This document shows positions 1 through 47,734 of a stretch of 47,734 nt of DNA, in pieces. The number at the start of each line of letters is the position of its first letter. Position 1 is the stretch's first letter. Below the pieces are notes generated by a model. That model saw nothing but the letters and a program-made list of their open reading frames with translations. It searched no databases and was not told the DNA's origin. This stretch comes from a virus. Lineage: Duplodnaviria; Caudoviricetes. A program made the position numbers and the translations under genes. The stretch is from positions 1 through 47,734 of the IMG/VR virus record IMGVR_UViG_3300014208_001203; one strand, written 5' to 3'.

Positions 1-90
1 ATGTTGATACATTTCAAACTCTTCCTTTGTTCCATTATGCAACTTCGATTCTGCCATCGCTGCCGAAAATTTTTGTCCTGTATGTGTCAT
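1..90 (-). CDS. Hypothetical protein, N-terminal part (runs off window)
   Basis: ATG at 90, open to the window edge (MTHTGQKFSAAMAESKLH...); not in the ORF track. Confidence 0.5.
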   Translation of the reverse strand, partial: MTHTGQKFSAAMAESKLHNGTKEEFEMYQH

Positions 91-132
91 ATAATTTAAC
101 TACATTTATTTGTGACCGTTATAAACAATAAA

Positions 133-309
133 TTAAAATTGTTTACATTTTAGTCTTTTGCTAAGTTTCTTCGCCCATCGAGCAAAAGATTTTGCTTTTT
201 CTTCATCAATATTTTCTGGCTCTACCATATGTCCAGCAGTTGCTTTATTTGCTGCGTCAAACAATTTGTCAGCAAAATCTTTCACGTCTTTATCTGTAAA
301 GTTTTCCAT
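133..309 (-). CDS. Hypothetical cassette protein, 58 aa
   Basis: Hand translation MENFTDKDVKDFADKLFDAANK...KCKQF*; fills one cassette; promoter motif upstream at 374-400. Confidence 0.7.
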   Translation of the reverse strand: MENFTDKDVKDFADKLFDAANKATAGHMVEPENIDEEKAKSFARWAKKLSKRLKCKQF

Positions 310-326
310 AATTTTAATTTACATTT

Positions 327-448
327 TTATAACAACAAATATAAAACATTGCTGTCGTGGTTTCTATTTATATTATACGTTATTTTCTAAGTTTTGTTTC
401 ATTAATTTACTTCTGTGTTGCAACGTTTTATATTTGCAACCGTTATAT
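327..448. repeat. attC-like hairpin site 1
   Basis: TAAC-aa-CAAATATAAAACATTGC ... GCAACGTTTTATATTTG-caacc-GTTA (16/17 paired). Confidence 0.85.
374..400 (-). promoter_or_regulatory. AAC-N16-CGTA promoter motif inside the loop of site 1
   Basis: Minus strand GAAAC-N16-CGTATA, same as 13 other copies. Confidence 0.7.
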
Positions 449-533
449 GCAATGCTACGTTTCTGCTTCGTATTAAGTTTCATCGTAACATTCTTTTTAT
501 TTTATTTTTTCTCCCACCTCACAAATATAGTAA

Positions 534-1379
534 TTATATTTTGAATATTTTATTTATTTTAATATTATCATCATCAAATACAATAATTTCATCAGTAATA
601 CCATAACCAGTGTCAGCATCAACAATTATTACAGTATCAAATCCTTCATTATTTGCAGTTTCTAACCAGCCAACTCTATTCCAATTAGTTCCTATATTTT
701 CACCTTTTTCTGTTGTTGTATTACCAAGTTTTATATCACATTCGTAAATGTATGCAATTCCGTTATTATCTTTTAAAACAGAAGCATAATAATTAGCATA
801 TTTTAATTCTCTAAAAAAGAAAAAACCATTATCAGCACCAAGTTGTCCACTTGATTTATTTTCTCCATATCTAAATTGTTTAAATTTAAAAGAACTTGCA
901 TGATAACCTTTCATTGTTTTTTCATTTTTATTGAAATTTGGTTTTATATTATTTTTATTATCTTTATATAATTTTCTCGCTTCATCTTGAAGTTCTTTAG
1001 TATTATCCATTATAAATGTCCAATGATTACTACCATAATCTTTATCCGCAATTATCGTTTTATAATGTGCAAATGATGTAGTTCTATTTTTATAAACGGT
1101 ATTGTTATTATTATCTTTAACAATTCTACCAATAACAATTTCATCACCTTTATTTATTCTACCATAATCTTTAATTAAATTAATATCGTTTAAATAAACA
1201 TATTCTTCAACAAAATCATTTTCTTTCCATTTTCTTGCATTATCAATAAATGGTTGTAATTTAGATTTATCAAATTTATAGTTGTAATCAAAATCATTAT
1301 CTGAATTTTCCACTTGTTCATTCAAATATTCACGTATAGTAGTTGCTATAAATTTGCGTAGTTTCATATCTTTCTCCAT
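534..1379 (-). CDS. ADP-ribosyltransferase-fold-like (ART-PolyVal-like) protein with LRKFI..TIREYL leader
   Basis: YHAS..F..F, GFFFF...YA..Y, EGFDTVII, EIIVFD motifs resemble 12806..13375. Confidence 0.6.
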   Translation of the reverse strand: MEKDMKLRKFIATTIREYLNEQVENSDNDFDYNYKFDKSKLQPFIDNARKWKENDFVEEYVYLNDINLIKDYGRINKGDEIVIGRIVKDNNNNTVYKNRTTSFAHYKTIIADKDYGSNHWTFIMDNTKELQDEARKLYKDNKNNIKPNFNKNEKTMKGYHASSFKFKQFRYGENKSSGQLGADNGFFFFRELKYANYYASVLKDNNGIAYIYECDIKLGNTTTEKGENIGTNWNRVGWLETANNEGFDTVIIVDADTGYGITDEIIVFDDDNIKINKIFKI

Positions 1380-1487
1380 ATATTTTACTTTATATATAAA
1401 TATTCAAATTTTAAATTTCTTCCCACAAAAAATAAAACAAAAAGTTTCATCTCTCATATCAAAGTTTGTAGTATAAATCCGCACTGC

Positions 1488-1581
1488 ATATAACAAGGTG
1501 TATAAGAAAGTTTGCTATCAACGATAGTGGTAATTTGAAAGTTTATACAAGCAAACCTTCTCATACACCCAATCGTTAGGT
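1488..1581. repeat. attC-like hairpin site 2
   Basis: TAAC-aa-GGTGTATAAGAAAGTTTGCT ... AGCAAACCTTCTCATACACC-caatc-GTTA (18/20). Confidence 0.85.
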
Positions 1582-1591
1582 GCAATATTTT

Positions 1592-2371
1592 TTAATTTTT
1601 TTGCCACCCCACTTCGGTTTTTTCAAAACCGTTTGGAAAAAACTCGTTCATTGTTTTGCCACTTAACCACCATTGCATTGCAATCTCTCCGTTTCCATTC
1701 GTGGCACAAGTTAATTTCCATTGTGGATTTTTGCTCATTCCTTTTGTAATTGCTCGTTTAATCGCTTCATAATATTTTGGATAAAGTTCAAATTCTTTTT
1801 CTCTTGCACCTTTTCGGCTCACTAATGGGCAGCCAACGCAACCAAGTCTATTTGCTCCAGTTCCGTAATGTGGTGCAAGTTTTATTTGTTTTTCGGCAAT
1901 AAATGAATAAACATCTTTATCAGTCCAATCGTAAATTGGATAAACGTGTTGGCTTCCTTTTTGCCATTTTCTATTATCGCATTGCACGTAATCTCTATTT
2001 TGTCGGTTCTTGCTTTCAGAACTACGAACACCTTCAAACATAATTTTACCAACCGAAACGTATTCTTTCAAAAATTCACAGCAATAGCGATTTAATCTTG
2101 TTGGTAATCCTTTGCGTTCAACTAATTGATAAAATGTTTCTTTTGGTTGCATTATTACTGTGTGTGGGTAATTATCTCTAATGTGCTTTATTGTTCCAAT
2201 CGGGTCGATAGTTGTATTTGCATAAATTGAAGTATATTCGATGCCTGATTTTTGCAATAAATAATCAACTACGGCACTATCTTTACCTCCAGAATTACCT
2301 GCAAATAATGGTTTGTCGGTAGCGTTTGCAACCGTATGTATAAATTTTATTGCTTTTTCTTCTAAATTCAT
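1592..2371 (-). CDS. PAPS reductase-family (PP-loop) protein
   Basis: SGGKDS PP-loop, RYCC, GVRSSES, PIYDWT, RLGCVGCP; start moved to MNLEEKA at 2371. Confidence 0.85.
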   Translation of the reverse strand: MNLEEKAIKFIHTVANATDKPLFAGNSGGKDSAVVDYLLQKSGIEYTSIYANTTIDPIGTIKHIRDNYPHTVIMQPKETFYQLVERKGLPTRLNRYCCEFLKEYVSVGKIMFEGVRSSESKNRQNRDYVQCDNRKWQKGSQHVYPIYDWTDKDVYSFIAEKQIKLAPHYGTGANRLGCVGCPLVSRKGAREKEFELYPKYYEAIKRAITKGMSKNPQWKLTCATNGNGEIAMQWWLSGKTMNEFFPNGFEKTEVGWQKN

Positions 2372-2408
2372 TTTTATTTCCCTCCCTAAAAAATTAAAAA
2401 ATACAGAC

Positions 2409-2462
2409 ACCTAACAGCGTGTATGTTGCATTAAAACGACAACATACACGCAACCGTTAGCA
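2409..2462. repeat. attC-like hairpin site 3 (minimal)
   Basis: TAAC-a-GCGTGTATGTTG-cattaaaacga-CAACATACACGC-aacc-GTTA, perfect 12-bp arm. Confidence 0.9.
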
Positions 2463-2466
2463 AACA

Positions 2467-2682
2467 TTATTCAGTAACATTTAGAATAACTATATAATTG
2501 TCAATTGGTTTATCTGTGTTAAAATGATACCATTTATCATTCTTTCTCTCAACAGGTATTTCCCAATGTTCTATATTATTTAATCCTTTAACTAAATATC
2601 CTTTTAACATATAACGTTTGCTAACACCAGCTATATTTAATTGCTGGTTATCTGTGCTATTTAAGTTTTGTTCTTTGTTCAT
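2467..2682 (-). CDS. Hypothetical cassette protein starting inside hairpin site 4
   Basis: 71-aa ORF; QLNIAGVSKR is encoded by the arm and core of site 4. Confidence 0.7.
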   Translation of the reverse strand: MNKEQNLNSTDNQQLNIAGVSKRYMLKGYLVKGLNNIEHWEIPVERKNDKWYHFNTDKPIDNYIVILNVTE

Positions 2683-2749
2683 AATACATCTTAATTTGAT
2701 AGCTTAGTGTTTCAAAATCAGCAACTAAACATAGCTGTAAACGTTATGG
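2619..2749. repeat. attC-like hairpin site 4
   Basis: TAAC-ac-CAGCTATATTTAATTGCTGGTT ... AATCAGCAACTAAACATAGCTG-taaac-GTTA (19/22). Confidence 0.85.
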
Positions 2750-2968
2750 TCAATTGTAAAAAACCGCCTCCGTAGTCTTTACCCTTTGACCTTGAATTAA
2801 GGCATTTAATCCTATTTCATCAAATGTGGTATTCTCTGCAAATCCACTCGTGTCCATTTCTCCACTATCACACCAAATTGTAACTATCACACTTTTCGGT
2901 ATTGGATTTGTTTTAATAGGCAAAAATTTGTCTATATGTTCATTAATTTGTTCTGCTGTCCATTCCAT
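2750..2968 (-). CDS. Hypothetical cassette protein
   Basis: 72-aa ORF whose stop abuts the GTTA core. Confidence 0.65.
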   Translation of the reverse strand: MEWTAEQINEHIDKFLPIKTNPIPKSVIVTIWCDSGEMDTSGFAENTTFDEIGLNALIQGQRVKTTEAVFYN

Positions 2969-3030
2969 CGCTCAAAATATTTAATTATTACATTTTACCT
3001 CGTATCAATATTTGTGCGTAATTATCGCAC

Positions 3031-3076
3031 TGGTCATATACCTGTCCGTTATAGCACATTAAAACGATGCTATAAC
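3031..3076. repeat. Orphan right half-site followed by an empty cassette
   Basis: tgtcc-GTTATAGCA-cattaaaacga-TGCTATAAC; no matching left arm found upstream. Confidence 0.75.
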
Positions 3077-3318
3077 AGCAAATATATTTAATTTTAAAAA
3101 TTTGGAACTGTCACTACAATTGGATATTTCTTCGGTTTATTGGCTGAAAAAAATTTACTTTCAGTCATATATTTACCAATCCATTGTTTAGTTCTATCTT
3201 CAACAATTTCATTAAATGCTCTATATTTTAGAACATCAAGTAAATTTTCTTCTGTTATTTTAATTGCCCATTTCATAATAAAATTTTTAAAACTATAATA
3301 TATTTGCAACCGTTAGCA
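3070..3318. repeat. attC-like hairpin site 6 with a gene in its loop
   Basis: GCAAATATATTTAATTTTAAAAATTT (3078-3103) pairs with 3281-3307, then aacc-GTTA. Confidence 0.8.
3094..3276 (-). CDS. Hypothetical protein, 60 aa, between the arms of site 6
   Basis: MKWAIKITEENLLDV...; ATG at 3276. Confidence 0.6.
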   Translation of the reverse strand: MKWAIKITEENLLDVLKYRAFNEIVEDRTKQWIGKYMTESKFFSANKPKKYPIVVTVPNF

Positions 3319-3322
3319 TCAA

Positions 3323-3502
3323 TTACCACATAAAACTATTACATTTTTCACAGTACCGTTGTTTGCCAAATATACTTTTTTTACTATGTTCTTCTTGTGT
3401 GCAATGTGGTAACTGTTCGCTTCGCACACTAACATCAGATAACAACAATTTTTCAGTGCTATTATCAATGTTTTTTGTTAATTTTTTACTTTTGTTTTTC
3501 AT
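3323..3502 (-). CDS. Hypothetical 59-aa protein with CxxC, starting inside hairpin site 7
   Basis: Hand translation MKNKSKKLTKNIDNSTEKLLLSDVSVRSEQL...YCEKCNSFMW*. Confidence 0.6.
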   Translation of the reverse strand: MKNKSKKLTKNIDNSTEKLLLSDVSVRSEQLPHCTQEEHSKKSIFGKQRYCEKCNSFMW

Positions 3503-3544
3503 ATTAAAATTCGTTTAAACTGCTGTTATCTGTGACCGTTATAC
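3427..3544. repeat. attC-like hairpin site 7
   Basis: TAAC-at-CAGATAACAACAATTT ... AAACTGCTGTTATCTG-tgacc-GTTA (14/16). Confidence 0.8.
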
Positions 3545-3561
3545 ACAATTGCTTTTTATAT

Positions 3562-3588
3562 TATACGTAAATAATTAGATTTTGTTAC
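3562..3588 (-). promoter_or_regulatory. AAC-N16-CGTA promoter occupying an ORF-less cassette body
   Basis: GTAAC-N16-CGTATA between cores 3538 and 3605. Confidence 0.7.
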
Positions 3589-3598
3589 GAGCAAATGT

Positions 3599-4502
3599 GC
3601 ATAACAGCAAATATAACCAATGCTGTCAGTGCTTCGTAGCAAGATTTGCACAAGTTTTACCATAATTTTTATTTTTTTGCCCACGCACTTCAGTTTTTTC
3701 AAAACTGTTAAAGTTTACAATAAATGCGTCCAAAAGCTCAATGGAGAACCATGATAAAAAGTAGTTTCACATTCATTATTATATTTACCATTAATGGTTT
3801 TTGTTATTTCACCATCTTTGTATATTTCTACTTTAACAATATTTTCTACTGGAATATTTTTTAAACATATTTCACTATATCCACCATATTGTTCTTGTAT
3901 ACTTGACCATTCTAAGGGAGATAGTAGTGATAAATCGTCTTTTTTTATATATGTAAGCAACACATCCACTTCTTTTAAATTTGGCTCTTCACTAAAACCA
4001 CATCCGTTTAAAAACTCCTTAGTTAAATTTGTTAGTTCATGTTCTGAGTAATCTTCTTCATTCCACTCCCTTTTATATTGTTTCAAATCATCAATTATTT
4101 CATCTTTATATCCAGAAATCCAAATATCACCACCAAAATGTTTATTTACATTATCCAAACAAACATAAAACAAAACACCATTTTTTATTGGATGTCTGTA
4201 TGCATGTGCCGCTGATGTTTGCCCATTTGCATATGCACTTGCATATGATTTTGATATGGATAAATATACCAAATTTAAACCAAACCCAGTACTTCTTGAT
4301 ATATTTGGCTTAATTTTTAATTTGCCAAATTCTTCTCTAATTAATTTACGTATAAAATCTTCTTGTTTTGTAATCATAATATCCAGTTTTTTATATATAA
4401 ATATTAAAAAATTAAAAATCCACCCTAAAAAATAAAAATTATTAGTGTAGTGTTTCAATCAAACATTTGTGGTAGCACTGGTTATATTTACAACCGTTAT
4501 GT
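3599..4502. repeat. attC-like site 8 with an ~850-bp gene-containing loop
   Basis: GCAAATATAACCAATGCT (3607-3624) pairs with AGCACTGGTTATATTTAC (4474-4491), 16/18. Confidence 0.75.
3715..4377 (-). CDS. Hypothetical protein with FIRKLIREEF leader, possibly ART-like
   Basis: Start moved to MITKQ at 4377; VYLS...YA..YA and C-terminal FYHGSP. Confidence 0.65.
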   Translation of the reverse strand: MITKQEDFIRKLIREEFGKLKIKPNISRSTGFGLNLVYLSISKSYASAYANGQTSAAHAYRHPIKNGVLFYVCLDNVNKHFGGDIWISGYKDEIIDDLKQYKREWNEEDYSEHELTNLTKEFLNGCGFSEEPNLKEVDVLLTYIKKDDLSLLSPLEWSSIQEQYGGYSEICLKNIPVENIVKVEIYKDGEITKTINGKYNNECETTFYHGSPLSFWTHLL

Positions 4503-4506
4503 GGCA

Positions 4507-4704
4507 TTAAGCACCACGCAACTTTTCGCCTCTCATGTCATCACAATTTTTTCTACCCCACTCAAGCACTTCCTCGTATGCTTTTTTCATATTTGGTTTT
4601 GCTTCATCATACACTTCTGCATTTTGATAACATCTACTACTTAACCCACAGAATATACGATAAAGTCCTTCTGCTGTTTCCTTGTCAAATTTTAATTCTT
4701 CCAT
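4507..4704 (-). CDS. Hypothetical cassette protein, 65 aa
   Basis: MEELKFDKE...; fills the cassette between cores 4496 and 4724. Confidence 0.65.
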   Translation of the reverse strand: MEELKFDKETAEGLYRIFCGLSSRCYQNAEVYDEAKPNMKKAYEEVLEWGRKNCDDMRGEKLRGA

Positions 4705-4717
4705 AATAATTAACGCC

Positions 4718-4839
4718 ACATAACAACGTGTATAAAACATTGCCTTTCGTGGTCTTTTTTAAGTTTATACTAATTTTATAATTTTGTTCATTTTATTAAG
4801 TTCTGTGTTGGCAACGTTTCATACACGCAACCGTTATAC
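4718..4839. repeat. attC-like hairpin site 9 (last in array)
   Basis: TAAC-aa-CGTGTATAAAACATTGCC ... GGCAACGTTTCATACACG-caacc-GTTA (16/18); loop resembles site 1. Confidence 0.85.
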
Positions 4840-5882
4840 ACAACATCCTTCTTTTTTTAAAATTTTAATGTTTTTATAAATTACTGATTCGCTCAAACCA
4901 GTTATTTTAATCAACTCCTTTACAGAAATACCTTTTTTATAATAAAGCTTGCAAATGTTTAAATTTTTTTTACAATTTTCTTTTTGGGATAATTTTTCAA
5001 ATGATATATTATTCCACTTTCTTTTTAAAATAGGAAGTTTTAAATTAATAGCCAAATTTTTAATATATTTTGTAATTTCTATATCAGTTACATGACAAGA
5101 CACTAAATTTCCATCATAATACGGAGTATAAATCTTATTAAATTTATCAGTAAAAGGACTTAACATTTTTATTATGTTTTCCTCCCAATTCTTGTGTACT
5201 TTAATTGTAATATAACCCCTTTTATTTATAGAACCATCTCCATCAATAAACCCTATTGCAATTGGAACTAATTCATCTTTTGTTAGTTTGTTAAAATCAC
5301 AAGGAACATAAGTTTTGTTGTGATTTATTTTAAATTTTTTATATAAAAAATCCCATATTTCTCTAATTCCAACATACAAACTTGGTTTAGTCAAGTGTAA
5401 TTTATAAATTTTGCTAATTTTTTTAAATGTTTAAAATCTTTTATTGCTAAATTAATTTGTAGTTGTTTGCTTTTTTCATTAAAATGACCATCTGCTAAAC
5501 AAAATCCAATCCAATATAAACTTTCATTTGAACCGTTTATTAATTTGAATGGATTGGAAAAAGATTCTGATTCACGTTTTAACTTAAAACAAAATGCTTT
5601 TTGTTGAATTGCACTCCAAGATCTTCCTAATTTTTTTACAAAATCATCAACATTACCTTTTTTATAATTCTCTTTCAAATATTTTATCTCCTGAGTTTTC
5701 CATATTTTTTGTTCCCCATTTTTATGATTTACTTTAATTCTTTTTATTCCAAGTTTTGATGCTCTGCTCTGAATTCCAATCCACGTTCTTTGCAAGTGAC
5801 TTATTAAATCTTTTTTATTTAAAGATTCGTAATTTTCAAACAAAAAATCATCTTCTTCTTTTTTCCAAATTGTTTTTTCCAT
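4834..5882 (-). pseudogene. LAGLIDADG endonuclease split into two ORFs (5391-5882 and 4834-5394)
   Basis: YWIGFCLADG in the first ORF and IGFIDGDG in the second; both motifs are in one ORF in paralog 11867..12646. Confidence 0.65.
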
Positions 5883-5943
5883 ATATCTATATTTTTTATA
5901 TAAATATATGTAAATTTGGGAAATTATGAAAAAAATCATATTA

Positions 5944-6387
5944 TCATCTACTTTCATTAATTTCTCTGTCTATTTCTTTAATTTTTAAACTCATTTTTTT
6001 GTCGAAAAGTTTTTTTCCTTTAGCCAGGGCTATTCCAAGCTTAATTAAACCTTTGTCATTAACAAATATTTTCGTAGGGACAATTGTAAAACCTTTTTCT
6101 TGTGTTTTGCTTTTTAGTTTTTTAATTTCTCTTTTAGTAAGAAGAAGTTTTCTATCTCTCTTTGGCTCATGCTGATCATAGCTTGAGTTTTTATATTCAG
6201 AAACGTGAATGTTTTTTACAAAAACCTCACCATCCTTAATATAACAATAAGCATCAGTAAAACTTACGGCCCCGTTCCTAATTGACTTCACTTCTGATCC
6301 AACCAGCGCTATTCCAGCCACAAATTCTTCTATAAAAAGAAATTCAAAGCTGGCCTTTTTATTCTTTATGCTAATATTATTTTTCAT
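5944..6387 (-). CDS. smpB: SsrA-binding protein SmpB
   Basis: NKKA, AGIALVGSEVKSIR, H.P.RDRKLLL.KREI, LAKGKKLFDK motifs. Confidence 0.95.
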   Translation of the reverse strand: MKNNISIKNKKASFEFLFIEEFVAGIALVGSEVKSIRNGAVSFTDAYCYIKDGEVFVKNIHVSEYKNSSYDQHEPKRDRKLLLTKREIKKLKSKTQEKGFTIVPTKIFVNDKGLIKLGIALAKGKKLFDKKMSLKIKEIDREINESR

Positions 6388-6721
6388 TTTCTAATGTTTT
6401 TTGATACATTTCGTATAAATAGTCTACAGGATGAGTTTTGTCAACAGAAGAATAATCCAACATTTTTTTCATCATTAGATCAATTATAAGAGCATGTTTT
6501 TCTTTTGGATATACTGTATTAAAGTTCTCTGCTATTCTTTTTGGTAAGTGTATAATGCACAGTTCAAACCAGCTAATTGGAGAGTTTGCTTGGGAACCTT
6601 TTAAAAACAACATTTTGTTATCATCATTAAACATTACTATCGTATCATACTCTGGAAACAAGTCTTTACTCATTTCCACCAATTTGCTTTTTTGTTCCTC
6701 AGTTAAATCCAGTGTTTTCAT
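6377..6721 (-). CDS. Hypothetical protein
   Basis: 114-aa ORF in an overlapping gene string. Confidence 0.7.
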   Translation of the reverse strand: MKTLDLTEEQKSKLVEMSKDLFPEYDTIVMFNDDNKMLFLKGSQANSPISWFELCIIHLPKRIAENFNTVYPKEKHALIIDLMMKKMLDYSSVDKTHPVDYLYEMYQKTLENEK

Positions 6722-6729
6722 TTTTAAAA

Positions 6730-7245
6730 TTATTCACCGTTTTCTTCTTCGTGTTTTCTCAATATTTCTTTTGCAATTTCCAAACTTAAATCCAGTTCTT
6801 TTTCAACAAGAGAAAATTGATCTTTTAATTTGAATCTAACTGATTCCTTTAAGTGTTCTTTGTTTAAAACAAGCATTAAGTTATTCATGAATTTTTTATT
6901 TAATTCTTCTAACATTGCTTTTTCCATTTTATCTTCATCAAGAGAATTTTCTTGCATTATTTTAAAATACTCAGAACTTGTTAAAAACAACTTGTCGTAT
7001 TCAACCACTTTCTCAAATGAGTTCTTTGTTATTTCAATTATTCCTTTACAAAAATCATTATAAGAATATGGAGAAATAGATGGATCAACATGGTTTACCA
7101 GAGCATTAACTGAATTTAATTTCATTTTCCACTCGTCAAAGTTTTCAACAAAATTTTCCAGCATATTTTCCTCAATTCCGTTTTTTAAATTGGAAATCAT
7201 TACTTTTTTAATTTCCTCAATCTCTTTATTATTCATGGATTTCAT
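6730..7245 (-). CDS. Hypothetical helical protein
   Basis: 171-aa ORF in operon. Confidence 0.7.
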   Translation of the reverse strand: MKSMNNKEIEEIKKVMISNLKNGIEENMLENFVENFDEWKMKLNSVNALVNHVDPSISPYSYNDFCKGIIEITKNSFEKVVEYDKLFLTSSEYFKIMQENSLDEDKMEKAMLEELNKKFMNNLMLVLNKEHLKESVRFKLKDQFSLVEKELDLSLEIAKEILRKHEEENGE

Positions 7246-7954
7246 CTATTATTTTGTTAATTAACTGTTTTTTTAGAATTCTAGAAAAATTTGACAATAC
7301 AATTTCAAATATAATTACAAACACTATATACAATTTAAACTCCAGTGGAATATTAAGAGCAACTATTACATAATAGAAAGCCCAATATAAAAAAAATATT
7401 CCAAATATAGCTGGTAAAAAAGCAAAAAGCACTCCAAAAACGGCTTGCTTTTTCATTGATTTGTTTTCTTTTTCAAGATCTTCCATTGATGTTGAAAAGT
7501 CTATTTTATTATTTTCATACTTTTTTCTTATGTCTGGTACTCTTTTTAAAGCATTCATCATTCCTGTCAAAATAAAAATAGAAGATAATGTTTTAAAAAT
7601 TGCAAGGGCACATGCTAAACATATAAGTTGAATTGCAAAAAAACTTAAATTTACATTTAAAAACAAGTATGCAATCAAAGACCAAAAAATAATTAAATTA
7701 AAAATAGAATAGATAAAAAGATCTTTTTCCATTTTATACTCTCCTTTTTTAACAGTTTGATTATCTTCTTTCCAAGAATATGCCATTGCACAAGAAACAG
7801 AAATTATTACAAGAGGAATTGAAAACCAGTGAAAATTTGCCAAAAAAATAAACCACAACAGTACACTATAATTTAAAGTGGTAATTAATCCAGAGAAAAT
7901 AGACCTCAATATAGGAATATTTTCTACATCTATTCTTTTAAGGAAACTAAACAT
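7229..7954 (-). CDS. Multi-pass membrane protein
   Basis: About six hydrophobic segments. Confidence 0.7.
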   Translation of the reverse strand: MFSFLKRIDVENIPILRSIFSGLITTLNYSVLLWFIFLANFHWFSIPLVIISVSCAMAYSWKEDNQTVKKGEYKMEKDLFIYSIFNLIIFWSLIAYLFLNVNLSFFAIQLICLACALAIFKTLSSIFILTGMMNALKRVPDIRKKYENNKIDFSTSMEDLEKENKSMKKQAVFGVLFAFLPAIFGIFFLYWAFYYVIVALNIPLEFKLYIVFVIIFEIVLSNFSRILKKQLINKIIDEIHE

Positions 7955-8101
7955 TTTAAAAGTTTTTTAAAATTAATAATTTGATTCTTAGAGCTTGGAG
8001 TTTAAAAAACCCAGAAACATACAAATATGAAAAAGTAAATGCACTACTAATCCACACTAAAATATAAAAGAAAATAATTTTCATAATAGCTTTTTTTAAT
8101 G

Positions 8102-8128
8102 TATACGAAATTTTAATAAAAAAGTTAT
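8102..8128 (-). promoter_or_regulatory. AAC-N16-CGTA promoter motif
   Basis: ATAAC-N16-CGTATA. Confidence 0.7.
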
Positions 8129-9498
8129 TACAAACTTGATGCTTTATGAATTTCTAAACATTCTTCAAGGGTATTGGCAACATCTTTATCTCCAATTCTA
8201 TGCTTAATATATCTTGGATGTAACAAAGAATATCCCTTTTCTGTAATGGAAACTCCATTACATTTTATTTCAGCGATTGCTCCCAAATACTTGCCTTGAT
8301 TATTAGTAATTTCTTCCATGTCATCTTCCGTTATTCCACCTGCTGTAGACTTTAACAATCCATCATCGCTTTGTACCAGTAAAGAAGATATAACATTTTC
8401 GTTTTTGGTTCCTTTATCTCCGTAACTAAATCCAACAATTTTTAGATCTAACATTACTTCCTTCTTTAATTTTATTTGATATGATGGTTTTGAATCTACC
8501 CACAACCCATCTGCAGCTTTAAGAATTGTACCCTCCAAACCTCTCAACAAAACATCTTCAAAATGTTCCATTGCTTCTTCTTTATTTTTAACAATCCTGG
8601 TTTCGACTACAGATAACATTTCAAATCCAACCACAACTTTTTTAAGTTCTTCAAGCCTATCATCATAAACTCTACTGCAAGTTCTTGAGTAATATTCATC
8701 AAGGGTTAATAAGTCCCAGGAAGTTATTCTAATTAAATCCAAAGCTTCTCTATATGGCATGTGTTTAGATTCGAATTTCGCAATTTCTTTATCAACATTT
8801 TCACCTTTACTTTTTTTGTTTGCGATAGATATTAAAGATGTAATCATACCATTACTTTTGTATCTTTCAACGTTATCCATAGTTAATTCACAATTCAAAA
8901 CACCATCTGGTAGCATTTTCAATTCTTTAAGAAATTTGGGATTTTCAAGATTTGTTGGTTCACCTTGTCGTGAGACCATTTCAACATCTCCATCGCTAAT
9001 TGTAACGTTAATGTATTGACCGTCAAGCTTTAGTTGACTGTAAACTTTTTTGAATTTCTTAAATAATTTATCAACCAGATCTCTTGAATATGCTTTACAT
9101 CCCTGATATCCTACTTTTTCAATCAAATCCGTCCATACTTTATTTAGCATTTTTGTTTCAAGTCCAATTTTCGGCTTTTTTTCGATAATACGCTCAATTA
9201 TATAAGCATTTTCTGGAGACAATGATTCTAAAGTGTTTGACAAATGAGAAATAGCGGCATAACCAGTAAGTTCTCTGCTACTTAATTTTGACAATCTTTC
9301 TAAGGCAGATTCCAAAGTTTCATTTTGTCCAACATTTATATATTCTGGGATTGTTTTTATGTAAAATTTTACTCTTTTTGAACAGGCCATATAAAGAACT
9401 CTTTTTAAAAGTTCATTATCCTTATAAGAATCAAGAATTTCCATTTTTTTAATAGTCGAGCTTTCAGCCGCTATTTCGTCAAATATTTTTTTAATCAT
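8128..9498 (-). CDS. ATP-dependent DNA ligase (T4-like)
   Basis: KLDG adenylation motif, SRQG, EGTILK, IKLK, LLHPRY. Confidence 0.9.
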   Translation of the reverse strand: MIKKIFDEIAAESSTIKKMEILDSYKDNELLKRVLYMACSKRVKFYIKTIPEYINVGQNETLESALERLSKLSSRELTGYAAISHLSNTLESLSPENAYIIERIIEKKPKIGLETKMLNKVWTDLIEKVGYQGCKAYSRDLVDKLFKKFKKVYSQLKLDGQYINVTISDGDVEMVSRQGEPTNLENPKFLKELKMLPDGVLNCELTMDNVERYKSNGMITSLISIANKKSKGENVDKEIAKFESKHMPYREALDLIRITSWDLLTLDEYYSRTCSRVYDDRLEELKKVVVGFEMLSVVETRIVKNKEEAMEHFEDVLLRGLEGTILKAADGLWVDSKPSYQIKLKKEVMLDLKIVGFSYGDKGTKNENVISSLLVQSDDGLLKSTAGGITEDDMEEITNNQGKYLGAIAEIKCNGVSITEKGYSLLHPRYIKHRIGDKDVANTLEECLEIHKASSL

Positions 9499-9516
9499 AA
9501 TGAATGTTTTCTAATT

Positions 9517-9543
9517 TATACGAAAAATTATACAATTTGTTTG
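9517..9543 (-). promoter_or_regulatory. AAC-N16-CGTA promoter motif upstream of ligase
   Basis: CAAAC-N16-CGTATA. Confidence 0.65.
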
Positions 9544-9590
9544 ATTTAAATGCAAAAATAAATTATATTTATTAAAAAACAAAATTTATT

Positions 9591-10661
9591 ATGGAGAAAA
9601 TCAGGAAAATAATAAAAGAAGAATTACATGCTATCTTAGAAATAGAAAAAATAACAAACGAATTGGCTCCTTATTGTATGAAAAGAATTAGTTCTGAGAA
9701 AAATTATGCAATTCAATATAAACAAAAAACAGCAGGAACTTCTTTTACTGTACAAGAATTAAATTTATCTCATAGTGCATTTGTTAATTTTTTGATTATT
9801 AATGTTGAATTTAAAAAGGAAGCCGACAATAAAGAAATAAACAAAGTTGGCGGAAGTTACATAGAAGAAAGTATTGACCAAGAAATTGTAAATGGAATTA
9901 TAAAATATAACGGAGAAATTAAATTAAAACTGTATAATTGGGATTACAACACCGATTTAACCCATCAAATAAAAAATGTTCTTGACCATGAGTTACATCA
10001 TTTTTTTGATGATATAATAACATTTAACAAGAAAAAAACTACAAAATTTTTAAATTCAGTCAATCGTATGACAATTGATATTTCCCAAAAGTTATTAGAA
10101 AAATATCCAGAATTAAAAGATTTTACAGAGATATTTTATTTAAATCTCTCAAAAGAAAGAAATGCAAGAATTCAAGCAGTAAATTTTGAGGCCAAAAAAT
10201 ACAAAGATCAGACATTGGATGTTATCATTGAAAAACTCGGTAAATTTGCACCATTTAAAGATTTCCAAAGAATGGATAAATTTGATGTAAATAAATTAAA
10301 TTACATTCCGATTGAAGATAGAAAAAAGTTTATAGAATTATTTAACATTTCTTTGAATTATAACAGAAAAAAATTTAATATATCAGCAGAAGAAATAAAC
10401 TATCCAAAAGAACCAGACAAGTTTTTTGGTTTTTGGAAAGAGCAATTTAAAAAAAATTCACAAAAATTGTTTAAAGACTCAATTTCTATTGCAAAAAAAA
10501 TGGCAAACTCTCCAATTAAAGAAAATTGGAATTATAAGTTTGATGATGATTTGAGTCTTAAGTCTATGGAAATTTTGTTTAATTATCATTACAGAAGCAC
10601 AAAAATGGAAATAAACAAGTCAAATGATGATAGAATAAAATATTATACTAAAGTTCTTTAA
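9591..10661 (+). CDS. HExxH putative zinc metallopeptidase, paralog 1
   Basis: HELHH plus downstream ERNAR; close to 14652..15707. Confidence 0.65.
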   Translation: MEKIRKIIKEELHAILEIEKITNELAPYCMKRISSEKNYAIQYKQKTAGTSFTVQELNLSHSAFVNFLIINVEFKKEADNKEINKVGGSYIEESIDQEIVNGIIKYNGEIKLKLYNWDYNTDLTHQIKNVLDHELHHFFDDIITFNKKKTTKFLNSVNRMTIDISQKLLEKYPELKDFTEIFYLNLSKERNARIQAVNFEAKKYKDQTLDVIIEKLGKFAPFKDFQRMDKFDVNKLNYIPIEDRKKFIELFNISLNYNRKKFNISAEEINYPKEPDKFFGFWKEQFKKNSQKLFKDSISIAKKMANSPIKENWNYKFDDDLSLKSMEILFNYHYRSTKMEINKSNDDRIKYYTKVL

Positions 10662-10662
10662 A

Positions 10663-11862
10663 TTAAATCATCTTTTTAATTTGTTTAACAATTTCATTAA
10701 TCATATCTTTTTCATTGGTTATAATTTCAAAGTCTGGATTTGTTAACTTAAATTTATATGTAATATATCTTTGCCCTTCGAACCCTTTATCTGCACCAAC
10801 TATAATTTTAACATATTTTTGTTGTGATTTTGTCCACCACTCTGATATTTCCCACCTAGTTGTTTGAGCAAAGCTTCTTCCTTCAATTTTTTCAACTTCT
10901 TTTGCCAACCAAAACACTATTATTCCTTGTTTAGATGCTTTTTCTAAATATTCACTTTCCCAATTTACTTGTTCTTCGTAAACAAAATCTTTTTTACTAA
11001 ATTCTCCTAACCTTTTTGGACAGACCAAAATTATATTTTTATTTGTTTTTACATTTTTCAATCCTTCTTGAATCTTCTCTAAAAAGTTTTCATGCCAATT
11101 TGCGCCTTGAATTGGTCCTGCTAAAAACACAACAATGTCTTGGTTTTCTTCAAATGTAGATACTTTATATTGTTCTGGAGCTCTTAAAACCTGCACTGTT
11201 CCGACCCTGTGTTTAATGTTTGAAATCAACTCGCCAACAAAAACGTTTTGATCATAATGAACTCTAATTCCGTTCATTTGAAATTTAATTAGTTCTTCAG
11301 AAACGGGAGTAAAATGCCAAATATCTACGCCAACATTTACAGAATTCCTTTGAACTTTCCATAGCCCATGAATATGTCCAACAATATTAAACACATTTTC
11401 TTTTGCATTGGTTGGAAAATGGTTCAAGTACACTTTTTCTCCACCAATTTCAATTTCCAACTCATCATAAACTTCATCGAAATATTTTAACAACATTTTG
11501 TCGTTAATTTCAAAATTTGCTGTTCCTCCATTTTCTTTCGAAATATCGTAATTTCCTTTAATTAATATTTTTTTACCATTTAACTGATTTAAAATATCTA
11601 AACCATCTTTGTCCATCGATATGTCTCCCAAGAAATATGTCAAATCATTTTTCCCAACGGTTTTATTAAATACATCTTTTAGGTGTTCATTAACTTCTTT
11701 TTCGTTTTTAAAGATTAAATCACGACCATATAAGTTTAATCTATTATCGTTTATATGCCAGTCACTTGTAAAGAATATTTTTCTTTTACTTTTTTGTTCT
11801 TCTAACATTTTTTCCCGAATTTGTTTTTTTACAATTTCTACAACTTGCAATATTGTTTTCAT
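10663..11862 (-). CDS. Calcineurin-like metallophosphoesterase fused to a nucleoside 2-deoxyribosyltransferase-like domain
   Basis: SDWH, LGD, GNYD, GHIH; C-terminal VFLAGPI...QVNWE. Confidence 0.8.
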   Translation of the reverse strand: MKTILQVVEIVKKQIREKMLEEQKSKRKIFFTSDWHINDNRLNLYGRDLIFKNEKEVNEHLKDVFNKTVGKNDLTYFLGDISMDKDGLDILNQLNGKKILIKGNYDISKENGGTANFEINDKMLLKYFDEVYDELEIEIGGEKVYLNHFPTNAKENVFNIVGHIHGLWKVQRNSVNVGVDIWHFTPVSEELIKFQMNGIRVHYDQNVFVGELISNIKHRVGTVQVLRAPEQYKVSTFEENQDIVVFLAGPIQGANWHENFLEKIQEGLKNVKTNKNIILVCPKRLGEFSKKDFVYEEQVNWESEYLEKASKQGIIVFWLAKEVEKIEGRSFAQTTRWEISEWWTKSQQKYVKIIVGADKGFEGQRYITYKFKLTNPDFEIITNEKDMINEIVKQIKKMI

Positions 11863-11866
11863 ATTT

Positions 11867-12646
11867 TTATTTTTTTAAATTATTATTTTTTATAAAATTA
11901 CTTAATGTTGAAGGTCTTAAATTTAGTTCTTGACAAATTTCTTTATTTTTTTTACCACTTTCTAATAAGTGTATAATTTTTATTTTGTTTTTTTGTGCCT
12001 TTTCATTTCTGCTAATAAAATTTAAATCAATTTTATCCCACTTTCTTTTCATAAAAGGAATATTTAGAGAAATCGCCTTTCTTTTTATTCCTTTTAAGAC
12101 AACTGAATTTGATATGGCAAATTCTGCATATCCACACCCATTAATTCTTGCACTTGGCAATTTAAAAGTAAAATCCTTATATAACACTTCTAAAAAATAT
12201 TTTAATTGGCTTAACCAACTTGAATGGCATTTTACTCTTAAATTACAGTCTTTTCTTTCGTGCAAAGTGGTTATACAGCCATCTCCATCTATGAATCCAA
12301 TTATTAAACTAAATATTTTATCACATTCTTTTATAGAAGTTAAATTAGGAGGACAATACGTTTTATTACTTCCAATATCATATAATTTTGTTATTCTATC
12401 AAAAATTAAAGAGTCTCTCCCTCCTATTCTAAAAGATTTAGTTTTTTTGTTGTAAGATATGTTTTCAATATTTAAAAAATCTTTTAATTTTAACAGGTGT
12501 TGCTTGTCTTTTTTAGACAAAGCTATTACAATTTCTTTAGTACTTTTAAAGCTTGCATCTGCAAGTAAAAATCCGAGCCAATAATATTTTTCTAAATTTT
12601 CATCTAATAATTTCTCAAAATTACATTTTTTATTATTTTTTGCCAT
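11867..12646 (-). CDS. LAGLIDADG homing endonuclease
   Basis: YWLGFLLADA and IGFIDGDG motifs, C-terminal HTH-like tail. Confidence 0.85.
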   Translation of the reverse strand: MAKNNKKCNFEKLLDENLEKYYWLGFLLADASFKSTKEIVIALSKKDKQHLLKLKDFLNIENISYNKKTKSFRIGGRDSLIFDRITKLYDIGSNKTYCPPNLTSIKECDKIFSLIIGFIDGDGCITTLHERKDCNLRVKCHSSWLSQLKYFLEVLYKDFTFKLPSARINGCGYAEFAISNSVVLKGIKRKAISLNIPFMKRKWDKIDLNFISRNEKAQKNKIKIIHLLESGKKNKEICQELNLRPSTLSNFIKNNNLKK

Positions 12647-12805
12647 ATCTTTTTCTTATAAATATGACAAAATAAAATTAATGTGTATCAGGGGTGAAAC
12701 TTTTTCCAATAGGTTCCATATACTATTTTTTTAAGTTTTTATAAAATAAAAATGCCCGTAATTCAATTACAGGCAAATTTAATAAAAAAAATTCAATTAT
12801 CAAAA

Positions 12806-13375
12806 TTAAACTTTTTCACTTTTTATAATTTTTGTTTGATTATCATTAAAAACAACAATTTCTTCACCAGTGCCATATTCAATTATTATTGCATCATATC
12901 CTTCATTTTCTAAACACTTAGATATTTTAATAGCTCCAAACTTGTCAGATATAGAAAAAAAATCTATCATTCTTGTTTCTTCATTTTTCACATCTGAATA
13001 CCCAAAGTCTGCTCCTCCTTTAGTTAGGATATCAATGTATTTTTGTACTTCTGGGTTAATTAAATTCCTGTCAATTTTCCCGTTTTCTTGGTTCATTTTA
13101 TATTCTGAATATTTTTCATAATCTATTTTATACGGGTTTTTAACATCTAATTCTACAGTTAATATATATCCATCAGAACCGTTAGCATAAGTTTCTGCAA
13201 CTTTTTTATCTGTTGAGAAATATAAACCTCTACCAAAATCTCCAGCATTGTTTTGAGACCCAGATTTTTCTAATTTAAACTTATCGAATTTATGCGGAGT
13301 TCCATGATAAGCAATAATCTTCTTTTTGACACCAGCCAACTCTTGTAATCTGTTTTTGTAATTTTCAGTTATCAT
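12806..13375 (-). CDS. ADP-ribosyltransferase-fold (ART-PolyVal-like) protein
   Basis: YHGT..KFDKF, FGRGLYFST...A..YA, KNPY, GYDAII, EIVVF. Confidence 0.7.
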   Translation of the reverse strand: MITENYKNRLQELAGVKKKIIAYHGTPHKFDKFKLEKSGSQNNAGDFGRGLYFSTDKKVAETYANGSDGYILTVELDVKNPYKIDYEKYSEYKMNQENGKIDRNLINPEVQKYIDILTKGGADFGYSDVKNEETRMIDFFSISDKFGAIKISKCLENEGYDAIIIEYGTGEEIVVFNDNQTKIIKSEKV

Positions 13376-13404
13376 ATTTATTTTTTATATAAATATTTGA
13401 AATT

Positions 13405-14514
13405 TTATATTACAAATTTAGAGTATTTTTTTATTTCATTTAGAAACTCATCTTCCATTTCTCCGTGATAATAATGTGTGTCTGGTCCATTATCATAAAT
13501 CATCACTGCGCATTTTATATTATAATAAATCTCGTCTAATAATTGTTCCATATAGCTTCTATATTTAGGATTGCCATATTCGGTCACAACTTCTTTGTCT
13601 GCAAATAAGTTTATAGCTTGAGAAACAATTTTATGCCTTGCTTCTAGACTCATTCTCTTTGCTCTACCAATCCAATAATTAAAGAAATCATCTGGATTAT
13701 CAATTATTTTTATAGAATTTACATTTCCTTCTTTTGAAAATTTTAAAAGATATTTGTTAAAATCATTAACAAAATCTTCTTTTATAAATTCATCCAAATT
13801 TAAAACCCAATGGGGTTTAAACTTTTGTACTTTTAAAAAATCTCTGAAAACAGATAACTTATTCAACTCTCTTAAAACTTCATCATGTGTCTTTGCATGA
13901 AAATTTAATTTAAGATTTTTGATTTGAACATATGCTTCATGCACTCTTGCATCCACTTCTTCAGGTAAACTTAAATAGAAAATATCCATAAACCTTTCAA
14001 ATTCATCTATTCCATCAAAAAATTCTAAATTTTTCATTTTATTTCTGGTATTGTATAAAGCTTTTGAATAATTATTTGAATCAATTGTTGTTATATGTTG
14101 AAATGAGTGAAATAATTCATGTGAAAAAACCTTTTTTATATCATTTTTTAAGTCTGTTTTATAATCCCAATTAATTATGTAAATTTCAAATTTTACAAAA
14201 TACCTAAATTCATTTCTAATAAAATCTTGTCTTAATTTTATTAACCTCCCTGAAACACGGTTTATTTTATTACTTTTTTCTTCATCTGGAATTATATCTA
14301 TTCTAATTTCCCATATTTTAGATATTTTTCTATCTTCATCAGACATTTTTTCATCTATACGCAAATTGTCTTCACTTCCTAATTTTTCTTTTTTTTGTTG
14401 AAATTTGTTTGTTAATATTTCCATTATTCTTCTCGAATACTTATCTGAAATATTATCCAGCGGAAGATAATGACCCAAAACTTCTCTAACTAATTTTCTG
14501 AATTTATTTTGCAT
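13405..14514 (-). CDS. HExxH putative zinc metallopeptidase, paralog 2
   Basis: NWDYKTDL..VFSHELFH, IFYLSLPEEVDAR. Confidence 0.65.
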   Translation of the reverse strand: MQNKFRKLVREVLGHYLPLDNISDKYSRRIMEILTNKFQQKKEKLGSEDNLRIDEKMSDEDRKISKIWEIRIDIIPDEEKSNKINRVSGRLIKLRQDFIRNEFRYFVKFEIYIINWDYKTDLKNDIKKVFSHELFHSFQHITTIDSNNYSKALYNTRNKMKNLEFFDGIDEFERFMDIFYLSLPEEVDARVHEAYVQIKNLKLNFHAKTHDEVLRELNKLSVFRDFLKVQKFKPHWVLNLDEFIKEDFVNDFNKYLLKFSKEGNVNSIKIIDNPDDFFNYWIGRAKRMSLEARHKIVSQAINLFADKEVVTEYGNPKYRSYMEQLLDEIYYNIKCAVMIYDNGPDTHYYHGEMEDEFLNEIKKYSKFVI

Positions 14515-14651
14515 GTGTGCTTTTAATGATAAATATTTTTAAATTATAATGACAATAATATACAAAAATTTTTCTCTAATGTCAATATCCTAAACAATAT
14601 TATTTAAATTATATTTTGTTTTTGTTATATTTATATAAACATCATTGGAAT

Positions 14652-15707
14652 ATGAATAAAATTAGAAAAATAATTCAAGAAAAAGTGCATGTTGTTCTTG
14701 AAATTAAAGAAATCGTAAAAAAACTTGCTCCATATTATATGAAAGAATTTTATAAAATGGTGCCCAATATAATTGAATATAAACAAAAAACATATTGGAC
14801 TACAATTCCTGTTTCTGAATTATATCTATCCAACAATGCTTTTGTAAATGAGCTAATGATTACAATATATTTCCACAAAGAATCAACTGAAAATGTCGAA
14901 AACATTGTTAGTGGTCAATTTTCTGAAGAAAGCATAGATCAAGAAATTGTTGATGGAATTGTTAAGTATAACGGTGCAATAAATTTAAGAATACACAATT
15001 GGGATTATAAAACAAACTTAGAAGAACATTTAAAAAGTGTGTTCTCTCATGAATTACATCATTTTTTTGATGATATTGTGACATTTAACAAAAAGAAAAC
15101 AACAAAAATTTTAAACTCTGTCAATAGAATGACATCAAATTTCTCTTTAGAATTATTAAATAAATATCCAACACTAAAAGATTTCACAGAAATATTCTAT
15201 TTAAATCTTCCAAAAGAAAGAAACGCAAGACTTACTCAGCTGTCTGTAGAGGCAGATAAATACAAAGGGAAACCAATAGATTTTGTAATAGAACAGCTTG
15301 GACACTTAACTGCATTTAAAGATTTCCAAAGAATGGATAAATTTGATGCTAATAACCTAAAAAACATTCCATATAATGACAGAAAGCAATTCATTGATTC
15401 TTTTAATCTATCTTTAAACTATTCTAAAAACACCATGAATATTTCCTCAGAAGATCAAAATTACCCCAAAGAACCAGATAAATTCTTTGAATTTTGGCAA
15501 AGACAATTTAACAAAAATGCAAAAGTGTTATTTAAAAAATCCATTAACATAGCAAAATTTTTAAGCAAAGAAAAAATTAATGAGAACCACATTAATTTAT
15601 TAGAAACAAAATTAAATTCTACTTCATTAGAAATACTTTTCAATTATGGTTTGGATAATATAGGCATAGAAAAGAATACACACTCTGACCGAATTAAATT
15701 TAAATAA
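14652..15707 (+). CDS. HExxH putative zinc metallopeptidase, paralog 3
   Basis: HELHHFFDDI, IFYLNLPKERNAR; start moved to MNKIRK. Confidence 0.65.
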   Translation: MNKIRKIIQEKVHVVLEIKEIVKKLAPYYMKEFYKMVPNIIEYKQKTYWTTIPVSELYLSNNAFVNELMITIYFHKESTENVENIVSGQFSEESIDQEIVDGIVKYNGAINLRIHNWDYKTNLEEHLKSVFSHELHHFFDDIVTFNKKKTTKILNSVNRMTSNFSLELLNKYPTLKDFTEIFYLNLPKERNARLTQLSVEADKYKGKPIDFVIEQLGHLTAFKDFQRMDKFDANNLKNIPYNDRKQFIDSFNLSLNYSKNTMNISSEDQNYPKEPDKFFEFWQRQFNKNAKVLFKKSINIAKFLSKEKINENHINLLETKLNSTSLEILFNYGLDNIGIEKNTHSDRIKFK

Positions 15708-15710
15708 AAC

Positions 15711-15857
15711 ATGAAAAATATAGAATTAACAAATCCAGTTGTTGAACCAGATAAAAAAACAAAAGAACCACAAACCCCAACCGTTCCACATAGAAAAAGA
15801 AAGTTGGTTCCAGATAAGTGGCCAGAGGAAACACCAGGACCAAAACCAAAAGCATAA
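15711..15857 (+). CDS. Small Pro/Lys-rich protein, 48 aa
   Basis: Hand translation MKNIELTNPVVEPDKKTKEPQTP...PGPKPKA*; fills the gap between neighbours. Confidence 0.5.
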   Translation: MKNIELTNPVVEPDKKTKEPQTPTVPHRKRKLVPDKWPEETPGPKPKA

Positions 15858-15861
15858 AGAA

Positions 15862-17190
15862 ATGGCAATGAACATAGAAGATCCTGAATTTGATGAACCT
15901 CATCCATCAGTCAGAAGTGGAATCGAAGGTGGAAAAAAAACTGCCTTTTCAGATTCTGAGTTTTTTAAAGGAGGAGATCCCGATTATTCAACTTTAGAAA
16001 AAATAGGAAGCGAAGAGTTTAATAAAATCATTAGAGATATTAAACCATTGGGAAAAATGAACACAATGGAAATAATGAAAGCTTTTCAATTTATGTCATC
16101 AATAGAAATGCAGCATAAAGAGGCTTTAGAATCTTTGGCAATTAGAAAAATAAAAGAACAATTTGGTCTTCCAGATGAAGTTTCTGATAAATTAGAAGCT
16201 AAATTGGTTAGACAAGTTAATAAACCAAGTAACGATACAGACAATTTAACTCAGGAAGTAGCTCAAGATTTACAATTTACAGAAGAAGAAAAAGAAATTA
16301 TAAAAAAACATGTAGAAAAAAGAAAAATTCAAAATGCTTTAATTATAGGGTCGGGTTTTCGAGCACATTCTACATTTATGTCTATAAAAAAAGAATTAGA
16401 TGCTATTGATCAAAGATTGTATCCATTATATGAAAAAACAATGCCAAATGTTGCTTTATTTATGTGGAAATACCCATTTGAAGATGTGATGGGATCAGCA
16501 CAAATGATGGGTCTTTCTAAACTGAAAAAAGACGAAAACAACAATGTAAAAGCTGAAGCTGTGGCAACAATATTTCCAATTCTTTTACACGAAACACCAA
16601 AAGCTGCAATAGAACTTTTGTTTGCAAATTATTTAATTAGTCTTACAGAAAGATTTGGTGCAAACGTATCTTCTGAAATAATAAAACAATCAGATGTTTT
16701 TGAAGAAGAAATATGGCATAAACGTATTGGGCCAACTCTTTGGAAATATTTACACGATGCTATTGATTATGTAATTGTTCATGAAAAAGAAAGTAATTAC
16801 ACACTGGTTGCATATTTACTTAACGATATCTCAATGATGGAACCAAATGAATTTATAAGTTTTATGAACGATTTAGTTTATAATGGACAGAAAGCAATAA
16901 ACAACATTAGCCAAATGGTTGACAACATCGAAAGAGATTTATCATCTGAAGAAGCTGTTCCAGAAGAAACAGATGAGGAAAATCTTAATACAACCACACA
17001 ACAATTAGGAGATGAATTATCTCAATTGTCACAAGCAGCCGCAGAAAAACAAGAAACAACAGTAAATACTCCAAAAAACTTTGAAGATATGTATTTAATA
17101 GAACTTCAAGACGAACTTAAATCTGCTGTTTCCGAAGAAAGATATGAGGATGCCTCTAAGCTAGTTAAAATAATTAAAACAAAAACATAA
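15862..17190 (+). CDS. Hypothetical protein with C-terminal UVR-like coiled coil
   Basis: Likely start MAMNIED; FPILLHE motif; ELKSAVSEERYEDASKL tail. Confidence 0.7.
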   Translation: MAMNIEDPEFDEPHPSVRSGIEGGKKTAFSDSEFFKGGDPDYSTLEKIGSEEFNKIIRDIKPLGKMNTMEIMKAFQFMSSIEMQHKEALESLAIRKIKEQFGLPDEVSDKLEAKLVRQVNKPSNDTDNLTQEVAQDLQFTEEEKEIIKKHVEKRKIQNALIIGSGFRAHSTFMSIKKELDAIDQRLYPLYEKTMPNVALFMWKYPFEDVMGSAQMMGLSKLKKDENNNVKAEAVATIFPILLHETPKAAIELLFANYLISLTERFGANVSSEIIKQSDVFEEEIWHKRIGPTLWKYLHDAIDYVIVHEKESNYTLVAYLLNDISMMEPNEFISFMNDLVYNGQKAINNISQMVDNIERDLSSEEAVPEETDEENLNTTTQQLGDELSQLSQAAAEKQETTVNTPKNFEDMYLIELQDELKSAVSEERYEDASKLVKIIKTKT

Positions 17191-17193
17191 AAC

Positions 17194-17220
17194 AAAAGCC
17201 AGGCAAATCCTGGCTTTTTT
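17194..17220. terminator. Bidirectional intrinsic terminator
   Basis: AAAAGCCAGG-caaat-CCTGGCTTTT between convergent genes. Confidence 0.85.
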
Positions 17221-17509
17221 ATTTTGTTGCAATATCACCAAAATAACTTAAATCAATATATGATTCCTTTGTGTTTCTTATAAACTCATCTGCATCAACA
17301 TACATCGTTTTAAATATATCAGAACTATACTCTTTTTCAGTATTTAAATCTTTTAAAATTATGTGAAGTTTATCGTCACACAAAGTTAGAGAATGTCCCT
17401 TAAATTTAACTTCACTTCTTAAATTGTAAAATGCGTGAAGACACATTTCGTAATTTTGTTTTACAGTAAGCCTTTTTCTTTTTTTTGATGAATTTAACAG
17501 AGAACTCAT
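17219..17509 (-). CDS. Hypothetical protein
   Basis: 96 aa; shares L(R/K)SE(V/L)KFKG with its neighbour. Confidence 0.65.
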   Translation of the reverse strand: MSSLLNSSKKRKRLTVKQNYEMCLHAFYNLRSEVKFKGHSLTLCDDKLHIILKDLNTEKEYSSDIFKTMYVDADEFIRNTKESYIDLSYFGDIATK

Positions 17510-17757
17510 AATGGAATATATATTATGTGATTTAAATAATCTATGACATCATCAGCAGATTCGGTAATTAAATATTCCCAATTAAATTCAATTTCAAATC
17601 CTTGCTTACTAAATTTACCAATAAAATAATACCCATCAGTTTTACTCTTTTCCATAAAATAGCCTTTAAATTTCAACTCACTCTTCAAACTCATTAATTT
17701 CATTAAAGTTCTGTTTGAATCGAACCTGTAGTGATTGCTAATTATAAGATTACTCAT
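17506..17757 (-). CDS. Hypothetical protein
   Basis: 83 aa; 4-nt overlap with and local similarity to 17219..17509. Confidence 0.65.
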   Translation of the reverse strand: MSNLIISNHYRFDSNRTLMKLMSLKSELKFKGYFMEKSKTDGYYFIGKFSKQGFEIEFNWEYLITESADDVIDYLNHIIYIPL

Positions 17758-17812
17758 TTTTATTTTGTTTTAATACAAAAATACATTATATTTATGAAAA
17801 AACAAAAATTAT

Positions 17813-17959
17813 ATGGCAAAAAAGGAAACAAAAAGGCTGGATATTGTTTTAACCCCAGAGATAACAAAAAAATTAAATGAAGGAAACTACAACAAAACAA
17901 AACTGATTATAAGTCTTTTAGAAAAATATTTGTTAAAAAATGTTAAAAAAGACACGTAA
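17813..17959 (+). CDS. Small ribbon-helix-helix-like protein
   Basis: Hand translation MAKKETKRLDIVLTPEI...NYNKTKLIISLLEKYL; paralog of 34495..34632. Confidence 0.65.
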   Translation: MAKKETKRLDIVLTPEITKKLNEGNYNKTKLIISLLEKYLLKNVKKDT

Positions 17960-18014
17960 CTTCCGTGTTTTTATTTTTTCTTCCTATTTATAATAAACAA
18001 ATAAAAACTTATAT

Positions 18015-18188
18015 ATGGGACGAAAAAAATTATCATCAGAAGAAAAAAGACAAGATTTAACCATTTATCTTCCAAAAGAGCTTTTTTATAAACTCGAAGA
18101 GTTAGAAGTTAAAAATAAATCTAAGTTCTTTAATTGGTTATTAGAGGAATATTTCACAAGTATTGAGAAAGGAGGATGTAATGTCTAA
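18015..18188 (+). CDS. Small ribbon-helix-helix-like protein (MGRK type)
   Basis: MGRKKLSSEEKRQDLTIYLP...NKSKFFNWLLEEYF; paralog of 34686..34847. Confidence 0.65.
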   Translation: MGRKKLSSEEKRQDLTIYLPKELFYKLEELEVKNKSKFFNWLLEEYFTSIEKGGCNV

Positions 18189-19353
18189 AAAATTAACGCA
18201 AGAAGAATTCATTTGCAAAGCAAAAAAAATTCATGGAAACAAATATGATTATTCTTTAGTTGATTATAAAGATATAAAGAAAAAAGTGGAAATAATTTGC
18301 ACAACACATGAAAAGTTTTCCCAATCTGCTGAGTTACATCTAAGCGGAAGTGGATGCCCAAAGTGTGCTGGAAAAAATAAAACAACGGAAAAATTTATAA
18401 AAGAATCAAAAATTATACATGAAAACAAATATGATTATTCTTTGGTTGAATATGTTGGTTCAGAATCTAAGGTAAAGATAATTTGTCCAATTCATGGAAT
18501 TTTTGAACAAACCCCACGTGGTCATTTATATAAATATGGTTGCTCAAAATGTGCAAAGAATGTAAAAATGACAATTGCTGATTTTATAAAAAAAGCAAAT
18601 AAGGTACATTCCAATAAATATGATTATTCATTCGCAATTTATAAAAACAGCAAAACTAATCTTAATATATCTTGCCCTATTCATGGTATATTTAAACAAA
18701 CCCCATATAGACATTTGTCTGGGAGCAAGTGTCCAAGATGTGTTGGTGGAGCAAGAAAAACAACAGAGGAATTTGTTGAAGATGCTAAAAAAATACACGG
18801 GAATAGATATGACTATTCTTTAGTTGATTATAAAAATAATAAAACAAAAATTAATATTATTTGCCATATTCACGGGGAGTTTTTTCAAACCCCATCTGAC
18901 CATTTAAGTGGCAATGAATGCCCAATTTGTTCACTATCAAAGGGAGAGAAAAAAATAAATGATATTTTTAAAAAAAACAATATTATTTTTATACCACAAA
19001 AAAAATTTAATAATTGTATCTTAAAAAGAGAATTGCCATTTGATTGTTATCTTTCAGAAATTAAATGTTGCATTGAATTTCATGGAGAGCAACATTTTAG
19101 GCCGATTGAGTTTTTTGAAAGAAAATGTAGTTTTTCTAATCAACAAAAGAAAGATAAAATAAAAGAAAGGTACTGCAAACTTAATAAAATTCCTTTAATC
19201 ATAGCGTTCAAAAAAGATTCATCAAAAGATAAATTTTTTTTTGTAGACTTATATGATAATTTCAATAAAGATATTATAAAAATATTTTTAAAAGAAGGAT
19301 TTGCACAATGTTCAATAAAAGAATATGAATTGTTTAAAAACAATTCTCACTAA
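18181..19353 (+). CDS. Putative homing endonuclease with four Zn-ribbon (DUF723-like) repeats and a PD-(D/E)XK-like domain
   Basis: Four KYDYSLV.Y...C..HG.F.Q.P..HL.G..CP.C repeats; SKGE, FDCY, IEFHGEQH. Confidence 0.8.
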   Translation: MSKKLTQEEFICKAKKIHGNKYDYSLVDYKDIKKKVEIICTTHEKFSQSAELHLSGSGCPKCAGKNKTTEKFIKESKIIHENKYDYSLVEYVGSESKVKIICPIHGIFEQTPRGHLYKYGCSKCAKNVKMTIADFIKKANKVHSNKYDYSFAIYKNSKTNLNISCPIHGIFKQTPYRHLSGSKCPRCVGGARKTTEEFVEDAKKIHGNRYDYSLVDYKNNKTKINIICHIHGEFFQTPSDHLSGNECPICSLSKGEKKINDIFKKNNIIFIPQKKFNNCILKRELPFDCYLSEIKCCIEFHGEQHFRPIEFFERKCSFSNQQKKDKIKERYCKLNKIPLIIAFKKDSSKDKFFFVDLYDNFNKDIIKIFLKEGFAQCSIKEYELFKNNSH

Positions 19354-21802
19354 TAGTTTTTAATTTTATTAATTCTATTAAACTTGTTTGCCTTTGATTA
19401 TCTTTAATGTTATTTGTTGCTATTTTCAAAGCCTTTCTTTCTCCAACAAAAGTAACTAAATTTTTTCCTCTTGTTATTAATGTGTAAAGCATACTTCTAT
19501 ATAAAAGAGGATAGTGCGCCATAGACAACACTGCTATTACGATGTCACACTCACTTCCTTGATATTTATGACAACTAACAGCATATGCTAATTTTAATTG
19601 TAATAAATCACTTCTTTTATATTCAACAACTTTATTTTCATATTCAAATTCTATTAAAGCAGATTTTTCTTCTAAATTTATTTTCTTTATTATACCTATT
19701 TCTCCATTAACTGTTCCAATGTCATAATTGTTAATACACTGTATAACAACATCATCCTCTCTAAAATTTCTAAATTTTAAGTCTAATTCGTTTTTTTCTT
19801 TAGAAGAAGGATTTACTATTTCTCTTATTGTTAAATTGATATTGTCACAACCGCAATACCCCTTATTCATTGGAGATATTATTTGTATTTTTTTTCCTGG
19901 ATAATATTTTGGAATTATTTCTAAATACAATCTTTTTATCATTTCTAAAAAATCACATCCATATCTTAAAGAATTCCACTCTGGATATTCACTAAAAGAT
20001 TTTTTTTCCTCAAAATCTCCAGATTCTATAAATAAACAATCTACCTTGTCTTCTGTCCATAACTTTGGATTTTCTAATGGAGAATCAATTATTGGCTCTT
20101 CTCCTTTGAGAATTTTATTTGCCGAACTAATAATTTCAGAAATTTTTCCATTTGATTGTCTAAAGGTTTTTGTTAGTCTAAAAACATTAACACATTTTCC
20201 TATAATTAAATCTTTAAAAGGATTTCCTGATCCAATTGGGCTAAGTTGTTGATAATCTCCGCTAAATAAAACACAACAATCTTGTGGTAATGCCTTAAGT
20301 AAAGAATTCATCAATTCAATATTTATCATACTTGATTCGTCTACAATTAAAAAACCAACACACAATTGGTTTTTTTCATTATGCAAAAAACATTTGTTAA
20401 AATGGTCATATCCTAAAAGTCTATGAATTGTAGTAGCATTGTATCCAGTAGATTCTATTACCCTCATCGCTGATTTTCCTGTTGGGCAACATGCTGCAAA
20501 ATCTATTTTAAATTTTGTTAACAAATCAAAAATGCTTTTTAAAACAGTTGTTTTTCCTGTTCCAGCAGAACCAGTTAATATAGAAACTCCACCGTTTTTT
20601 AATATTCCCAATACTGATTTTTTTTGTTCATCACTTAAATTAACAATTTCACCACTCAAATATTCTTCTATAATGTGATCTTCTAAATTCAACATAGCAT
20701 CTTTTAATATATCAATTTTATTTACCACACTTCTTTCAGCATAAAATATTTCATTAGAATAATATCTTTCTTCATTGTTTATTTTTGATAATTTAATTTC
20801 ATTATTATCAATTAATTTAAATAAAACTTCATCGATCTTATCTTCTATTGCAACTCCTAAAATTTTTATTCCTCTTTCTAATATTTGGTTGTGATATAAA
20901 AAACAATGTCCTTCTCCGTTTTCGCTTTCATTTAAAACATATTTAATTCCAGCCGATATTCTTTCTTTACAATCTTTTGAAAACCCTATATCTAATGCAA
21001 CTTTATCTGCATATTTAAATCCTATTCCATCGATCTGAGTAAGAGAATAAGGGTTAATTCTTATTTTAGAAACACAATCTCTTCCAAAAAACTCGTATAT
21101 TCTACTGGAAAATAGCGTGCTTATATCGTAAGATGTTAAAAACAACATTATTTCATTTATTTCAGTATTCTCAGCCCACGATTTTTTTATAACTTCTAAT
21201 TTTTTCTTTGATATTCCAGGAACTTCAATTAGTTTTTCAATATCTGTTTTTAAGACATCATAAGCATTACCTTTAAAGTGCTTTACAATTTTTGAAGCCA
21301 ACACAGGCCCAACACCCTTAAAAAATGAACTGGACAAATATTTAATCATAGCTTCATTATTCGAGGGTGGGATTTCAATAATATTTTCTGCCTTGAACTG
21401 AGTTCCAAATTTTGAATTGCTTATCCATTTCCCGACAAACTCATAACTTATACCCTCCACTATTTTTAAGTGATTAGCTGTAATTGTACAAATTTTTTCA
21501 TTATCTTTTCTTAAAACACTTAAAACATAGTAAGCACTATCACTATTAGAATATATAATCCTTTCAACTGTTCCCGTAATCTTTTCTTCCATCTTTGTCT
21601 TTATCTCTGTTTTCTTGTTTTTAAATCTTTCATAAGCACCTGAGTAGTTTGGATTACAATCTCTACAAGTCCAATTGTCCCAAAACTCTTTGTATTCTTC
21701 ATATTCAGAATTTTCCACATCCCAACACAAGGCAATACCACAATCATTACACATTGGAGTAATGCTTCCAGGAATTGTACTATTTGTAATTACAACTCCC
21801 AT
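19334..21802 (-). CDS. recD2: RecD2-like SF1B helicase with N-terminal Cys4 extension
   Basis: GSAGTGKTT, TIHRLL, VDESSM, GDYQQL, LAYAVSCHKYQGSE, HhH region. Confidence 0.92.
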   Translation of the reverse strand: MGVVITNSTIPGSITPMCNDCGIALCWDVENSEYEEYKEFWDNWTCRDCNPNYSGAYERFKNKKTEIKTKMEEKITGTVERIIYSNSDSAYYVLSVLRKDNEKICTITANHLKIVEGISYEFVGKWISNSKFGTQFKAENIIEIPPSNNEAMIKYLSSSFFKGVGPVLASKIVKHFKGNAYDVLKTDIEKLIEVPGISKKKLEVIKKSWAENTEINEIMLFLTSYDISTLFSSRIYEFFGRDCVSKIRINPYSLTQIDGIGFKYADKVALDIGFSKDCKERISAGIKYVLNESENGEGHCFLYHNQILERGIKILGVAIEDKIDEVLFKLIDNNEIKLSKINNEERYYSNEIFYAERSVVNKIDILKDAMLNLEDHIIEEYLSGEIVNLSDEQKKSVLGILKNGGVSILTGSAGTGKTTVLKSIFDLLTKFKIDFAACCPTGKSAMRVIESTGYNATTIHRLLGYDHFNKCFLHNEKNQLCVGFLIVDESSMINIELMNSLLKALPQDCCVLFSGDYQQLSPIGSGNPFKDLIIGKCVNVFRLTKTFRQSNGKISEIISSANKILKGEEPIIDSPLENPKLWTEDKVDCLFIESGDFEEKKSFSEYPEWNSLRYGCDFLEMIKRLYLEIIPKYYPGKKIQIISPMNKGYCGCDNINLTIREIVNPSSKEKNELDLKFRNFREDDVVIQCINNYDIGTVNGEIGIIKKINLEEKSALIEFEYENKVVEYKRSDLLQLKLAYAVSCHKYQGSECDIVIAVLSMAHYPLLYRSMLYTLITRGKNLVTFVGERKALKIATNNIKDNQRQTSLIELIKLKTISENCF

Positions 21803-21804
21803 TT

Positions 21805-22158
21805 TTATCCACTATATGCAGTAAAGCTATTGTTACAAGCATTACATCTCAATAACAATGCGTATTGTCCATAATAAGCTGAAAAATTTTTTGACTCTCC
21901 ACATTTACAAACAATATCAGACCCTTGTTTTGCAAACTGTACGTTAAATTTTTTAGAAATTTTATTTTTTAGCTCTTCGCCACCATCAAACCACAACAAA
22001 GAATAACTGGTAAAACTTTTAATTCTATTTTTATTCTCATAATCATAATTAGCCAAATAAAGAAGCCCATCTTGCTCATAGAATTTGTAGTCTTTTTTCT
22101 TATAGTATTCACCAGCTTGTGAAACTAAATAATCGGTAATGTATTTTCTATATTTCAT
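21805..22158 (-). CDS. Hypothetical protein with Zn ribbon
   Basis: CKCG...CNAC. Confidence 0.65.
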   Translation of the reverse strand: MKYRKYITDYLVSQAGEYYKKKDYKFYEQDGLLYLANYDYENKNRIKSFTSYSLLWFDGGEELKNKISKKFNVQFAKQGSDIVCKCGESKNFSAYYGQYALLLRCNACNNSFTAYSG

Positions 22159-22684
22159 ATTTTATTTTTTCTTTTGATTTTAAAAATGCTTCTCCTTCAC
22201 ACCCAATTCTACCACAATATTCACATGGGTGAGATTTGTGAGCCCAACAAGCAATGTGTTTACATGGAACTCCACTTTCATAATGCTTGTAATTAGCAAC
22301 ACTTAATCCCATCCATTTTGTTTTTTTTATCCATTGAAATGCTTCATTTAAATTTTTGAAATTAGCAAAAGAACCTTTAGTTTGCATACCCCATTGATAC
22401 TCGTTGTCCTTTTCGTTTATAAGAATATATGGTTTATTTAAAGCGTAAGCCACTCCCATTTCCCATGTACTACCATATCCACTGAGATTCTTAAAAGAAA
22501 TATATGCAATTACTGCGTCGCACTCTTTAAGCATTTCAACTTCCATCTCGAACCAATTTTGAAAATTTTTACCAGTTAAAGGATCTTGAGCGTTTCGAGG
22601 GTCTAACCAAATGCAATTATCTATAATATTTGCAACTTTATCTCTCCAGTTACAAAAACCCCCAGCTAAGTAAATTTTTTTCAT
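22148..22684 (-). CDS. Nucleoside 2-deoxyribosyltransferase-family protein
   Basis: KIYLAG, ECDAVIA, GSTWEMGVAYALNKP. Confidence 0.8.
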   Translation of the reverse strand: MKKIYLAGGFCNWRDKVANIIDNCIWLDPRNAQDPLTGKNFQNWFEMEVEMLKECDAVIAYISFKNLSGYGSTWEMGVAYALNKPYILINEKDNEYQWGMQTKGSFANFKNLNEAFQWIKKTKWMGLSVANYKHYESGVPCKHIACWAHKSHPCEYCGRIGCEGEAFLKSKEKIKYEI

Positions 22685-22889
22685 AATATTTTATTTTTCA
22701 CTTTTAAACATAATTAAGTAATCAGGAGTGTCTAAACCAAAAGCACTATATAGATCAACATACCATTTTCCTATTTTGTAATCGGCATAATTAACTATTT
22801 TAAATTGATGATAAAGATTTTGATTCTTCCATAAAAATAACAAATTTCCCCACAATGTTTTACTGCAGGGAAATTTTTTTTTGAATTAA

Positions 22890-23021
22890 TTAAGACAATT
22901 CTTCTACAATAATAGCAAGTTGTCCACAAGCTGCACCATTTTCAACTTCCGCTGATGTTGCAATCGCAACGGCAAATTCATAACCGTTTTCTTCGAGCTG
23001 ATTTTTGATCTCTTTATTCAT
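22890..23021 (-). CDS. 43-aa protein matching the C-terminal AACGQL segment of RlmN/Cfr
   Basis: Hand translation MNKEIKNQLEENGYEFAVAIATSAEVENGAACGQLAIIVEELS*; starts 5 nt after the upstream stop. Confidence 0.8.
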   Translation of the reverse strand: MNKEIKNQLEENGYEFAVAIATSAEVENGAACGQLAIIVEELS

Positions 23022-23026
23022 ATATA

Positions 23027-23917
23027 TTAAATTAAGGTTTTACCATCAAATCCGAACTTTAAATTTTCGCCATCAAAAACAAGAGAATTAAGAACTTCTG
23101 TCCTCAACATAAAACATCTATTGTAAACTTTTACAACTTCATTGTTTATGTTTTTTGGAATATACAAATAATTTTTACATTTACAAGAATCTAAAAAATT
23201 CCAGCTCCTTGAATTATACATTCTTTTGTTTTTAAAATTTAGTTCAGAAAAATCTATAAACTTATCTTTGCAAAAGTCGTTAATTTTCATCAAAGAAACA
23301 AATCCTACGTCATAAATTTTTACATTATTTGCAAATTCAAGGTATTTATATACATTTTGAACTGAATCAATATATCCTTTTATAAGATTACAGCTTAAAT
23401 GAAGTTTTTCGCTTTGCTGCCAAAAAACATGTTGAATAGCTTCTATATGTTTTTCTGAAATAGACTTGAATCCCAGTATTTCATTGTTCTTTTTATCGTT
23501 GTAGTGATGCCTACTTAAAGAAATACTATCAAGCAACATGCTTGCTCCATCTTTAAAAACATCCAACAATTTATATCCATTAGTGTTCATTACAAAAAAC
23601 GAATCTGGACACTTTTTTCTTACAATCTTCATTATTTTATATAACTTATCCAAATTCATTGTTGGCTCTCCACCAGTGATTGAAATTTTATTAACTGGAG
23701 ATTGTTTTTTTAATTCCTCTAAAACAAGTTTAAATTTTTCGAAATTAAAATCATTAGCCACATCTTGAAAACTGCAGAACTTACATTTTGCATTACATCC
23801 TTTTAATTGAATGTACAAATTCACATAAGGTTCTTTGATTTGTACTGGTTCAGCACCATTTAAAGAACAGCTGTGAGATTTTAATTTTACAATATGACCA
23901 AACAAATTTGTTTCCAT
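23027..23917 (-). CDS. Radical SAM protein
   Basis: CNAKCKFC, ITGGEP, NTNG. Confidence 0.9.
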   Translation of the reverse strand: METNLFGHIVKLKSHSCSLNGAEPVQIKEPYVNLYIQLKGCNAKCKFCSFQDVANDFNFEKFKLVLEELKKQSPVNKISITGGEPTMNLDKLYKIMKIVRKKCPDSFFVMNTNGYKLLDVFKDGASMLLDSISLSRHHYNDKKNNEILGFKSISEKHIEAIQHVFWQQSEKLHLSCNLIKGYIDSVQNVYKYLEFANNVKIYDVGFVSLMKINDFCKDKFIDFSELNFKNKRMYNSRSWNFLDSCKCKNYLYIPKNINNEVVKVYNRCFMLRTEVLNSLVFDGENLKFGFDGKTLI

Positions 23918-23920
23918 AAA

Positions 23921-24232
23921 TTAACAACTGCTTCTTGGGTATCCTCCACGTCCGCATCCATCATCTACAAACGTTGGGGCTATGTTGGCTTCTTTTTTTA
24001 ACTTTTCAATTTCTTTCATCAGTTTTCTCACCTCTTCTTCTTTTTTTAACAATTCCTGTTGCAAATCGTAAGTTTTATTAAAAGACTCCAAAGATTGTTT
24101 TGCTATTTGCCCAGTTTTAACAAGAGATTTTTCTGCAATAGCAATGAAAGATTCAAAACTGCTGCCTGAGTTTTTCTTTAGCCAGAATGCATAGTATTCT
24201 TCTAAAAAAATTAATTCATCATTTTTTTTCAT
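23921..24232 (-). CDS. Coiled-coil protein with Gly/Cys-rich C-terminal tail
   Basis: Ends DDGCGRGGYPRSSC. Confidence 0.7.
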   Translation of the reverse strand: MKKNDELIFLEEYYAFWLKKNSGSSFESFIAIAEKSLVKTGQIAKQSLESFNKTYDLQQELLKKEEEVRKLMKEIEKLKKEANIAPTFVDDGCGRGGYPRSSC

Positions 24233-24238
24233 AAAATA

Positions 24239-25024
24239 TTATATTAAATTTATACCTTCAATCACACCACTTCCCAAATGATTCTTATCAGAAGTAACAT
24301 TTGGATTTATGGGACTTAACTTAATAAAAAACTTGTCTTTATCAAAGTAAGATTTTATTTTTTCAATATCAAAATCACCTTCGTTAACCAAAGTCAAATT
24401 CAAAGTAGTCTTAAGATTACTCATGGTTCTTATTTTTCCCAATTCAGAAACAGAAACCTTTTTATTAAAAGGAATAAGCCAATTTCTGTGAGTTTCATCC
24501 AAACTATGAAGACTTATTTGTAATGTTACATTATTTTTTATCCACGAATAATCGGCACCTTCAATTCCAATTGTTGAAACATAATGATGTGTATTGGGAT
24601 ATTTGGCAGAAATAACAGTTATAGCCTCTTTAACGGCCTCAATGTTTAAAAAGGGCTCTCCACAACGAGTATAATTAATTTTGAATTCCTGGCTATCTAA
24701 TGGGTTAAATTGGGGGTTTTTTTCTATAACGAACATTACCTGATCAACAATTTCTTTTGAAGTTAAGTTTCTCCATTTTTTCATTTGACCCGTAGCACAG
24801 AATTTACAACGGACGGGACATCCTGACATAACTGAAACTCCAACTAAATATCTTTCCAATCTACTTCCAACATTTTTATTATTCAAAAAATTCTGATGTT
24901 TTCCTATTGCATCTTTTGTGTAAAAAGGAAGAAAAGTGTCAGTTGTTTCAATTAACATCCCATCTTCAAGCTCAAGACAATAAACACTGCCGTTGGCAAA
25001 ATTTTTAAATTTTCTTGTTTTCAT
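24239..25024 (-). CDS. RlmN/Cfr-like radical SAM protein lacking its C-terminal segment
   Basis: LEDG..IET, SVMSGCPVRCKFCATG, RNLT..EIVDQV, GEPFLN, VSTIG, LQISLHS, KLSPINP. Confidence 0.85.
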   Translation of the reverse strand: MKTRKFKNFANGSVYCLELEDGMLIETTDTFLPFYTKDAIGKHQNFLNNKNVGSRLERYLVGVSVMSGCPVRCKFCATGQMKKWRNLTSKEIVDQVMFVIEKNPQFNPLDSQEFKINYTRCGEPFLNIEAVKEAITVISAKYPNTHHYVSTIGIEGADYSWIKNNVTLQISLHSLDETHRNWLIPFNKKVSVSELGKIRTMSNLKTTLNLTLVNEGDFDIEKIKSYFDKDKFFIKLSPINPNVTSDKNHLGSGVIEGINLI

Positions 25025-25028
25025 AAAA

Positions 25029-25469
25029 TTATATTAATTTTAATCCTTCTTTTAAACCAGCCTCCAAAGCCTCTTCATAACTATTACCGAAAACAAATGG
25101 TTTTCTACCAATAATGTGATATTCCCATTTATTTACTTCTCCTTCGTTAAAATATACCAACAATATTAAACCATGTTTTTCTCTTAACCATTTTTGTAAA
25201 ATTGATTGAGTCGGTGCTAGATACCATTTGTATTTATTTTCTTCAGAAAGTGTCCCAGCATAATCTGATTCCAGTCCAAAAAAGTGATTACTATTTGTTC
25301 CACATTTTCGAAATTCTACTTTTTCTGTGTTATCTAAATAATAATCAAAGAAAATTGTTTCGTTGTTCCTTGTGTCATTCATTGCACGTATGGATTCTTT
25401 TGTAATAGAATTAAAACCCTTACTTCGAGATAACTTAGCTGTTTCAAATGATATATAAGTGTCTTCCAT
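25029..25469 (-). CDS. Phage hypothetical protein
   Basis: SFETAKL, APTQSILQKWLREKH, YEEALEAGL; start moved to MEDTY. Confidence 0.75.
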   Translation of the reverse strand: MEDTYISFETAKLSRSKGFNSITKESIRAMNDTRNNETIFFDYYLDNTEKVEFRKCGTNSNHFFGLESDYAGTLSEENKYKWYLAPTQSILQKWLREKHGLILLVYFNEGEVNKWEYHIIGRKPFVFGNSYEEALEAGLKEGLKLI

Positions 25470-25485
25470 AAATATTTTTATACAA

Positions 25486-25512
25486 TATACGAAAAAAAAC
25501 ACAAAAAGTTTC
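25486..25512 (-). promoter_or_regulatory. AAC-N16-CGTA promoter motif
   Basis: GAAAC-N16-CGTATA. Confidence 0.7.
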
Positions 25513-25558
25513 TATTTTTTATTTTTTTTGTTATATTTATATATAAAATGATATACAT

Positions 25559-25714
25559 ATGAAAAAAATTAAAACCTTCTTAATAAGAATAGAGGCAGAA
25601 AAATTAAAAGAATACAATTTCTTATGCAAAAAACACGGATTAAACAAAAGCCAAAGATTTAGAAATTTTATAGAGTCTGAAATAAAAAAATTAAAAAATT
25701 ATGATATTGTCTAA
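25559..25714 (+). CDS. Small ribbon-helix-helix-like protein
   Basis: MKKIKTFLIRIEAEKLKEY...GLNKSQRFRNFIESEI; overlaps the nuclease start. Confidence 0.6.
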   Translation: MKKIKTFLIRIEAEKLKEYNFLCKKHGLNKSQRFRNFIESEIKKLKNYDIV

Positions 25715-26573
25715 AGAAGTTGAAATTAATGTAAATCCTGCAAATTATAAACACTTATTAAATCTTGGATATACTGAATTACACACTAATTGTAAAATAA
25801 CTATTCCAGTTGATCATTTGCAAAAAGGAAGCACAGCAAATATTATAGTTAAATGCGATATTTGTGGAAAAGAAAAACATTTAAGCTATTATAAATATAT
25901 AAAGAATATTTCAAATTTAAACATTTATTGCTGTAGCACTAAATGCTCACAAATCAAAGTAAAAACAACATCTTTGAAAAAGTTTGGGGAGACAAGTTTT
26001 AGAAAAACAGATGAGTATACAAAAAAATATAAAAATTCATGTTTAAAATTATATGGCGTGGAAAATGTTTTTCAAAACGATGATGTAAAGAAAAAAATTA
26101 AGCAAACTAATTTAAAAAAATATGGAGCAGAAAATGTAGCAAAAATTGAATCTAAAAAAGAAAAAATGAGAAAAACTAATTTAAAAAAATATGGAGTAGA
26201 ATATTCTGCGCAAAATGAAGAAATCTTTAATAAAACACAAAAGACAGCATTTAATTTAAAACTTCATGAAAAAACCAATCTTTATTACAGGGGTACTTAT
26301 GAAAAACATTTTTTGGATTTTTATTTTGAAAATAACATTCCAGTTAAAAAAGGAAAAACAATAAAATACTTTTTTGAAGAAAAACAAAAAACTTATTTCT
26401 CTGATTTTTATTTAGAAAAAGAAAATCTAATAATAGAAATTAAATCTTCTTATACGTACAAAAAATATTTAGAAAAAAATTTAGCAAAGAAGAAAGCGTG
26501 TTTAGAACAAAAATATAACTTTATTTTCGTAATAAACAAAAATTATAATGAATTTTTAGAAATTTTAAATTAA
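25701..26573 (+). CDS. Putative homing endonuclease (KYG repeats plus PD-(D/E)XK)
   Basis: CDICG, repeated TNLKKYG(V/A)E, YFSDFY...IIEIKS. Confidence 0.75.
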   Translation: MILSKEVEINVNPANYKHLLNLGYTELHTNCKITIPVDHLQKGSTANIIVKCDICGKEKHLSYYKYIKNISNLNIYCCSTKCSQIKVKTTSLKKFGETSFRKTDEYTKKYKNSCLKLYGVENVFQNDDVKKKIKQTNLKKYGAENVAKIESKKEKMRKTNLKKYGVEYSAQNEEIFNKTQKTAFNLKLHEKTNLYYRGTYEKHFLDFYFENNIPVKKGKTIKYFFEEKQKTYFSDFYLEKENLIIEIKSSYTYKKYLEKNLAKKKACLEQKYNFIFVINKNYNEFLEILN

Positions 26574-27527
26574 GAAGTTTGCACTTATTGAGCTTCCTTC
26601 CTCAATGTTTTTTATTATACTTGCAAACAGCGGAGCAACATCAATAACTGATATTTTTCTATATCCAGCATATGCATCAAGATCGTGTTGAGAAAATTCA
26701 CTTTCTTGTCTAAGGGGAATAGAGTTGGTTACAATTAACTCCTCTAACTTTGAATTACCTATGTTTGCATAAGCTCTTCCAGAAAGAACTGGATGTGCAA
26801 CAGCCGCTCTTACTGATAAAGCTCCATTATCTATAAGTATATTACTACATTCAGATAGAGTTCCACAAGTATCTGCCATATCATCAATCAAAACTATATT
26901 CCTATCTTTCACGGTTCCAATTAACTTCATTTCTTTTATTATATTTGCTTTTTCTCTATGTTTATAGCAAATTACCATATCAGTTTTTAAGTGTTGTGAA
27001 TAAATTTTTGCTTTTTTCATTCCCCCTGCATCTGGAGAACAAATCATAATGTTTTTATCAAACAACTGTTCTTTTATTTTCGGAACAATAACAGCAGAGG
27101 AATAAATATGAGAAACTGGAATGTTGTACATACCCTCAATGCTATTGTTGTGTAGATCCATTGTAACTAAATGATTAATACCAGAACCTTCAATCATTTT
27201 TGCTATTAAAGCAGAAGTAATTGGTACTCTTGGCTCGCTTTTCTGGTCTTGTCTGGAAAATCCAAGATATGGAATGACCGCAATTATAGATTTTGCTCCA
27301 GCTCTCTTAGATGCATCTGCCATCTGGAGTAATTCAAACAAATTATCAACTGGTTGAAAAGTTGATTGAACCAAGTAAACATTTTGTCCTCTTACTGTTT
27401 CACACAACGAATGAACAAATTCTCCATCTGAGAAATCTTTTCTCTCTGAACAATTAAGAGAGACATTAAGTTCTTTGCAAATTCTTTCTGCAAAATAAAA
27501 ACTCTTTTTTCCTGAAAATATTTTCAT
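26565..27527 (-). CDS. prs: Ribose-phosphate pyrophosphokinase
   Basis: FSDGE, PYLGFSRQD, MDLH, SPDAGG, IDDMADTCGTL. Confidence 0.93.
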   Translation of the reverse strand: MKIFSGKKSFYFAERICKELNVSLNCSERKDFSDGEFVHSLCETVRGQNVYLVQSTFQPVDNLFELLQMADASKRAGAKSIIAVIPYLGFSRQDQKSEPRVPITSALIAKMIEGSGINHLVTMDLHNNSIEGMYNIPVSHIYSSAVIVPKIKEQLFDKNIMICSPDAGGMKKAKIYSQHLKTDMVICYKHREKANIIKEMKLIGTVKDRNIVLIDDMADTCGTLSECSNILIDNGALSVRAAVAHPVLSGRAYANIGNSKLEELIVTNSIPLRQESEFSQHDLDAYAGYRKISVIDVAPLFASIIKNIEEGSSISANFLI

Positions 27528-27751
27528 AATTTTTTGCTTTTATAATCTATCATTATTACCCTTCTCAAATTATATGATTTTGATTCACTTTTGTCCAACT
27601 CACTTCTATACCAAAAAAATTTTTTGTTTTCTATCTCATATATTGAATTTGACAAACCAATTCTAAATATTTCAATGTTAGCATTATTATTTTTACAAGC
27701 ACTTTCAAAACGATCAATCAAAAAATTAAATAACTTTTTTTCCCAAAACAT
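27524..27751 (-). CDS. Hypothetical protein
   Basis: 75-aa ORF in a tight gene string. Confidence 0.55.
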   Translation of the reverse strand: MFWEKKLFNFLIDRFESACKNNNANIEIFRIGLSNSIYEIENKKFFWYRSELDKSESKSYNLRRVIMIDYKSKKL

Positions 27752-27753
27752 TT

Positions 27754-27939
27754 CTAAATTATTAATCCTATTTTCATAATAATAAACATTTCCAACATTG
27801 TGTTAAAAGAAAAAGTAGAACCATCGTAAATTTTTTCAAAATTTTCAGGTTTTATAATCTCATGATTTTTAAACTTTAAAAAATCAAGAAATTCACATGT
27901 TAATTCTTTTGTTATTTCTGTTATTTGATTAGAATTCAT
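27754..27939 (-). CDS. Hypothetical protein
   Basis: 61-aa ORF in a tight gene string. Confidence 0.55.
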   Translation of the reverse strand: MNSNQITEITKELTCEFLDFLKFKNHEIIKPENFEKIYDGSTFSFNTMLEMFIIMKIGLII

Positions 27940-28321
27940 TAACTTTTAATTTTCTCAATTTTTCTCCTGCTTTTTTAAAATCTTCTTCAGCTTGTTTTAA
28001 AGCTCTTTCAGCACGTTCTTTCTGACGTTTTAATTCCTTTTCCTCTTTCTTGTTTATAGATTTTTCAACTCTTTCTACTTCGCTTAAAACAATAGCTTCA
28101 TTTGCTATTATTTTAATAATGTCAGCCACTCCAAAATCTGGGTAATTTGCTTTAAACCACGTAACCCTGGCTCTGGCTTGCCCAATCTTTGGATATATTT
28201 TTGCTTTCTTAATATCATCAACCCAATTTTTCCCTCCGCCAAATCCAACGGAACGAAAATATTTTCCATCTTTGCTTCTTACTGCAAAAAATTCTAAATT
28301 AATTTTTATTGTTGTTTCCAT
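27929..28321 (-). CDS. Hypothetical protein with C-terminal coiled coil
   Basis: 130-aa ORF. Confidence 0.7.
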   Translation of the reverse strand: METTIKINLEFFAVRSKDGKYFRSVGFGGGKNWVDDIKKAKIYPKIGQARARVTWFKANYPDFGVADIIKIIANEAIVLSEVERVEKSINKKEEKELKRQKERAERALKQAEEDFKKAGEKLRKLKVNEF

Positions 28322-28470
28322 TATTGTTTTCTTTTAATTTTTCAGCACTTTTTTTCATTTCTCTTTGATGTTTTTTGTAATGACTTGCTTGTGCAAGTCC
28401 GTTTGTTGAAATCCACATTCCACAAATCTTACAAATTGTTTCTCCGTATTTAACTTTCCATCGTGCCATG

Positions 28471-29178
28471 TTAATTCTTTTCTTTTAATACATTAGCCGT
28501 TCCAGTCATTCTTGCGCAAAACTCTTCAAGAGACTTAGCGTTAAAAAAATCAAGAACTCTTTTACACATTTCGTCCATTTGTTTTTGCATGCTTAATAAA
28601 AAATCTTCTTTTTCCTGGCTCCACTCAATTAAATTAAATCCATATCCACTTAAATGAGAGCTTTCTTTCCAATTTTTATCACAATCACAAAACAAAGTGT
28701 GTCCATTGCTTTCAATTTTAATAACCCTTGTAAAAGATAAGGAAATTCCATTTTCACCCCTCATACTTCCCCTACTTAACATAGCTGAAAGATAAGATGG
28801 TAATTCTTTGTCTTCAATATATCTTTCTTTAAAACGCACATCTTTATTTTCATCATATTCTGGATTATTTATCATATAAACATGTTGTGGCATTCCCAAA
28901 TCAATTCTAATCATTCTTGTTCTTGTACTTAATTCATTAAACAAAATTTTCACTACTTCAATTGCTTTTTCTCTGGTTTTGCAATGTGAAAAATTTACAG
29001 ATTGTATTTTCGGAATGTTAATGGCTTCAAAATATTTTTCTAATTCTTTTATTTCAAAATAGAAATAATCTTTTGATGTCTCATAATAAAGATAAGCCTC
29101 TACTTGACCACGAAAAGTTGTTCTTTCAGCTTTGTAGTTCCCAGTAATATCAAATTTTTCTTTAACTAATTTTGCCAT
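28471..29178 (-). CDS. Hypothetical protein
   Basis: 235-aa ORF with promoter motif upstream. Confidence 0.75.
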   Translation of the reverse strand: MAKLVKEKFDITGNYKAERTTFRGQVEAYLYYETSKDYFYFEIKELEKYFEAINIPKIQSVNFSHCKTREKAIEVVKILFNELSTRTRMIRIDLGMPQHVYMINNPEYDENKDVRFKERYIEDKELPSYLSAMLSRGSMRGENGISLSFTRVIKIESNGHTLFCDCDKNWKESSHLSGYGFNLIEWSQEKEDFLLSMQKQMDEMCKRVLDFFNAKSLEEFCARMTGTANVLKEKN

Positions 29179-29208
29179 TTTGTTTAATTCTTTCTTTTTA
29201 TATCAGAT

Positions 29209-29235
29209 TATACGATTTTTTTTAAAGAAAGTTTC
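29209..29235 (-). promoter_or_regulatory. AAC-N16-CGTA promoter motif
   Basis: GAAAC-N16-CGTATA. Confidence 0.7.
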
Positions 29236-29572
29236 ACAAATCATATTCAGTTGTAGAAATTCCAGGAGAAACAAATTTTTTAAGAGTTCCATCTTCATTA
29301 AAAAAACGTGGATGTGTTTCTGGAGTTATTGGAGGTTGATTTCCTTCCCAACAATTAAATTCATAGTCAAAATGTCGATTGTCATATACTTGAAAAATAA
29401 AATAAAAACCAAACAGTTGAATATCAAATATAAAACCAGCGTGATCTGTTCTTCTGTTCCATTTAAGAGTTATGTCAAAATAGCTCCAATGTTGCCAGAA
29501 TCCAGACTGTAGTTCTAATGTTTTATTCTTAGAAAGTCTTAGATGGGGATTAAAAAAGAATTTGTCTGTCAT
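29234..29572 (-). CDS. Hypothetical protein
   Basis: 112 aa, DHAG and YDNRH motifs. Confidence 0.7.
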   Translation of the reverse strand: MTDKFFFNPHLRLSKNKTLELQSGFWQHWSYFDITLKWNRRTDHAGFIFDIQLFGFYFIFQVYDNRHFDYEFNCWEGNQPPITPETHPRFFNEDGTLKKFVSPGISTTEYDL

Positions 29573-29629
29573 ATTCGTTTTGTTTAATGAACAAATATAA
29601 CAAAAAAAAAGTAAATAACCAAAGATTAT

Positions 29630-29788
29630 TTACTTTTCTTCTACAAGTTCTACTTCTTGTTTTAGATCTACAATTTTTAGAATTCCAGTCAGCTCAAGAT
29701 TTGCTACATGAGTCGTCATTATTTTCTTAATTTTTTCAAACTCTTTCTGTGAGTCAACTTCGATTTTAAATTTAATTTCTTTAACCAT
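29630..29788 (-). CDS. Hypothetical protein, 52 aa
   Basis: Hand translation MVKEIKFKIEVDSQKEFEK...EEK*. Confidence 0.55.
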   Translation of the reverse strand: MVKEIKFKIEVDSQKEFEKIKKIMTTHVANLELTGILKIVDLKQEVELVEEK

Positions 29789-29820
29789 AGTTTTTGTTTT
29801 ATAATTATTAAAAAAAAAAT

Positions 29821-29847
29821 AAAACCCCGATAAATTTTCGGGGCTTT
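29821..29847 (-). terminator. Intrinsic terminator
   Basis: CCCCGA...TCGGGG hairpin followed by a T-tract on the minus strand. Confidence 0.7.
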
Positions 29848-29851
29848 ATTA

Positions 29852-30058
29852 TTAAATGTTTAACAGTTTTTTTAGATAATCTTTAGCAAGACTTCCGCTC
29901 TTTTCAAACTGAGAGAACATTTCTTCTCTCATCTTTTTTAATTCATCATACTCTTTATTTTTTTGTTCTTCAAGAAACTTATGAAAGTTAACTTTTTCAG
30001 TTTCATTAAGCTCTAAATAAAAAGCTTTTATTTGTTCGATTTTTGATTTTTCAGACAT
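29852..30058 (-). CDS. Hypothetical protein
   Basis: 68-aa ORF. Confidence 0.6.
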   Translation of the reverse strand: MSEKSKIEQIKAFYLELNETEKVNFHKFLEEQKNKEYDELKKMREEMFSQFEKSGSLAKDYLKKLLNI

Positions 30059-30060
30059 AA

Positions 30061-30627
30061 TTAGTTTCCTCCTTCTTTACCAACCAATTCAAGATTAAGA
30101 ACAATGTTTTTTACAGCAAGCGGCTGATCAGATATATGTATAATTTGTCCTCCAGAAATATAGTGTTGATGATAAGCTCCACGTTGATCGAACCAATATA
30201 AATATTCAATTGAAGACCCAAAAGTACCGTCATCTTCTATAAGCTCATTGGTTGTATAAGAACGTCCGCTTATATTTACATAATTACTATAGCCGTCATT
30301 GTTAAACCCATTACCATTAACTGTTTTTGGCGTTAACCTCTTTCCAGAAGATGTAACTTTTGTGTCAACTGTTGAATAAAAAATAACCTGTCCAGAGTAA
30401 GCCGAAATTACATACAAATGCTTAATAGCACCGATCTCGTTATCTTTTTCAAGTCTTTTTTTAACATTTTTTTGTTCAGCAGTCAAACCATCACTTCCAA
30501 TTTTAATTTCTGCGGAAGCTTTTTTAACGCCCGTATCAGAAGTCTTTTCTCTTCTTTCACATCCAGAGTTGGACATTGTAATAATTGCAATTGCAATCAC
30601 TGAAAACATTAATAACACTTTTTTCAT
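30061..30627 (-). CDS. Putative lipoprotein
   Basis: MKKVLL signal peptide ending SNSGC. Confidence 0.7.
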   Translation of the reverse strand: MKKVLLMFSVIAIAIITMSNSGCERREKTSDTGVKKASAEIKIGSDGLTAEQKNVKKRLEKDNEIGAIKHLYVISAYSGQVIFYSTVDTKVTSSGKRLTPKTVNGNGFNNDGYSNYVNISGRSYTTNELIEDDGTFGSSIEYLYWFDQRGAYHQHYISGGQIIHISDQPLAVKNIVLNLELVGKEGGN

Positions 30628-30662
30628 TTTACTTTTTTTTAAATTTAACAATATTAATTTAT

Positions 30663-31136
30663 TTACTTAGTGACGTACTGTTGATATGTTTGTGGAATTT
30701 CTCCTTGAAATGGTGCCCAATTAAATTTACTGCTCTGTGAATTGTATTCTGCAGCCAGGTTGTTAAAACTTAATTTCACACCAGCTAATTCAGTTTGCCA
30801 TTGATTTAATGTTTCTTTGTCAGTCCTGTCCCAGTCTTTTCTTTTTGTATCTTTATATTGATCTTCTAAATCGACAATCCTGTTTTCATAAACCTGAATG
30901 TCATTTCTTTTTTGTTCCAACTTTGAAGATGCATCTTTAAACCATTCATATTTTTTAAGTGCAGCTTTTGGACCAAACTCTTTTTGTGCCACTTCTCCAG
31001 CCTCAGAGAACCATCCAAGACCATATCCTATTAGACTTACTACAACAATAATTCCAATAGCCCAAAAAACAAATTTTTTTATAAATCCAGATGGATTGTT
31101 GTCAAAATTTTGAATGTGTCTGTCAATACTTGTCAT
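30663..31136 (-). CDS. Single-TM coiled-coil protein
   Basis: N-terminal TM helix; AAEYN..SSKFNW tail. Confidence 0.7.
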   Translation of the reverse strand: MTSIDRHIQNFDNNPSGFIKKFVFWAIGIIVVVSLIGYGLGWFSEAGEVAQKEFGPKAALKKYEWFKDASSKLEQKRNDIQVYENRIVDLEDQYKDTKRKDWDRTDKETLNQWQTELAGVKLSFNNLAAEYNSQSSKFNWAPFQGEIPQTYQQYVTK

Positions 31137-31170
31137 TTTAATAAAGTTTTAGTTAATATTTTTTTTAATC

Positions 31171-31197
31171 TATACGAAAAGAATATAAAATTGTTAC
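31171..31197 (-). promoter_or_regulatory. AAC-N16-CGTA promoter motif
   Basis: GTAAC-N16-CGTATA. Confidence 0.75.
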
Positions 31198-31204
31198 AAT
31201 TTTT

Positions 31205-32200
31205 TTATTCATTTTCGCAATGACAATAAGACTTATTTATTTCTGCAAATTTCTCCAATATTTTTTGATGCATTTCATATTCTCCGCATTGTGGAGTTAA
31301 ATATAAAACATGAGGAGAAAATTGTCCAGACATTGGATGAAGATTTTGATTCACATTTATAAGCTGTGCTATTCTGTCACCAAATCTTTGCAAATCAGAA
31401 AAATATTTCTTATATAAAATTTTTGGCTCACATACTTTCTTTGAAAGGAATTCTTCTACAAAATCAAAATCATACCTATTTCCAAGAATCCATCCAATTT
31501 CTGATTTTACTTTGTGACTTTCCATTAATCTCCAAGCCTCATATTGGCTTTTTCCTTTAAGATATTCAAGTTCTTTTGGAACTTCAAAATACGTCTCAAT
31601 GCTTGTTTCATTACCCTTACCGAAATGATAAACATATTGATTTTCTTTTGTTAATATTGTTCTTCCATCGGAAAAAATTTCAACATCTCCTTTTTTCCAA
31701 AGTTGTTTGAAACGCTTTGGATCATAATTGTTAAAACTATCTGATTCTTTTACTAATTCAAAACCGAGAAGTTTCAACATTTTTGGAGTTCCAAAATCCA
31801 TATATCCTTTGTGGTATTCATCTTGGTATATTTTCATAAAATCATATACTTGTCTGTCAATCCACATAAATCTCCATTCCTCAACCTCTTTCTTGTTTTT
31901 TATCTTTTTAAAAATTTCTTTAGCTTCTTCCCTTCCATACGTAAATTTACCGTCAACCAAGAATTCGCAAAACTCATATATAGAAATTCCAAAATGTTCT
32001 TCGATGAGCTTTGTGTTATCATCTTCTTCTATTTTTTCTATTCCCCCATAGTCATTGTACTCTCCAAAAATTGGAAGAGTTGCTGGTTGCCAATCTCTGG
32101 TTTCACTACCACAATTTTCTTTCAATGGCAATAAAACACATTTGTTTCCACTTGTTATTGCTATATTGCTTATTCCACAACATACACTCCATGATCCCAT
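31205..32200 (-). CDS. Phage hypothetical protein
   Basis: 331 aa; MGSWSVCCGIS, LPIFGEYNDYG. Confidence 0.75.
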   Translation of the reverse strand: MGSWSVCCGISNIAITSGNKCVLLPLKENCGSETRDWQPATLPIFGEYNDYGGIEKIEEDDNTKLIEEHFGISIYEFCEFLVDGKFTYGREEAKEIFKKIKNKKEVEEWRFMWIDRQVYDFMKIYQDEYHKGYMDFGTPKMLKLLGFELVKESDSFNNYDPKRFKQLWKKGDVEIFSDGRTILTKENQYVYHFGKGNETSIETYFEVPKELEYLKGKSQYEAWRLMESHKVKSEIGWILGNRYDFDFVEEFLSKKVCEPKILYKKYFSDLQRFGDRIAQLINVNQNLHPMSGQFSPHVLYLTPQCGEYEMHQKILEKFAEINKSYCHCENE

Positions 32201-32220
32201 ATTATTATTTTTTTAAAGGT

Positions 32221-32583
32221 TTAATAAATACAAGGTTTAATAAATACTTCAAATTCTTCAACAGTACGACTCATTGGCATTCCCAATTTTCCTGCTTCTA
32301 CATCACGTTCTAACTCAAAATAAAAAGTTTTCAAATATCTTTTTACACTTACAACTTTAAAATCTCCACACACGCCTGGCTTGAAAAAATTATGTTGAGA
32401 TTTTTTCCATCTCGCATCATACCAATCCTTATCCATTTTGGTGTTTATGTGAATAATTTCTCCAACTACTGGAGGAACCATTGTCCCAGCCGATATTATT
32501 TGACTTTCATCCTGATCGTCTTTTAACCAATAACGTACTTCTGATTTGGTATATGGACTATTTTCCAATTCTTTTATTTTCAT
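32221..32583 (-). CDS. Hypothetical protein
   Basis: 120-aa ORF. Confidence 0.65.
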   Translation of the reverse strand: MKIKELENSPYTKSEVRYWLKDDQDESQIISAGTMVPPVVGEIIHINTKMDKDWYDARWKKSQHNFFKPGVCGDFKVVSVKRYLKTFYFELERDVEAGKLGMPMSRTVEEFEVFIKPCIY

Positions 32584-32595
32584 AATGTTTATGAA

Positions 32596-33564
32596 TTATT
32601 TCGTTTTAATTTTCATCATTACATCTTCAAGATAGTGAACATATTCAAGAAACTTGGGAGTTCTTTTTATTGAAGAATTCCTTTTCATGGGCATATCAAT
32701 GTCTATGAAATCATAAATTTCTCCTGGATTAGATTTTAACACATAAATTTCATCTGCTAGATAAACTGCTTCAGATAAATCATGTGTGACAAGAATAAAA
32801 GTTGGATCTCCTGGTATTTTTGACCATATATCAATAAGCATATCTTGCATTTTCAATCTTGTGTTTACATCAAGTGCTCCAAATGGTTCGTCCAAAATTA
32901 GCATTTCATTGTTTGCAATTAAACTTCTTGCAATAGCAACTCTTTGAAGTTGCCCTCCACTCAATATTGGATATTGAGCAAATTTATGTTCATGACCTTC
33001 CAGGTTAACAATTTTTATCATCTCCATGGCCTGTTCTTCTCTTTCGGATTTTGAAACACCTCTTAACTCAAGCGGTAAAGCAACATTTTCAAGGACAGTA
33101 GCCCATGGTAAAGATGAATATTGTTGAAAAACCATACCAACCCTATGTTTGTTTGTATGTGGTTTTCCATCAATAAAAATCTCTCCAGACGTTGGATTTT
33201 GCAACCCTGCAATATATCTGAGTATTGTTGATTTTCCGCAACCACTTGCTCCAACTATAACAGTAAATTGCCCCCCACCTTTTATGTCTTTAACTTTAAG
33301 ATTGAAATTGTCAAAAATTACATTCTTTTGACCATTTTTATCTTTGTAAATTTGTGAAATGTTTTTTAATTCCAGCTTATCAATTGGTTCATATTTTCCT
33401 TCCCTGAAGTTAATTTTGTTTTTTTCTTCAGAAACAATTTTTATCACTGGGTCTTTTGAATTGTTTTCCACTGACACAACAGTTTCAAGTTGTTCTTTTT
33501 CTCCATCCTTTAAGATTTCTGAAAAAACCCCAACTTCCTTTTTTTCTTCGAAATATCCAGCCAT
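32596..33564 (-). CDS. ABC transporter ATP-binding protein (NitT/TauT type)
   Basis: GASGCGKST, LSGGQLQR, LILDEPFGALD, VTHD. Confidence 0.93.
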   Translation of the reverse strand: MAGYFEEKKEVGVFSEILKDGEKEQLETVVSVENNSKDPVIKIVSEEKNKINFREGKYEPIDKLELKNISQIYKDKNGQKNVIFDNFNLKVKDIKGGGQFTVIVGASGCGKSTILRYIAGLQNPTSGEIFIDGKPHTNKHRVGMVFQQYSSLPWATVLENVALPLELRGVSKSEREEQAMEMIKIVNLEGHEHKFAQYPILSGGQLQRVAIARSLIANNEMLILDEPFGALDVNTRLKMQDMLIDIWSKIPGDPTFILVTHDLSEAVYLADEIYVLKSNPGEIYDFIDIDMPMKRNSSIKRTPKFLEYVHYLEDVMMKIKTK

Positions 33565-33565
33565 G

Positions 33566-34363
33566 TTAAACGTGTTTAAATTTAAATAATTTTTTATCTA
33601 GCCATTTAAATAATATATCTTGCAAAAAACCTATTATTATTATAATAAGAATTATTGCAAAAATCTTATCTAAACGACTTTGTTTTGCAGAAGTATAAAT
33701 CATGGCTCCTACGCCACCTTCATTATTCACCATTTCGGCTACAATTATATAAGTCCATGAAATTGCAGTGATAACTCTAATGTCAGCAGAAAGCTTTGAA
33801 ATAACGGATGGCCAATATATTTTTGTAAAAGTTTGCCAACTATTTGCGCCCAACGTGAAGATTGTATCAAGATGAATTTTTTCAGTTTCATATACTCTCT
33901 GTACAACTATAGGAAGCAAATAAACTATAATACCAAATGCAAGAAAGTTTATTTTCATTCCAGAAGAAATTCCGAACCATGCTATAAAAACTCCAACTAG
34001 ACCAGTGAGTGGCACATATCTTAATGCATCAATATATTTACTAAACATACTTCTCAAAAAAGGAATCAATGCAATTAAGAATCCTATTGGGATGGAAAAA
34101 ATTATAGCTTTCACATAACCAGCAATATTCAATTTTAAAGAATATACAATGTTTGACATTAGGTTGTCTTTTTGAAAAAGCTCAACAAAAGATACCAAAA
34201 CACTTCCTGGACTTGGAATTGTTTGAGGTTTCACCAATCCTGTTCCAGTGGTTATTAAAAACCAAACAAACAGCAAAAAGAAAAAACCAGCAATTCCAAC
34301 AATCAACGAAAGATTTTCAGATATATTTCCACCTAATTTAAAAAGAGACTTAAAAGTTTTCAT
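33566..34363 (-). CDS. ABC transporter permease (NitT/TauT type)
   Basis: PSP, multiple TMs, TLGA, SWTYIIVAEM. Confidence 0.88.
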   Translation of the reverse strand: MKTFKSLFKLGGNISENLSLIVGIAGFFFLLFVWFLITTGTGLVKPQTIPSPGSVLVSFVELFQKDNLMSNIVYSLKLNIAGYVKAIIFSIPIGFLIALIPFLRSMFSKYIDALRYVPLTGLVGVFIAWFGISSGMKINFLAFGIIVYLLPIVVQRVYETEKIHLDTIFTLGANSWQTFTKIYWPSVISKLSADIRVITAISWTYIIVAEMVNNEGGVGAMIYTSAKQSRLDKIFAIILIIIIIGFLQDILFKWLDKKLFKFKHV

Positions 34364-34399
34364 TTTTGTTAATTTAATTATTTCCGTTTGTTTTCATAT

Positions 34400-34426
34400 T
34401 ATACGTGTGTTTTTTAAAAATGTTAC
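34400..34426 (-). promoter_or_regulatory. AAC-N16-CGTA promoter motif
   Basis: GTAAC-N16-CGTATA. Confidence 0.75.
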
Positions 34427-34494
34427 TTTTTTATTAATATTTTTATTGATTTATTATTAGATTTTTACTATATTTAAAACAAAACATATATATT

Positions 34495-34632
34495 ATGAAA
34501 CCTAAAAAAATTAGCATATCACTTAATCCAGATGTTATCAAATTTCTCGATAAAGGAAAATATAATAAATCTAAACTAATAGATTCGCTGTTAGAAAAAT
34601 ATTTTAAAAATAATTCAGAAAAAAGTAAGTAA
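34495..34632 (+). CDS. Small ribbon-helix-helix-like protein
   Basis: MKPKKISISLNPDVI...KYNKSKLIDSLLEKYF. Confidence 0.65.
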   Translation: MKPKKISISLNPDVIKFLDKGKYNKSKLIDSLLEKYFKNNSEKSK

Positions 34633-34685
34633 AATCCTACTTTTTTATTTTTTCCATATATTTATAGATATAAAAAATAAATATT

Positions 34686-34847
34686 ATGGGAAGAAAATCA
34701 AAAACAACAGAAGAAAAGAAAGGTAAAATATCTATTACTATTTCTGAAAAATACTACAATCAAATGATTGAAGGTGACATAAACAAATCACAACTAATTA
34801 ATTGGTTACTTGAACAATACTTTAATCTCGTTAGAAATGGAAAGTAA
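34686..34847 (+). CDS. Small ribbon-helix-helix-like protein (MGRK type)
   Basis: MGRKSKTTEEKKGKISITIS...NKSQLINWLLEQYF. Confidence 0.65.
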   Translation: MGRKSKTTEEKKGKISITISEKYYNQMIEGDINKSQLINWLLEQYFNLVRNGK

Positions 34848-35454
34848 AGTGTGTACTATTTGTGGAAAAGAAAAACCATTAGATGAATTTTATAATAAAG
34901 AAAAAGGTAAAAAGCGTTCTGAATGTAAAATTTGTACTTATAAAAAACATAAAAATTTTAACGAGTTAAATAAAAATAGAGTTAAAAAACAAAGGAAAAA
35001 ATCTTATGATAAAAATAGAGATTCATTATTAAAAAACAAAAGAGAATCTTATAAGAAAAATAGTGAAAAATTTATTAAAAGGCAATGGGAATATACAAAA
35101 AAAAAGAAATTGGTCGATCCGATTTTTAAATTCAAACGTGATGTTAGAAACATGATTGCTAAATCATTGCGTAGTAGAAATTATACAAAAAAATCAAAAA
35201 GTTTTGTAATCCTCGGATGTTCTTTCGAAGAATTTATCTCTCATATTGAATCTAATTTTCAACCTTGGATGAATTGGAATAATCGTGGAAATCCTGAAGA
35301 TGGTATATTTGAATTAAATAAGACGTGGGATATTGATCACATTGAACCTCTTGCTAATGCTAAAACTGAAGATGATATAATTAAATTAAATCATTATACC
35401 AATCTTCAGCCATTATGCAGCTATGTTAATAGATTTATAAAAAAAGATAAATAA
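34837..35454 (+). CDS. HNH-family endonuclease with Zn finger
   Basis: KVCTICG...ECKIC; WDIDHIEP...HYTNLQPLC...N. Confidence 0.85.
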   Translation: MESKVCTICGKEKPLDEFYNKEKGKKRSECKICTYKKHKNFNELNKNRVKKQRKKSYDKNRDSLLKNKRESYKKNSEKFIKRQWEYTKKKKLVDPIFKFKRDVRNMIAKSLRSRNYTKKSKSFVILGCSFEEFISHIESNFQPWMNWNNRGNPEDGIFELNKTWDIDHIEPLANAKTEDDIIKLNHYTNLQPLCSYVNRFIKKDK

Positions 35455-35485
35455 AAAACGGCATTAAAATCGAATGCCGTTTTTT
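35453..35485. terminator. Bidirectional intrinsic terminator
   Basis: AAAAAACGGCATT-N7-AATGCCGTTTTTT. Confidence 0.85.
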
Positions 35486-35492
35486 ATTTCAA

Positions 35493-37010
35493 TTAGTCTT
35501 TTATTAATTCAAAATCAGTTGTCCTAAATTTTTCGTCATCACCTACTGACCCAGAATCAATAGCGTGTTTAGAGCCATTTCCTTTAACAATTATTCTGTT
35601 TTTGTCGAAATTAAATTGTTCTATTAGATAATCAGCCACTGATTGAGCTCTATTATAAGAAAGCTTTTCGTTAAATTCTTTTTTCCCCAAATTATCCGTA
35701 TTTCCTTCAATACGAATCCTGGCACCAGCATTAGTTTTTGCAATTTCTACAAATTCTCTGTTAATTTTAGCTTTTGATTCACCTGTTAGAGAATATGAGC
35801 CAGTGGGAAAATTAATTGTAATTTTCTTTGTAGAATAAGCTTTTTTATCTTTAACTTCGTCAGTAACTGGGGTAAATTTCTTTGTTACTTCTGCCAATTG
35901 TCCGTTTCCAGCAAGAGTGGAGCTTTTAATAAGAACGGCATCTGAAACATCACGCCACATTAATGGATTTTCAACCATTTTAATTTTTTGGTATTCTCCA
36001 GACATTGAAGTGTAAAGTAAATCTCCAGTTACACTATTTGCATCGCCTAGACCAAAGAAATTCTTATTATCTCCATGAGTTGTATATCTAACATTCTCCA
36101 TAGCAGCCAAAGCATCTGTTTGACTCATTTGAAATTTATCAGCCAGGATTTTTGCAGCCTTATCTCTTGCACCATCTTTGTTTGCATTAAGCTCTGCCGC
36201 ACCTGTCATCCAACCATCATAAAGTTTTTGTAATTTTTCAAGATTGTTTTTTACATATTCTTCTTTTGCAATAAAACCATCGGCTATAATAAATGTAGCT
36301 TCTTTTGTGCTTGCCAAAACTTTTGCGCCAGATACTTTTTTAACACAATCTATATCATCTGGAGACCAAACAACTGCTGCAACAACAACACCTTGTTTAA
36401 AGTTTGTAGCTGCATCAATGGCATTAGGTACAGGTTTAACCTCAATATCTGTTAAAGTCATATTATTTGCCTTTAATAGATTAATTAAGAACGAGTGACT
36501 TGGAGTTCCCTCAGCAACAGCAACAGATTTTCCTCTTAAATCAGAAATTTTTTCTACTGACAAATCTGCTACTATAGCATCTCCTCCACGACTCCAGTCT
36601 GCCTGGAATAAAAATTTAGGATTTGTCATTGCCATAGTTCCTTGTCTTCCCATTTCTGTTGAAAAAGCATCTGCTGTACACCATAAAAGATCTACTTCTC
36701 CAGCTTCAAACGCTTTTCTAGATGCGACAAAATCATCAAGAATTTTAAAATCTACCTGAATACCATATTCTTTGTAAAAACGGCATTCCATGTTGGGCTC
36801 AAAACCACCATTCATATACTGACCTCCAGCATATCCTGGCCATGTAACCACGCCCACTTTAATTACACCACCGCTTGCTGTTTTTCCAGCAAAAGAATTA
36901 ATGTTGTCTTGGAAAGAAAAATACAGAATTCCAAGAACCACTGCAACTAAGCCAGCAATAACCATTTTGCCTCTTGTTGTTAAACCACCTGTTTTTGTTG
37001 TTGTACTCAT
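35493..37010 (-). CDS. ABC substrate-binding (SsuA/THI5-like) protein fused to an OmpA-like domain
   Basis: VTWPGY, DWSRGGDAIV, DLRGKSVAV; IEGNTDN.G...N.KLS..RAQSVADYL. Confidence 0.88.
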   Translation of the reverse strand: MSTTTKTGGLTTRGKMVIAGLVAVVLGILYFSFQDNINSFAGKTASGGVIKVGVVTWPGYAGGQYMNGGFEPNMECRFYKEYGIQVDFKILDDFVASRKAFEAGEVDLLWCTADAFSTEMGRQGTMAMTNPKFLFQADWSRGGDAIVADLSVEKISDLRGKSVAVAEGTPSHSFLINLLKANNMTLTDIEVKPVPNAIDAATNFKQGVVVAAVVWSPDDIDCVKKVSGAKVLASTKEATFIIADGFIAKEEYVKNNLEKLQKLYDGWMTGAAELNANKDGARDKAAKILADKFQMSQTDALAAMENVRYTTHGDNKNFFGLGDANSVTGDLLYTSMSGEYQKIKMVENPLMWRDVSDAVLIKSSTLAGNGQLAEVTKKFTPVTDEVKDKKAYSTKKITINFPTGSYSLTGESKAKINREFVEIAKTNAGARIRIEGNTDNLGKKEFNEKLSYNRAQSVADYLIEQFNFDKNRIIVKGNGSKHAIDSGSVGDDEKFRTTDFELIKD

Positions 37011-37053
37011 AAAAAATAATTAAAAGTTTATAAAAATAATGTTTACACCAATC

Positions 37054-37080
37054 TATACGAAATTTAAATTAAAATGTTAC
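37054..37080 (-). promoter_or_regulatory. AAC-N16-CGTA promoter motif
   Basis: GTAAC-N16-CGTATA. Confidence 0.75.
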
Positions 37081-37803
37081 ACCAAAAGTAAAATAAATTT
37101 TTTCCATTTGTGGATTTATACAAATTTGTGTAACAGCTGGAATGTTAAAATTATCATTTATTTTTATTTTGTAATTATAAGCTGCACCAACGTTTACAAC
37201 ATTATATCCATCTACATTGTTTAGATAAAAATCACACTGTCCAGAAATGGCTCCAACATATAATTCCCAATCTTTATAAAGATATCTTGCTTCGGCATAA
37301 GTCGTAAATTTAGCTTTTCCTTTTTTGTCTAAATCCCACCCACTATATAGCAATGTTGATGCTGTAAGTTTAATTGGTATTTTTTCTGTTCCAATGAAAG
37401 ATAAATCACACATTATGTGATGATATCCAATAGTATCAGAGTAATCAAAATAATTTTGATTGTTTACTGTTCCAGATAAGTCAATATAAAAGTCTGTTAC
37501 AGAAAGTTTCATAAACTTATATTTATAAGAAGCATATAGATCAACTTCGTAATAATTGTTTAATAAACTTAAAGAACCAAAAGTTCCAAACTCTAACCCT
37601 TTATATGTTAATCCCAAAATAGGTTGTATGTTGGGCCTATTATCAAGCATTGTTCCTCTCCATAAATACTGACTAACAACTCCAGCATTTGCAAATGTTT
37701 CCATTTTCACCCTGTTTGTGTCAACTGTTTGTGCTGACGCTTGAACTGCAAACAGCACAGTAAGTGCTGTTATGGCAGTTAATAAAATGATAAATCTTTT
37801 CAT
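37069..37803 (-). CDS. Putative outer-membrane beta-barrel protein
   Basis: Signal peptide, VSQYLWRG, EVDLY, terminal YFTFGVTF. Confidence 0.75.
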   Translation of the reverse strand: MKRFIILLTAITALTVLFAVQASAQTVDTNRVKMETFANAGVVSQYLWRGTMLDNRPNIQPILGLTYKGLEFGTFGSLSLLNNYYEVDLYASYKYKFMKLSVTDFYIDLSGTVNNQNYFDYSDTIGYHHIMCDLSFIGTEKIPIKLTASTLLYSGWDLDKKGKAKFTTYAEARYLYKDWELYVGAISGQCDFYLNNVDGYNVVNVGAAYNYKIKINDNFNIPAVTQICINPQMEKIYFTFGVTF

Positions 37804-37847
37804 TTTAAATCTCCTTTTAAAATATTGCATAATTTTGTTTTTATTTG

Positions 37848-38861
37848 TTAAAAATATTTACCCGTAGATGCATCTTTTTGTAATGTTTTCACATTTTCAT
37901 AAGATTTGTTAGGTGTTGCAATTAACACTTTTTCTTTTTCCGTTTTTGACCCAAAATCATTGAAAAAAGAATCAAATCCTCCATTTTCATATTCCTCAAG
38001 CATTTTCATTCCATCTTCGGCAAAAATACCCTGTTCGATATCAATACTAGTTACTAGGCTGGCTGACATATCCATAAACCTGTCCATGGTTCCCAATTTT
38101 TGAGAAACTTCTTCTTCCATTTTTTCCAAAGCCATCTCAAACATTGCTCTTTCATTTGGGTCTCCATTAAGAATTGACATACTTGAAACCAGTGCTGCGT
38201 GAGCTTGTTTAATGGTTTTATATTCAATTTCTTTCTGTTGTACATCATCTTTTAAATCTTCAATGACATATCCAGAAACTTCGTACATTTTTTTCAGTAC
38301 AGTGTAAATCTTTTGAATTTTTGTAAGAAGATCTGTAAGTTTTATAGTACCATCTCTCCTACGACCTGCTTTTCTGGCCTCAATCCACGCCTGTCCTTTT
38401 TCTTCTTTTTCCTTTGCAGAAGATGCTATCCTTAAACTTTTTTCAATATCTTGTTTATTTTCATTAATCTTTCTTTCTAATCCACGAACTTCTCCAGACA
38501 ATTTAGAAATATGATCATTCATTTTTGCATGATTGTTCTGTAAATTCTCAATATGAATCTTAATTATGGCAATTGGATTAAGTTCAACAAAAAATCCTGT
38601 AATTGATCTCATTAACATTTGGAATCCAAATTTAAAAAGGTTTTGAACCTTTTTGTTCGTAACAAGAAAAATTAACAAAACAATTGCACCAATTAGTGTC
38701 ATAGCATATAATGTGTTTTGCAATAGAGCTATGATGTATGGAAGTGCCTTATATAATCCAATAGCACCTGCTATTCCAATTAAAAACAAGAAGATTTTTC
38801 CAACTTTACCTTCAGGTTTATCAAAAAAACCCTTAACTCCTTTTTCTAAAGAATTTTCCAT
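37848..38861 (-). CDS. Membrane-anchored long coiled-coil (PspA-like) protein
   Basis: Two N-terminal TMs followed by heptad-rich helices. Confidence 0.65.
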   Translation of the reverse strand: MENSLEKGVKGFFDKPEGKVGKIFLFLIGIAGAIGLYKALPYIIALLQNTLYAMTLIGAIVLLIFLVTNKKVQNLFKFGFQMLMRSITGFFVELNPIAIIKIHIENLQNNHAKMNDHISKLSGEVRGLERKINENKQDIEKSLRIASSAKEKEEKGQAWIEARKAGRRRDGTIKLTDLLTKIQKIYTVLKKMYEVSGYVIEDLKDDVQQKEIEYKTIKQAHAALVSSMSILNGDPNERAMFEMALEKMEEEVSQKLGTMDRFMDMSASLVTSIDIEQGIFAEDGMKMLEEYENGGFDSFFNDFGSKTEKEKVLIATPNKSYENVKTLQKDASTGKYF

Positions 38862-38885
38862 TTTTGTAAATTTTAAAATTAATAA

Positions 38886-39587
38886 TTATTGAATATACTG
38901 TGTAATTTTTGATTTGTAGTCAAGAATTTGACCTTCCAGTTGCTGAACTGTTACATCGAAATCTGCCTGTTTTTGTTCAATAGCAACTTTCGATTGTGCA
39001 GCTTCTGTTTTAACAGATGTGATTGTTTCACTTATTTCCTGAATTTCTTGGTTCAGCTTTTGAATTTGTTCTGCTTTTTCTTGTGCTGTTTTAGAAAGTT
39101 GTTCAGCATAAATTTCTTTTTGATCAACCATTTCAGAACTTACTTTCGACATTTCTGTTTTGAAAATTGTTTTTTCGTTGTCAATAACACCAATATAATG
39201 ATCTATTGATTCAACAAGATGTTCTTTTGTCATTCCACCATCTGAAGTTGAAAGAGTTGCAAAAACCATGTTGAATTTCATTTTTTCATCAACTGCCAAG
39301 CTTGACATCTTATTAAGAGATTGCATAAACTCCAAAAAATCATTTCCTTTAAGGTTATTTTCCTCTATGGCAATAGATAATTTGTCAAAAATTCCATTGT
39401 CAATTTTTCCAACTATTTTTCCAGACATCATGGAACTTGTAGGTGGAGCAAATGAAATTGTTGATTTTCTTGTTTCAGAAACATCGATTTGTTTTACTTC
39501 TTGTTTTTTTTCAGAAGGTTTTGTTTCAGTAGTTTGTTCTTCTACTTCAGTCTCTTTTATAAGACCTAATTTTGAAAGTAAACTCAT
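38886..39587 (-). CDS. Coiled-coil hypothetical protein
   Basis: 233-aa ORF heading the cluster. Confidence 0.7.
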   Translation of the reverse strand: MSLLSKLGLIKETEVEEQTTETKPSEKKQEVKQIDVSETRKSTISFAPPTSSMMSGKIVGKIDNGIFDKLSIAIEENNLKGNDFLEFMQSLNKMSSLAVDEKMKFNMVFATLSTSDGGMTKEHLVESIDHYIGVIDNEKTIFKTEMSKVSSEMVDQKEIYAEQLSKTAQEKAEQIQKLNQEIQEISETITSVKTEAAQSKVAIEQKQADFDVTVQQLEGQILDYKSKITQYIQ

Positions 39588-39622
39588 AAATTTCAGATTA
39601 AATTAATACTATTTTTTTAATT

Positions 39623-39649
39623 TATACGAAAAAAAATTAAATTTGTTAT
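39623..39649 (-). promoter_or_regulatory. AAC-N16-CGTA promoter motif
   Basis: ATAAC-N16-CGTATA. Confidence 0.7.
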
Positions 39650-39846
39650 GCTTTTTTAACAAAATTTGAAGGAACATCTACTTCACAAGGCATTCCAAGA
39701 TATTCTCCTTGTAGAACAATCCAACCATCTGGAAAAGTTTTTATCACCTTAGCTTTTTGACCAGTTTTAATTTGCAAATCTGCACCCATTTCTTTAATCA
39801 TTTCATTCGATGCAGTTATTTCCACGGTGTCACCAGGATTATACAT
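39646..39846 (-). CDS. Small SH3/KOW-like hypothetical protein
   Basis: MYNPGDTVEI...GQKAKVI. Confidence 0.6.
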   Translation of the reverse strand: MYNPGDTVEITASNEMIKEMGADLQIKTGQKAKVIKTFPDGWIVLQGEYLGMPCEVDVPSNFVKKA

Positions 39847-39847
39847 A

Positions 39848-40735
39848 TTATTGATACAAATTATTTTTAAATATATAATCAATAACTTTTTCATCTAAAA
39901 TTTCTTTTAATTTTTCTTTAGAAGGGTTTTTTTCTTTTAAAATATTTCTTGCCATTGTAGATGAAACCGCAGAAATTGAATTATTATTTTCATCTTGAAT
40001 GTAAATATGTGGAGGTTGTAAATACCAATTTATCCACTCATCACGTTTAACACCATTTCTAGGTACCACAATAAATGAAACATCCATTTTCAATAACTCT
40101 TCTGAATTATACCAAGAATTAATAGAATTGCATCTGTCTTGCCCAATTATGAATCCAAATCTAAAATTTTCGTATTCTTTATCATGAATTAATTTATTTA
40201 AAAAAAACTGAGTTTCTCCATGCAATTGATTTTTAATTTCATAGTCAAAAACCTTTATTCTTCCATCATTTTCAGAAGCAAGTTTTAACATTTCTAGTCT
40301 ATGCTCTGGGGAAACCATTTTTTTCCCATCCATATGCTGAAAAGCTGGACACAGCCAAACCTCATCAGCCCACTTACTTGCCTTCAGTACAAGTTGGGCG
40401 ATTTCAATATGCGCTTTCGTACAACAATCAAATGCACCCCCAAGTATTGCTACTTGAGTTTTCCTTCCCCTACCTTTATATTGAAGCATTCTCCTTCTAA
40501 TTTTTGCTTCGTTGTTTTTTATAAGTTCAGAAATGTCCCACTCACTTTCATTACACAATTGAATCAAACTAGCAAGTAAATCTCCAGCCTCTTCTTTTAA
40601 ATTAGTAAGGTCGGTATAATTGCAAAGCTCTCTGCATTCACTAGAAATATCATCCAATCTCTTTGTAAGTGGTGTGTGAACAAAAGCCTCTAAAAAAACT
40701 TTATTCACTATGTCTTGTAGTTTTTTGTGGTCCAT
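39848..40735 (-). CDS. nadD: MazG-like domain fused to NadD-type nucleotidyltransferase
   Basis: EEAGDLL; AILGGAFD..TKAH, HRLEML, FIIGQD, W, VSST.AR. Confidence 0.8.
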   Translation of the reverse strand: MDHKKLQDIVNKVFLEAFVHTPLTKRLDDISSECRELCNYTDLTNLKEEAGDLLASLIQLCNESEWDISELIKNNEAKIRRRMLQYKGRGRKTQVAILGGAFDCCTKAHIEIAQLVLKASKWADEVWLCPAFQHMDGKKMVSPEHRLEMLKLASENDGRIKVFDYEIKNQLHGETQFFLNKLIHDKEYENFRFGFIIGQDRCNSINSWYNSEELLKMDVSFIVVPRNGVKRDEWINWYLQPPHIYIQDENNNSISAVSSTMARNILKEKNPSKEKLKEILDEKVIDYIFKNNLYQ

Positions 40736-40736
40736 A

Positions 40737-40940
40737 TTAACCTTTTAACAATTTTTTTTCTTCTTTGTCTTTTAATGGAAAAAATCTTCCAATTATAACT
40801 CCCAGGGAAAAAATAATAATTGCCACTAATCCGAGCATAACTTTAAATAAAAAAGCTCCCAGTGCAAAAACATAATTTCCAACCAATGCAGCAATTACAA
40901 GTGCCACAATAACAAAGAAAATAACAACATACTTTTTCAT
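40737..40940 (-). CDS. Small two-TM membrane protein
   Basis: Hydrophobic 67-aa ORF. Confidence 0.65.
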   Translation of the reverse strand: MKKYVVIFFVIVALVIAALVGNYVFALGAFLFKVMLGLVAIIIFSLGVIIGRFFPLKDKEEKKLLKG

Positions 40941-40961
40941 AATTTTAAAATTTTATTATAC

Positions 40962-40988
40962 AATACGAAAAATATTAACAAAAGTTAC
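40962..40988 (-). promoter_or_regulatory. AAC-N16-CGTA promoter motif
   Basis: GTAAC-N16-CGTATT. Confidence 0.7.
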
Positions 40989-41022
40989 ATTTTTGTTTTA
41001 AATATTTCACTCAATTACTAAT

Positions 41023-41343
41023 TCAAGTAAATTCATAGACATCATTGTCGTTTATAATTTTTGTTGTAAATGGAAAATCGTCTTCTGGAACTTTTTTTAT
41101 AGTTTCCATTAGTAATTTAGCAATGGAAAAAGCAACATATTTCTTATCATCAACACTAATTTGTAACCACAAACAATTATCACTTCCTTTTTCAGGATAT
41201 TTAGAAGGTTTAATGTGATAGGCATGAATTGTTATTTCAGTGTTTAAAATCTTTGCAAGTCTTATTTTTTCTCCTACAAATTTTGTAGATGTTGATTTTA
41301 TTCCTAAATCTGAAAATTTTTTAATTATTTTTTGTTGTTGCAT
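41023..41343 (-). CDS. DGR-associated hypothetical protein (candidate accessory factor)
   Basis: 106 aa, overlaps the RT stop; predicted beta-rich, unlike helical Avd. Confidence 0.65.
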   Translation of the reverse strand: MQQQKIIKKFSDLGIKSTSTKFVGEKIRLAKILNTEITIHAYHIKPSKYPEKGSDNCLWLQISVDDKKYVAFSIAKLLMETIKKVPEDDFPFTTKIINDNDVYEFT

Positions 41344-42289
41344 TTAATAGTTTATTAGTTAAATTTATACAATCTCCGTGCTTTAACCATCCAATATATG
41401 ATGCTACAGAAGTTTTGTTTTGTTTGTTTTTTAACATATATACAAAATTTTTTTTTATTCTTTTTCTAATTTTTACATGAGTGTGAAAAAATACATATCC
41501 TAAAAAATCAACACCTCTCGATTGTACTGGGTATATTTGATAATTTTTCTTAAGGCGTAATTTTAAATTATCAAATAAATATTTTTTTATATCTAACAAT
41601 AGTAAATGAAGAAATTTCTTATTACCAGAAAAAAACACCATATCATCAGCATATCTAAAATAATATTTAACATTTTTTACTTCTTTAATCCAATGATCAA
41701 AATAACTCAAATAAAAATTTGAAAAATATTGAGATAAATAATTTCCTATTGGCAAACCAATAGCACTATCAATAATTTCATCAAGTAAAAGCAACAACTC
41801 TTTATCTTTAAATTTTCGTCTTAAAAGAATTTTTAGAGTTTTGTTATCTATGTTTGGATAAAATTTCTCGATATCAATTTTAAGACAATAAACAGTTTCA
41901 CTTTCATCTCGTAAAGACTCTTTTATTTTTTTAACTGCTGAATGAATTCCTCTTCCTTTTATAGAACTATATGTATCAGCAGTAAACGTAGATATAAATA
42001 TTGGTTTTAACACATTCATAACAGCATGATGTAATATCCTGTCAGGAAAATATGGTAATCTATAAACTATTCTTTCTTTTGGTTCAAAAATTTTAAATGT
42101 TATATAATTTGATGTTTTATATGTTTTACCTTTTAATTGACAATGTAAAATTCTTATGTTTTCCAATCTATTCTCATCATGTTTTTTAACACATGGTTGT
42201 TTTAACTTTCCTTTGCGTGCATTTTTGTCTGCTAATTCTAAATTTTCAACACTTATTATTTTTTGGTACAAATTGCCAATCCTTTTCAT
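41321..42289 (-). CDS. DGR reverse transcriptase
   Basis: MKRIGNLY, FEPKER, PDRILHHA, GLPIGNYLSQ (DGR-type SQ), RYADD, VDFLGY. Confidence 0.95.
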   Translation of the reverse strand: MKRIGNLYQKIISVENLELADKNARKGKLKQPCVKKHDENRLENIRILHCQLKGKTYKTSNYITFKIFEPKERIVYRLPYFPDRILHHAVMNVLKPIFISTFTADTYSSIKGRGIHSAVKKIKESLRDESETVYCLKIDIEKFYPNIDNKTLKILLRRKFKDKELLLLLDEIIDSAIGLPIGNYLSQYFSNFYLSYFDHWIKEVKNVKYYFRYADDMVFFSGNKKFLHLLLLDIKKYLFDNLKLRLKKNYQIYPVQSRGVDFLGYVFFHTHVKIRKRIKKNFVYMLKNKQNKTSVASYIGWLKHGDCINLTNKLLNATTKNN

Positions 42290-42400
42290 TATATGCCTTT
42301 GCTTAAAAAGTCATCTTCTTATTAAATACCAATGCCTTTTATTTAAAATTTATTTTTTACCATCTTGGTAAGGTTCATGCTGATTAAAGATTTTAATTTT

Positions 42401-42491
42401 GCATAGATGAGAAGTGGAAGTCGCATTCGCATTCGAATTATTGTAATTCGTATTGTTGAAAACGAAACCCGAACCCGCAGAGAACACCACC
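42401..42491 (-). repeat. DGR template repeat (TR)
   Basis: Non-coding, AAY-rich (would read VVFSAGSGFVFNNTNYNNSNANATSTSHLC); 20 adenines. Confidence 0.95.
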
Positions 42492-42513
42492 GCTTTTCAG
42501 CATACAACCAATT

Positions 42514-43002
42514 TTATTTTAGATCAATCAATTCATTTTCTATATCAATAAATTTTTCGCAAGCATCTTTGGCAAACTCTGCATTTTTAAAGCAAAGGCG
42601 AGAAGCGGAAGCCGCAAGCGCAATCGAAGAATTGTAACGCGCATTGACGAAAACGAAACCCGAACCCGCAGAGAACACCACCACTGGATAATAACGATTT
42701 TCTCCAATTTTTGGCAACCAACCTTCATTATAAACTTTTGCAATTCTCATTTTTTTAATAAAAGCTTTTATAACTTTTATTTCCTCTTTTCCAAATCCTG
42801 GAACTTTAACGACCAGAGAGTCGTCATCACAATCTACTCCAAGAGCATCACAGATATCTTCATAATTTTGTATTTTATCTGTTATCTTTTTTGGAACAAA
42901 AAACTCTTTTCCGAAATTTTCTTCAAGCATTTCTTTAAATTCTTGTGCAGCTGTCGGATATAACCTCAACGCCGCTTCTTCGCTCATTTTTAATGTTTTC
43001 AT
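42514..43002 (-). CDS. DGR target protein 1
   Basis: Contains VR1, ending ...ASRLCF. Confidence 0.9.
   Translation of the reverse strand: MKTLKMSEEAALRLYPTAAQEFKEMLEENFGKEFFVPKKITDKIQNYEDICDALGVDCDDDSLVVKVPGFGKEEIKVIKAFIKKMRIAKVYNEGWLPKIGENRYYPVVVFSAGSGFVFVNARYNSSIALAASASRLCFKNAEFAKDACEKFIDIENELIDLK
42592..42682 (-). repeat. Variable repeat VR1
   Basis: 91-nt ungapped match to TR; 14 of 15 mismatches at TR adenines. Confidence 0.95.
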
Positions 43003-43032
43003 TTTTTTATTGTTGATTTAAAAATTAATTTG

Positions 43033-43488
43033 TTACATAATAAAGTCTTTATATTCTTGTAAAAAATAAGTTGCAGCGTGTTTTGCCAACTCCTCAGTTT
43101 TAAAGCAAAGGCGAGAAGCGGAAGCCGCACCCGCAAACGAATTATTGTAACCCGCATTGACGAAAACGAAACCCGAACCCGCAGAGATATAAAACCATGC
43201 AAAGTAACGATATTCATCTGGATTCATATTAAAAACATAATCTTCATTTAAAACTTTCGTAATAAATTTTAATTTTTTATAAGCCTTTTCGTCCACAGTA
43301 TCTTTTTTATTAAAAATACTGTTTGATTTAACCTTCTTTAGTTCACAGGCATCTTTAAAAGACTTAACCATATCCATAATTGATTTTGGTTTGTTTTTTA
43401 ATTCTAACGCTTCAATTTTTTTGCGTATTTTATCTACATTTTCTACTGCGAATTTTAATTCTTTTTGTAATTTTAATTTTGTTTCCAT
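43033..43488 (-). CDS. DGR target protein 2
   Basis: Paralog of target 1, contains VR2. Confidence 0.9.
   Translation of the reverse strand: METKLKLQKELKFAVENVDKIRKKIEALELKNKPKSIMDMVKSFKDACELKKVKSNSIFNKKDTVDEKAYKKLKFITKVLNEDYVFNMNPDEYRYFAWFYISAGSGFVFVNAGYNNSFAGAASASRLCFKTEELAKHAATYFLQEYKDFIM
43105..43187 (-). repeat. Variable repeat VR2
   Basis: 83-nt match to TR; 13 of 14 mismatches at TR adenines. Confidence 0.95.
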
Positions 43489-43504
43489 ATTATGTTTTTT
43501 AATG

Positions 43505-43531
43505 TGTACGTAAAAAAAGTAGAAATGTTAC
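43505..43531 (-). promoter_or_regulatory. AAC-N16-CGTA promoter motif heading the DGR
   Basis: GTAAC-N16-CGTACA, 16 nt upstream of target 2. Confidence 0.7.
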
Positions 43532-43533
43532 AT

Positions 43534-44792
<1,259 letters not shown>

Positions 44793-44793
44793 A

Positions 44794-45312
44794 TTAAATT
44801 AAGTTTTTTGGAAGTCCATGAGTAGCTATGTGGAAATTACTGTATTCTTGAATTTTAGTAACCTCTCTTCCAAACCAATCAGGGGAAACAAACAAATCAC
44901 ATTCAGCCTCAGTTTCAAACTCTACTTCTACTGTAAATAAACCTTTAAAACCGTTTTTGTATATATCCAAATGTGCTTTTTGTTCATATCCATCTATTGA
45001 AATTTCATATCTGAATTTATGAACTGAAACATTTTTACATAAAATCCACAATTGATAAAACTGAGGTTGTAAAAGCTCTATTTCATACTCATCTCTCACT
45101 TTAGATTCTGGCCCCTTAATAGTTTGGAAAAATTGTTCACCTATATTGTATCCAGTTGGAGACATGTGTAACACCTGTCTTAACCTATAGATATAATTTT
45201 CTCCCAGACTTTGTATATACCCTTGGGTTATATCCATGTAATACATTTTAGATAGTTCTGGTAAATCTTCTTCTTTGACCAAAAACTTTCTTTCAATTTC
45301 CTTGTTTTTCAT
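44794..45312 (-). CDS. CYTH-domain protein
   Basis: EIERKFLV, ITQGY, RDEYE, VEVEF, PDWFGREVT. Confidence 0.88.
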   Translation of the reverse strand: MKNKEIERKFLVKEEDLPELSKMYYMDITQGYIQSLGENYIYRLRQVLHMSPTGYNIGEQFFQTIKGPESKVRDEYEIELLQPQFYQLWILCKNVSVHKFRYEISIDGYEQKAHLDIYKNGFKGLFTVEVEFETEAECDLFVSPDWFGREVTKIQEYSNFHIATHGLPKNLI

Positions 45313-45316
45313 AAAA

Positions 45317-45883
45317 TTAATGAGTTTCTTTTTCAATGTAATTGTTCAACAATTCTTTAAATTTATATTTTGCTTTAAAATAATTTGACTTTGATGTTCC
45401 CTCTGTTATTCCTAATTTTTGCGAAATTTCTTTATGTGTATATTCTTCAATTACACGCATATTAAAAACAACTCTGTATCCTGGAGAAAGTTTTCCAATT
45501 AGATTGATAAAAGTATCAACTGGGATGTCTTTAAATAGGTTTTGATCAATAAAAACATCTTTTTCCTCTTGCAAAAAAACTTGTTCACATTCAGAAGCTT
45601 CATAAAGAGAAAATGCAAATTCTTTCTTTTTTCTCACATAGTCAAGTGCAGTGTTTATCATAATCCTTCTTGCCCATCCACAAAAACTTCCCTCAAACTT
45701 AAATTTTTTCAAATTATTAAAAATCTTTATAAAACCGTCTTGCAATACATCTTTCGACTCATCTTTATCTCCGACGTATCTTGTAACCAAAGTGAGAAAT
45801 TTTCCATAAAACATTTCGAAAAGCTCTTGCTGGGCTTTTCTATTGTTTTTTAAACATAGGTGAATTAATTCTTTCTCCTCCAT
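45317..45883 (-). CDS. ECF-type sigma-70 factor
   Basis: DVLQDGFIKIF, FEGSF.GWARRIMIN, LSPGYRVVFNM...HKEISQKLGITEGTSKS. Confidence 0.92.
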   Translation of the reverse strand: MEEKELIHLCLKNNRKAQQELFEMFYGKFLTLVTRYVGDKDESKDVLQDGFIKIFNNLKKFKFEGSFCGWARRIMINTALDYVRKKKEFAFSLYEASECEQVFLQEEKDVFIDQNLFKDIPVDTFINLIGKLSPGYRVVFNMRVIEEYTHKEISQKLGITEGTSKSNYFKAKYKFKELLNNYIEKETH

Positions 45884-46140
45884 CTTATTTGTTTCCGTGA
45901 AAATAAATTTCTGAAAAAATTTTAATTAATTCCTCTTTTTTCTTTTCATCTAAACAACAATTGGAAAAAAACAATCCGATTTTTTCTTTTGTTTCTTTTG
46001 TAAGAATTTCCAAACCTTCTTTTTTTAATTGTTCTTCGTAACTCATAATTTACTGTTTGTTATAAAATATTAATCTGTTACTCAATGTGATATAAGTTTT
46101 TATCTTATATCGAGATTTCAGATATTGTTTTTTACTGTGG

Positions 46141-46167
46141 TATACGAAAAAAAAATAAAAATGTTAC
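46141..46167 (-). promoter_or_regulatory. AAC-N16-CGTA promoter motif upstream of the sigma gene cluster
   Basis: GTAAC-N16-CGTATA. Confidence 0.7.
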
Positions 46168-46305
46168 ATTACTCTACATAGGAACACCTTTTGTAGTTAA
46201 TAAGGTCACTTATAACACATTGTTTTAAATAAAACATTTCAGCTAATTTTTTTTGTATATAAATTCCATACGAGATTATGCAATATTTAATAAAAATCAA
46301 AAAAG

Positions 46306-46689
46306 TTAATTCTTTGGAGAAAAAAATTGTCCAAAAATCTTTTCCAATTGTTTTTTAGTCTTTTTTTTAACTTTTTCTGGATTGTATTCTTTAAAATCTG
46401 GCGATTTCCTAATTTCTTCAATATATTTCCATAAATCTTCCAATTTTGTTAAATCATTGGTTTTTTCCCCATCTTTATCATACAAAAATTTTTCAACATC
46501 TTCCCATAACCACCAACCAATTAAATCTTCCCCCTCTGCTGAGTAATGAGATTTAAACAAAATGTTTATAGCACTATGTAAATCATCTTGAAAATTGTAT
46601 AAATCAATTCCAAGTTTGTAAATTTTAGCGCTCCTATCAGAGTCTTTTTGAAGTAATGTAATTACTTGTTGAAATGCTTCAAATGTCAT
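46306..46689 (-). CDS. Phage hypothetical protein
   Basis: 127 aa, DLIGWWLWE motif. Confidence 0.7.
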   Translation of the reverse strand: MTFEAFQQVITLLQKDSDRSAKIYKLGIDLYNFQDDLHSAINILFKSHYSAEGEDLIGWWLWEDVEKFLYDKDGEKTNDLTKLEDLWKYIEEIRKSPDFKEYNPEKVKKKTKKQLEKIFGQFFSPKN

Positions 46690-46702
46690 ATTTTTGTTTT
46701 TA

Positions 46703-47326
46703 TTAGTATTTTTTTCTTAAAACCTGAATTACATCCCATGCATCTTCAACCGCATTATGAGCAACGCTTTTTTCTATCCCAGCTCTCTTAAGACATTCTT
46801 CAAGAGATGGAAGCGAATCGTCTTTTGCCCAATCTACATATAACACGGATGGATCAATTATTCTTCTTTTATAATGTACAATTTCATTCCATGAACCAAT
46901 TTTTTCCAAAAACTTAACATCAAAAGATGAAAAATTCTTTCCAGCTATGTTAATCGAAAAATCATAAGTATATAGTCCAAGATCTAAATTTGAATTTTCT
47001 TCAGTAGAAAAATAGGGAGCCAGCCAATCTATGAAATCATTAACAAGTTCATATTCTCTTATTATATTAAATTGTTTTTTTATTTCTTCTCTTTTTAAAT
47101 CTTTTGATTTCCCATATTCTGATAATATTTTTATTATTCTTTCGTTCATATTAATAGCTATAGGTTGTCCACATATTTCTCTATGTTCTATAATACGATG
47201 GAATTTTGGAATCTCCTCAAAATTTAAAAGATTTTCGGTATCTTCTAAAATTGCACCAAATTCTAATATTTGATGTTTTTCTGGAGACAAACCAGACGTT
47301 TCTAAATCTATTGATACATATTTCAT
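46703..47326 (-). CDS. DEDDh 3'-5' exonuclease
   Basis: IDLETSG, GKNFSSFD, HNAVEDA. Confidence 0.88.
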   Translation of the reverse strand: MKYVSIDLETSGLSPEKHQILEFGAILEDTENLLNFEEIPKFHRIIEHREICGQPIAINMNERIIKILSEYGKSKDLKREEIKKQFNIIREYELVNDFIDWLAPYFSTEENSNLDLGLYTYDFSINIAGKNFSSFDVKFLEKIGSWNEIVHYKRRIIDPSVLYVDWAKDDSLPSLEECLKRAGIEKSVAHNAVEDAWDVIQVLRKKY

Positions 47327-47382
47327 AATAAAATTATTTAAATTAAATGCAATTATACGACAAAAAAATGATATAACAAAAA

Positions 47383-47410
47383 AAATCCCCCTTTTTTTGA
47401 GGGGGACTTT
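47383..47410 (-). terminator. Intrinsic terminator
   Basis: TCCCCCT...AGGGGGA hairpin with flanking A/T tracts. Confidence 0.75.
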
Positions 47411-47734
47411 TTAGTTTTTTCCAATATTGCTTATTGATTTAAGCTTATCAAGTTCTCTTTTTACTATAGCAGCTTTCTCATAATCTTCGTCTTGTGTATA
47501 TTTTTTAAGTTGAAGTTCTAAAATTGCTATTTTATTTTTATTCATTTGTTCATTGTTCTGATTTTTTCTCACCTTAGCTCTTTCTTCATCATTTTCATAA
47601 AATGCTATTTCATATAATATACATTGAATAGCTTCATATAGAGTAATTCTCGTAGCAGCTTCAAAAAACTGAAAAGATCTTTCATTGTTTTCATCATCTT
47701 CATTTTCCATTTCTTCGTCATCTTCTTGTTCTTC
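47411..47734 (-). CDS. Hypothetical protein with C-terminal UVR motif (5'-partial)
   Basis: EDYEKAAIVKREL; frame open to the window end. Confidence 0.65.
   Translation of the reverse strand, partial: EEQEDDEEMENEDDENNERSFQFFEAATRITLYEAIQCILYEIAFYENDEERAKVRKNQNNEQMNKNKIAILELQLKKYTQDEDYEKAAIVKRELDKLKSISNIGKN

Follow-up and report, generated by a model that had tools for sequence, protein, structure and literature searches.

A cassette array at the left end of a phage contig

The window analysed here is a viral stretch of 47,734 nt whose left end, at 113–4840, carries eight complete sites of the form TAAC, 2 nt, arm … arm', 5 nt, GTTA, plus two right halves without a left half (ends at 121 and 3051). 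The sequence-only reading of this DNA had proposed an integron-like array of eight hairpins and two lone right halves. Counting again gave the same numbers, and the sites are not random: a stricter finder returned six in 1–5000, none in 5001–47734 and none in each of 200 dinucleotide shuffles. Two of its terms call for qualification, as the right half at 121 was probably cut by the contig end rather than being lone, and two of the eight hairpins span 243 and 898 nt with a gene in the loop. The features of the array, from left to right, are as follows.

1–118: cut cassette at the contig end, with a right arm and the G of G|TTA (118)
near 90 and off the end, minus: ORF of the cut cassette, read by eye
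119–442: cassette A, 58-aa ORF 133–309 (minus) and site 330–445
330–445, plus (top; folding strand minus): attC-like site
443–1575: cassette B, a shell with a 281-aa ORF 534–1379 (minus) and site 1491–1578
497–510 and 1427–1440: inner inverted repeats of cassette B
1491–1578, plus: attC-like site
1576–2456: cassette C, ORF 1592–2371 (minus) with a PAPS-reductase domain (PF01507, E 1.4e-18), and a minimal 48-nt site 2412–2459
1587–1600 and 2388–2401: inner inverted repeats of cassette C
2412–2459, plus: minimal attC-like site, loop CATTAAAACGA
2457–2743: cassette D, 71-aa ORF 2467–2682 (minus) and site 2622–2746
2744–3048: cassette E, defective, 72-aa ORF 2750–2968 (minus) and a right arm only, ending at 3051
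3049–3312: cassette F, an empty stem 3048–3076 with the CATTAAAACGA loop, and site 3073–3315
3094–3273, minus: 59-aa ORF of cassette F, inside the loop of site 3073–3315
3313–3538: cassette G, 59-aa ORF 3323–3502 (minus) starting inside site 3430–3541
3539–4496: cassette H, a short stem 3538–3605 and site 3602–4499
3715–4377, minus: 220-aa ORF of cassette H, in the site loop
3664–3677 and 4427–4440: inner inverted repeats of cassette H, inside the loop of site 3602–4499
4497–4833: cassette I, 65-aa ORF 4507–4704 (minus) and site 4721–4836
4834–4845, plus: distal TT core remnant without a complementary partner to its right

For eight cassette ORFs, Pfam searches down to E 0.5 yielded no real match. 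The ORFs of cassettes B and H share an N-terminal leader and an upstream TATTTAT motif; in the ESM Atlas their payloads fall into unnamed viral clusters with weak ART-PolyVal leads (0.81, and 0.88 for 29% of members), and one relative carries an ART-PolyVal ADP-ribosyltransferase as its shell B payload. The unit bounded by inner inverted repeats has nine filled copies (top strand only; three in the window) and is never empty under the criterion used, which does not establish a second recombination system. A reverse transcriptase (41321–42289) was considered as the maker of the cassettes and set aside, as it lies 36 kb away and the payloads carry upstream DNA.

No partner of the distal TT core was found in 4837–12000. 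To the right of this core comes a homing-endonuclease-like gene split over two ORFs, then smpB. In a syntenic relative, the 3.7 kb past smpB contain no sites. SmpB as a query found no viral relative; in metagenomes it found 15 loci, and the one examined (L236, 72% identity) carries a single site roughly 1 kb past smpB. No tRNA or tmRNA was found.

Site anatomy, strand polarity and gene orientation

The cores fit GTTRRRY/RYYYAAC and, as in integrons, R'' and R' cores are present and cassettes are bounded at G|TT. Arms are nearly perfect in seven of the eight window sites. Pairing within a site averages 15.25 of 16 positions against 9.96 of 16 across sites, with bottom-strand G·T counted and the window sites having been picked for pairing. 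The claim that arms pair within each site therefore stands, with the proviso that site 3073–3315 needs one bulged right-arm base. Spacers are constant in all eight sites (left 2 nt, right 5 nt), an asymmetry that had been taken as fixed; the wider family also has 2/4, 2/6 and 2/8. Complementarity of cassette ends beyond the core is real for the four pairs quoted earlier (8–9 of 10 nt) and does not extend evenly to the other four testable cassettes: three reach 6, 4 and 6 of 10, and in cassette G it fails (3315 against 3430, 2 of 10). Across the family, complementarity averages 4.29 of 6 nt for ends of the same cassette versus 2.28 in the comparison set (n = 51 versus 138). The lack of a clear extrahelical base, noted earlier, holds: seven of the eight window sites are ungapped and, among 327 phage sites, 240 have no bulge, 74 have one in the right arm and 13 in the left arm, with no extrahelical base near L''.

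Where the arms mismatch, G·T pairs form on the minus strand, which is the coding one. A finder that treats G·T neutrally counted 83 such pairs on that strand versus 2 on the other, and arm position 13 is a G·T pair in 92% of 138 sites, although here the finder favours that strand. Thus, the minus strand behaves like the bottom strand of attC. Consistent with the bottom-strand folding bias of integrons, the minus strand folds lower than the plus strand in six of six sites. Compared with shuffles, site 1491–1578 stands out (−18.7 kcal/mol, z −5.4); among these six sites three surpass the shuffles only weakly (z −1.7 to −2.3) and one does not surpass them (z −0.1).

All nine window ORFs are antisense to the top strand, so the co-orientation typical of integrons is absent, and each points to the GTT core of its own cassette, as had been noted. 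The same arrangement prevails in phage loci, where genes point towards the recombinase in 173 cases versus 7. Many start codons lie inside the site loop, and about one quarter of the sites contribute a start codon and the initial residues to their gene. For example, the ORF of cassette D starts inside site 2622–2746 and continues across the left arm and core of this site.

Because it is the coding strand that folds, the hairpins could instead be RNA elements of the phage transcript, namely processing sites, terminators or translation switches. The G·T (G·U) polarity on the mRNA strand and the start codons in loops agree with this idea. However, in Bacteroidota chromosomes the same sites have the same polarity on the non-coding strand, with genes in ordinary orientation (36 versus 5). 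Moreover, the junctions at G|TT described below are DNA junctions, and Rfam, at gathering and E-value level, gave no real match and holds no family for these hairpins. A primary RNA function thus appears very improbable, while a secondary RNA role is possible.

Junctions, recombinase and origin of the array

Homology with related phages ends or starts at G|TT, and over 37 matches identity drops from 0.86–1.0 to 0.24–0.35 right after TTA, as expected from the proposed recombination at this core. Homology to L250 begins exactly at 1575 and that of L266 to cassette I at 4494; the site of cassette I is 96% identical in L018, with identity ending at GTTA. The order of cassettes also varies among relatives: in L088/L127 and in run X3, shell H with an unrelated payload directly precedes shell B. 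Shell B itself encloses an unrelated payload in L088/L127 as well as in L022; in L011 another gene adjoins the right end of this shell. The site body of cassette D recurs at 82–92% identity in seven of seven loci, most of which have ORFs unrelated past the first 20–24 residues. At the TAAC end hairpin bodies also switch partners, and payloads switch inside shells, so G|TT recombination alone does not suffice as an explanation.

Could these patterns have arisen without a dedicated enzyme, with similar repeats and shared gene leaders as substrates of homologous or illegitimate recombination? Payload swaps stop within the shared leader of 20–24 aa, site bodies are reused at 82–96% identity, and the enzyme is missing from many records. 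On the other hand, the junctions share a single position although the flanks around them are otherwise unrelated, end complementarity follows the cassette rather than the site, and linkage to a recombinase and a hairpin-free core is one-sided and oriented. Such recombination probably accounts for the payload swaps but not for the array, and as a full explanation we consider it improbable.

The sequence-only reading had invoked a tyrosine recombinase, own or borrowed. None was found on this contig, which is 13% complete, but relatives encode an Xer-like enzyme of 266–285 aa without the IntI insertion, beside an attI-like core, on the side that is missing here (left contig end). These relatives include a complete 266-kb genome and cultured Polaribacter and Cellulophaga phages. 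The core, which has no hairpin, lies upstream of the recombinase gene in 29 of 31 loci (scored by eye; many are close relatives), and 64 of 67 phage sites are upstream of the recombinase and divergent from it. In the complete genome G007 the recombinase is followed by 18 sites in the orientation of the window, and the cultured phages Leef_1, Freya_10 and Ingeline_1 have the same layout. By estimate, about 2000 stored genome stretches fit the peptide patterns of this recombinase family.

The linked enzymes are not IntI by several measures. Two score 157 and 99.5 bits against TIGR02249, below its cut-off of 265; the enzymes are about 43 residues short relative to IntI4, and 53–59 residues separate K-x-R from HxxRH, compared with 100 in an IntI. 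In a quick tree of 64 of 142 proteins, in which monophyly of the recombinase family is weak (79), the linked enzyme falls outside the IntI clade. This bears on whether the array is an ordinary CALIN, captured from the integron of a host, on which a true IntI acts. The cores would suit IntI, and IntI1 recombined a construct of Polaribacter phage P12002L that includes the left half of a site of this family (PMC9892861). Yet, besides the nature of the enzyme, the genes are inverted, P12002L_attC1, the sole complete family site put to the test, was not recombined by IntI1 (PMC9892861), and IntegronFinder 2.0 names one complete Bacteroidetes integron (PMC9024848). We regard an IntI-serviced CALIN as highly unlikely.

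A frozen relic of the same origin, with the recombinase lost and the order fixed, is a less distant alternative, being compatible in origin with the interpretation preferred below. Besides the enzyme-free contig, it fits the nearly complete G004 and G003, which have arrays with the enzyme absent or truncated. Among 15 related viral records, six encode a full-length recombinase relative, one a 116-aa fragment and eight none, two of these eight being 96–100% complete. There is damage in cassettes E and G, and some window junctions are spanned, in the same order, by short contigs from a 2022 run. In contrast, this contig is broken on the side where relatives have the enzyme, and the arms remain nearly perfect. 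Furthermore, the assembly forks 2 nt past the GTTA at 118–121 with doubled depth: piece 1–123 has a depth of 29.2 versus 12–14 for its neighbours (run X1). On balance, a relic seems possible but unlikely. No contig extending the window leftward was found and, among the matches listed, there was neither a joint matching a circular cassette (contigs only) nor RNA data carrying the window stretch. A loose pattern search over whole phage records, used solely for locating arrays, gave counts no better than the control.

The array appears integron-like in its working but is no IntI integron. Our preferred interpretation, to which we assign a probability of roughly 0.78, is that nine whole cassettes and one cut cassette, bounded by hairpins, arose through site-specific recombination at G|TT, the enzyme being an Xer-like tyrosine recombinase of phage type and its gene probably lying just left of the contig or having been lost. 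By analogy with integron biology, the minus strand would fold as single-stranded DNA and be cut at AA|C, on the side of the 5-nt spacer. The cassette would then exit as a single-stranded circle, both of its ends lengthening the same stem; such a circle is a dumbbell, and cargo could thus occupy either loop. Strand choice may come from the 5-versus-2 bulge and fixed G·T pairs rather than from extrahelical bases read by an IntI insertion. The swapping enzyme is likely simpler than that of bacterial integrons. Unlike the genes of integrons and of the chromosomal form, phage genes run antisense to the top strand, in the same direction as the recombinase gene, and we therefore propose that they are read from distal or internal promoters.

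Relation to known systems and significance

Like integrons and CALINs (Nivina 2016, PMC5027507; Néron 2022, PMC9024848), the family has RYYYAAC…GTTRRRY cores, G|TT crossover, cassette-specific complementary ends and hairpins with unpaired spacers and a variable loop, in which G·T pairs are commoner on one strand; in related phages the recombinase gene is also divergent and has the attI-like core upstream. Unlike integrons, the phage family has the shorter K-x-R–HxxRH spacing, no extrahelical base near L'', antisense genes with start codons in the site, and cargo in the loop.

The system is partly in print, as fragments: rAID arrays and the Polaribacter phage CALIN. Our literature searches, with subscription journals mostly outside their coverage, found no description of the phage system. 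In P12002L (Qi et al. 2023, PMC9892861), which carries methyltransferase cargo, the strict finder recognizes four family sites, and two more share the loop motif; HattCI called one family site. The 11-nt loop of P12002L attC1 is identical to that of site 2412–2459. In the part of that paper available to us the sites are treated as ordinary attC serviced by IntI, attC1 is the sole one of six not recombined by IntI1, and that part mentions neither a recombinase specific to these sites nor a geometry of their own or an inverted layout. Bacteroidales rAID-1 (Ross et al., bioRxiv 10.1101/471110) has, according to the accessible portion of the preprint, an XerD-like recombinase and short genes in an array, between which lie repeated motifs called 'reminiscent of integrons', with neither site structure nor crossover defined there. 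The rAID definition, as given in that portion, fits 44 of our 55 chromosomal sites, which are downstream of and co-directional with the recombinase. The phage arrays differ in being upstream, divergent and inverted, whereas rAID-1 is chromosomal and downstream with immunity-gene cargo; the window, a viral record, lacks its co-directional downstream genes in a Bacteroidales genome.

The cleavage motif of the T4-type prohead protease is I/L-x-E, and a protease of this type is encoded by four of five related large phages. As in T4 internal proteins with a capsid targeting sequence (PMC9026906), unrelated proteins share a short N-terminal leader; the leader sequence here differs from that of T4, and both capsid targeting and cleavage are putative. 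Going further, we suggest tentatively, and with more doubt than confidence, that Bacteroidota phages have their own IntI-independent integron in which the recombining strand is the coding strand and the site is a gene-making scaffold, supplying start codon and N-terminus, taking cargo in either loop of a dumbbell intermediate and using reusable shells to load new capsid-targeted proteins.

Integron surveys report almost nothing in Bacteroidetes, yet their phages commonly carry such arrays. Should the enzyme act on folded single strands and need neither the IntI insertion nor extrahelical bases, the accepted strand-choice rule would not hold universally, there would be a mechanism for rAID arrays, and the 'integrase' genes from which lysogeny has been read in cultured flavobacterial phages (PMC8776804) may encode cassette shufflers. 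With shells being reused and start codons lying within sites, cassette genesis becomes a testable question, and cultured phages exist. If true, the proposal would add a second family of single-strand cassette recombinases and a visible route of cassette genesis.

Hairpin sites, cassette ends and the folding strand

The cassette array is real and probably integron-like in its working, and its recombination mechanism is read by comparison. Its main features are:

1-118, cut cassette
113-4840, array of nine cassettes (A to I) bounded by G|TT cores; minus strand predicted to fold
443-1575, cassette B, the frame of recurring shell B, with a 281-aa payload ORF
3539-4496, cassette H, the frame of recurring shell H, with a 220-aa payload ORF

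All eight complete hairpins (TAAC, 2 nt, arm, arm', 5 nt, GTTA) and the two right halves described in the sequence-only reading lie where they were claimed. A stricter finder returned six sites in positions 1-5000 and none in the other 42.7 kb or in 200 shuffles. Arms do pair within a site (15.25 of 16 positions, versus 9.96 of 16 across sites), and two of the window sites are long, with a gene inside the loop. The proposed match between a cassette's end and its own start was borne out for the four quoted pairs (8-9 of 10 nt), was weaker in three others (4-6 of 10) and failed for cassette G (2 of 10). In related loci, cassette ends match the previous GTTA at 4.29 of 6 nt (n=51), compared with 2.28 of 6 for the site's own GTTA (n=138).

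Arm mismatches are G·T on the minus strand and A·C on the plus strand. Scanned with a G·T-neutral finder, the window plus 27 loci, of which 18 have sites, showed this polarity 83 times and the opposite one 2 times. Among 138 sites from a finder that credits minus-strand G·T, the pair occupies arm position 13 in 92% of cases and arm position 8 in 41%. Read from the sequence, the quoted end pairs of cassettes B, D and I each have a single mismatch of this polarity, as would follow if the stem were continued by the cassette ends once a circle is excised. Folding energy was lower for the minus strand in all six sites, though far beyond shuffles in only two. In integrons, too, the recombining strand is reported to be richer in G·T pairs (1.24 vs 0.39; PMC5027507). 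Should phage genes be co-directional with replication, the lagging-strand template would be the strand that folds, a placement reported to raise excision in integrons (PMC5371416). ORFs D and G start within a site and then continue across its TAAC side, so cutting is expected on the GTTA side.

In 100 loci, the top strand has 62 copies of the loop CATTAAAACG(A/G) and the bottom strand none. Within the window it is found both in a site loop and in the stem of an empty cassette, consistent with a dumbbell in which either loop can be used. The motif CCCAC.GCAC is likewise found 70 times on the top and 6 times on the bottom strand (100 loci). T-rich/A-rich inner inverted repeats with CCCAC-like motifs surround three payloads (497-510/1427-1440, 1587-1600/2388-2401 and 3664-3677/4427-4440). 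One related locus (L008, 3997-4619) carries an identical right half-site twice, 498 nt apart, and a single left half.

Junctions and cassette order in relatives

Matches to the 60 nt on the left of window junctions were collected from 202 loci, viral and metagenomic: 37 distinct ones keep an identity of 0.86-1.0 over TTA and then drop to 0.24-0.35 over the three positions that follow; 7 matches begin at the TT of a junction. Site 4721-4836 is matched at 96% identity as far as GTTA (L018), homology to cassette C begins exactly at 1575 (L250), and that to cassette I begins at 4494 (L266). Cassette order varies among relatives, as gene shuffling had implied: in two loci (L088, L127) shell H is directly followed by shell B, whereas in the window they lie 3 kb apart in reverse order. 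The H-to-B order is also present in sequencing run X3. No sites were detected in 3.7 kb beyond smpB in one relative with the same ligase-to-smpB block.

In run X1, piece 1-123 has a depth of 29.2 versus 12-14, and the assembly forks just past the first GTTA; we attribute this fork to a duplicate or a second strain. No circular cassette joint was seen among the matches listed in assembled contigs of the runs, and the junctions covered by short contigs of a 2022 run, some of the total, were unchanged. Both observations speak against ongoing shuffling.

Payloads and genome content

Of 264 phage sites, 69 contain an ATG from which a frame of at least 40 codons crosses the core in one register; the other two registers give 17 and 6, the third often hitting a stop by construction, and among 57 bacterial sites there is 1. 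Copies of the body of site 2622-2746 (82-92% identity) are present in 7 of 7 loci compared, for the most part beside different genes. Shells B and H are found again with payloads whose only common part is a 20-24 residue leader; one of these payloads is ART-PolyVal. TATTTAT precedes both window payload genes, and a T4-type prohead protease is encoded by 4 of the 5 large related phages. By analogy with T4 internal proteins, for which capsid targeting is described (PMC9026906), we hypothesize that shell payloads may be targeted to the capsid. DNA methyltransferase-like genes occupy many related-phage cassettes, called by annotation in L154 (29248-32126) and by sequence judgement in L011 (3858-7143) and L010 (4360-5148).

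The window covers the full record (G+C 28%; viral fragment completeness rating 13%) and codes for SmpB, an ATP-dependent ligase, RecD2, homing endonucleases and a reverse transcriptase. Among sequencing runs, the best match is a groundwater metagenome, from which the record may come. The kin of the sites and of the recombinase suggest a Bacteroidota host. Outside the array we observed:

4834-5957, homing-endonuclease-like gene as two overlapping ORFs, between array and smpB; missing from the same position in syntenic L263
5944-6387, phage-encoded SmpB; no tmRNA on the contig
9591-15707 and 12806-13375, several genes with upstream TATTTAT and charged leaders resembling payloads B and H; one is ART-PolyVal
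32596-38861, ABC-transporter cassette (ATPase, permease, NMT1-OmpA fusion)
41023-43488, reverse transcriptase (PF00078), 106-aa ORF upstream, two related ORFs downstream (phrog_11581); by layout a candidate diversity-generating retroelement
43534-44745, adenylosuccinate synthetase (Pfam E 5.8e-156; PHROG label 2-aminooxy adenylosuccinate synthetase), PurA or PurZ

The recombinase of relatives and known systems

An own or borrowed tyrosine recombinase had been proposed; the window has none in its 59 ORFs or by six-frame searches, and it is beside arrays in relatives that such an enzyme is found. A first scan gave two loci with the gene adjoining an array. In 29 of 31 viral loci of its relatives, judged by eye, a conserved attI-like core (~ACATAT-N4-G|TT) lies about 55 nt upstream of the gene, and what follows its TT is unrelated. 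In these loci 15 sites lie on the upstream side, and 253 kb of downstream sequence has none. When the finder accepted four spacer lengths, an upstream and divergent placement was seen for 64 of the 67 phage sites close to the gene. Complete genome G007 has 18 sites after the gene, oriented as in the window; by this layout the recombinase gene of the window phage would lie left of base 1. The gene is whole in 6 of 15 related records, a fragment in 1 and absent from 8. In a complete 362-kb phage (G003; L304, 1489-1839), a recombinase truncated to 116 aa heads an array, and a second array lies elsewhere. The cultured phages Leef_1, Freya_10 and Ingeline_1 carry both gene and core, together with inverted cassettes; their paper interprets the integrase as evidence of a temperate lifestyle and, in its available text, mentions neither integron nor cassette (PMC8776804).

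The enzyme scores below the integron-integrase cut-off and aligns best with archaeal XerA; its alignment to IntI4 skips about 43 residues of the latter. Its motif spacing is 53-59 residues, in contrast to 100 in an IntI, and in a quick tree of 64 of 142 proteins three IntI group by themselves (support 99). The window system lies outside the IntI integron family.

Among the 80 best genome loci, mostly Bacteroidota, 31 contain 55 sites; ORFs run along the top strand in 36 cases versus 5 opposite, and 44 sites are downstream of and co-directional with the recombinase. In the phage set 78 of the 152 loci carry sites, 237 in all, and the ORFs are antisense to the top strand (173 versus 7), the loci of both sets being non-independent and a few MAG contigs looking viral. 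Hairpins acting purely as RNA would be an alternative reading, but this reversal of ORF orientation between phage and chromosome counts against it.

CALINs (attC clusters without intI) have been reported in phages by Qi et al. (PMC9892861). There, P12002L_attC1 is described as the only one of six without IntI1 recombination, and P12002L attC2 as recombined by IntI1; we find that the former is a family site with the window's loop and that the latter includes the left half of one. The IntegronFinder 2.0 paper names one complete Bacteroidetes integron (PMC9024848). The available text of PMC8618304 and PMC8876359 contributed nothing specific, and the literature searched, mostly outside subscription journals, gave no description of the inverted, upstream and divergent phage layout. 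XerD-like recombinases with short-gene arrays (rAID) are described in Bacteroidales by Ross et al. (10.1101/471110), and rAID arrays are also the subject of a 2025 preprint (PMC12247911). We conclude that the window system is a phage version, in mirror image, of a Bacteroidota system overlapping rAID.

Follow-up and report, generated by a model that had tools for sequence, protein, structure and literature searches.

The window analysed here, the complete 47,734-nucleotide stretch of the Caudoviricetes record IMGVR_UViG_3300014208_001203, carries near its left end a series of minus-strand genes set between imperfect inverted repeats. An earlier note had counted by hand that about 17 of 19 mismatches in these stems are A·C on the plus strand, i.e. 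G·T wobbles on the minus strand, and had proposed that only the minus strand is selected to fold. This raises the question of which molecule folds, and what the folded strand is used for.

Between positions 331 and 4835 the window contains eight complete inverted-repeat sites, which on the plus strand follow the pattern TAAC-N2-arm...arm'-N5-GTTA, and paired ends are recognisable in eight inter-site segments. All cassettes, hairpin sites and half-sites are given on the minus strand, and by comparison with relatives we place the likely cassette boundary at G^TT. At the left end lies a half-site (97..121), the right portion of a hairpin site that is truncated by the contig start; no left partner was found within 1-88. 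Cassette 1 (119..442) comprises a 58-aa ORF (133-309) and the hairpin site 331..444, in which inner position 13 and the two spacer pairs are A·C. Cassette 2 (443..1575) combines a 281-aa ORF (534-1379), which has no match in Pfam or PHROG, with the site 1492..1577, a member of a widespread family with an 80-nt body and with A·C at inner positions 8 and 13. Cassette 3 (1576..2456) harbours a PAPS-reductase-domain ORF (1592-2410, PF01507), the only one of the nine array ORFs named by Pfam and PHROGs, and the short hairpin site 2413..2458, with a 40-nt body. The 71-aa ORF of cassette 4 (2457..2743; ORF 2467-2682) starts within the loop of site 2623-2745. Cassette 5 (2744..3048) is damaged, with a 72-aa ORF (2750-2968) and an orphan right arm at about 3027-3050; a closing end and a left half-site were searched for and neither was found. 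The following cassette (3049..3312) is role-swapped, i.e. its ORF (3094-3309) is placed within site 3074-3314, in the inner loop, and the 29-nt outer segment (3048-3076), with a standard 11-nt loop, is empty. A cassette with decayed ends (3313..3538; 59-aa ORF 3323-3502, site 3431-3540) precedes a second role-swapped one (3539..4496), in which a 247-aa ORF (3715-4458) occupies the inner loop of about 850 nt of site 3603-4498 and the outer segment (3538-3605) has no gene. The last cassette (4497..4833) carries a 77-aa ORF (4507-4740) and the final site of the array, 4722-4835; no convincing closing end was found within 8 kb beyond it, the best candidate matching 8/10 at 10689. In the best-matching sequencing run (contigs only) the cover is low to the right of 4873, to which we attach no meaning; none of the displayed joints stems from that run, and those seen in other runs belong to relatives. 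The contig is a fragment (13% complete), no tRNA or tmRNA was found in the window, and a blastn search of the array against annotated phages returned one uncultured 462-kb phage and three chance-level matches.

We then quantified the mismatches. In fixed windows covering eight sites and eight end pairs, the plus strand shows 184 Watson-Crick pairs, 19 A·C or C·A, no G·T and 13 other mismatches in 216 pairs (nominal P=1e-5). With Watson-Crick-only extension (seven sites and eight end pairs) the count is 13 A·C, 1 G·T and 12 others in 232 pairs, which departs from a composition null of 0.547 with P=0.003. The hand count is confirmed in its direction and approximate size, 19 against 0 in the fixed windows; its denominator is not, as it omits the 12-13 non-wobble mismatches, which lie mostly within AT-rich or decayed stems. 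All eight window sites have A·C as their first spacer pair, and 13 of the 19 A·C mismatches fall on three fixed positions, inner 13 (6), inner 8 (3) and outer 11 (4), so that they do not represent 19 independent events and the P values overstate their independence. The minus strand gives the more stable fold at 7/7 sites with RNA and DNA parameters alike. The plus strand also folds well at three of seven stretches (z -3.8, -5.5 and -3.5); Watson-Crick covariation keeps both strands foldable. Selection on the folded minus strand is supported, but its restriction to that strand only is an overstatement, given that both strands fold and that a subfamily of the sites conserves the opposite mismatch.

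To see the bias in a larger set we collected 311 viral and 39 bacterial sites, in which it is kept at the same positions. The sites, which occur also in large phages, consist of two 11-nt arms flanking an asymmetric centre, 6 nt long on one side and 9 nt on the opposite one. G·T is usual at arm position 10, in both arms, and at the first pair of the centre. Among unique pairs, A·C is found at inner position 13 in 140/166, at the first spacer pair in 177/182 and at outer position 11 in 99/140, and at several other positions in only 0-2/182. With seed-matching sites left out, A·C exceeds G·T by 214 to 12 (57 to 6 with one site per family). Position 13 is Watson-Crick in only 14/140, which argues that a wobble is favoured there over perfect pairing. 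The bias takes the form of a fixed positional code and does not reflect scattered, tolerated wobbles. The inner arms pair without gaps over 16 positions, and the only regular bulges are the central one (3-4 nt) and one base next to the short-family loop; in the window six of eight sites have no extrahelical base in the inner arm; judged by eye, the decayed site at 3074 and the short site are the exceptions. At variable positions the pairing rate is 83-99% compared with 30-40% for shuffled partners, rates inflated by the pairing-based search through which the sites were collected, which does not inflate the strand bias. Double-sided changes number 57, compared with 17.0±3.4 expected.

Exchange at these sites can be followed in isolates of the Polaribacter phage Freya. 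Comparing Freya_5, _6, _8 and _9 with Freya_10 (all short-read assemblies), the differences are junctions at GTT, the centre remains with the inner arm, and cassettes vary at an attI-like site. The unit gained or lost in relatives extends from GTT to GTT with the hairpin at its right. An attC-like role of the folded minus strand is supported. Across relatives, the end type is linked to the right hairpin (67/306 pairs versus a 4.2% background) and not to the left one (21/306 versus 4.9%). Homologues of cassette 2 are found in other array contexts and also directly at attI-like sites; the left hairpin of the window accompanies 0/10 of them and the right hairpin family 7/12. As the remaining 5/12 have another right hairpin body, cassette 2 is not a fixed unit over longer times. 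Clustering of near-identical cassettes among viral loci gave one informative pair.

Could the same pattern arise in double-stranded DNA? Four half-sites might be read in the duplex or in an extruded cruciform, the A/G difference at arm position 10 serving as a left/right direction signal. Sites of the dif type have an 11-6-11 arrangement, which the present layout resembles; the polarity, A left and C right, is nearly always kept at fixed positions; and one subfamily retains the opposite mismatch at position 4 (14/39 bacterial and 36/311 viral sites). Against this, partner arms separated by 11 to about 850 nt covary at positions that are free for any base, and the bias remains when positions 8 and 13 are removed (51 versus 12; 21 versus 6 per family). 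Furthermore, differing centres are poorly tolerated in a two-strand exchange between duplexes, and the recombining Freya partners have unlike centres. It had been argued that a double-stranded palindromic binding site would not give such a bias; we put this more cautiously and regard a double-stranded reading of the fixed A/G difference as unlikely. A cruciform and a free single strand leave the same signature in sequence alone.

The minus strand is also the coding strand of the window, and the earlier note had left open whether the folded molecule is single-stranded DNA or RNA. If the stems were structures of the cassette mRNA, acting in processing, translation control or as an RNA intermediate, coding strand and G·T strand should coincide. 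They do so in the window and in 332/369 viral segments; RNA parameters favour the minus-strand fold at all seven sites, and some ORFs begin within site loops. A search for inverted genes in viral arrays offered no contrast, all 152 clear cases lying on one strand. In Bacteroidota chromosomal arrays, however, 28/34 gene-bearing segments are coded on the A·C-bearing strand. The bacterial sites have A·C at position 13 on the same strand in 33/39 and G·T in none, so that the sense strand carries A·C at position 13 in 23/28 segments and at outer position 11 in 22/26. The GC skew is reversed at 37/39 bacterial sites with unchanged mismatch polarity. Since genes and skew flip and the G·T strand stays constant, the bias tracks the geometry of the site and not the mRNA, and the repeats are likely single-stranded DNA hairpins. 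The RNA reading is further countered by gains and losses that locate to GTT in DNA, by an Rfam covariance-model search of the array (including Flavo-1) without a match at E<=1, and by terminator-like sites at the expected frequency in 1-5000 (1 versus 1.2). Of the two molecules proposed, DNA is therefore retained; RNA structures are very improbable as the basis of the repeats and are rejected as the cause of the bias, and a secondary RNA effect may exist in phage arrays.

No recombinase homologue was found on this contig. In relatives it is a tyrosine recombinase of about 270 aa without the integron I2 domain; examples are the Freya_10 integrase QQV91304.1 and a 268-aa protein of locus L187. 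Using tblastn on fetched DNA it was detected in 40/132 viral arrays, always (40/40) on the left side and on the minus strand, and 54/132 arrays showed no such gene although their left flank extends over at least 3 kb, in a tally that counts overlapping loci repeatedly. The relatives have a simple, non-hairpin attI-like site some 40-55 nt ahead of the start codon of the recombinase; it was scored at 42-54 nt, with a cassette end after it, in 16/31 loci, the other 15 being unscored as an earlier chance GTT was picked or the site was unclear. One Bacteroidota-centred phylum search revealed close homologues in 70/201 sampled genomes, and arrays in 11/60 flanking loci. On a plasmid, tet(X3) is flanked by a related recombinase and a half-site, hinting that it may formerly have been carried by this cassette system.

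These proteins bear on whether the array is an ordinary integron remnant (CALIN) under a canonical IntI. AAC/GTT triplets, the G^TT crossover and an excess of G·T on the strand that recombines are all typical of attC sites, and HattCI scored one family member, P12002L_attC1, as an attC site. The I2 region, however, comprises 34 residues in the relatives' recombinase compared with 81 in VchIntIA, and an I2-sized insertion is absent from all 102 recombinase homologues of the fetched loci (spacing 53-63 in 90/102; the 12 outliers are pattern artefacts). Three of three recombinases score below the TIGR02249 integron-integrase cut-off (150-159 bits versus 265), and the best profile and structure matches are XerA/XerC/XerD-like. 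Of six phage sites tried with IntI1, P12002L_attC1 alone failed to be integrated, in one assay. An ordinary remnant thus has very little probability. A compositional or mutational strand bias, the latter through deamination of the exposed or coding strand, is the least credible explanation and is rejected: the minus strand is G-rich along the entire window and strongly skewed DNA surrounds 112/140 viral sites, but the null amounts to 0.547 for the window and to 0.38 for site loops, the excess is concentrated at a few positions, and the bias is kept under reversed skew and gene strand, given correct orientation of the 39 bacterial sites.

Taken together, the repeats are likely recombination sites that work in the form of folded single-stranded DNA within an integron-like cassette array, and a compact Xer-type tyrosine recombinase would likely cut them on the minus (G·T) strand. 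Tyrosine recombinases cleave at the 5' edge of the centre. Because of this, and as the Freya gains and losses lie exactly at GTT, the cut is placed on the G·T strand, presumably at its TAA^C. Exchange would then involve one strand, and replication would resolve the junction. The fixed G·T pairs, which are A·C on the opposite strand, may mark the strand for use, a role that flipped-out bases and the I2 domain play in true integrons. The recombinase of this phage itself may be encoded past the left contig end. As the arms are equivalent and either loop can hold a gene, exchange at the second junction could join gene modules to standard hairpin bodies, which, if true, would be a route for making new cassettes. 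On this tentative reading the system might represent a second, I2-free integron chemistry and a living missing intermediate, in which a plain Xer-type enzyme acts on symmetric single-stranded DNA dumbbells and the G·T code specifies strand and direction.

A literature search found no published description of these sites. The small genes are set between wobble-marked hairpins that would serve to swap cassettes, as in integrons but without an I2 domain. Escudero et al. 2016 (PMC4792948) describe folded attC sites and the I2 domain as a chicken-and-egg problem for which intermediate forms are expected; folded, strand-marked sites beside an I2-less enzyme bear on it. Phage Freya is cultured with a known host (Polaribacter HaHaR_3_91), and its cassette gains and losses between isolates make the mechanism testable. 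Standard attC models may overlook or misassign these sites, a case in point being P12002L_attC1. It belongs to the short-site family, its loop is identical to that of window site 2413-2458, and the G·T strand corresponds to what is annotated as its bottom strand; in the available part of Qi et al. 2023 (PMC9892861) it is handled as a canonical attC, with mention of neither the site family nor its own recombinase.

Among known systems, rAID-1 of Bacteroidales is described by Ross et al. (bioRxiv 10.1101/471110) as a XerD-like recombinase by a gene array with intergenic repeats 'reminiscent of integrons'. The criteria given there are a recombinase >44% identical to BF9343_RS08045, located 5' of at least two co-directional genes, and cargo GC <=41%. 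By layout, bacterial loci with this site family, such as L297, L304, L307, L308 and L309, likewise have the recombinase 5' of co-directional genes, whereas it lies 3' in 40/40 viral cases. The GC of 27-32% over 1-5000 is within that range, but the whole contig is equally AT-rich; that text, as far as accessible, states no site structure, strand or crossover. With Xer/dif the arrays share the 11-6-11 layout and the XerA/XerC/XerD-like enzyme; here, however, one of the partners is single-stranded and folded, its centre is unequal, and the sites delimit cassettes that are mobile.

For integrons we compared with Nivina et al. 2016 (PMC5027507), Escudero et al. 2016 and the VchIntIA structure (PDB 2a3v). 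In both systems folding sites with an AAC/GTT triplet and G^TT crossover bound a cassette array, a simple site lies beside the recombinase (seen here in relatives), and transcription of the recombinase (in phage loci) points away from the array. In both, the 5' arm of the favoured strand holds the longer central strand and G·T pairs are in excess on it (1.24 versus 0.39 per attC site; Nivina et al. 2016). In contrast to integrons, the recombinase of about 270 aa has no I2 region, the extrahelical bases of the L arm are replaced by fixed G·T pairs and a central bulge of 3-4 nt, the cassette ends pair over 10-15 nt compared with 7, and either loop may hold genes. Integron cassette genes lie on the top, non-recombining strand, as in 28/34 bacterial segments but not in the window, and those of the phage arrays lie on the folded strand and are read toward the recombinase. 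The array is thus an integron-like system with its own site grammar, and not a canonical integron.

The window record is the entire 47,734-base virus entry (about 13% complete) and encodes SmpB, an ATP-dependent ligase, RecD2, an ECF-type sigma factor and a reverse transcriptase, a gene set that makes it likely a piece of a large phage. The array spans bases 1-4835, continuing past the left contig end, and its longer ORFs lie without exception on the minus strand. On the plus strand the sites read TAAC, 2 nt, arm, loop, complementary arm, 5 nt and GTTA. Complete sites lie at 331-444, 1492-1577, 2413-2458, 2623-2745, 3074-3314, 3431-3540, 3603-4498 and 4722-4835, and orphan right half-sites end at 121 and 3051. 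The segments between sites start with GTTA and finish with TAAC, their ends pairing across 5-16 nt. With the fixed mismatch as register, outer and inner arms come out at 11 nt each, around an unequal centre whose two sides have 6 and 9 nt. The window and 88 viral loci together (89 sequences) contain 180 stems with the 2/5 spacing; four other offsets yield 5-15, another two 67 and 63, and the 2/6 spacing is a genuine variant. A second recurring motif, a T-run followed by a C-rich stretch, is found near cassette ends (1583-1633, 3660-3709), with likenesses at about 500, 1415, 2370, 4410 and 4545, and is common to unrelated cassettes (repeat families D2-D4).

Fixed windows over all eight sites contain 19 A·C or C·A, no G·T and 13 other mismatches in 216 pairs, which bears out the claim of the earlier note that plus-strand stem mismatches are mainly A:C, i.e. 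G·T wobbles on the minus strand. Watson-Crick-only extension (7 sites and 8 end pairs) covers 232 pairs, among which 13 mismatches are A·C, a single one is G·T and 12 are of other kinds (P=0.003, composition null 0.547). All eight sites have A·C at the first spacer pair; as three positions hold 13 of the 19 A·C mismatches these are not independent. With RNA and DNA parameters alike the minus strand gives the stabler fold in 7/7 sites; the further claim that only this strand is selected to fold is too strong, since the plus strand folds far better than shuffled sequence at three of seven stretches.

The bias persists in a larger set. From 247 viral loci, collected by three pattern scans, a strand-neutral finder returned 730 sites (650 within arrays) versus 13 in shuffled loci. 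Variable arm positions are 83-99% paired, compared with 30-40% with shuffled partners; the finder selects on pairing, which inflates such rates but not the strand bias. Among 182 unique arm pairs, A·C occupies the first spacer pair in 177, inner position 8 in 61 and inner position 13 in 140 of 166, as well as outer position 11 in 99 of 140. Across the inner arm, mismatches of the A·C or C·A kind total 264, those of the G·T or T·G kind 19, and all others 92. Removal of seed-matching, short-loop and window sites leaves 140 pairs with 214 versus 12, and one pair per single-linkage family (38 families, the largest of 95 pairs) gives 57 versus 6. Leaving out positions 8 and 13 lowers these counts to 51 versus 12 and 21 versus 6, respectively. 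Watson-Crick pairs make up just 14/140 at position 13, where the wobble is therefore favoured over a perfect pair. The opposite mismatch at position 4 (36/311 viral and 14/39 bacterial sites) counts against a clean rule. In 13 short sites, hairpins with a 40-nt body (12 of 22 listed, picked for distinct arms, and one from phage P12002L), double-sided changes number 57 versus 17.0±3.4 expected, with two G·T pairs constant throughout.

The bias had been attributed either to a single-stranded DNA hairpin or to an RNA structure. Of 369 segments in viral arrays, 332 encode the gene on the G·T strand, the one favoured for folding, 5 encode it on the opposite strand and 32 are unclear; gene strand and G·T strand are thus confounded there. 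For bacterial arrays, a Bacteroidota-centred phylum sample of 201 genomes was searched with a phage recombinase (70 matches at E<=1e-40), and 60 flanking regions were scanned. Arrays occur in eleven of these and comprise 39 unique sites, versus 0 in shuffled loci. Here the gene lies on the strand opposite G·T in 28/34 segments (3 reverse, 3 unclear). Position 13 is nevertheless A·C in 33/39 sites and G·T in 0, the spacer pair A·C in 38/39 and outer position 11 in 22/26. This constant polarity despite flipped genes, and despite a local GC skew reversed at 37/39 sites, shows that the G·T strand goes with site geometry, not with mRNA or skew. Single-stranded DNA is thus likely the right alternative, while an RNA structure is contradicted. 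Strand composition as the full explanation fails, as the bias is kept where the skew is reversed.

The recombinase, a tyrosine recombinase of about 270 aa, is present in cultured flavobacterial phages (tblastn). Cultured phages of known host bearing this array include the Freya isolates (L263, L316-L323), Danklef_5 (L265) and P12002L (L262), in which methyltransferase genes sit between sites. The Polaribacter phage Freya isolates (44.0-48.9 kb; six of ten compared as short-read assemblies, with Freya_10 as reference) are identical outside junctions within the compared stretches. Freya_9 lacks the first 307-nt cassette and Freya_5 lacks 3.2 kb, in place of which Freya_6 carries a different unit of 472 nt; Freya_8 lacks 902 nt, with its junction at a record boundary, and in Freya_1 one side of the junction is visible. 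Every Freya junction is positioned at GTT, and the central bases remain with the inner arm. The words cassette, deletion and insertion are absent from the main text of the Freya genome paper.

Homologues of window cassette 2 (443-1575) were compared at 24 loci. The window's left hairpin occurs in 0/10 with a recognisable left end, several adjoining plain attI-like sequence, and the right hairpin family is the same in 7/12 with a right end and different in 5/12. Overall, end type is tied to the right hairpin (67/306 pairs, background 4.2%) and not to the left (21/306, background 4.9%). In two loci (L367, L372) the same cassette start recurs after the hairpin right of the homologue, suggesting tandem copies. 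As tyrosine recombinases cleave where the centre begins at its 5' side, an exchange point at G^TT in the plus strand would place the cut at TAA^C in the minus strand. We infer that the cut strand is probably the G·T strand, a conclusion that makes no use of the wobbles.

The short site's 11-nt loop has an inner context in 83 cases, an outer one in 21 and an unclear one in 7; after 8 of the 21 outer ones comes an inner loop spanning 214-488 nt with an ORF of at least 51 aa. In two such role-swapped units of the window (3049-3312 and 3539-4496), the inner loop contains the gene, and the outer segment is minimal or empty. Together with five swapped right-hairpin bodies among the cassette-2 homologues, they suggest that the excised cassette may be a symmetric dumbbell whose second junction, more speculatively, might be exchanged now and then.

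No recombinase homologue was found on the 47,734-base contig. With overlapping loci counted more than once, the fetched DNA of 40/132 viral arrays contains one, in 40/40 on the left side and minus strand, while 54 have none despite a flank of at least 3 kb and in 38 the flank is shorter; the gene of the window phage, if any, would accordingly be expected beyond the contig end. The recombinases (265-277 aa) fall short of the score thresholds of both integron-integrase and Xer models, and the stretch that takes up 81 residues in VchIntIA takes up 34 in them; an insertion the size of I2, the integron-integrase-specific domain, occurs in 0/102 homologues. Of 31 loci, 16 were scored as having a non-hairpin attI-like site 42-54 nt ahead of the start codon and a cassette end after that site (the other 15 being unscored); ATA precedes the 6-nt centre in 14/16. 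Bacterial loci (L297-L314) show two layouts: a recombinase upstream of and co-directional with the array, rAID-1-like and with frames of ~345-455 aa in several, or a recombinase of ~280 aa divergent from it, as in classical integrons. The plasmid recombinase 'tnpF' beside tet(X3)/tet(X5) (FJ012881, 6052-8200; NZ_CP044520, 4516-6537) is 47% identical to the phage enzyme over residues 43-268. By eye, tet(X3) has a GTTA end on one side and an apparent left half of a family site on the other (the finder reports no full site), and so may be a captured first cassette. On a Chryseobacterium plasmid (L387), the genes lined up downstream of the recombinase include an IS110 transposase and a group II intron reverse transcriptase (15507-16823).

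Elsewhere in the window, 41023-43488 (minus strand) is likely a diversity-generating retroelement, judged by its reverse transcriptase (PF00078, phrog_1423) with a small downstream ORF, and a template-like copy (~42400-42490) shared by two tandem target ORFs (42514-43002, 43033-43488) that by eye differ from it mainly where the template has A; an Rfam RT-17 match (42289-42375) is weak, under the gathering score. No tmRNA was found on the contig, although SmpB is encoded. ORFs of the SmpB region lie at 4834-5957, 5944-6387 and 11867-12646; those flanking SmpB resemble homing-endonuclease remnants by motif, and 5391-5957 has PHROG endonuclease matches.

A literature search, mostly outside subscription journals, returned no description of site grammar, strand or crossover, and the portions available of PMC9723704 and bioRxiv 2025.10.29.685425 contain nothing on these sites. 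rAID-1 arrays adjoin a XerD-like gene (Ross et al., bioRxiv 10.1101/471110); our comparison covers the text of that report, whose motif figure and supplements may show this site. Of six phage sites assayed with IntI1, P12002L_attC1 alone failed to integrate (Qi 2023, PMC9892861); it is a short-family member with the same loop as the window's, and the strand annotated as its bottom strand is the G·T one. A G:T excess in attC bottom strands has been described (Nivina 2016, PMC5027507), so that the wobble bias as such is already known for integrons; the available text of that paper makes no mention of fixed wobble positions. The I2/attC paradox has been stated by Escudero 2016 (PMC4792948). The array works like an integron, but by the I2 and extrahelical-base tests it is an integron-like system outside the integrons.

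Follow-up and report, generated by a model that had tools for sequence, protein, structure and literature searches.

Inverted repeats around large genes of a phage cassette array as probable inner stems of a reusable self-pairing shell

In the phage DNA analysed here (47,734 nucleotides, hereafter the window), three large genes of a cassette array are each bracketed by an A/T inverted repeat. These repeats probably (we put the probability at roughly 0.6) constitute the inner stems of a reusable self-pairing shell which surrounds large cassettes of an integron-like array.

Inverted repeats of the array

All three repeats proposed in a preliminary description of this DNA were recovered, namely 493-510/1427-1444 with 17 of 18 positions matching as well as 1586-1601/2388-2403 and 3662-3677/4427-4442, both with 16 of 16. 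Likewise, the C-rich cores just inside the arms and the mini-hairpins ascribed to two of the units (1615-1631 and 3691-3707) are present. Within the array of 4.85 kb these are the only such units, and the remaining 42.9 kb of the window contain none. The three units are not equivalent, as units 1 and 2 sit between attC-like sites (GTTA...TAAC) while unit 3 sits inside a single attC-like site of 898 bp (3602-4499). The features of the array are as follows, with the strand in brackets where one applies.

330..445: attC-like site left of unit 1, TAAC...GTTA, stem score 16/16
442..455 (+): unit 1 outer arm, R'-like GTTA with an extension, partner of 1481-1494
493..510 (+): unit 1 left inner A/T arm, 17/18 against 1427-1444
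511..522 (+): unit 1 left C-rich core, G-rich on the bottom strand
534..1379 (-): unit 1 cargo, 281 aa
1393..1403 (-): promoter-like motif within the unit 1 shell
1417..1426 (+): unit 1 right C-rich core
1427..1444 (+): unit 1 right inner A/T arm
1481..1494 (+): unit 1 outer arm, ends in R''-like TAAC
1491..1578: attC-like site, 80-nt class
1575..1582 (+): unit 2 outer arm, partner of 2408-2415; short shell lacking a spacer
1586..1601 (+): unit 2 left inner arm, 16/16
1592..2371 (-): unit 2 cargo, PAPS-reductase-domain protein, 259 aa (PF01507, 1.3e-18)
1603..1612 (+): unit 2 left C-rich core
1615..1631: unit 2 mini-hairpin, bottom-strand loop GAA; stem covaries among relatives
2380..2387 (+): unit 2 right C-rich core, 8 nt ahead of the start codon
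2388..2403 (+): unit 2 right inner arm
2412..2459: attC-like site, 40-nt class
3048..3076: gene-less cassette body, GTTA...TAAC hairpin; loop identical to that of the 40-nt attC
3073..3315: attC-like site enclosing a small ORF, without inner A/T repeat
3538..3605: gene-less cassette body partnering unit 3, found in locus L016 too
3602..4499: 898-bp attC-like site containing unit 3; its outer arms span 3602-3625 and 4473-4499
3662..3677 (+): unit 3 left inner arm, 16/16
3679..3688 (+): unit 3 left C-rich core
3691..3707: unit 3 mini-hairpin, bottom-strand loop GAA
3715..4377 (-): unit 3 cargo, 220 aa, no family match
4394..4404 (-): promoter-like motif within the unit 3 shell
4418..4426 (+): unit 3 right C-rich core
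4427..4442 (+): unit 3 right inner arm

Eight attC sites with TAAC/GTT ends and paired arms (stem score 16/16) are present in the window; they stem from a scan which proved too permissive outside arrays and was superseded by a later one. The promoter-like motif of 1393-1403 is also found upstream of non-cassette genes and may function as a late promoter.

Architecture of the shell, its cargo and related shells

Since further loci were collected via shell motifs, the counts given below are enriched; eight of the 16 framed bodies belong to families which were never used as queries. L174 (a duplicate of L049) was left out of the counts, host rows were left out of the phage counts and the variant repeat of L132 was left out of the family test. 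L134, a copy of the window, represents unit 1 in the empty-allele, attC and family tests.

The second, nested structural layer suggested beforehand exists, covaries and is reused with unrelated cargo. Among five arm families an arm matches its own partner at 17.6 positions on average and the arms of other families at 9.2, with none of 180 cross-family pairs reaching at least 16 matches. The inner edge keeps a fixed and symmetric distance to the R-box ends, which in 15 of 16 cases amounts to 63-70 nt on the GTT side and 64-68 nt on the TAAC side. Using left core plus hairpin as the sole picking criterion yielded 21 sites, 14 of which possess a partner arm with at least 12 matches; three of the others are cut by contig ends and four are without a partner arm. 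Unit 3 and L019 have the outer stem in common, and the arm differs yet matches itself. The C content of the cores amounts to 56% and 48% compared to 17% in the window, the repeats having been picked without using the cores. From 10 of 27 large cassette bodies the repeat is absent.

The cofold energy is lower on the bottom strand in 15 of 16 cases, and G:T pairs in 55 R-box extensions comprise 43 on the bottom strand versus none on the top strand. The inner-arm mismatches, in contrast, show no bottom bias (five bottom-strand G:T, 12 top, 14 other), so that the folding bias typical of integrons is found in R-box extensions and cofolds and not in the inner arms. About seven of the 12 top-strand mismatches come from one family. 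In full-length folds the inner stem is predicted with a probability of 0.95-0.97 on the bottom strand and, at 0.86-0.96, on the top strand too. The idea that the inner stem is needed for equilibrium folding finds no support: upon in silico inversion of the left arm the outer stem largely forms (0.88, 0.73 and 0.77 compared to 0.97, 0.98 and 0.76 in the intact shells), so that a clamp role at equilibrium is not supported. A shuffle control of unit 2 was left out, as the shuffle also broke the R box.

The 52 phage units hold 34 cargo groups, including adenine methyltransferases, PAPS reductases, ART-PolyVal and GNAT proteins, whose junctions coincide with the inner edge of the shell. Unrelated enzymes run into the hairpin in one frame, which indicates that ORFs are joined to the shell with gene-level precision. 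The cargo of unit 1 consists of a shared N-terminal leader and a domain without match in Pfam, NCBIfam or PHROG; its C-terminus weakly resembles the ART-PolyVal gene located at 12806-13375 (54 aa aligned, E 1e-5). In unit 2, the gene of which also occurs in plain cassettes (L008-L010), hairpin, core and arm encode the last residues of the protein. Unit 3 cargo departs from L016 directly after the mini-hairpin 3691-3707; its domain carries differing leaders among homologues and has no relatives in the viral collection beyond its leader. The left flanks of the unit-1 shell differ across 40 rows, showing that the cassettes occur in different neighbourhoods.

A related multi-layer shell, phage-like in layout with additional layers, surrounds defence operons of 3-12 kb in Bacteroidota chromosomes, among them an OLD nuclease plus UvrD helicase and type I restriction-modification. 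The phage core-plus-hairpin pattern has no match in the species-genome collection. A shorter core pattern gives 14 matches there, seven of them in Bacteroidota, of which five follow an attC-like end and two do not. Within 19 host hairpin pairs a repeat of at least 14 matches is present in seven, the own partner being the best match in six. A phylum-wide search for side hairpins (173/301) is noisy, its control pattern matching frequently, and therefore does not enter the counts. A literature search found no description of such a self-pairing shell layout.

Proposed exchange and alternative readings

According to the folding model, the shell would bring the two ends of a single-stranded cassette together as one rod, at the tip of which the gene forms the end loop. 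The predicted rod comprises the R-box stem, a loop of about 35-40 nt, an A/T stem of 16-20 bp, a G-rich loop and the side hairpin, and should be more stable on the attC bottom strand. The cores would then be strand-skewed unpaired loops and the GAA-loop hairpin an unpaired feature, both of attC type, rather than duplicated targets or a target site, respectively. While a tyrosine recombinase likely moves the cassette as a whole, new genes likely enter via exchange inside the shell. Cargo would be replaced at two junctions, on the left just inside the core or hairpin and on the right at the start codon or a shared leader. The GTT of the mini-hairpin was dropped as a fixed crossover point, as cargo is joined several bases beyond it and the triplet changes along with the stem. 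Paired layers may be gained, lost or swapped jointly because exchange across a folded rod would replace both ends at once. One repeat unit is common to two outer frames, inside an attC and between attCs, which shows that the layers reassort.

That the arms merely reflect chance pairing of A/T runs in AT-rich DNA is hardly conceivable. To be sure, they are of low complexity, and seven core-less pairs of equal quality exist across 288 kb of the related record G002. Still, no unit with cores arose in 1000 dinucleotide shuffles and the three units without core requirement arose in none of 300 (mean 0.01), which, along with the cross-family and position tests, refutes this explanation. Cores and arms could instead be expression signals, the right ones a ribosome-binding site and the left ones an RNA-stabilising or terminating stem. 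The right core of promoterless cargo does form a G-rich tract 5-10 nt ahead of the start codon, and all 52 phage cargo genes lie on the more stably folding strand, which makes an RNA fold possible. We nevertheless consider this reading improbable: 39 of 52 units have a promoter-like motif within the right arm, which would hence not be transcribed with the gene, and a Shine-Dalgarno-like motif precedes only two of 50 long ORFs of the window. Moreover, in hosts it is always the attC top strand on which the cores are C-rich, irrespective of the cargo strand, no U-run follows the hairpins on the gene strand and Rfam yields no match (0).

A more serious, though still rather unlikely, competitor is a nested mobile module: the repeat-bounded segment would possess recombination sites of its own and be carried in trans from cassette bodies to attC loops or vice versa, thereby turning genes and operons into cassettes. 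It would account for identical arm and cargo in L003, where they lie between attCs, and in L004, where an attC contains them, the likeness fading within a few bases outside the arms, and for a second arm family behaving likewise (L162 versus L166). The gene-level precision of the ORF joins, host shells whose two ends bear side hairpins as direct repeats and whose cargo faces either way, and a hybrid hairpin between two defence modules in L203 point in the same direction. The independent mobility envisaged in the preliminary description is, however, not borne out. In the sample at hand, which cannot prove absence, an allele lacking exactly the bracketed segment is seen in none of 37 informative copies of the unit-1 shell, and neither 23 short-loop matches nor three matches of another scan include one in cassette context. 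Target duplication amounts to one of 52 units compared to 1.2% of cross pairs by chance. The cores were rejected as duplicated targets, left and right core being no more alike within a unit (3.92) than between units (3.94, p 0.58). With five mutually non-matching arm families no conserved terminal sequence for a transposase was found, and the ORF lists beside six host recombinase loci reveal no transposase. Finally, the units are tied to R-box-like ends (47 of 52 by script, four of the other five by eye, L007 being ambiguous), and the only two T-arm units across 765 kb of three records both lie within arrays.

As the shell holds dozens of unrelated phage genes as well as Bacteroidota defence operons, it likely serves mobile genes as a package that can be used again and again, rather than being a jumping element of its own. 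More speculatively, and with considerable doubt on our part, it may be the cassette-making device of a Bacteroidota integron-like system whose folded rod takes up arbitrary DNA by exchange at the inner boundary, the same machinery serving host defence and jumbo-phage counter-defence genes. If so, it would provide the first visible route of de novo cassette formation, accepting anything between a single phage gene and a 12-kb defence operon. A constant frame around dozens of unrelated genes with mappable junctions renders the question of cassette origin testable. Defence operons of Bacteroidota and methyltransferases or ADP-ribosyltransferases of phages inside one kind of shell suggest a gene-swapping format shared by both sides of the conflict.

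Comparison with known systems

The single-strand transposon ends of IS200/IS605 carry strand-specific hairpins near both ends in direct orientation. Host shells likewise exhibit direct-orientation hairpins near both ends; unlike in IS200/IS605, no HUH transposase was seen and phage units bear the side hairpin on one side only. With MITEs and MITE-flanked gene carriers, as far as outlined in PMC11602168, the units share inverted repeats of at least 10-15 bp and the lack of an own enzyme; they differ by the absence of target duplication, conserved termini and empty sites and by their confinement to the cassette context. Phage-borne CALINs (Qi 2023, PMC9892861) resemble the array in that attC sites cluster in phage genomes, among them that of a Polaribacter phage whose cargo includes a methyltransferase, whereas the passages of that study considered here do not describe a self-pairing shell, a gene inside an attC or cargo exchange in a conserved frame.

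The closest parallels are those to integron cassettes and attC sites as characterised in sections of Nivina 2016 (PMC5027507), where G-rich bottom strands, GAA loops and a size of 57-141 bp are given for attC. The array shares with them TAAC...GTTA folded sites, R-box complementarity between the ends, bottom-strand G:T pairs, G-rich unpaired parts and GAA loops, and in relatives a tyrosine recombinase heads the array. Unlike in integron cassettes, the ends pair far past the R box through nested stems, the phage genes oppose the attC top strand and, at 898 bp, a gene is placed within an attC loop. Such genes in attC loops and the multi-kilobase cassettes exceed the size range quoted there for attC and would likely be missed by standard integron annotation. 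For IntI1, Loot 2017 (PMC5371416) reports no consistent drop of excision below 1.5 kb; the same source calls the origin of integron cassettes largely unknown.

Neither the window, the record of which is 13% complete, nor the complete record G001 contains a recombinase. In two of five related records (G002 and G004) an XerA/IntI-related recombinase is located at the array head beside a site which, judged by its position, may serve as attI. Against TIGR02249 this enzyme scores 157 bits in a split match (cut-off 265). The IntI-specific insertion is not found, 30 residues being present where IntI4 has 78; about 48 residues shorter in this segment, the relatives' recombinase aligns continuously with archaeal XerA.

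The repeat units and their matching arms

The preliminary description reported three units in which a large gene stands between inverted A/T arms, with C-rich cores and, in two of them, mini-hairpins inside the arms, and all of these components are found as described:

493–1444: unit 1
1586–2403: unit 2
3662–4442: unit 3

Chance does not account for the repeats, as none of 1000 shuffles of the array yielded such a unit. The units are real and structured, and no others of their kind occur within the window. Units 1 and 2 are placed in cassette bodies (GTTA...TAAC), while unit 3 is enclosed in a single 898-bp attC-like site adjoined by a gene-less body (3538–3605). The scan for attC sites places eight attC-like sites, each with the full stem score, in positions 1–4850, and every sizeable array ORF lies on the minus strand. 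Small ORFs of this strand (2467–2682, 3323–3502 and 4507–4740) begin in or beside attC-like sites. The short attC-like sites of related loci fall into size classes of about 40, 80 and 105–120 nt; their loops, as those at 330–4836 of the window, look by eye like degenerate 18–19-nt direct repeats. An identical 10-nt loop closes a minimal attC (2412–2459) and a gene-less cassette body (3048–3076); therefore, either cassette arm can be empty or loaded.

From related loci we parsed 66 distinct cassette bodies, 60 of them from phages once one duplicate was dropped. Among the latter, inner repeats with at least 16 matches are present in 17 of 27 larger bodies and in none of the 33 shorter than 600 nt, counts which are enriched by the gathering of loci via shell motifs (the shell being the matching outer and inner arms at both cassette ends). 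Three arm families that served for no query contribute eight of the 16 frame-like cases. Arms of five families agree with their own partner at a mean of 17.6 positions versus 9.2 between families, and 0 of 180 cross-family pairs reach 16 or more. The inner edge lies 63–70 nt from GTT and 64–68 nt from TAAC in 15 of 16 cases. When sites are picked by left core and hairpin alone (n = 21), 14 possess a partner arm, three are cut by contig ends and four lack one. The mini-hairpin stem shows four compensating variants.

The cores contain 56% and 48% C compared to 17% in the window, and cores of the same unit resemble each other no better than cores from different units. Their C-richness stays with the attC top strand, also where the arm polarity is reversed or host cargo lies on the other strand. 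In the excerpted text of Nivina 2016 (PMC5027507), attC bottom strands are described as G-rich, with more G:T pairs and frequently a GAA loop at the end, the same loop as in the present mini-hairpin. R-box extensions show 43 G:T pairs on the bottom versus 0 on the top strand. Against an attC-like reading of the cores count the inner-arm mismatches (5 bottom, 12 top, 14 other) and the predicted pairing of the inner arms on either strand.

Cargo and leaders

The precise presence/absence polymorphism which we sought is not seen for the unit-1 shell: none of its 40 distinct rows (right end in view in 25, shortest span 514 nt) is an empty allele, three being too short to judge. With the leader removed before grouping, 52 phage units contain 34 cargo groups. 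Pfam assigns six adenine methyltransferases, four ART-PolyVal, one GNAT and a few other proteins among 38 scanned cargo proteins, 23 of which have no match. In one framed phage cassette (L036, 17829–18257) the protein weakly matches the Arr ADP-ribosyltransferase family (PF12120, 1.9e-8). Unit 3 and the related locus L016 have in common the shell and the first 17–20 codons but differ in the domain, and on the left side they diverge directly past the hairpin. The unit-3 domain is seen behind several leaders, that of unit 1 among them; cassette cargo domains are swapped at the leader. The unit-2 gene is also found in plain cassettes and away from cassettes. Since the genes of unrelated enzymes run on into hairpin and core in one frame, they seem to have been joined to the shell without a stop codon of their own. 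At 1592–1640 of the window and in L014, L162, L164, L165 and L166, the shell encodes one and the same C-terminal peptide for unrelated enzymes, the reading frame being constant.

Similar short leaders with Glu-rich ends start many unrelated proteins behind a promoter-like motif, presumably a late promoter. We assume that these leaders may be capsid-targeting, like those of T4 internal proteins.

Proteins with a Glu-rich-ended leader
534–1379
3715–4377
9591–10661
13405–15707
many related loci

Host shells and the recombinase

A core pattern has 14 matches in the species-genome collection, seven of them in Bacteroidota. For nine host sites traced further, the partner arm that fits best, with 11–19 matches, is located 3.3–12.4 kb downstream. 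Host shells enclose multi-gene cargo, e.g. an OLD nuclease with a UvrD helicase, or type I restriction-modification genes. Co-folding of five of them yields long-range nested stems, with the cores between successive stems, and side hairpins. The long repeat is present in 7 of 19 side-hairpin pairs, others having fewer layers, and in none of the single-gene host cassettes of L197. A family of side hairpins of about 50 nt (Bacteroidota chromosomes L196–L205 and L239–L252) has conserved ends and covarying stems and flanks multi-gene cargo in direct orientation; in L203 a hybrid copy sits between two defence modules. This family may constitute a second recombination site. Because of the matches in host genomes, the host of the virus is probably a member of the Bacteroidota.

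In two of five related records a tyrosine recombinase is encoded directly ahead of the first cassette, which is framed in both. Homologues of 39–47% identity are present in five of five host genomes, and one of these homologues has a framed cassette 4.3 kb downstream of it. The recombinase is absent from the window, an AT-rich virus record of 47.7 kb taken whole and estimated to be 13% complete, whose genes, by ORF and family annotation, include DNA ligase, SmpB (5944–6387; no tRNA or tmRNA gene is present in the window) and homing-type genes. The system probably resembles an integron in its working, but differs in that the phage recombinase scores under the integron-integrase cut-off. A stretch of 78 residues in IntI4 corresponds to 30 residues of this enzyme, whose alignment with archaeal XerA is unbroken. 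The directly oriented hairpins near both ends of the host shells invite a comparison with IS605.

Proposed movement of the cassettes

The units are integron-like cassettes of a new form, not a new transposon. With a probability of roughly 60% we favour a model in which the shell, by predicted folding, would bring the cassette ends together as a rod, the recombinase would act at G|TT to carry the entire cassette, and inside the shell an exchange of cargo or of paired layers would take place. If the left inner arm alone is inverted in silico, the outer stem barely changes in units 1 and 3; that of unit 2 drops from 0.98 to 0.73. According to a passage in Loot 2017 (PMC5371416), a penalty of cassette length is not consistent below 1.5 kb.

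An independently mobile module nested within the cassettes would account for the same arm and cargo occurring both inside and between attC sites, for breakpoints near the arms and for the hybrid copy of the side hairpin that stands between two defence modules of a host chromosome. Against such a module speaks the lack of empty alleles, target duplications and dispersed copies among the units and loci sampled; we consider it the main alternative, though an unlikely one. Of the second nested element originally proposed, a structured layer with matching arms and varied cargo stands, while its own mobility is not supported. The shell architecture is apparently undescribed in print: the full-text literature searched, mostly outside subscription papers, contains no description of such shells, and the supplements of PMC9892861 might list related sites.

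Elsewhere in the window, 41321–43488 resembles a diversity-generating retroelement, with a reverse transcriptase (PHROG 1423) and two target genes. A template-like repeat lies within 42290–42513, and 14 of the 15 positions at which it differs from one target are template adenines.

What the first reader, a model, noticed from the sequence alone, without database searches (positions are those of the whole stretch)
3070..4502. Whole genes sit inside the hairpin loops, so the array has two kinds of cargo slot
Seen: the arms of site 6 enclose a 60-aa ORF, the arms of site 8 are ~850 bp apart and enclose a 220-aa ORF, and ORF 1..90 also lies left of a right arm. Known: canonical attC sites are roughly 55-141 bp and non-coding. 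Inference: both the body (GTT..AAC) and the loop (arm..arm') accept cargo, which the standard integron model does not describe.
Basis: partly seen in the sequence, partly recalled or inferred. Interest (0 to 1): 0.8.

Follow-up and report, generated by a model that had tools for sequence, protein, structure and literature searches.

The report
Inside-out integron-like cassettes in jumbo phages
In a phage's row of swappable gene cassettes, two cassettes hold their whole gene inside the loop of the DNA hairpin that marks the swap point; the same hairpin arms enclose many different genes in related phages, so these very long-looped sites likely still work as recombination sites and give each cassette a second cargo slot.

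Summary
Confirmed for sites 6 and 8; the 1..90 case cannot be judged (contig end). The window is a jumbo-phage fragment with an integron-like array. Site-8 arms recur in 16 distinct complete alleles, all long-looped (470-896 nt), with at least 11 different cargoes. A 958-nt unit (empty body plus gene-filled hairpin) is 93% identical in another phage, where both neighbours change at G|TT. Related arrays start at an attI-like site beside a Xer-like recombinase, and two gene-in-loop cassettes sit first behind it. New here: the loop gene is clamped by a second 13-17-bp inverted repeat whose sequence changes on both sides together, and the same carrier flanks genes in the ordinary body slot; one cassette fills both slots. 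No empty allele of site 8 was found, so filling of an empty loop is not shown. Half-sites exist, recombination is inferred, and the window has no integrase. The recombinase lacks the IntI insertion and the arms lack extrahelical bases, so it works like an integron but is not a classical one. The scan noted gene-in-loop cassettes before on other DNA (e1-5743917, part of which later fell). Eight literature searches found no description.

The parts
1..4839 (+). Integron-like cassette array (sites read TAAC-arm...arm-GTT on +; all cassette genes on -); cut by the contig's left end, where relatives have attI and the recombinase
   Evidence: anatomy of relatives
1..90 (-). ORF open at the contig end, starting left of a right arm (95-113) and GTT at 118; left arm not in the contig; unresolved
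442..1494 (+). Body-type carrier cassette body: ends complementary, inner inverted repeat 493-510 / 1427-1444, C-rich motifs at 513 and 1422, 281-aa gene 534-1379 (-) inside
1575..2415 (+). Body with terminal inverted repeat 1586-1601 / 2388-2403 and C-rich motifs, holding a PAPS-reductase-family gene (1592-2371, -)
2743..3054 (+). Half-site unit: 72-aa gene 2750-2968 (-) followed by the right half of a loop-type carrier and GTT at 3048, with no left arm
3048..3076 (+). Empty 29-nt hairpin body of cassette 6 (own GTT pairs 7/7 with the AAC box)
3070..3318 (+). Site 6: AAC box 3070-3076, left arm 3078-3102, right arm 3282-3307, GTT box 3312-3318; 235 nt between AAC and GTT
3094..3276 (-). 60-aa gene inside the site-6 loop; no family hit
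3323..3502 (-). 59-aa ORF that starts in the loop of ordinary site 7 (3427-3544) and reads through its left arm into the body (straddling state)
3538..3605 (+). Empty 68-nt body of cassette 8 (self-complementary ends)
3599..3624 (+). Site 8 AAC box (3599-3605) and left arm (3607-3624)
3625..3688 (+). Left half of the carrier: half of an ordinary-type loop, inner inverted repeat 3662-3677, C-rich motif 3679-3688
3715..4377 (-). 220-aa gene inside the site-8 loop; homologues also free-standing in other large phages; no family hit
4394..4473 (+). Right half of the carrier: TATATAAATA at 4394-4403 (possible phage late promoter element, inferred), C-rich motif 4419-4426, inner inverted repeat 4427-4442 (16 of 16 with 3662-3677), half of an ordinary-type loop
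4474..4502 (+). Site 8 right arm (4474-4491) and GTT box (4496-4502); neighbours change at this G|TT among alleles

Best explanation
Sites 6 and 8 are inside-out cassettes of a phage integron-like array: a short empty body followed by an attC-like hairpin whose loop holds the whole gene, and they are likely excised and inserted as one unit at G|TT by the array's Xer-like tyrosine recombinase acting on the folded bottom strand. Shown: the cassette unit is body plus the following hairpin; the whole unit changes neighbours at G|TT at both ends; gene-in-loop cassettes sit first behind the attI-like site in relatives; arm mismatches favour the bottom strand; an inner inverted repeat that stays perfect while its sequence changes flanks the gene in loop and body slots alike. 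Inferred: in the excised single-stranded circle the recombination stem is a dumbbell with two loops (body and hairpin loop), either can be the long one, the short one nucleates the fold and the inner repeat clamps the long one; cargo is likely exchanged by homologous recombination in the shared carrier flanks and leader codons rather than by insertion into an empty loop.
For: Unit definition: the AAC box pairs 7/7 with the cassette's own upstream GTT box in 75 of 117 sites, with the downstream one in 14 of 117. Mobility: window 3538-4496 and L165 align over the whole unit (about 93% identity) and stop aligning at C|GTTA on both sides; L150 and L172 are identical up to G|TT and then differ; 17 alleles have 16 different right neighbours. 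Platform: 42 of 49 recombinase loci with at least 3 kb upstream have two or more sites there, 0 of 71 downstream; the first cassette's box pairs 7/7 with the attI-like GTT in 20 of 28 listed; L231 (51-nt body, 244-nt loop, 69-aa ORF ending in the left arm) and L254 (107-nt body, 276-nt loop, gene inside) are first behind attI. Generality: 23 of 351 distinct sites hold an ORF of 45 aa or more inside the site; the 22 with a called body fall into 7 arm groups, body 80 nt or less in 21 of 22 versus 13 of 308 others. Clamp: five inner-repeat sequence types, each 13-17 bp perfect with its own partner and 5-10 bp across types; the same architecture in bodies L006, L154, L155, window 442 and with unrelated outer arms in L257. 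Strand bias: A.C on top (G.T on bottom) is 12 of 16 mismatches in gene-in-loop arms and 423 of 521 in others. Folding: as circles, bottom strands of cassettes 6 and 8 form the AAC/GTT pairs with probability 0.98-0.99, as five of six short-loop cassettes do. Cargo exchange: same leader, different protein bodies; L158 joins a body-type left end to a loop-type right end; homologues P0004 and P0006 of the site-8 protein carry the leader that marks body carriers in 5 of 5 loci. PMC8946536 (passages): loop length matters little when attC arrives as single-stranded DNA.
Against: No recombination was observed, and no read-level test was obtained. The window's contig has no tyrosine recombinase (13% complete), nor has the complete 362-kb phage G001, which carries three long-loop sites. 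In linear context the excision-competent AAC/GTT pairing is predicted to be rare (0.01 for site 8, 0.27 for site 6, 0.00-0.26 for short sites), because AAC pairs with its own body GTT; these are equilibrium values that ignore kinetics and bound proteins. PMC8946536 also reports up to 4 logs less recombination for long loops under replicative conditions. No empty site-8 allele. Four distinct right halves with no left arm in 1288-1517 nt (L152/166/168, L156, L158, L173) and the window's own at 3048 show that such sites decay. Whole-flank duplex energy ranks the own partner first in only 4 of 16 alleles. 15 of the 22 cassettes in the body-length count are one arm family, so the count is not independent, and a short body also follows simply from one gene per cassette; L151 (740-nt coding body) shows it is not required. 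The bottom strand is also the mRNA sense strand, so the wobble bias does not separate DNA from RNA.
Confidence: 0.7

Rival explanations
1. The G|TT at the right end is used without the long-range fold (as a one-sided secondary target, or through homologous recombination in the short shared arm and core), so long-loop units are passengers or targets and the left arm is a leftover.
For: Half-sites persist in arrays with new right neighbours; linear folding disfavours the recombinogenic form; G001 has arrays and no recombinase; integrase insertion outside att sites is described (10.1101/2022.09.11.507474, listing and abstract start only).
Against: The left arm and inner repeat stay complementary across 16 alleles and five repeat types; gene-in-loop cassettes sit first behind attI with 7/7 box pairing, as expected for insertion of a circle through their own site; both ends of one unit change at G|TT.
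Confidence: 0.15
2. The long-range pairing is selected in the mRNA (a processing or stability stem that encloses each gene), and recombination uses only the short sites.
For: Genes are on the strand that the wobble bias favours; the inner repeat pairs the 5' and 3' untranslated flanks of genes in both slots.
Against: It does not explain exchange at G|TT at both ends of long-loop units, the attI-like site or the recombinase beside 42 of 49 upstream regions. No Rfam family in the window. It may still apply to the inner repeat alone.
Confidence: 0.1
3. The arm matches are chance, or scars where two neighbouring sites each lost an inner half and happen to pair because arms in the family are alike.
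For: Arms of different sites do cross-match: L196 311 nt and L002 452 nt were such false calls and were dropped. Fused cassettes by attC loss are known (PMC4670013, listing and abstract start only).
Against: Off-array false-positive rate 3 of 618; the same arm pair encloses at least 11 cargoes, always at long range; the two loop halves together resemble one ordinary 103-118-nt loop (15 of 50 with z above 3); the inner repeat changes on both sides together.
Confidence: 0.03

Closest known systems
Integron attC sites and gene cassettes (IntI, attI, attC; class 1 and Vibrio chromosomal integrons)
   Same: AAC...GTT boxes, asymmetric spacer, hairpin arms with bottom-strand bias, cassette = body plus following site, crossover at G|TT, array starting at an attI-like site at the 5' end of a tyrosine recombinase gene.
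   Different: Sites up to about 900 nt with whole genes inside versus 57-141 bp (PMC5371416, passages); genes on the bottom strand; no extrahelical base in 338 of 351 arms; recombinase lacks the IntI insertion; a shared clamped carrier in both slots.
Clusters of attC sites lacking an integrase (CALINs) in virulent phages (Qi et al. 2023, PMC9892861)
   Same: attC-like arrays in lytic phages, including a Polaribacter phage; methyltransferase cargo (L257); some genomes without a recombinase (G001).
   Different: In the parts read (first of seven parts and eight passages) no gene inside a site, no long loop and no phage Xer-like recombinase with attI is described.
Elements inserted in attC sites (group IIC-attC introns, PMC3001079, listing only; IS1111-type elements, recalled)
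   Same: Foreign DNA sits within an attC site.
   Different: Those are self-mobile elements; here the inserts are ordinary phage genes (methyltransferase, nucleotidyltransferase, unknowns), both arms stay intact and complementary, and the filled site moves with its cassette.
Synthetic attC sites embedded in coding sequence (Nivina et al. 2020, PMC7439510)
   Same: An attC stem can be coding, as in the straddling genes here.
   Different: Engineered, with loops of 3-21 nt; natural class 1 loops are given as 3-100 nt. No whole gene in a loop.

Membership tests
Integron attC site | RYYYAAC ... GTTRRRY boxes, the AAC box complementary to the cassette's own GTT box | tested here: met
   7/7 with own upstream GTT in 75 of 117 sites versus 14 of 117 downstream; site 6 7/7, site 8 6/7
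Integron attC site | Hairpin arms with asymmetric unpaired spacer and bottom-strand preference | tested here: met
   right spacer 2-4 nt longer than left in all registers counted; A.C top mismatches 12 of 16 and 423 of 521
Integron attC site | Extrahelical base(s) in or next to the L box | tested here: not met
   best register has no bulge in the first 14 bp in 338 of 351 sites, 21 of 23 gene-in-loop sites; site 6 has one extra base at arm position 12
Integron attC site | Length 57-141 bp, non-coding loop | tested here: not met
   249 and 904 bp box to box, with 60- and 220-aa genes; range from PMC5371416
Integron attC site | Crossover at G|TT | tested here: met
   comparative only: homology ends at C|GTTA on both sides; 16 right neighbours for 17 alleles
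Integron attC site | Recombined by an integrase as folded single-stranded DNA | not testable with these tools
   only equilibrium folding
Integron (platform) | attI site and array at the 5' end of the integrase gene | tested here: met
   in relatives: 42 of 49 upstream versus 0 of 71 downstream; conserved A/T-rich motif, sequence diverges after GTT; not present in the window's contig
Integron (platform) | IntI-type integrase with the family-specific insertion | tested here: not met
   L004 protein 156 bits versus cut-off 265 for TIGR02249, best hit NF040815 below its cut-off; 22 residues where 2a3v has 73; insertion essential for integron function per PMC8138268
Integron (platform) | Cassette genes on the top strand, read from a Pc promoter near attI | tested here: not met
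   genes are on the bottom strand, co-oriented with the recombinase gene; Pc not looked for
Insertion sequence or intron inside attC | Insert encodes its own transposase or reverse transcriptase | tested here: not met
   21 loop proteins: Pfam hits only for a nucleotidyltransferase, a DNA methylase and a weak DUF4240

The most novel reading that the evidence does not exclude
The clamped carrier (half-loop, covarying inner inverted repeat, C-rich motif on both sides of the gene) is a cassette-making device: ordinary phage genes are captured between its flanks, and because the excised single-stranded circle is a two-loop dumbbell read by a recombinase without IntI's insertion, the carrier can sit at either end of the stem. 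These phages would then build cassettes de novo from their own genes, and attC loop length would be practically unlimited.
Probability: 0.3. Interest if true: 0.88.

Novelty: new variant of a known kind. Interest (0 to 1): 0.72.

Why it matters
attC sites are described as 57-141 bp and non-coding, and how cassettes are made is called largely unknown (PMC5371416, passages). Natural sites of 250-900 bp that carry a whole gene and still move at G|TT would remove the length limit and mean that attC detectors miss or mis-split such arrays. A carrier shared by both slots, holding genes that also occur free-standing in other phages, gives a concrete testable route for cassette genesis. A recombinase without the IntI insertion acting on bulge-free hairpins would be a simpler structure-specific recombination tool.

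Tried and rejected
Empty alleles: left-arm scan of viral contigs, 3 hits, all long; right-arm scans of metagenomes (26 loci) and genomes (6 loci) plus L001, L002, L127: 19 of 35 rows resolved, all 470-896 nt; of the 16 others, 7 look like chance matches, 3 had too little flank, 6 rows (4 distinct) are half-sites. Empty inner hairpin with a 1-30-nt loop: 1 low-complexity hit; local regex found no true empty; carrier left-half scan gave G001's known site and one chance hit. Broader right-arm scan returned 120 of about 140 stretches, 80 with full flank. Linkage of ordinary sites to their bodies: only 4 pairs at 85-87% identity, unlinked on both sides, uninformative. Five labelled false long calls were dropped before the pooled count (355 to 351 rows). 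Close relatives of the two loop proteins in viral contigs: leader-only hits and none. Cargo function: no Pfam or PHROG hit; the model (pLDDT 78) has no Foldseek match below E 0.001, only weak 40-46-residue matches to ADP-ribosyltransferase folds at E 0.9-2.5. Rfam: no hit. ARAGORN found no tRNA in the L197 loop. No sequencing reads were obtained, so circles and deletions remain untested. Look-ups of earlier notes by place, by sequence and by a second word set gave nothing.

Full report
Setting. The window is a whole 47,734-nt linear virus record, 13% complete, 23-37% G+C, with DNA ligase, RecD2, SmpB and homing endonuclease genes. The two loop proteins are also recorded on a 455,767-nt contig, so it is likely a jumbo phage. 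One relative lies in a Bacteroidetes bin (L176), a weak host hint. Bases 1-4839 hold an array of hairpin sites that read TAAC-arm...arm-GTT on + with all genes on -. The array is cut by the contig's left end and the contig has no tyrosine recombinase.

Observation. Site 6 has arms 3078-3102 / 3282-3307 around the 60-aa ORF 3094-3276; site 8 has arms 3607-3624 / 4474-4491, 849 nt apart, around the 220-aa ORF 3715-4377. Arm scores of 13 and 14 are reached by 3 and 1 of 618 off-array candidates. Single-strand DNA folding gives both long stems in the minimum-energy and centroid structures (z -3.5, 0 of 200 shuffles; z -2.1, 0 of 20). ORF 1..90 is open at the contig end and has no left arm in view. 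Each long site is preceded by an empty self-complementary body (29 nt at 3048-3076, 68 nt at 3538-3605), which the finding does not mention.

The site-8 family. Scans with the left arm and right arm gave 35 rows examined: 19 resolved, all with 470-896 nt between AAC and GTT, 16 distinct including the window. Of the 15 whose proteins were compared, at least 11 different cargoes remain after merging all similar ones; nine loci share an N-terminal leader of about 20 residues in front of a loop right arm. No short-loop allele was found. Of the 16 unresolved rows, 7 look like chance matches by eye, 3 had too little flank, and 6 (4 distinct) are right halves without a left arm; the window has one more at 3048. 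For site-6-type outer arms there are four 40-nt empty sites, one of 107 nt, and one of 215 nt with a 50-aa ORF; they share only the outer arm, so they are family members, not alleles.

The unit moves at G|TT. The AAC box pairs 7/7 with the GTT box at the start of its own body in 75 of 117 sites and with the downstream one in 14, so a cassette is body plus following site. Window 3538-4496 and L165 align throughout (about 93%) and stop aligning at C|GTTA at both ends. L150 and L172 are identical until G|TT and then unrelated. Seventeen alleles have 16 right neighbours.

The platform. G002 and G003 carry a 285-aa tyrosine recombinase at the array head. The best 80 of 217 viral relatives were kept: 42 of 49 with 3 kb upstream have two or more sites there, 0 of 71 downstream. 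An A/T-rich attI-like motif ends in GTT and the sequence diverges after it. Of 28 first cassettes listed, 20 pair 7/7 with that GTT. L231 (arm score 12.5) and L254 (missed by that script's motif, seen) are gene-in-loop cassettes in first position. The complete phage G001 has arrays with 205-, 253- and 484-nt loops and no recombinase hit.

Generality. Pooling both samples gave 355 distinct sites, 351 after dropping rows I judged false (L002/L181 452, L246 897, L254 950, L196 311). Twenty-three have an ORF of 45 aa or more inside the site; among the 22 with a called body, in 7 arm groups, 21 have a body of 80 nt or less, against 13 of 308 others. Fifteen belong to one family, so I give no weight to the P value; the three new arm types from the recombinase-anchored sample (L227, L206, L257) all have 29-nt bodies. 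L151 fills both slots, 219 aa in the body and 125 aa in the loop. Straddling genes, which start in the loop and cross the left arm, occur at 78 of 126 sites of 95-135 nt and 10 of 14 of 136-400 nt, so the left arm can lie before, within or after the gene.

The carrier. Inside the site-8 arms are half-loops that resemble ordinary 103-118-nt loops (15 of 50 at z above 3), then a 16-bp perfect inverted repeat (3662-3677 / 4427-4442) and C-rich motifs facing the gene. Among 16 alleles the repeat has five sequence types, each perfect for 13-17 bp with its own partner and 5-10 bp across types; twelve alleles share one type, so there are about four independent changes. Whole-flank duplex energy ranks the own partner first in only 4 of 16. 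The same architecture flanks body genes (L006, L154, L155, window 442-1494) and a methyltransferase gene inside unrelated arms (L257). The L170/L176 loop cargo has a 40-45% homologue at the carrier-type left end of a body in L202. Site-8 cargo homologues P0004 and P0006 have the leader that marks body carriers in 5 of 5 loci, one of them judged by eye; their DNA was not seen. Four homologues at 47-59% are free-standing, outside arrays. L158 has a body-type left end and a loop-type right end. I infer that cargo is swapped by homologous recombination in the flanks; insertion into an empty hairpin found no support.

Mechanism. Arm mismatches are mostly A.C on top, that is G.T on the bottom strand (12 of 16 in gene-in-loop sites, 423 of 521 in others). 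As circles, bottom strands of cassettes 6 and 8 form the AAC/GTT pairs with probability 0.98-0.99 and the arms 0.98, like five of six short-loop cassettes (cassette 7 fails, 0.04). In the linear array the arms of the long sites still pair (0.97-0.98), but AAC mostly pairs with its own body's GTT, and the excision-competent form is rare for long and short sites alike. So insertion of a circle is easy to explain as a two-loop dumbbell; excision is not explained by equilibrium folding and would need the recombinase or replication to select the fold. PMC8946536 (passages) reports that loop length costs up to 4 logs under replicative conditions but little when the site arrives single-stranded. The bottom strand is also the mRNA, so an RNA role, above all for the inner repeat, stays open.

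Comparison. It works like an integron. It fails three membership features: site length (57-141 bp in PMC5371416, passages), extrahelical bases (none in 338 of 351) and the IntI insertion (22 residues against 73 in 2a3v; essential per PMC8138268, passages). Phage CALINs are described in PMC9892861 (first of seven parts and eight passages) and coding attC stems were engineered in PMC7439510 (passages); PMC8618304 (passages) added nothing. Eight full-text searches, judged from titles and abstract starts, listed no paper on whole genes inside attC loops; subscription papers are mostly absent from the library and I opened no supplements. IS elements in attC are recalled, not checked. The scan's earlier notes (seen after I had stated the inside-out reading) describe the same design in another phage (e1-5743917, part of which later fell; I could not see which part) and the reversed, straddling layout in several others.

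Verdict. A real, conserved, repeatedly arisen cassette layout, a new variant of integron-like systems; mobility through the long-loop site is well supported by comparison but untested. Interest 0.72.

Noticed in passing
window 41023-43488: Likely diversity-generating retroelement: reverse transcriptase 41321-42289, a 106-aa neighbour, and a 141-nt repeat at 42371-42511 with copies in two genes (42562-42702, 43075-43215).
   Followed up: partly
window 3715-4377: The site-8 protein has an invariant YHGSP motif at its C-terminus and a YxS...YA motif near its N-terminus; by recalled motif order this could be a circularly permuted ADP-ribosyltransferase-like fold. Foldseek gave only weak partial matches (E 0.9-2.5) to such folds. 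Several other carrier cargoes and ORF 12806-13375 (ART-PolyVal) look similar by eye.
   Followed up: partly
L197, first cassette behind the attI-like site (about + 9985 leftwards): 29-nt empty body and a 180-nt loop whose bottom strand looks tRNA-like at both ends; ARAGORN did not call it. Possible RNA cargo in a loop.
   Followed up: partly
window 2412-2456, 3048-3076 and 3060: The same short loop motif CATTAAAACG closes the 40-nt empty sites and the 29-nt empty bodies, so both empty slots use one minimal hairpin loop.
   Followed up: no
L206 (298- and 211-nt loops): Two long-loop cassettes in a row, each with a 28-29-nt empty body.
   Followed up: no
pooled sites: Ordinary sites fall into discrete size classes (about 40, 70-82, 103-122 nt between AAC and GTT); genes start inside the largest class.
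   Followed up: partly
L227 1934-2086 and L021 18053-18178: A 51-aa loop cargo has a 67% homologue just outside the array in phage G001.
   Followed up: no
window 5944-6387, 32596-37010: Phage-borne SmpB, and an ABC-transporter-like set with an OmpA-like fusion among host-type genes (the transporter reading is by eye).
   Followed up: no
window 9591-10661, 13405-14514, 14616-15707: Three paralogous 356-369-aa genes of unknown family in alternating orientation.
   Followed up: no
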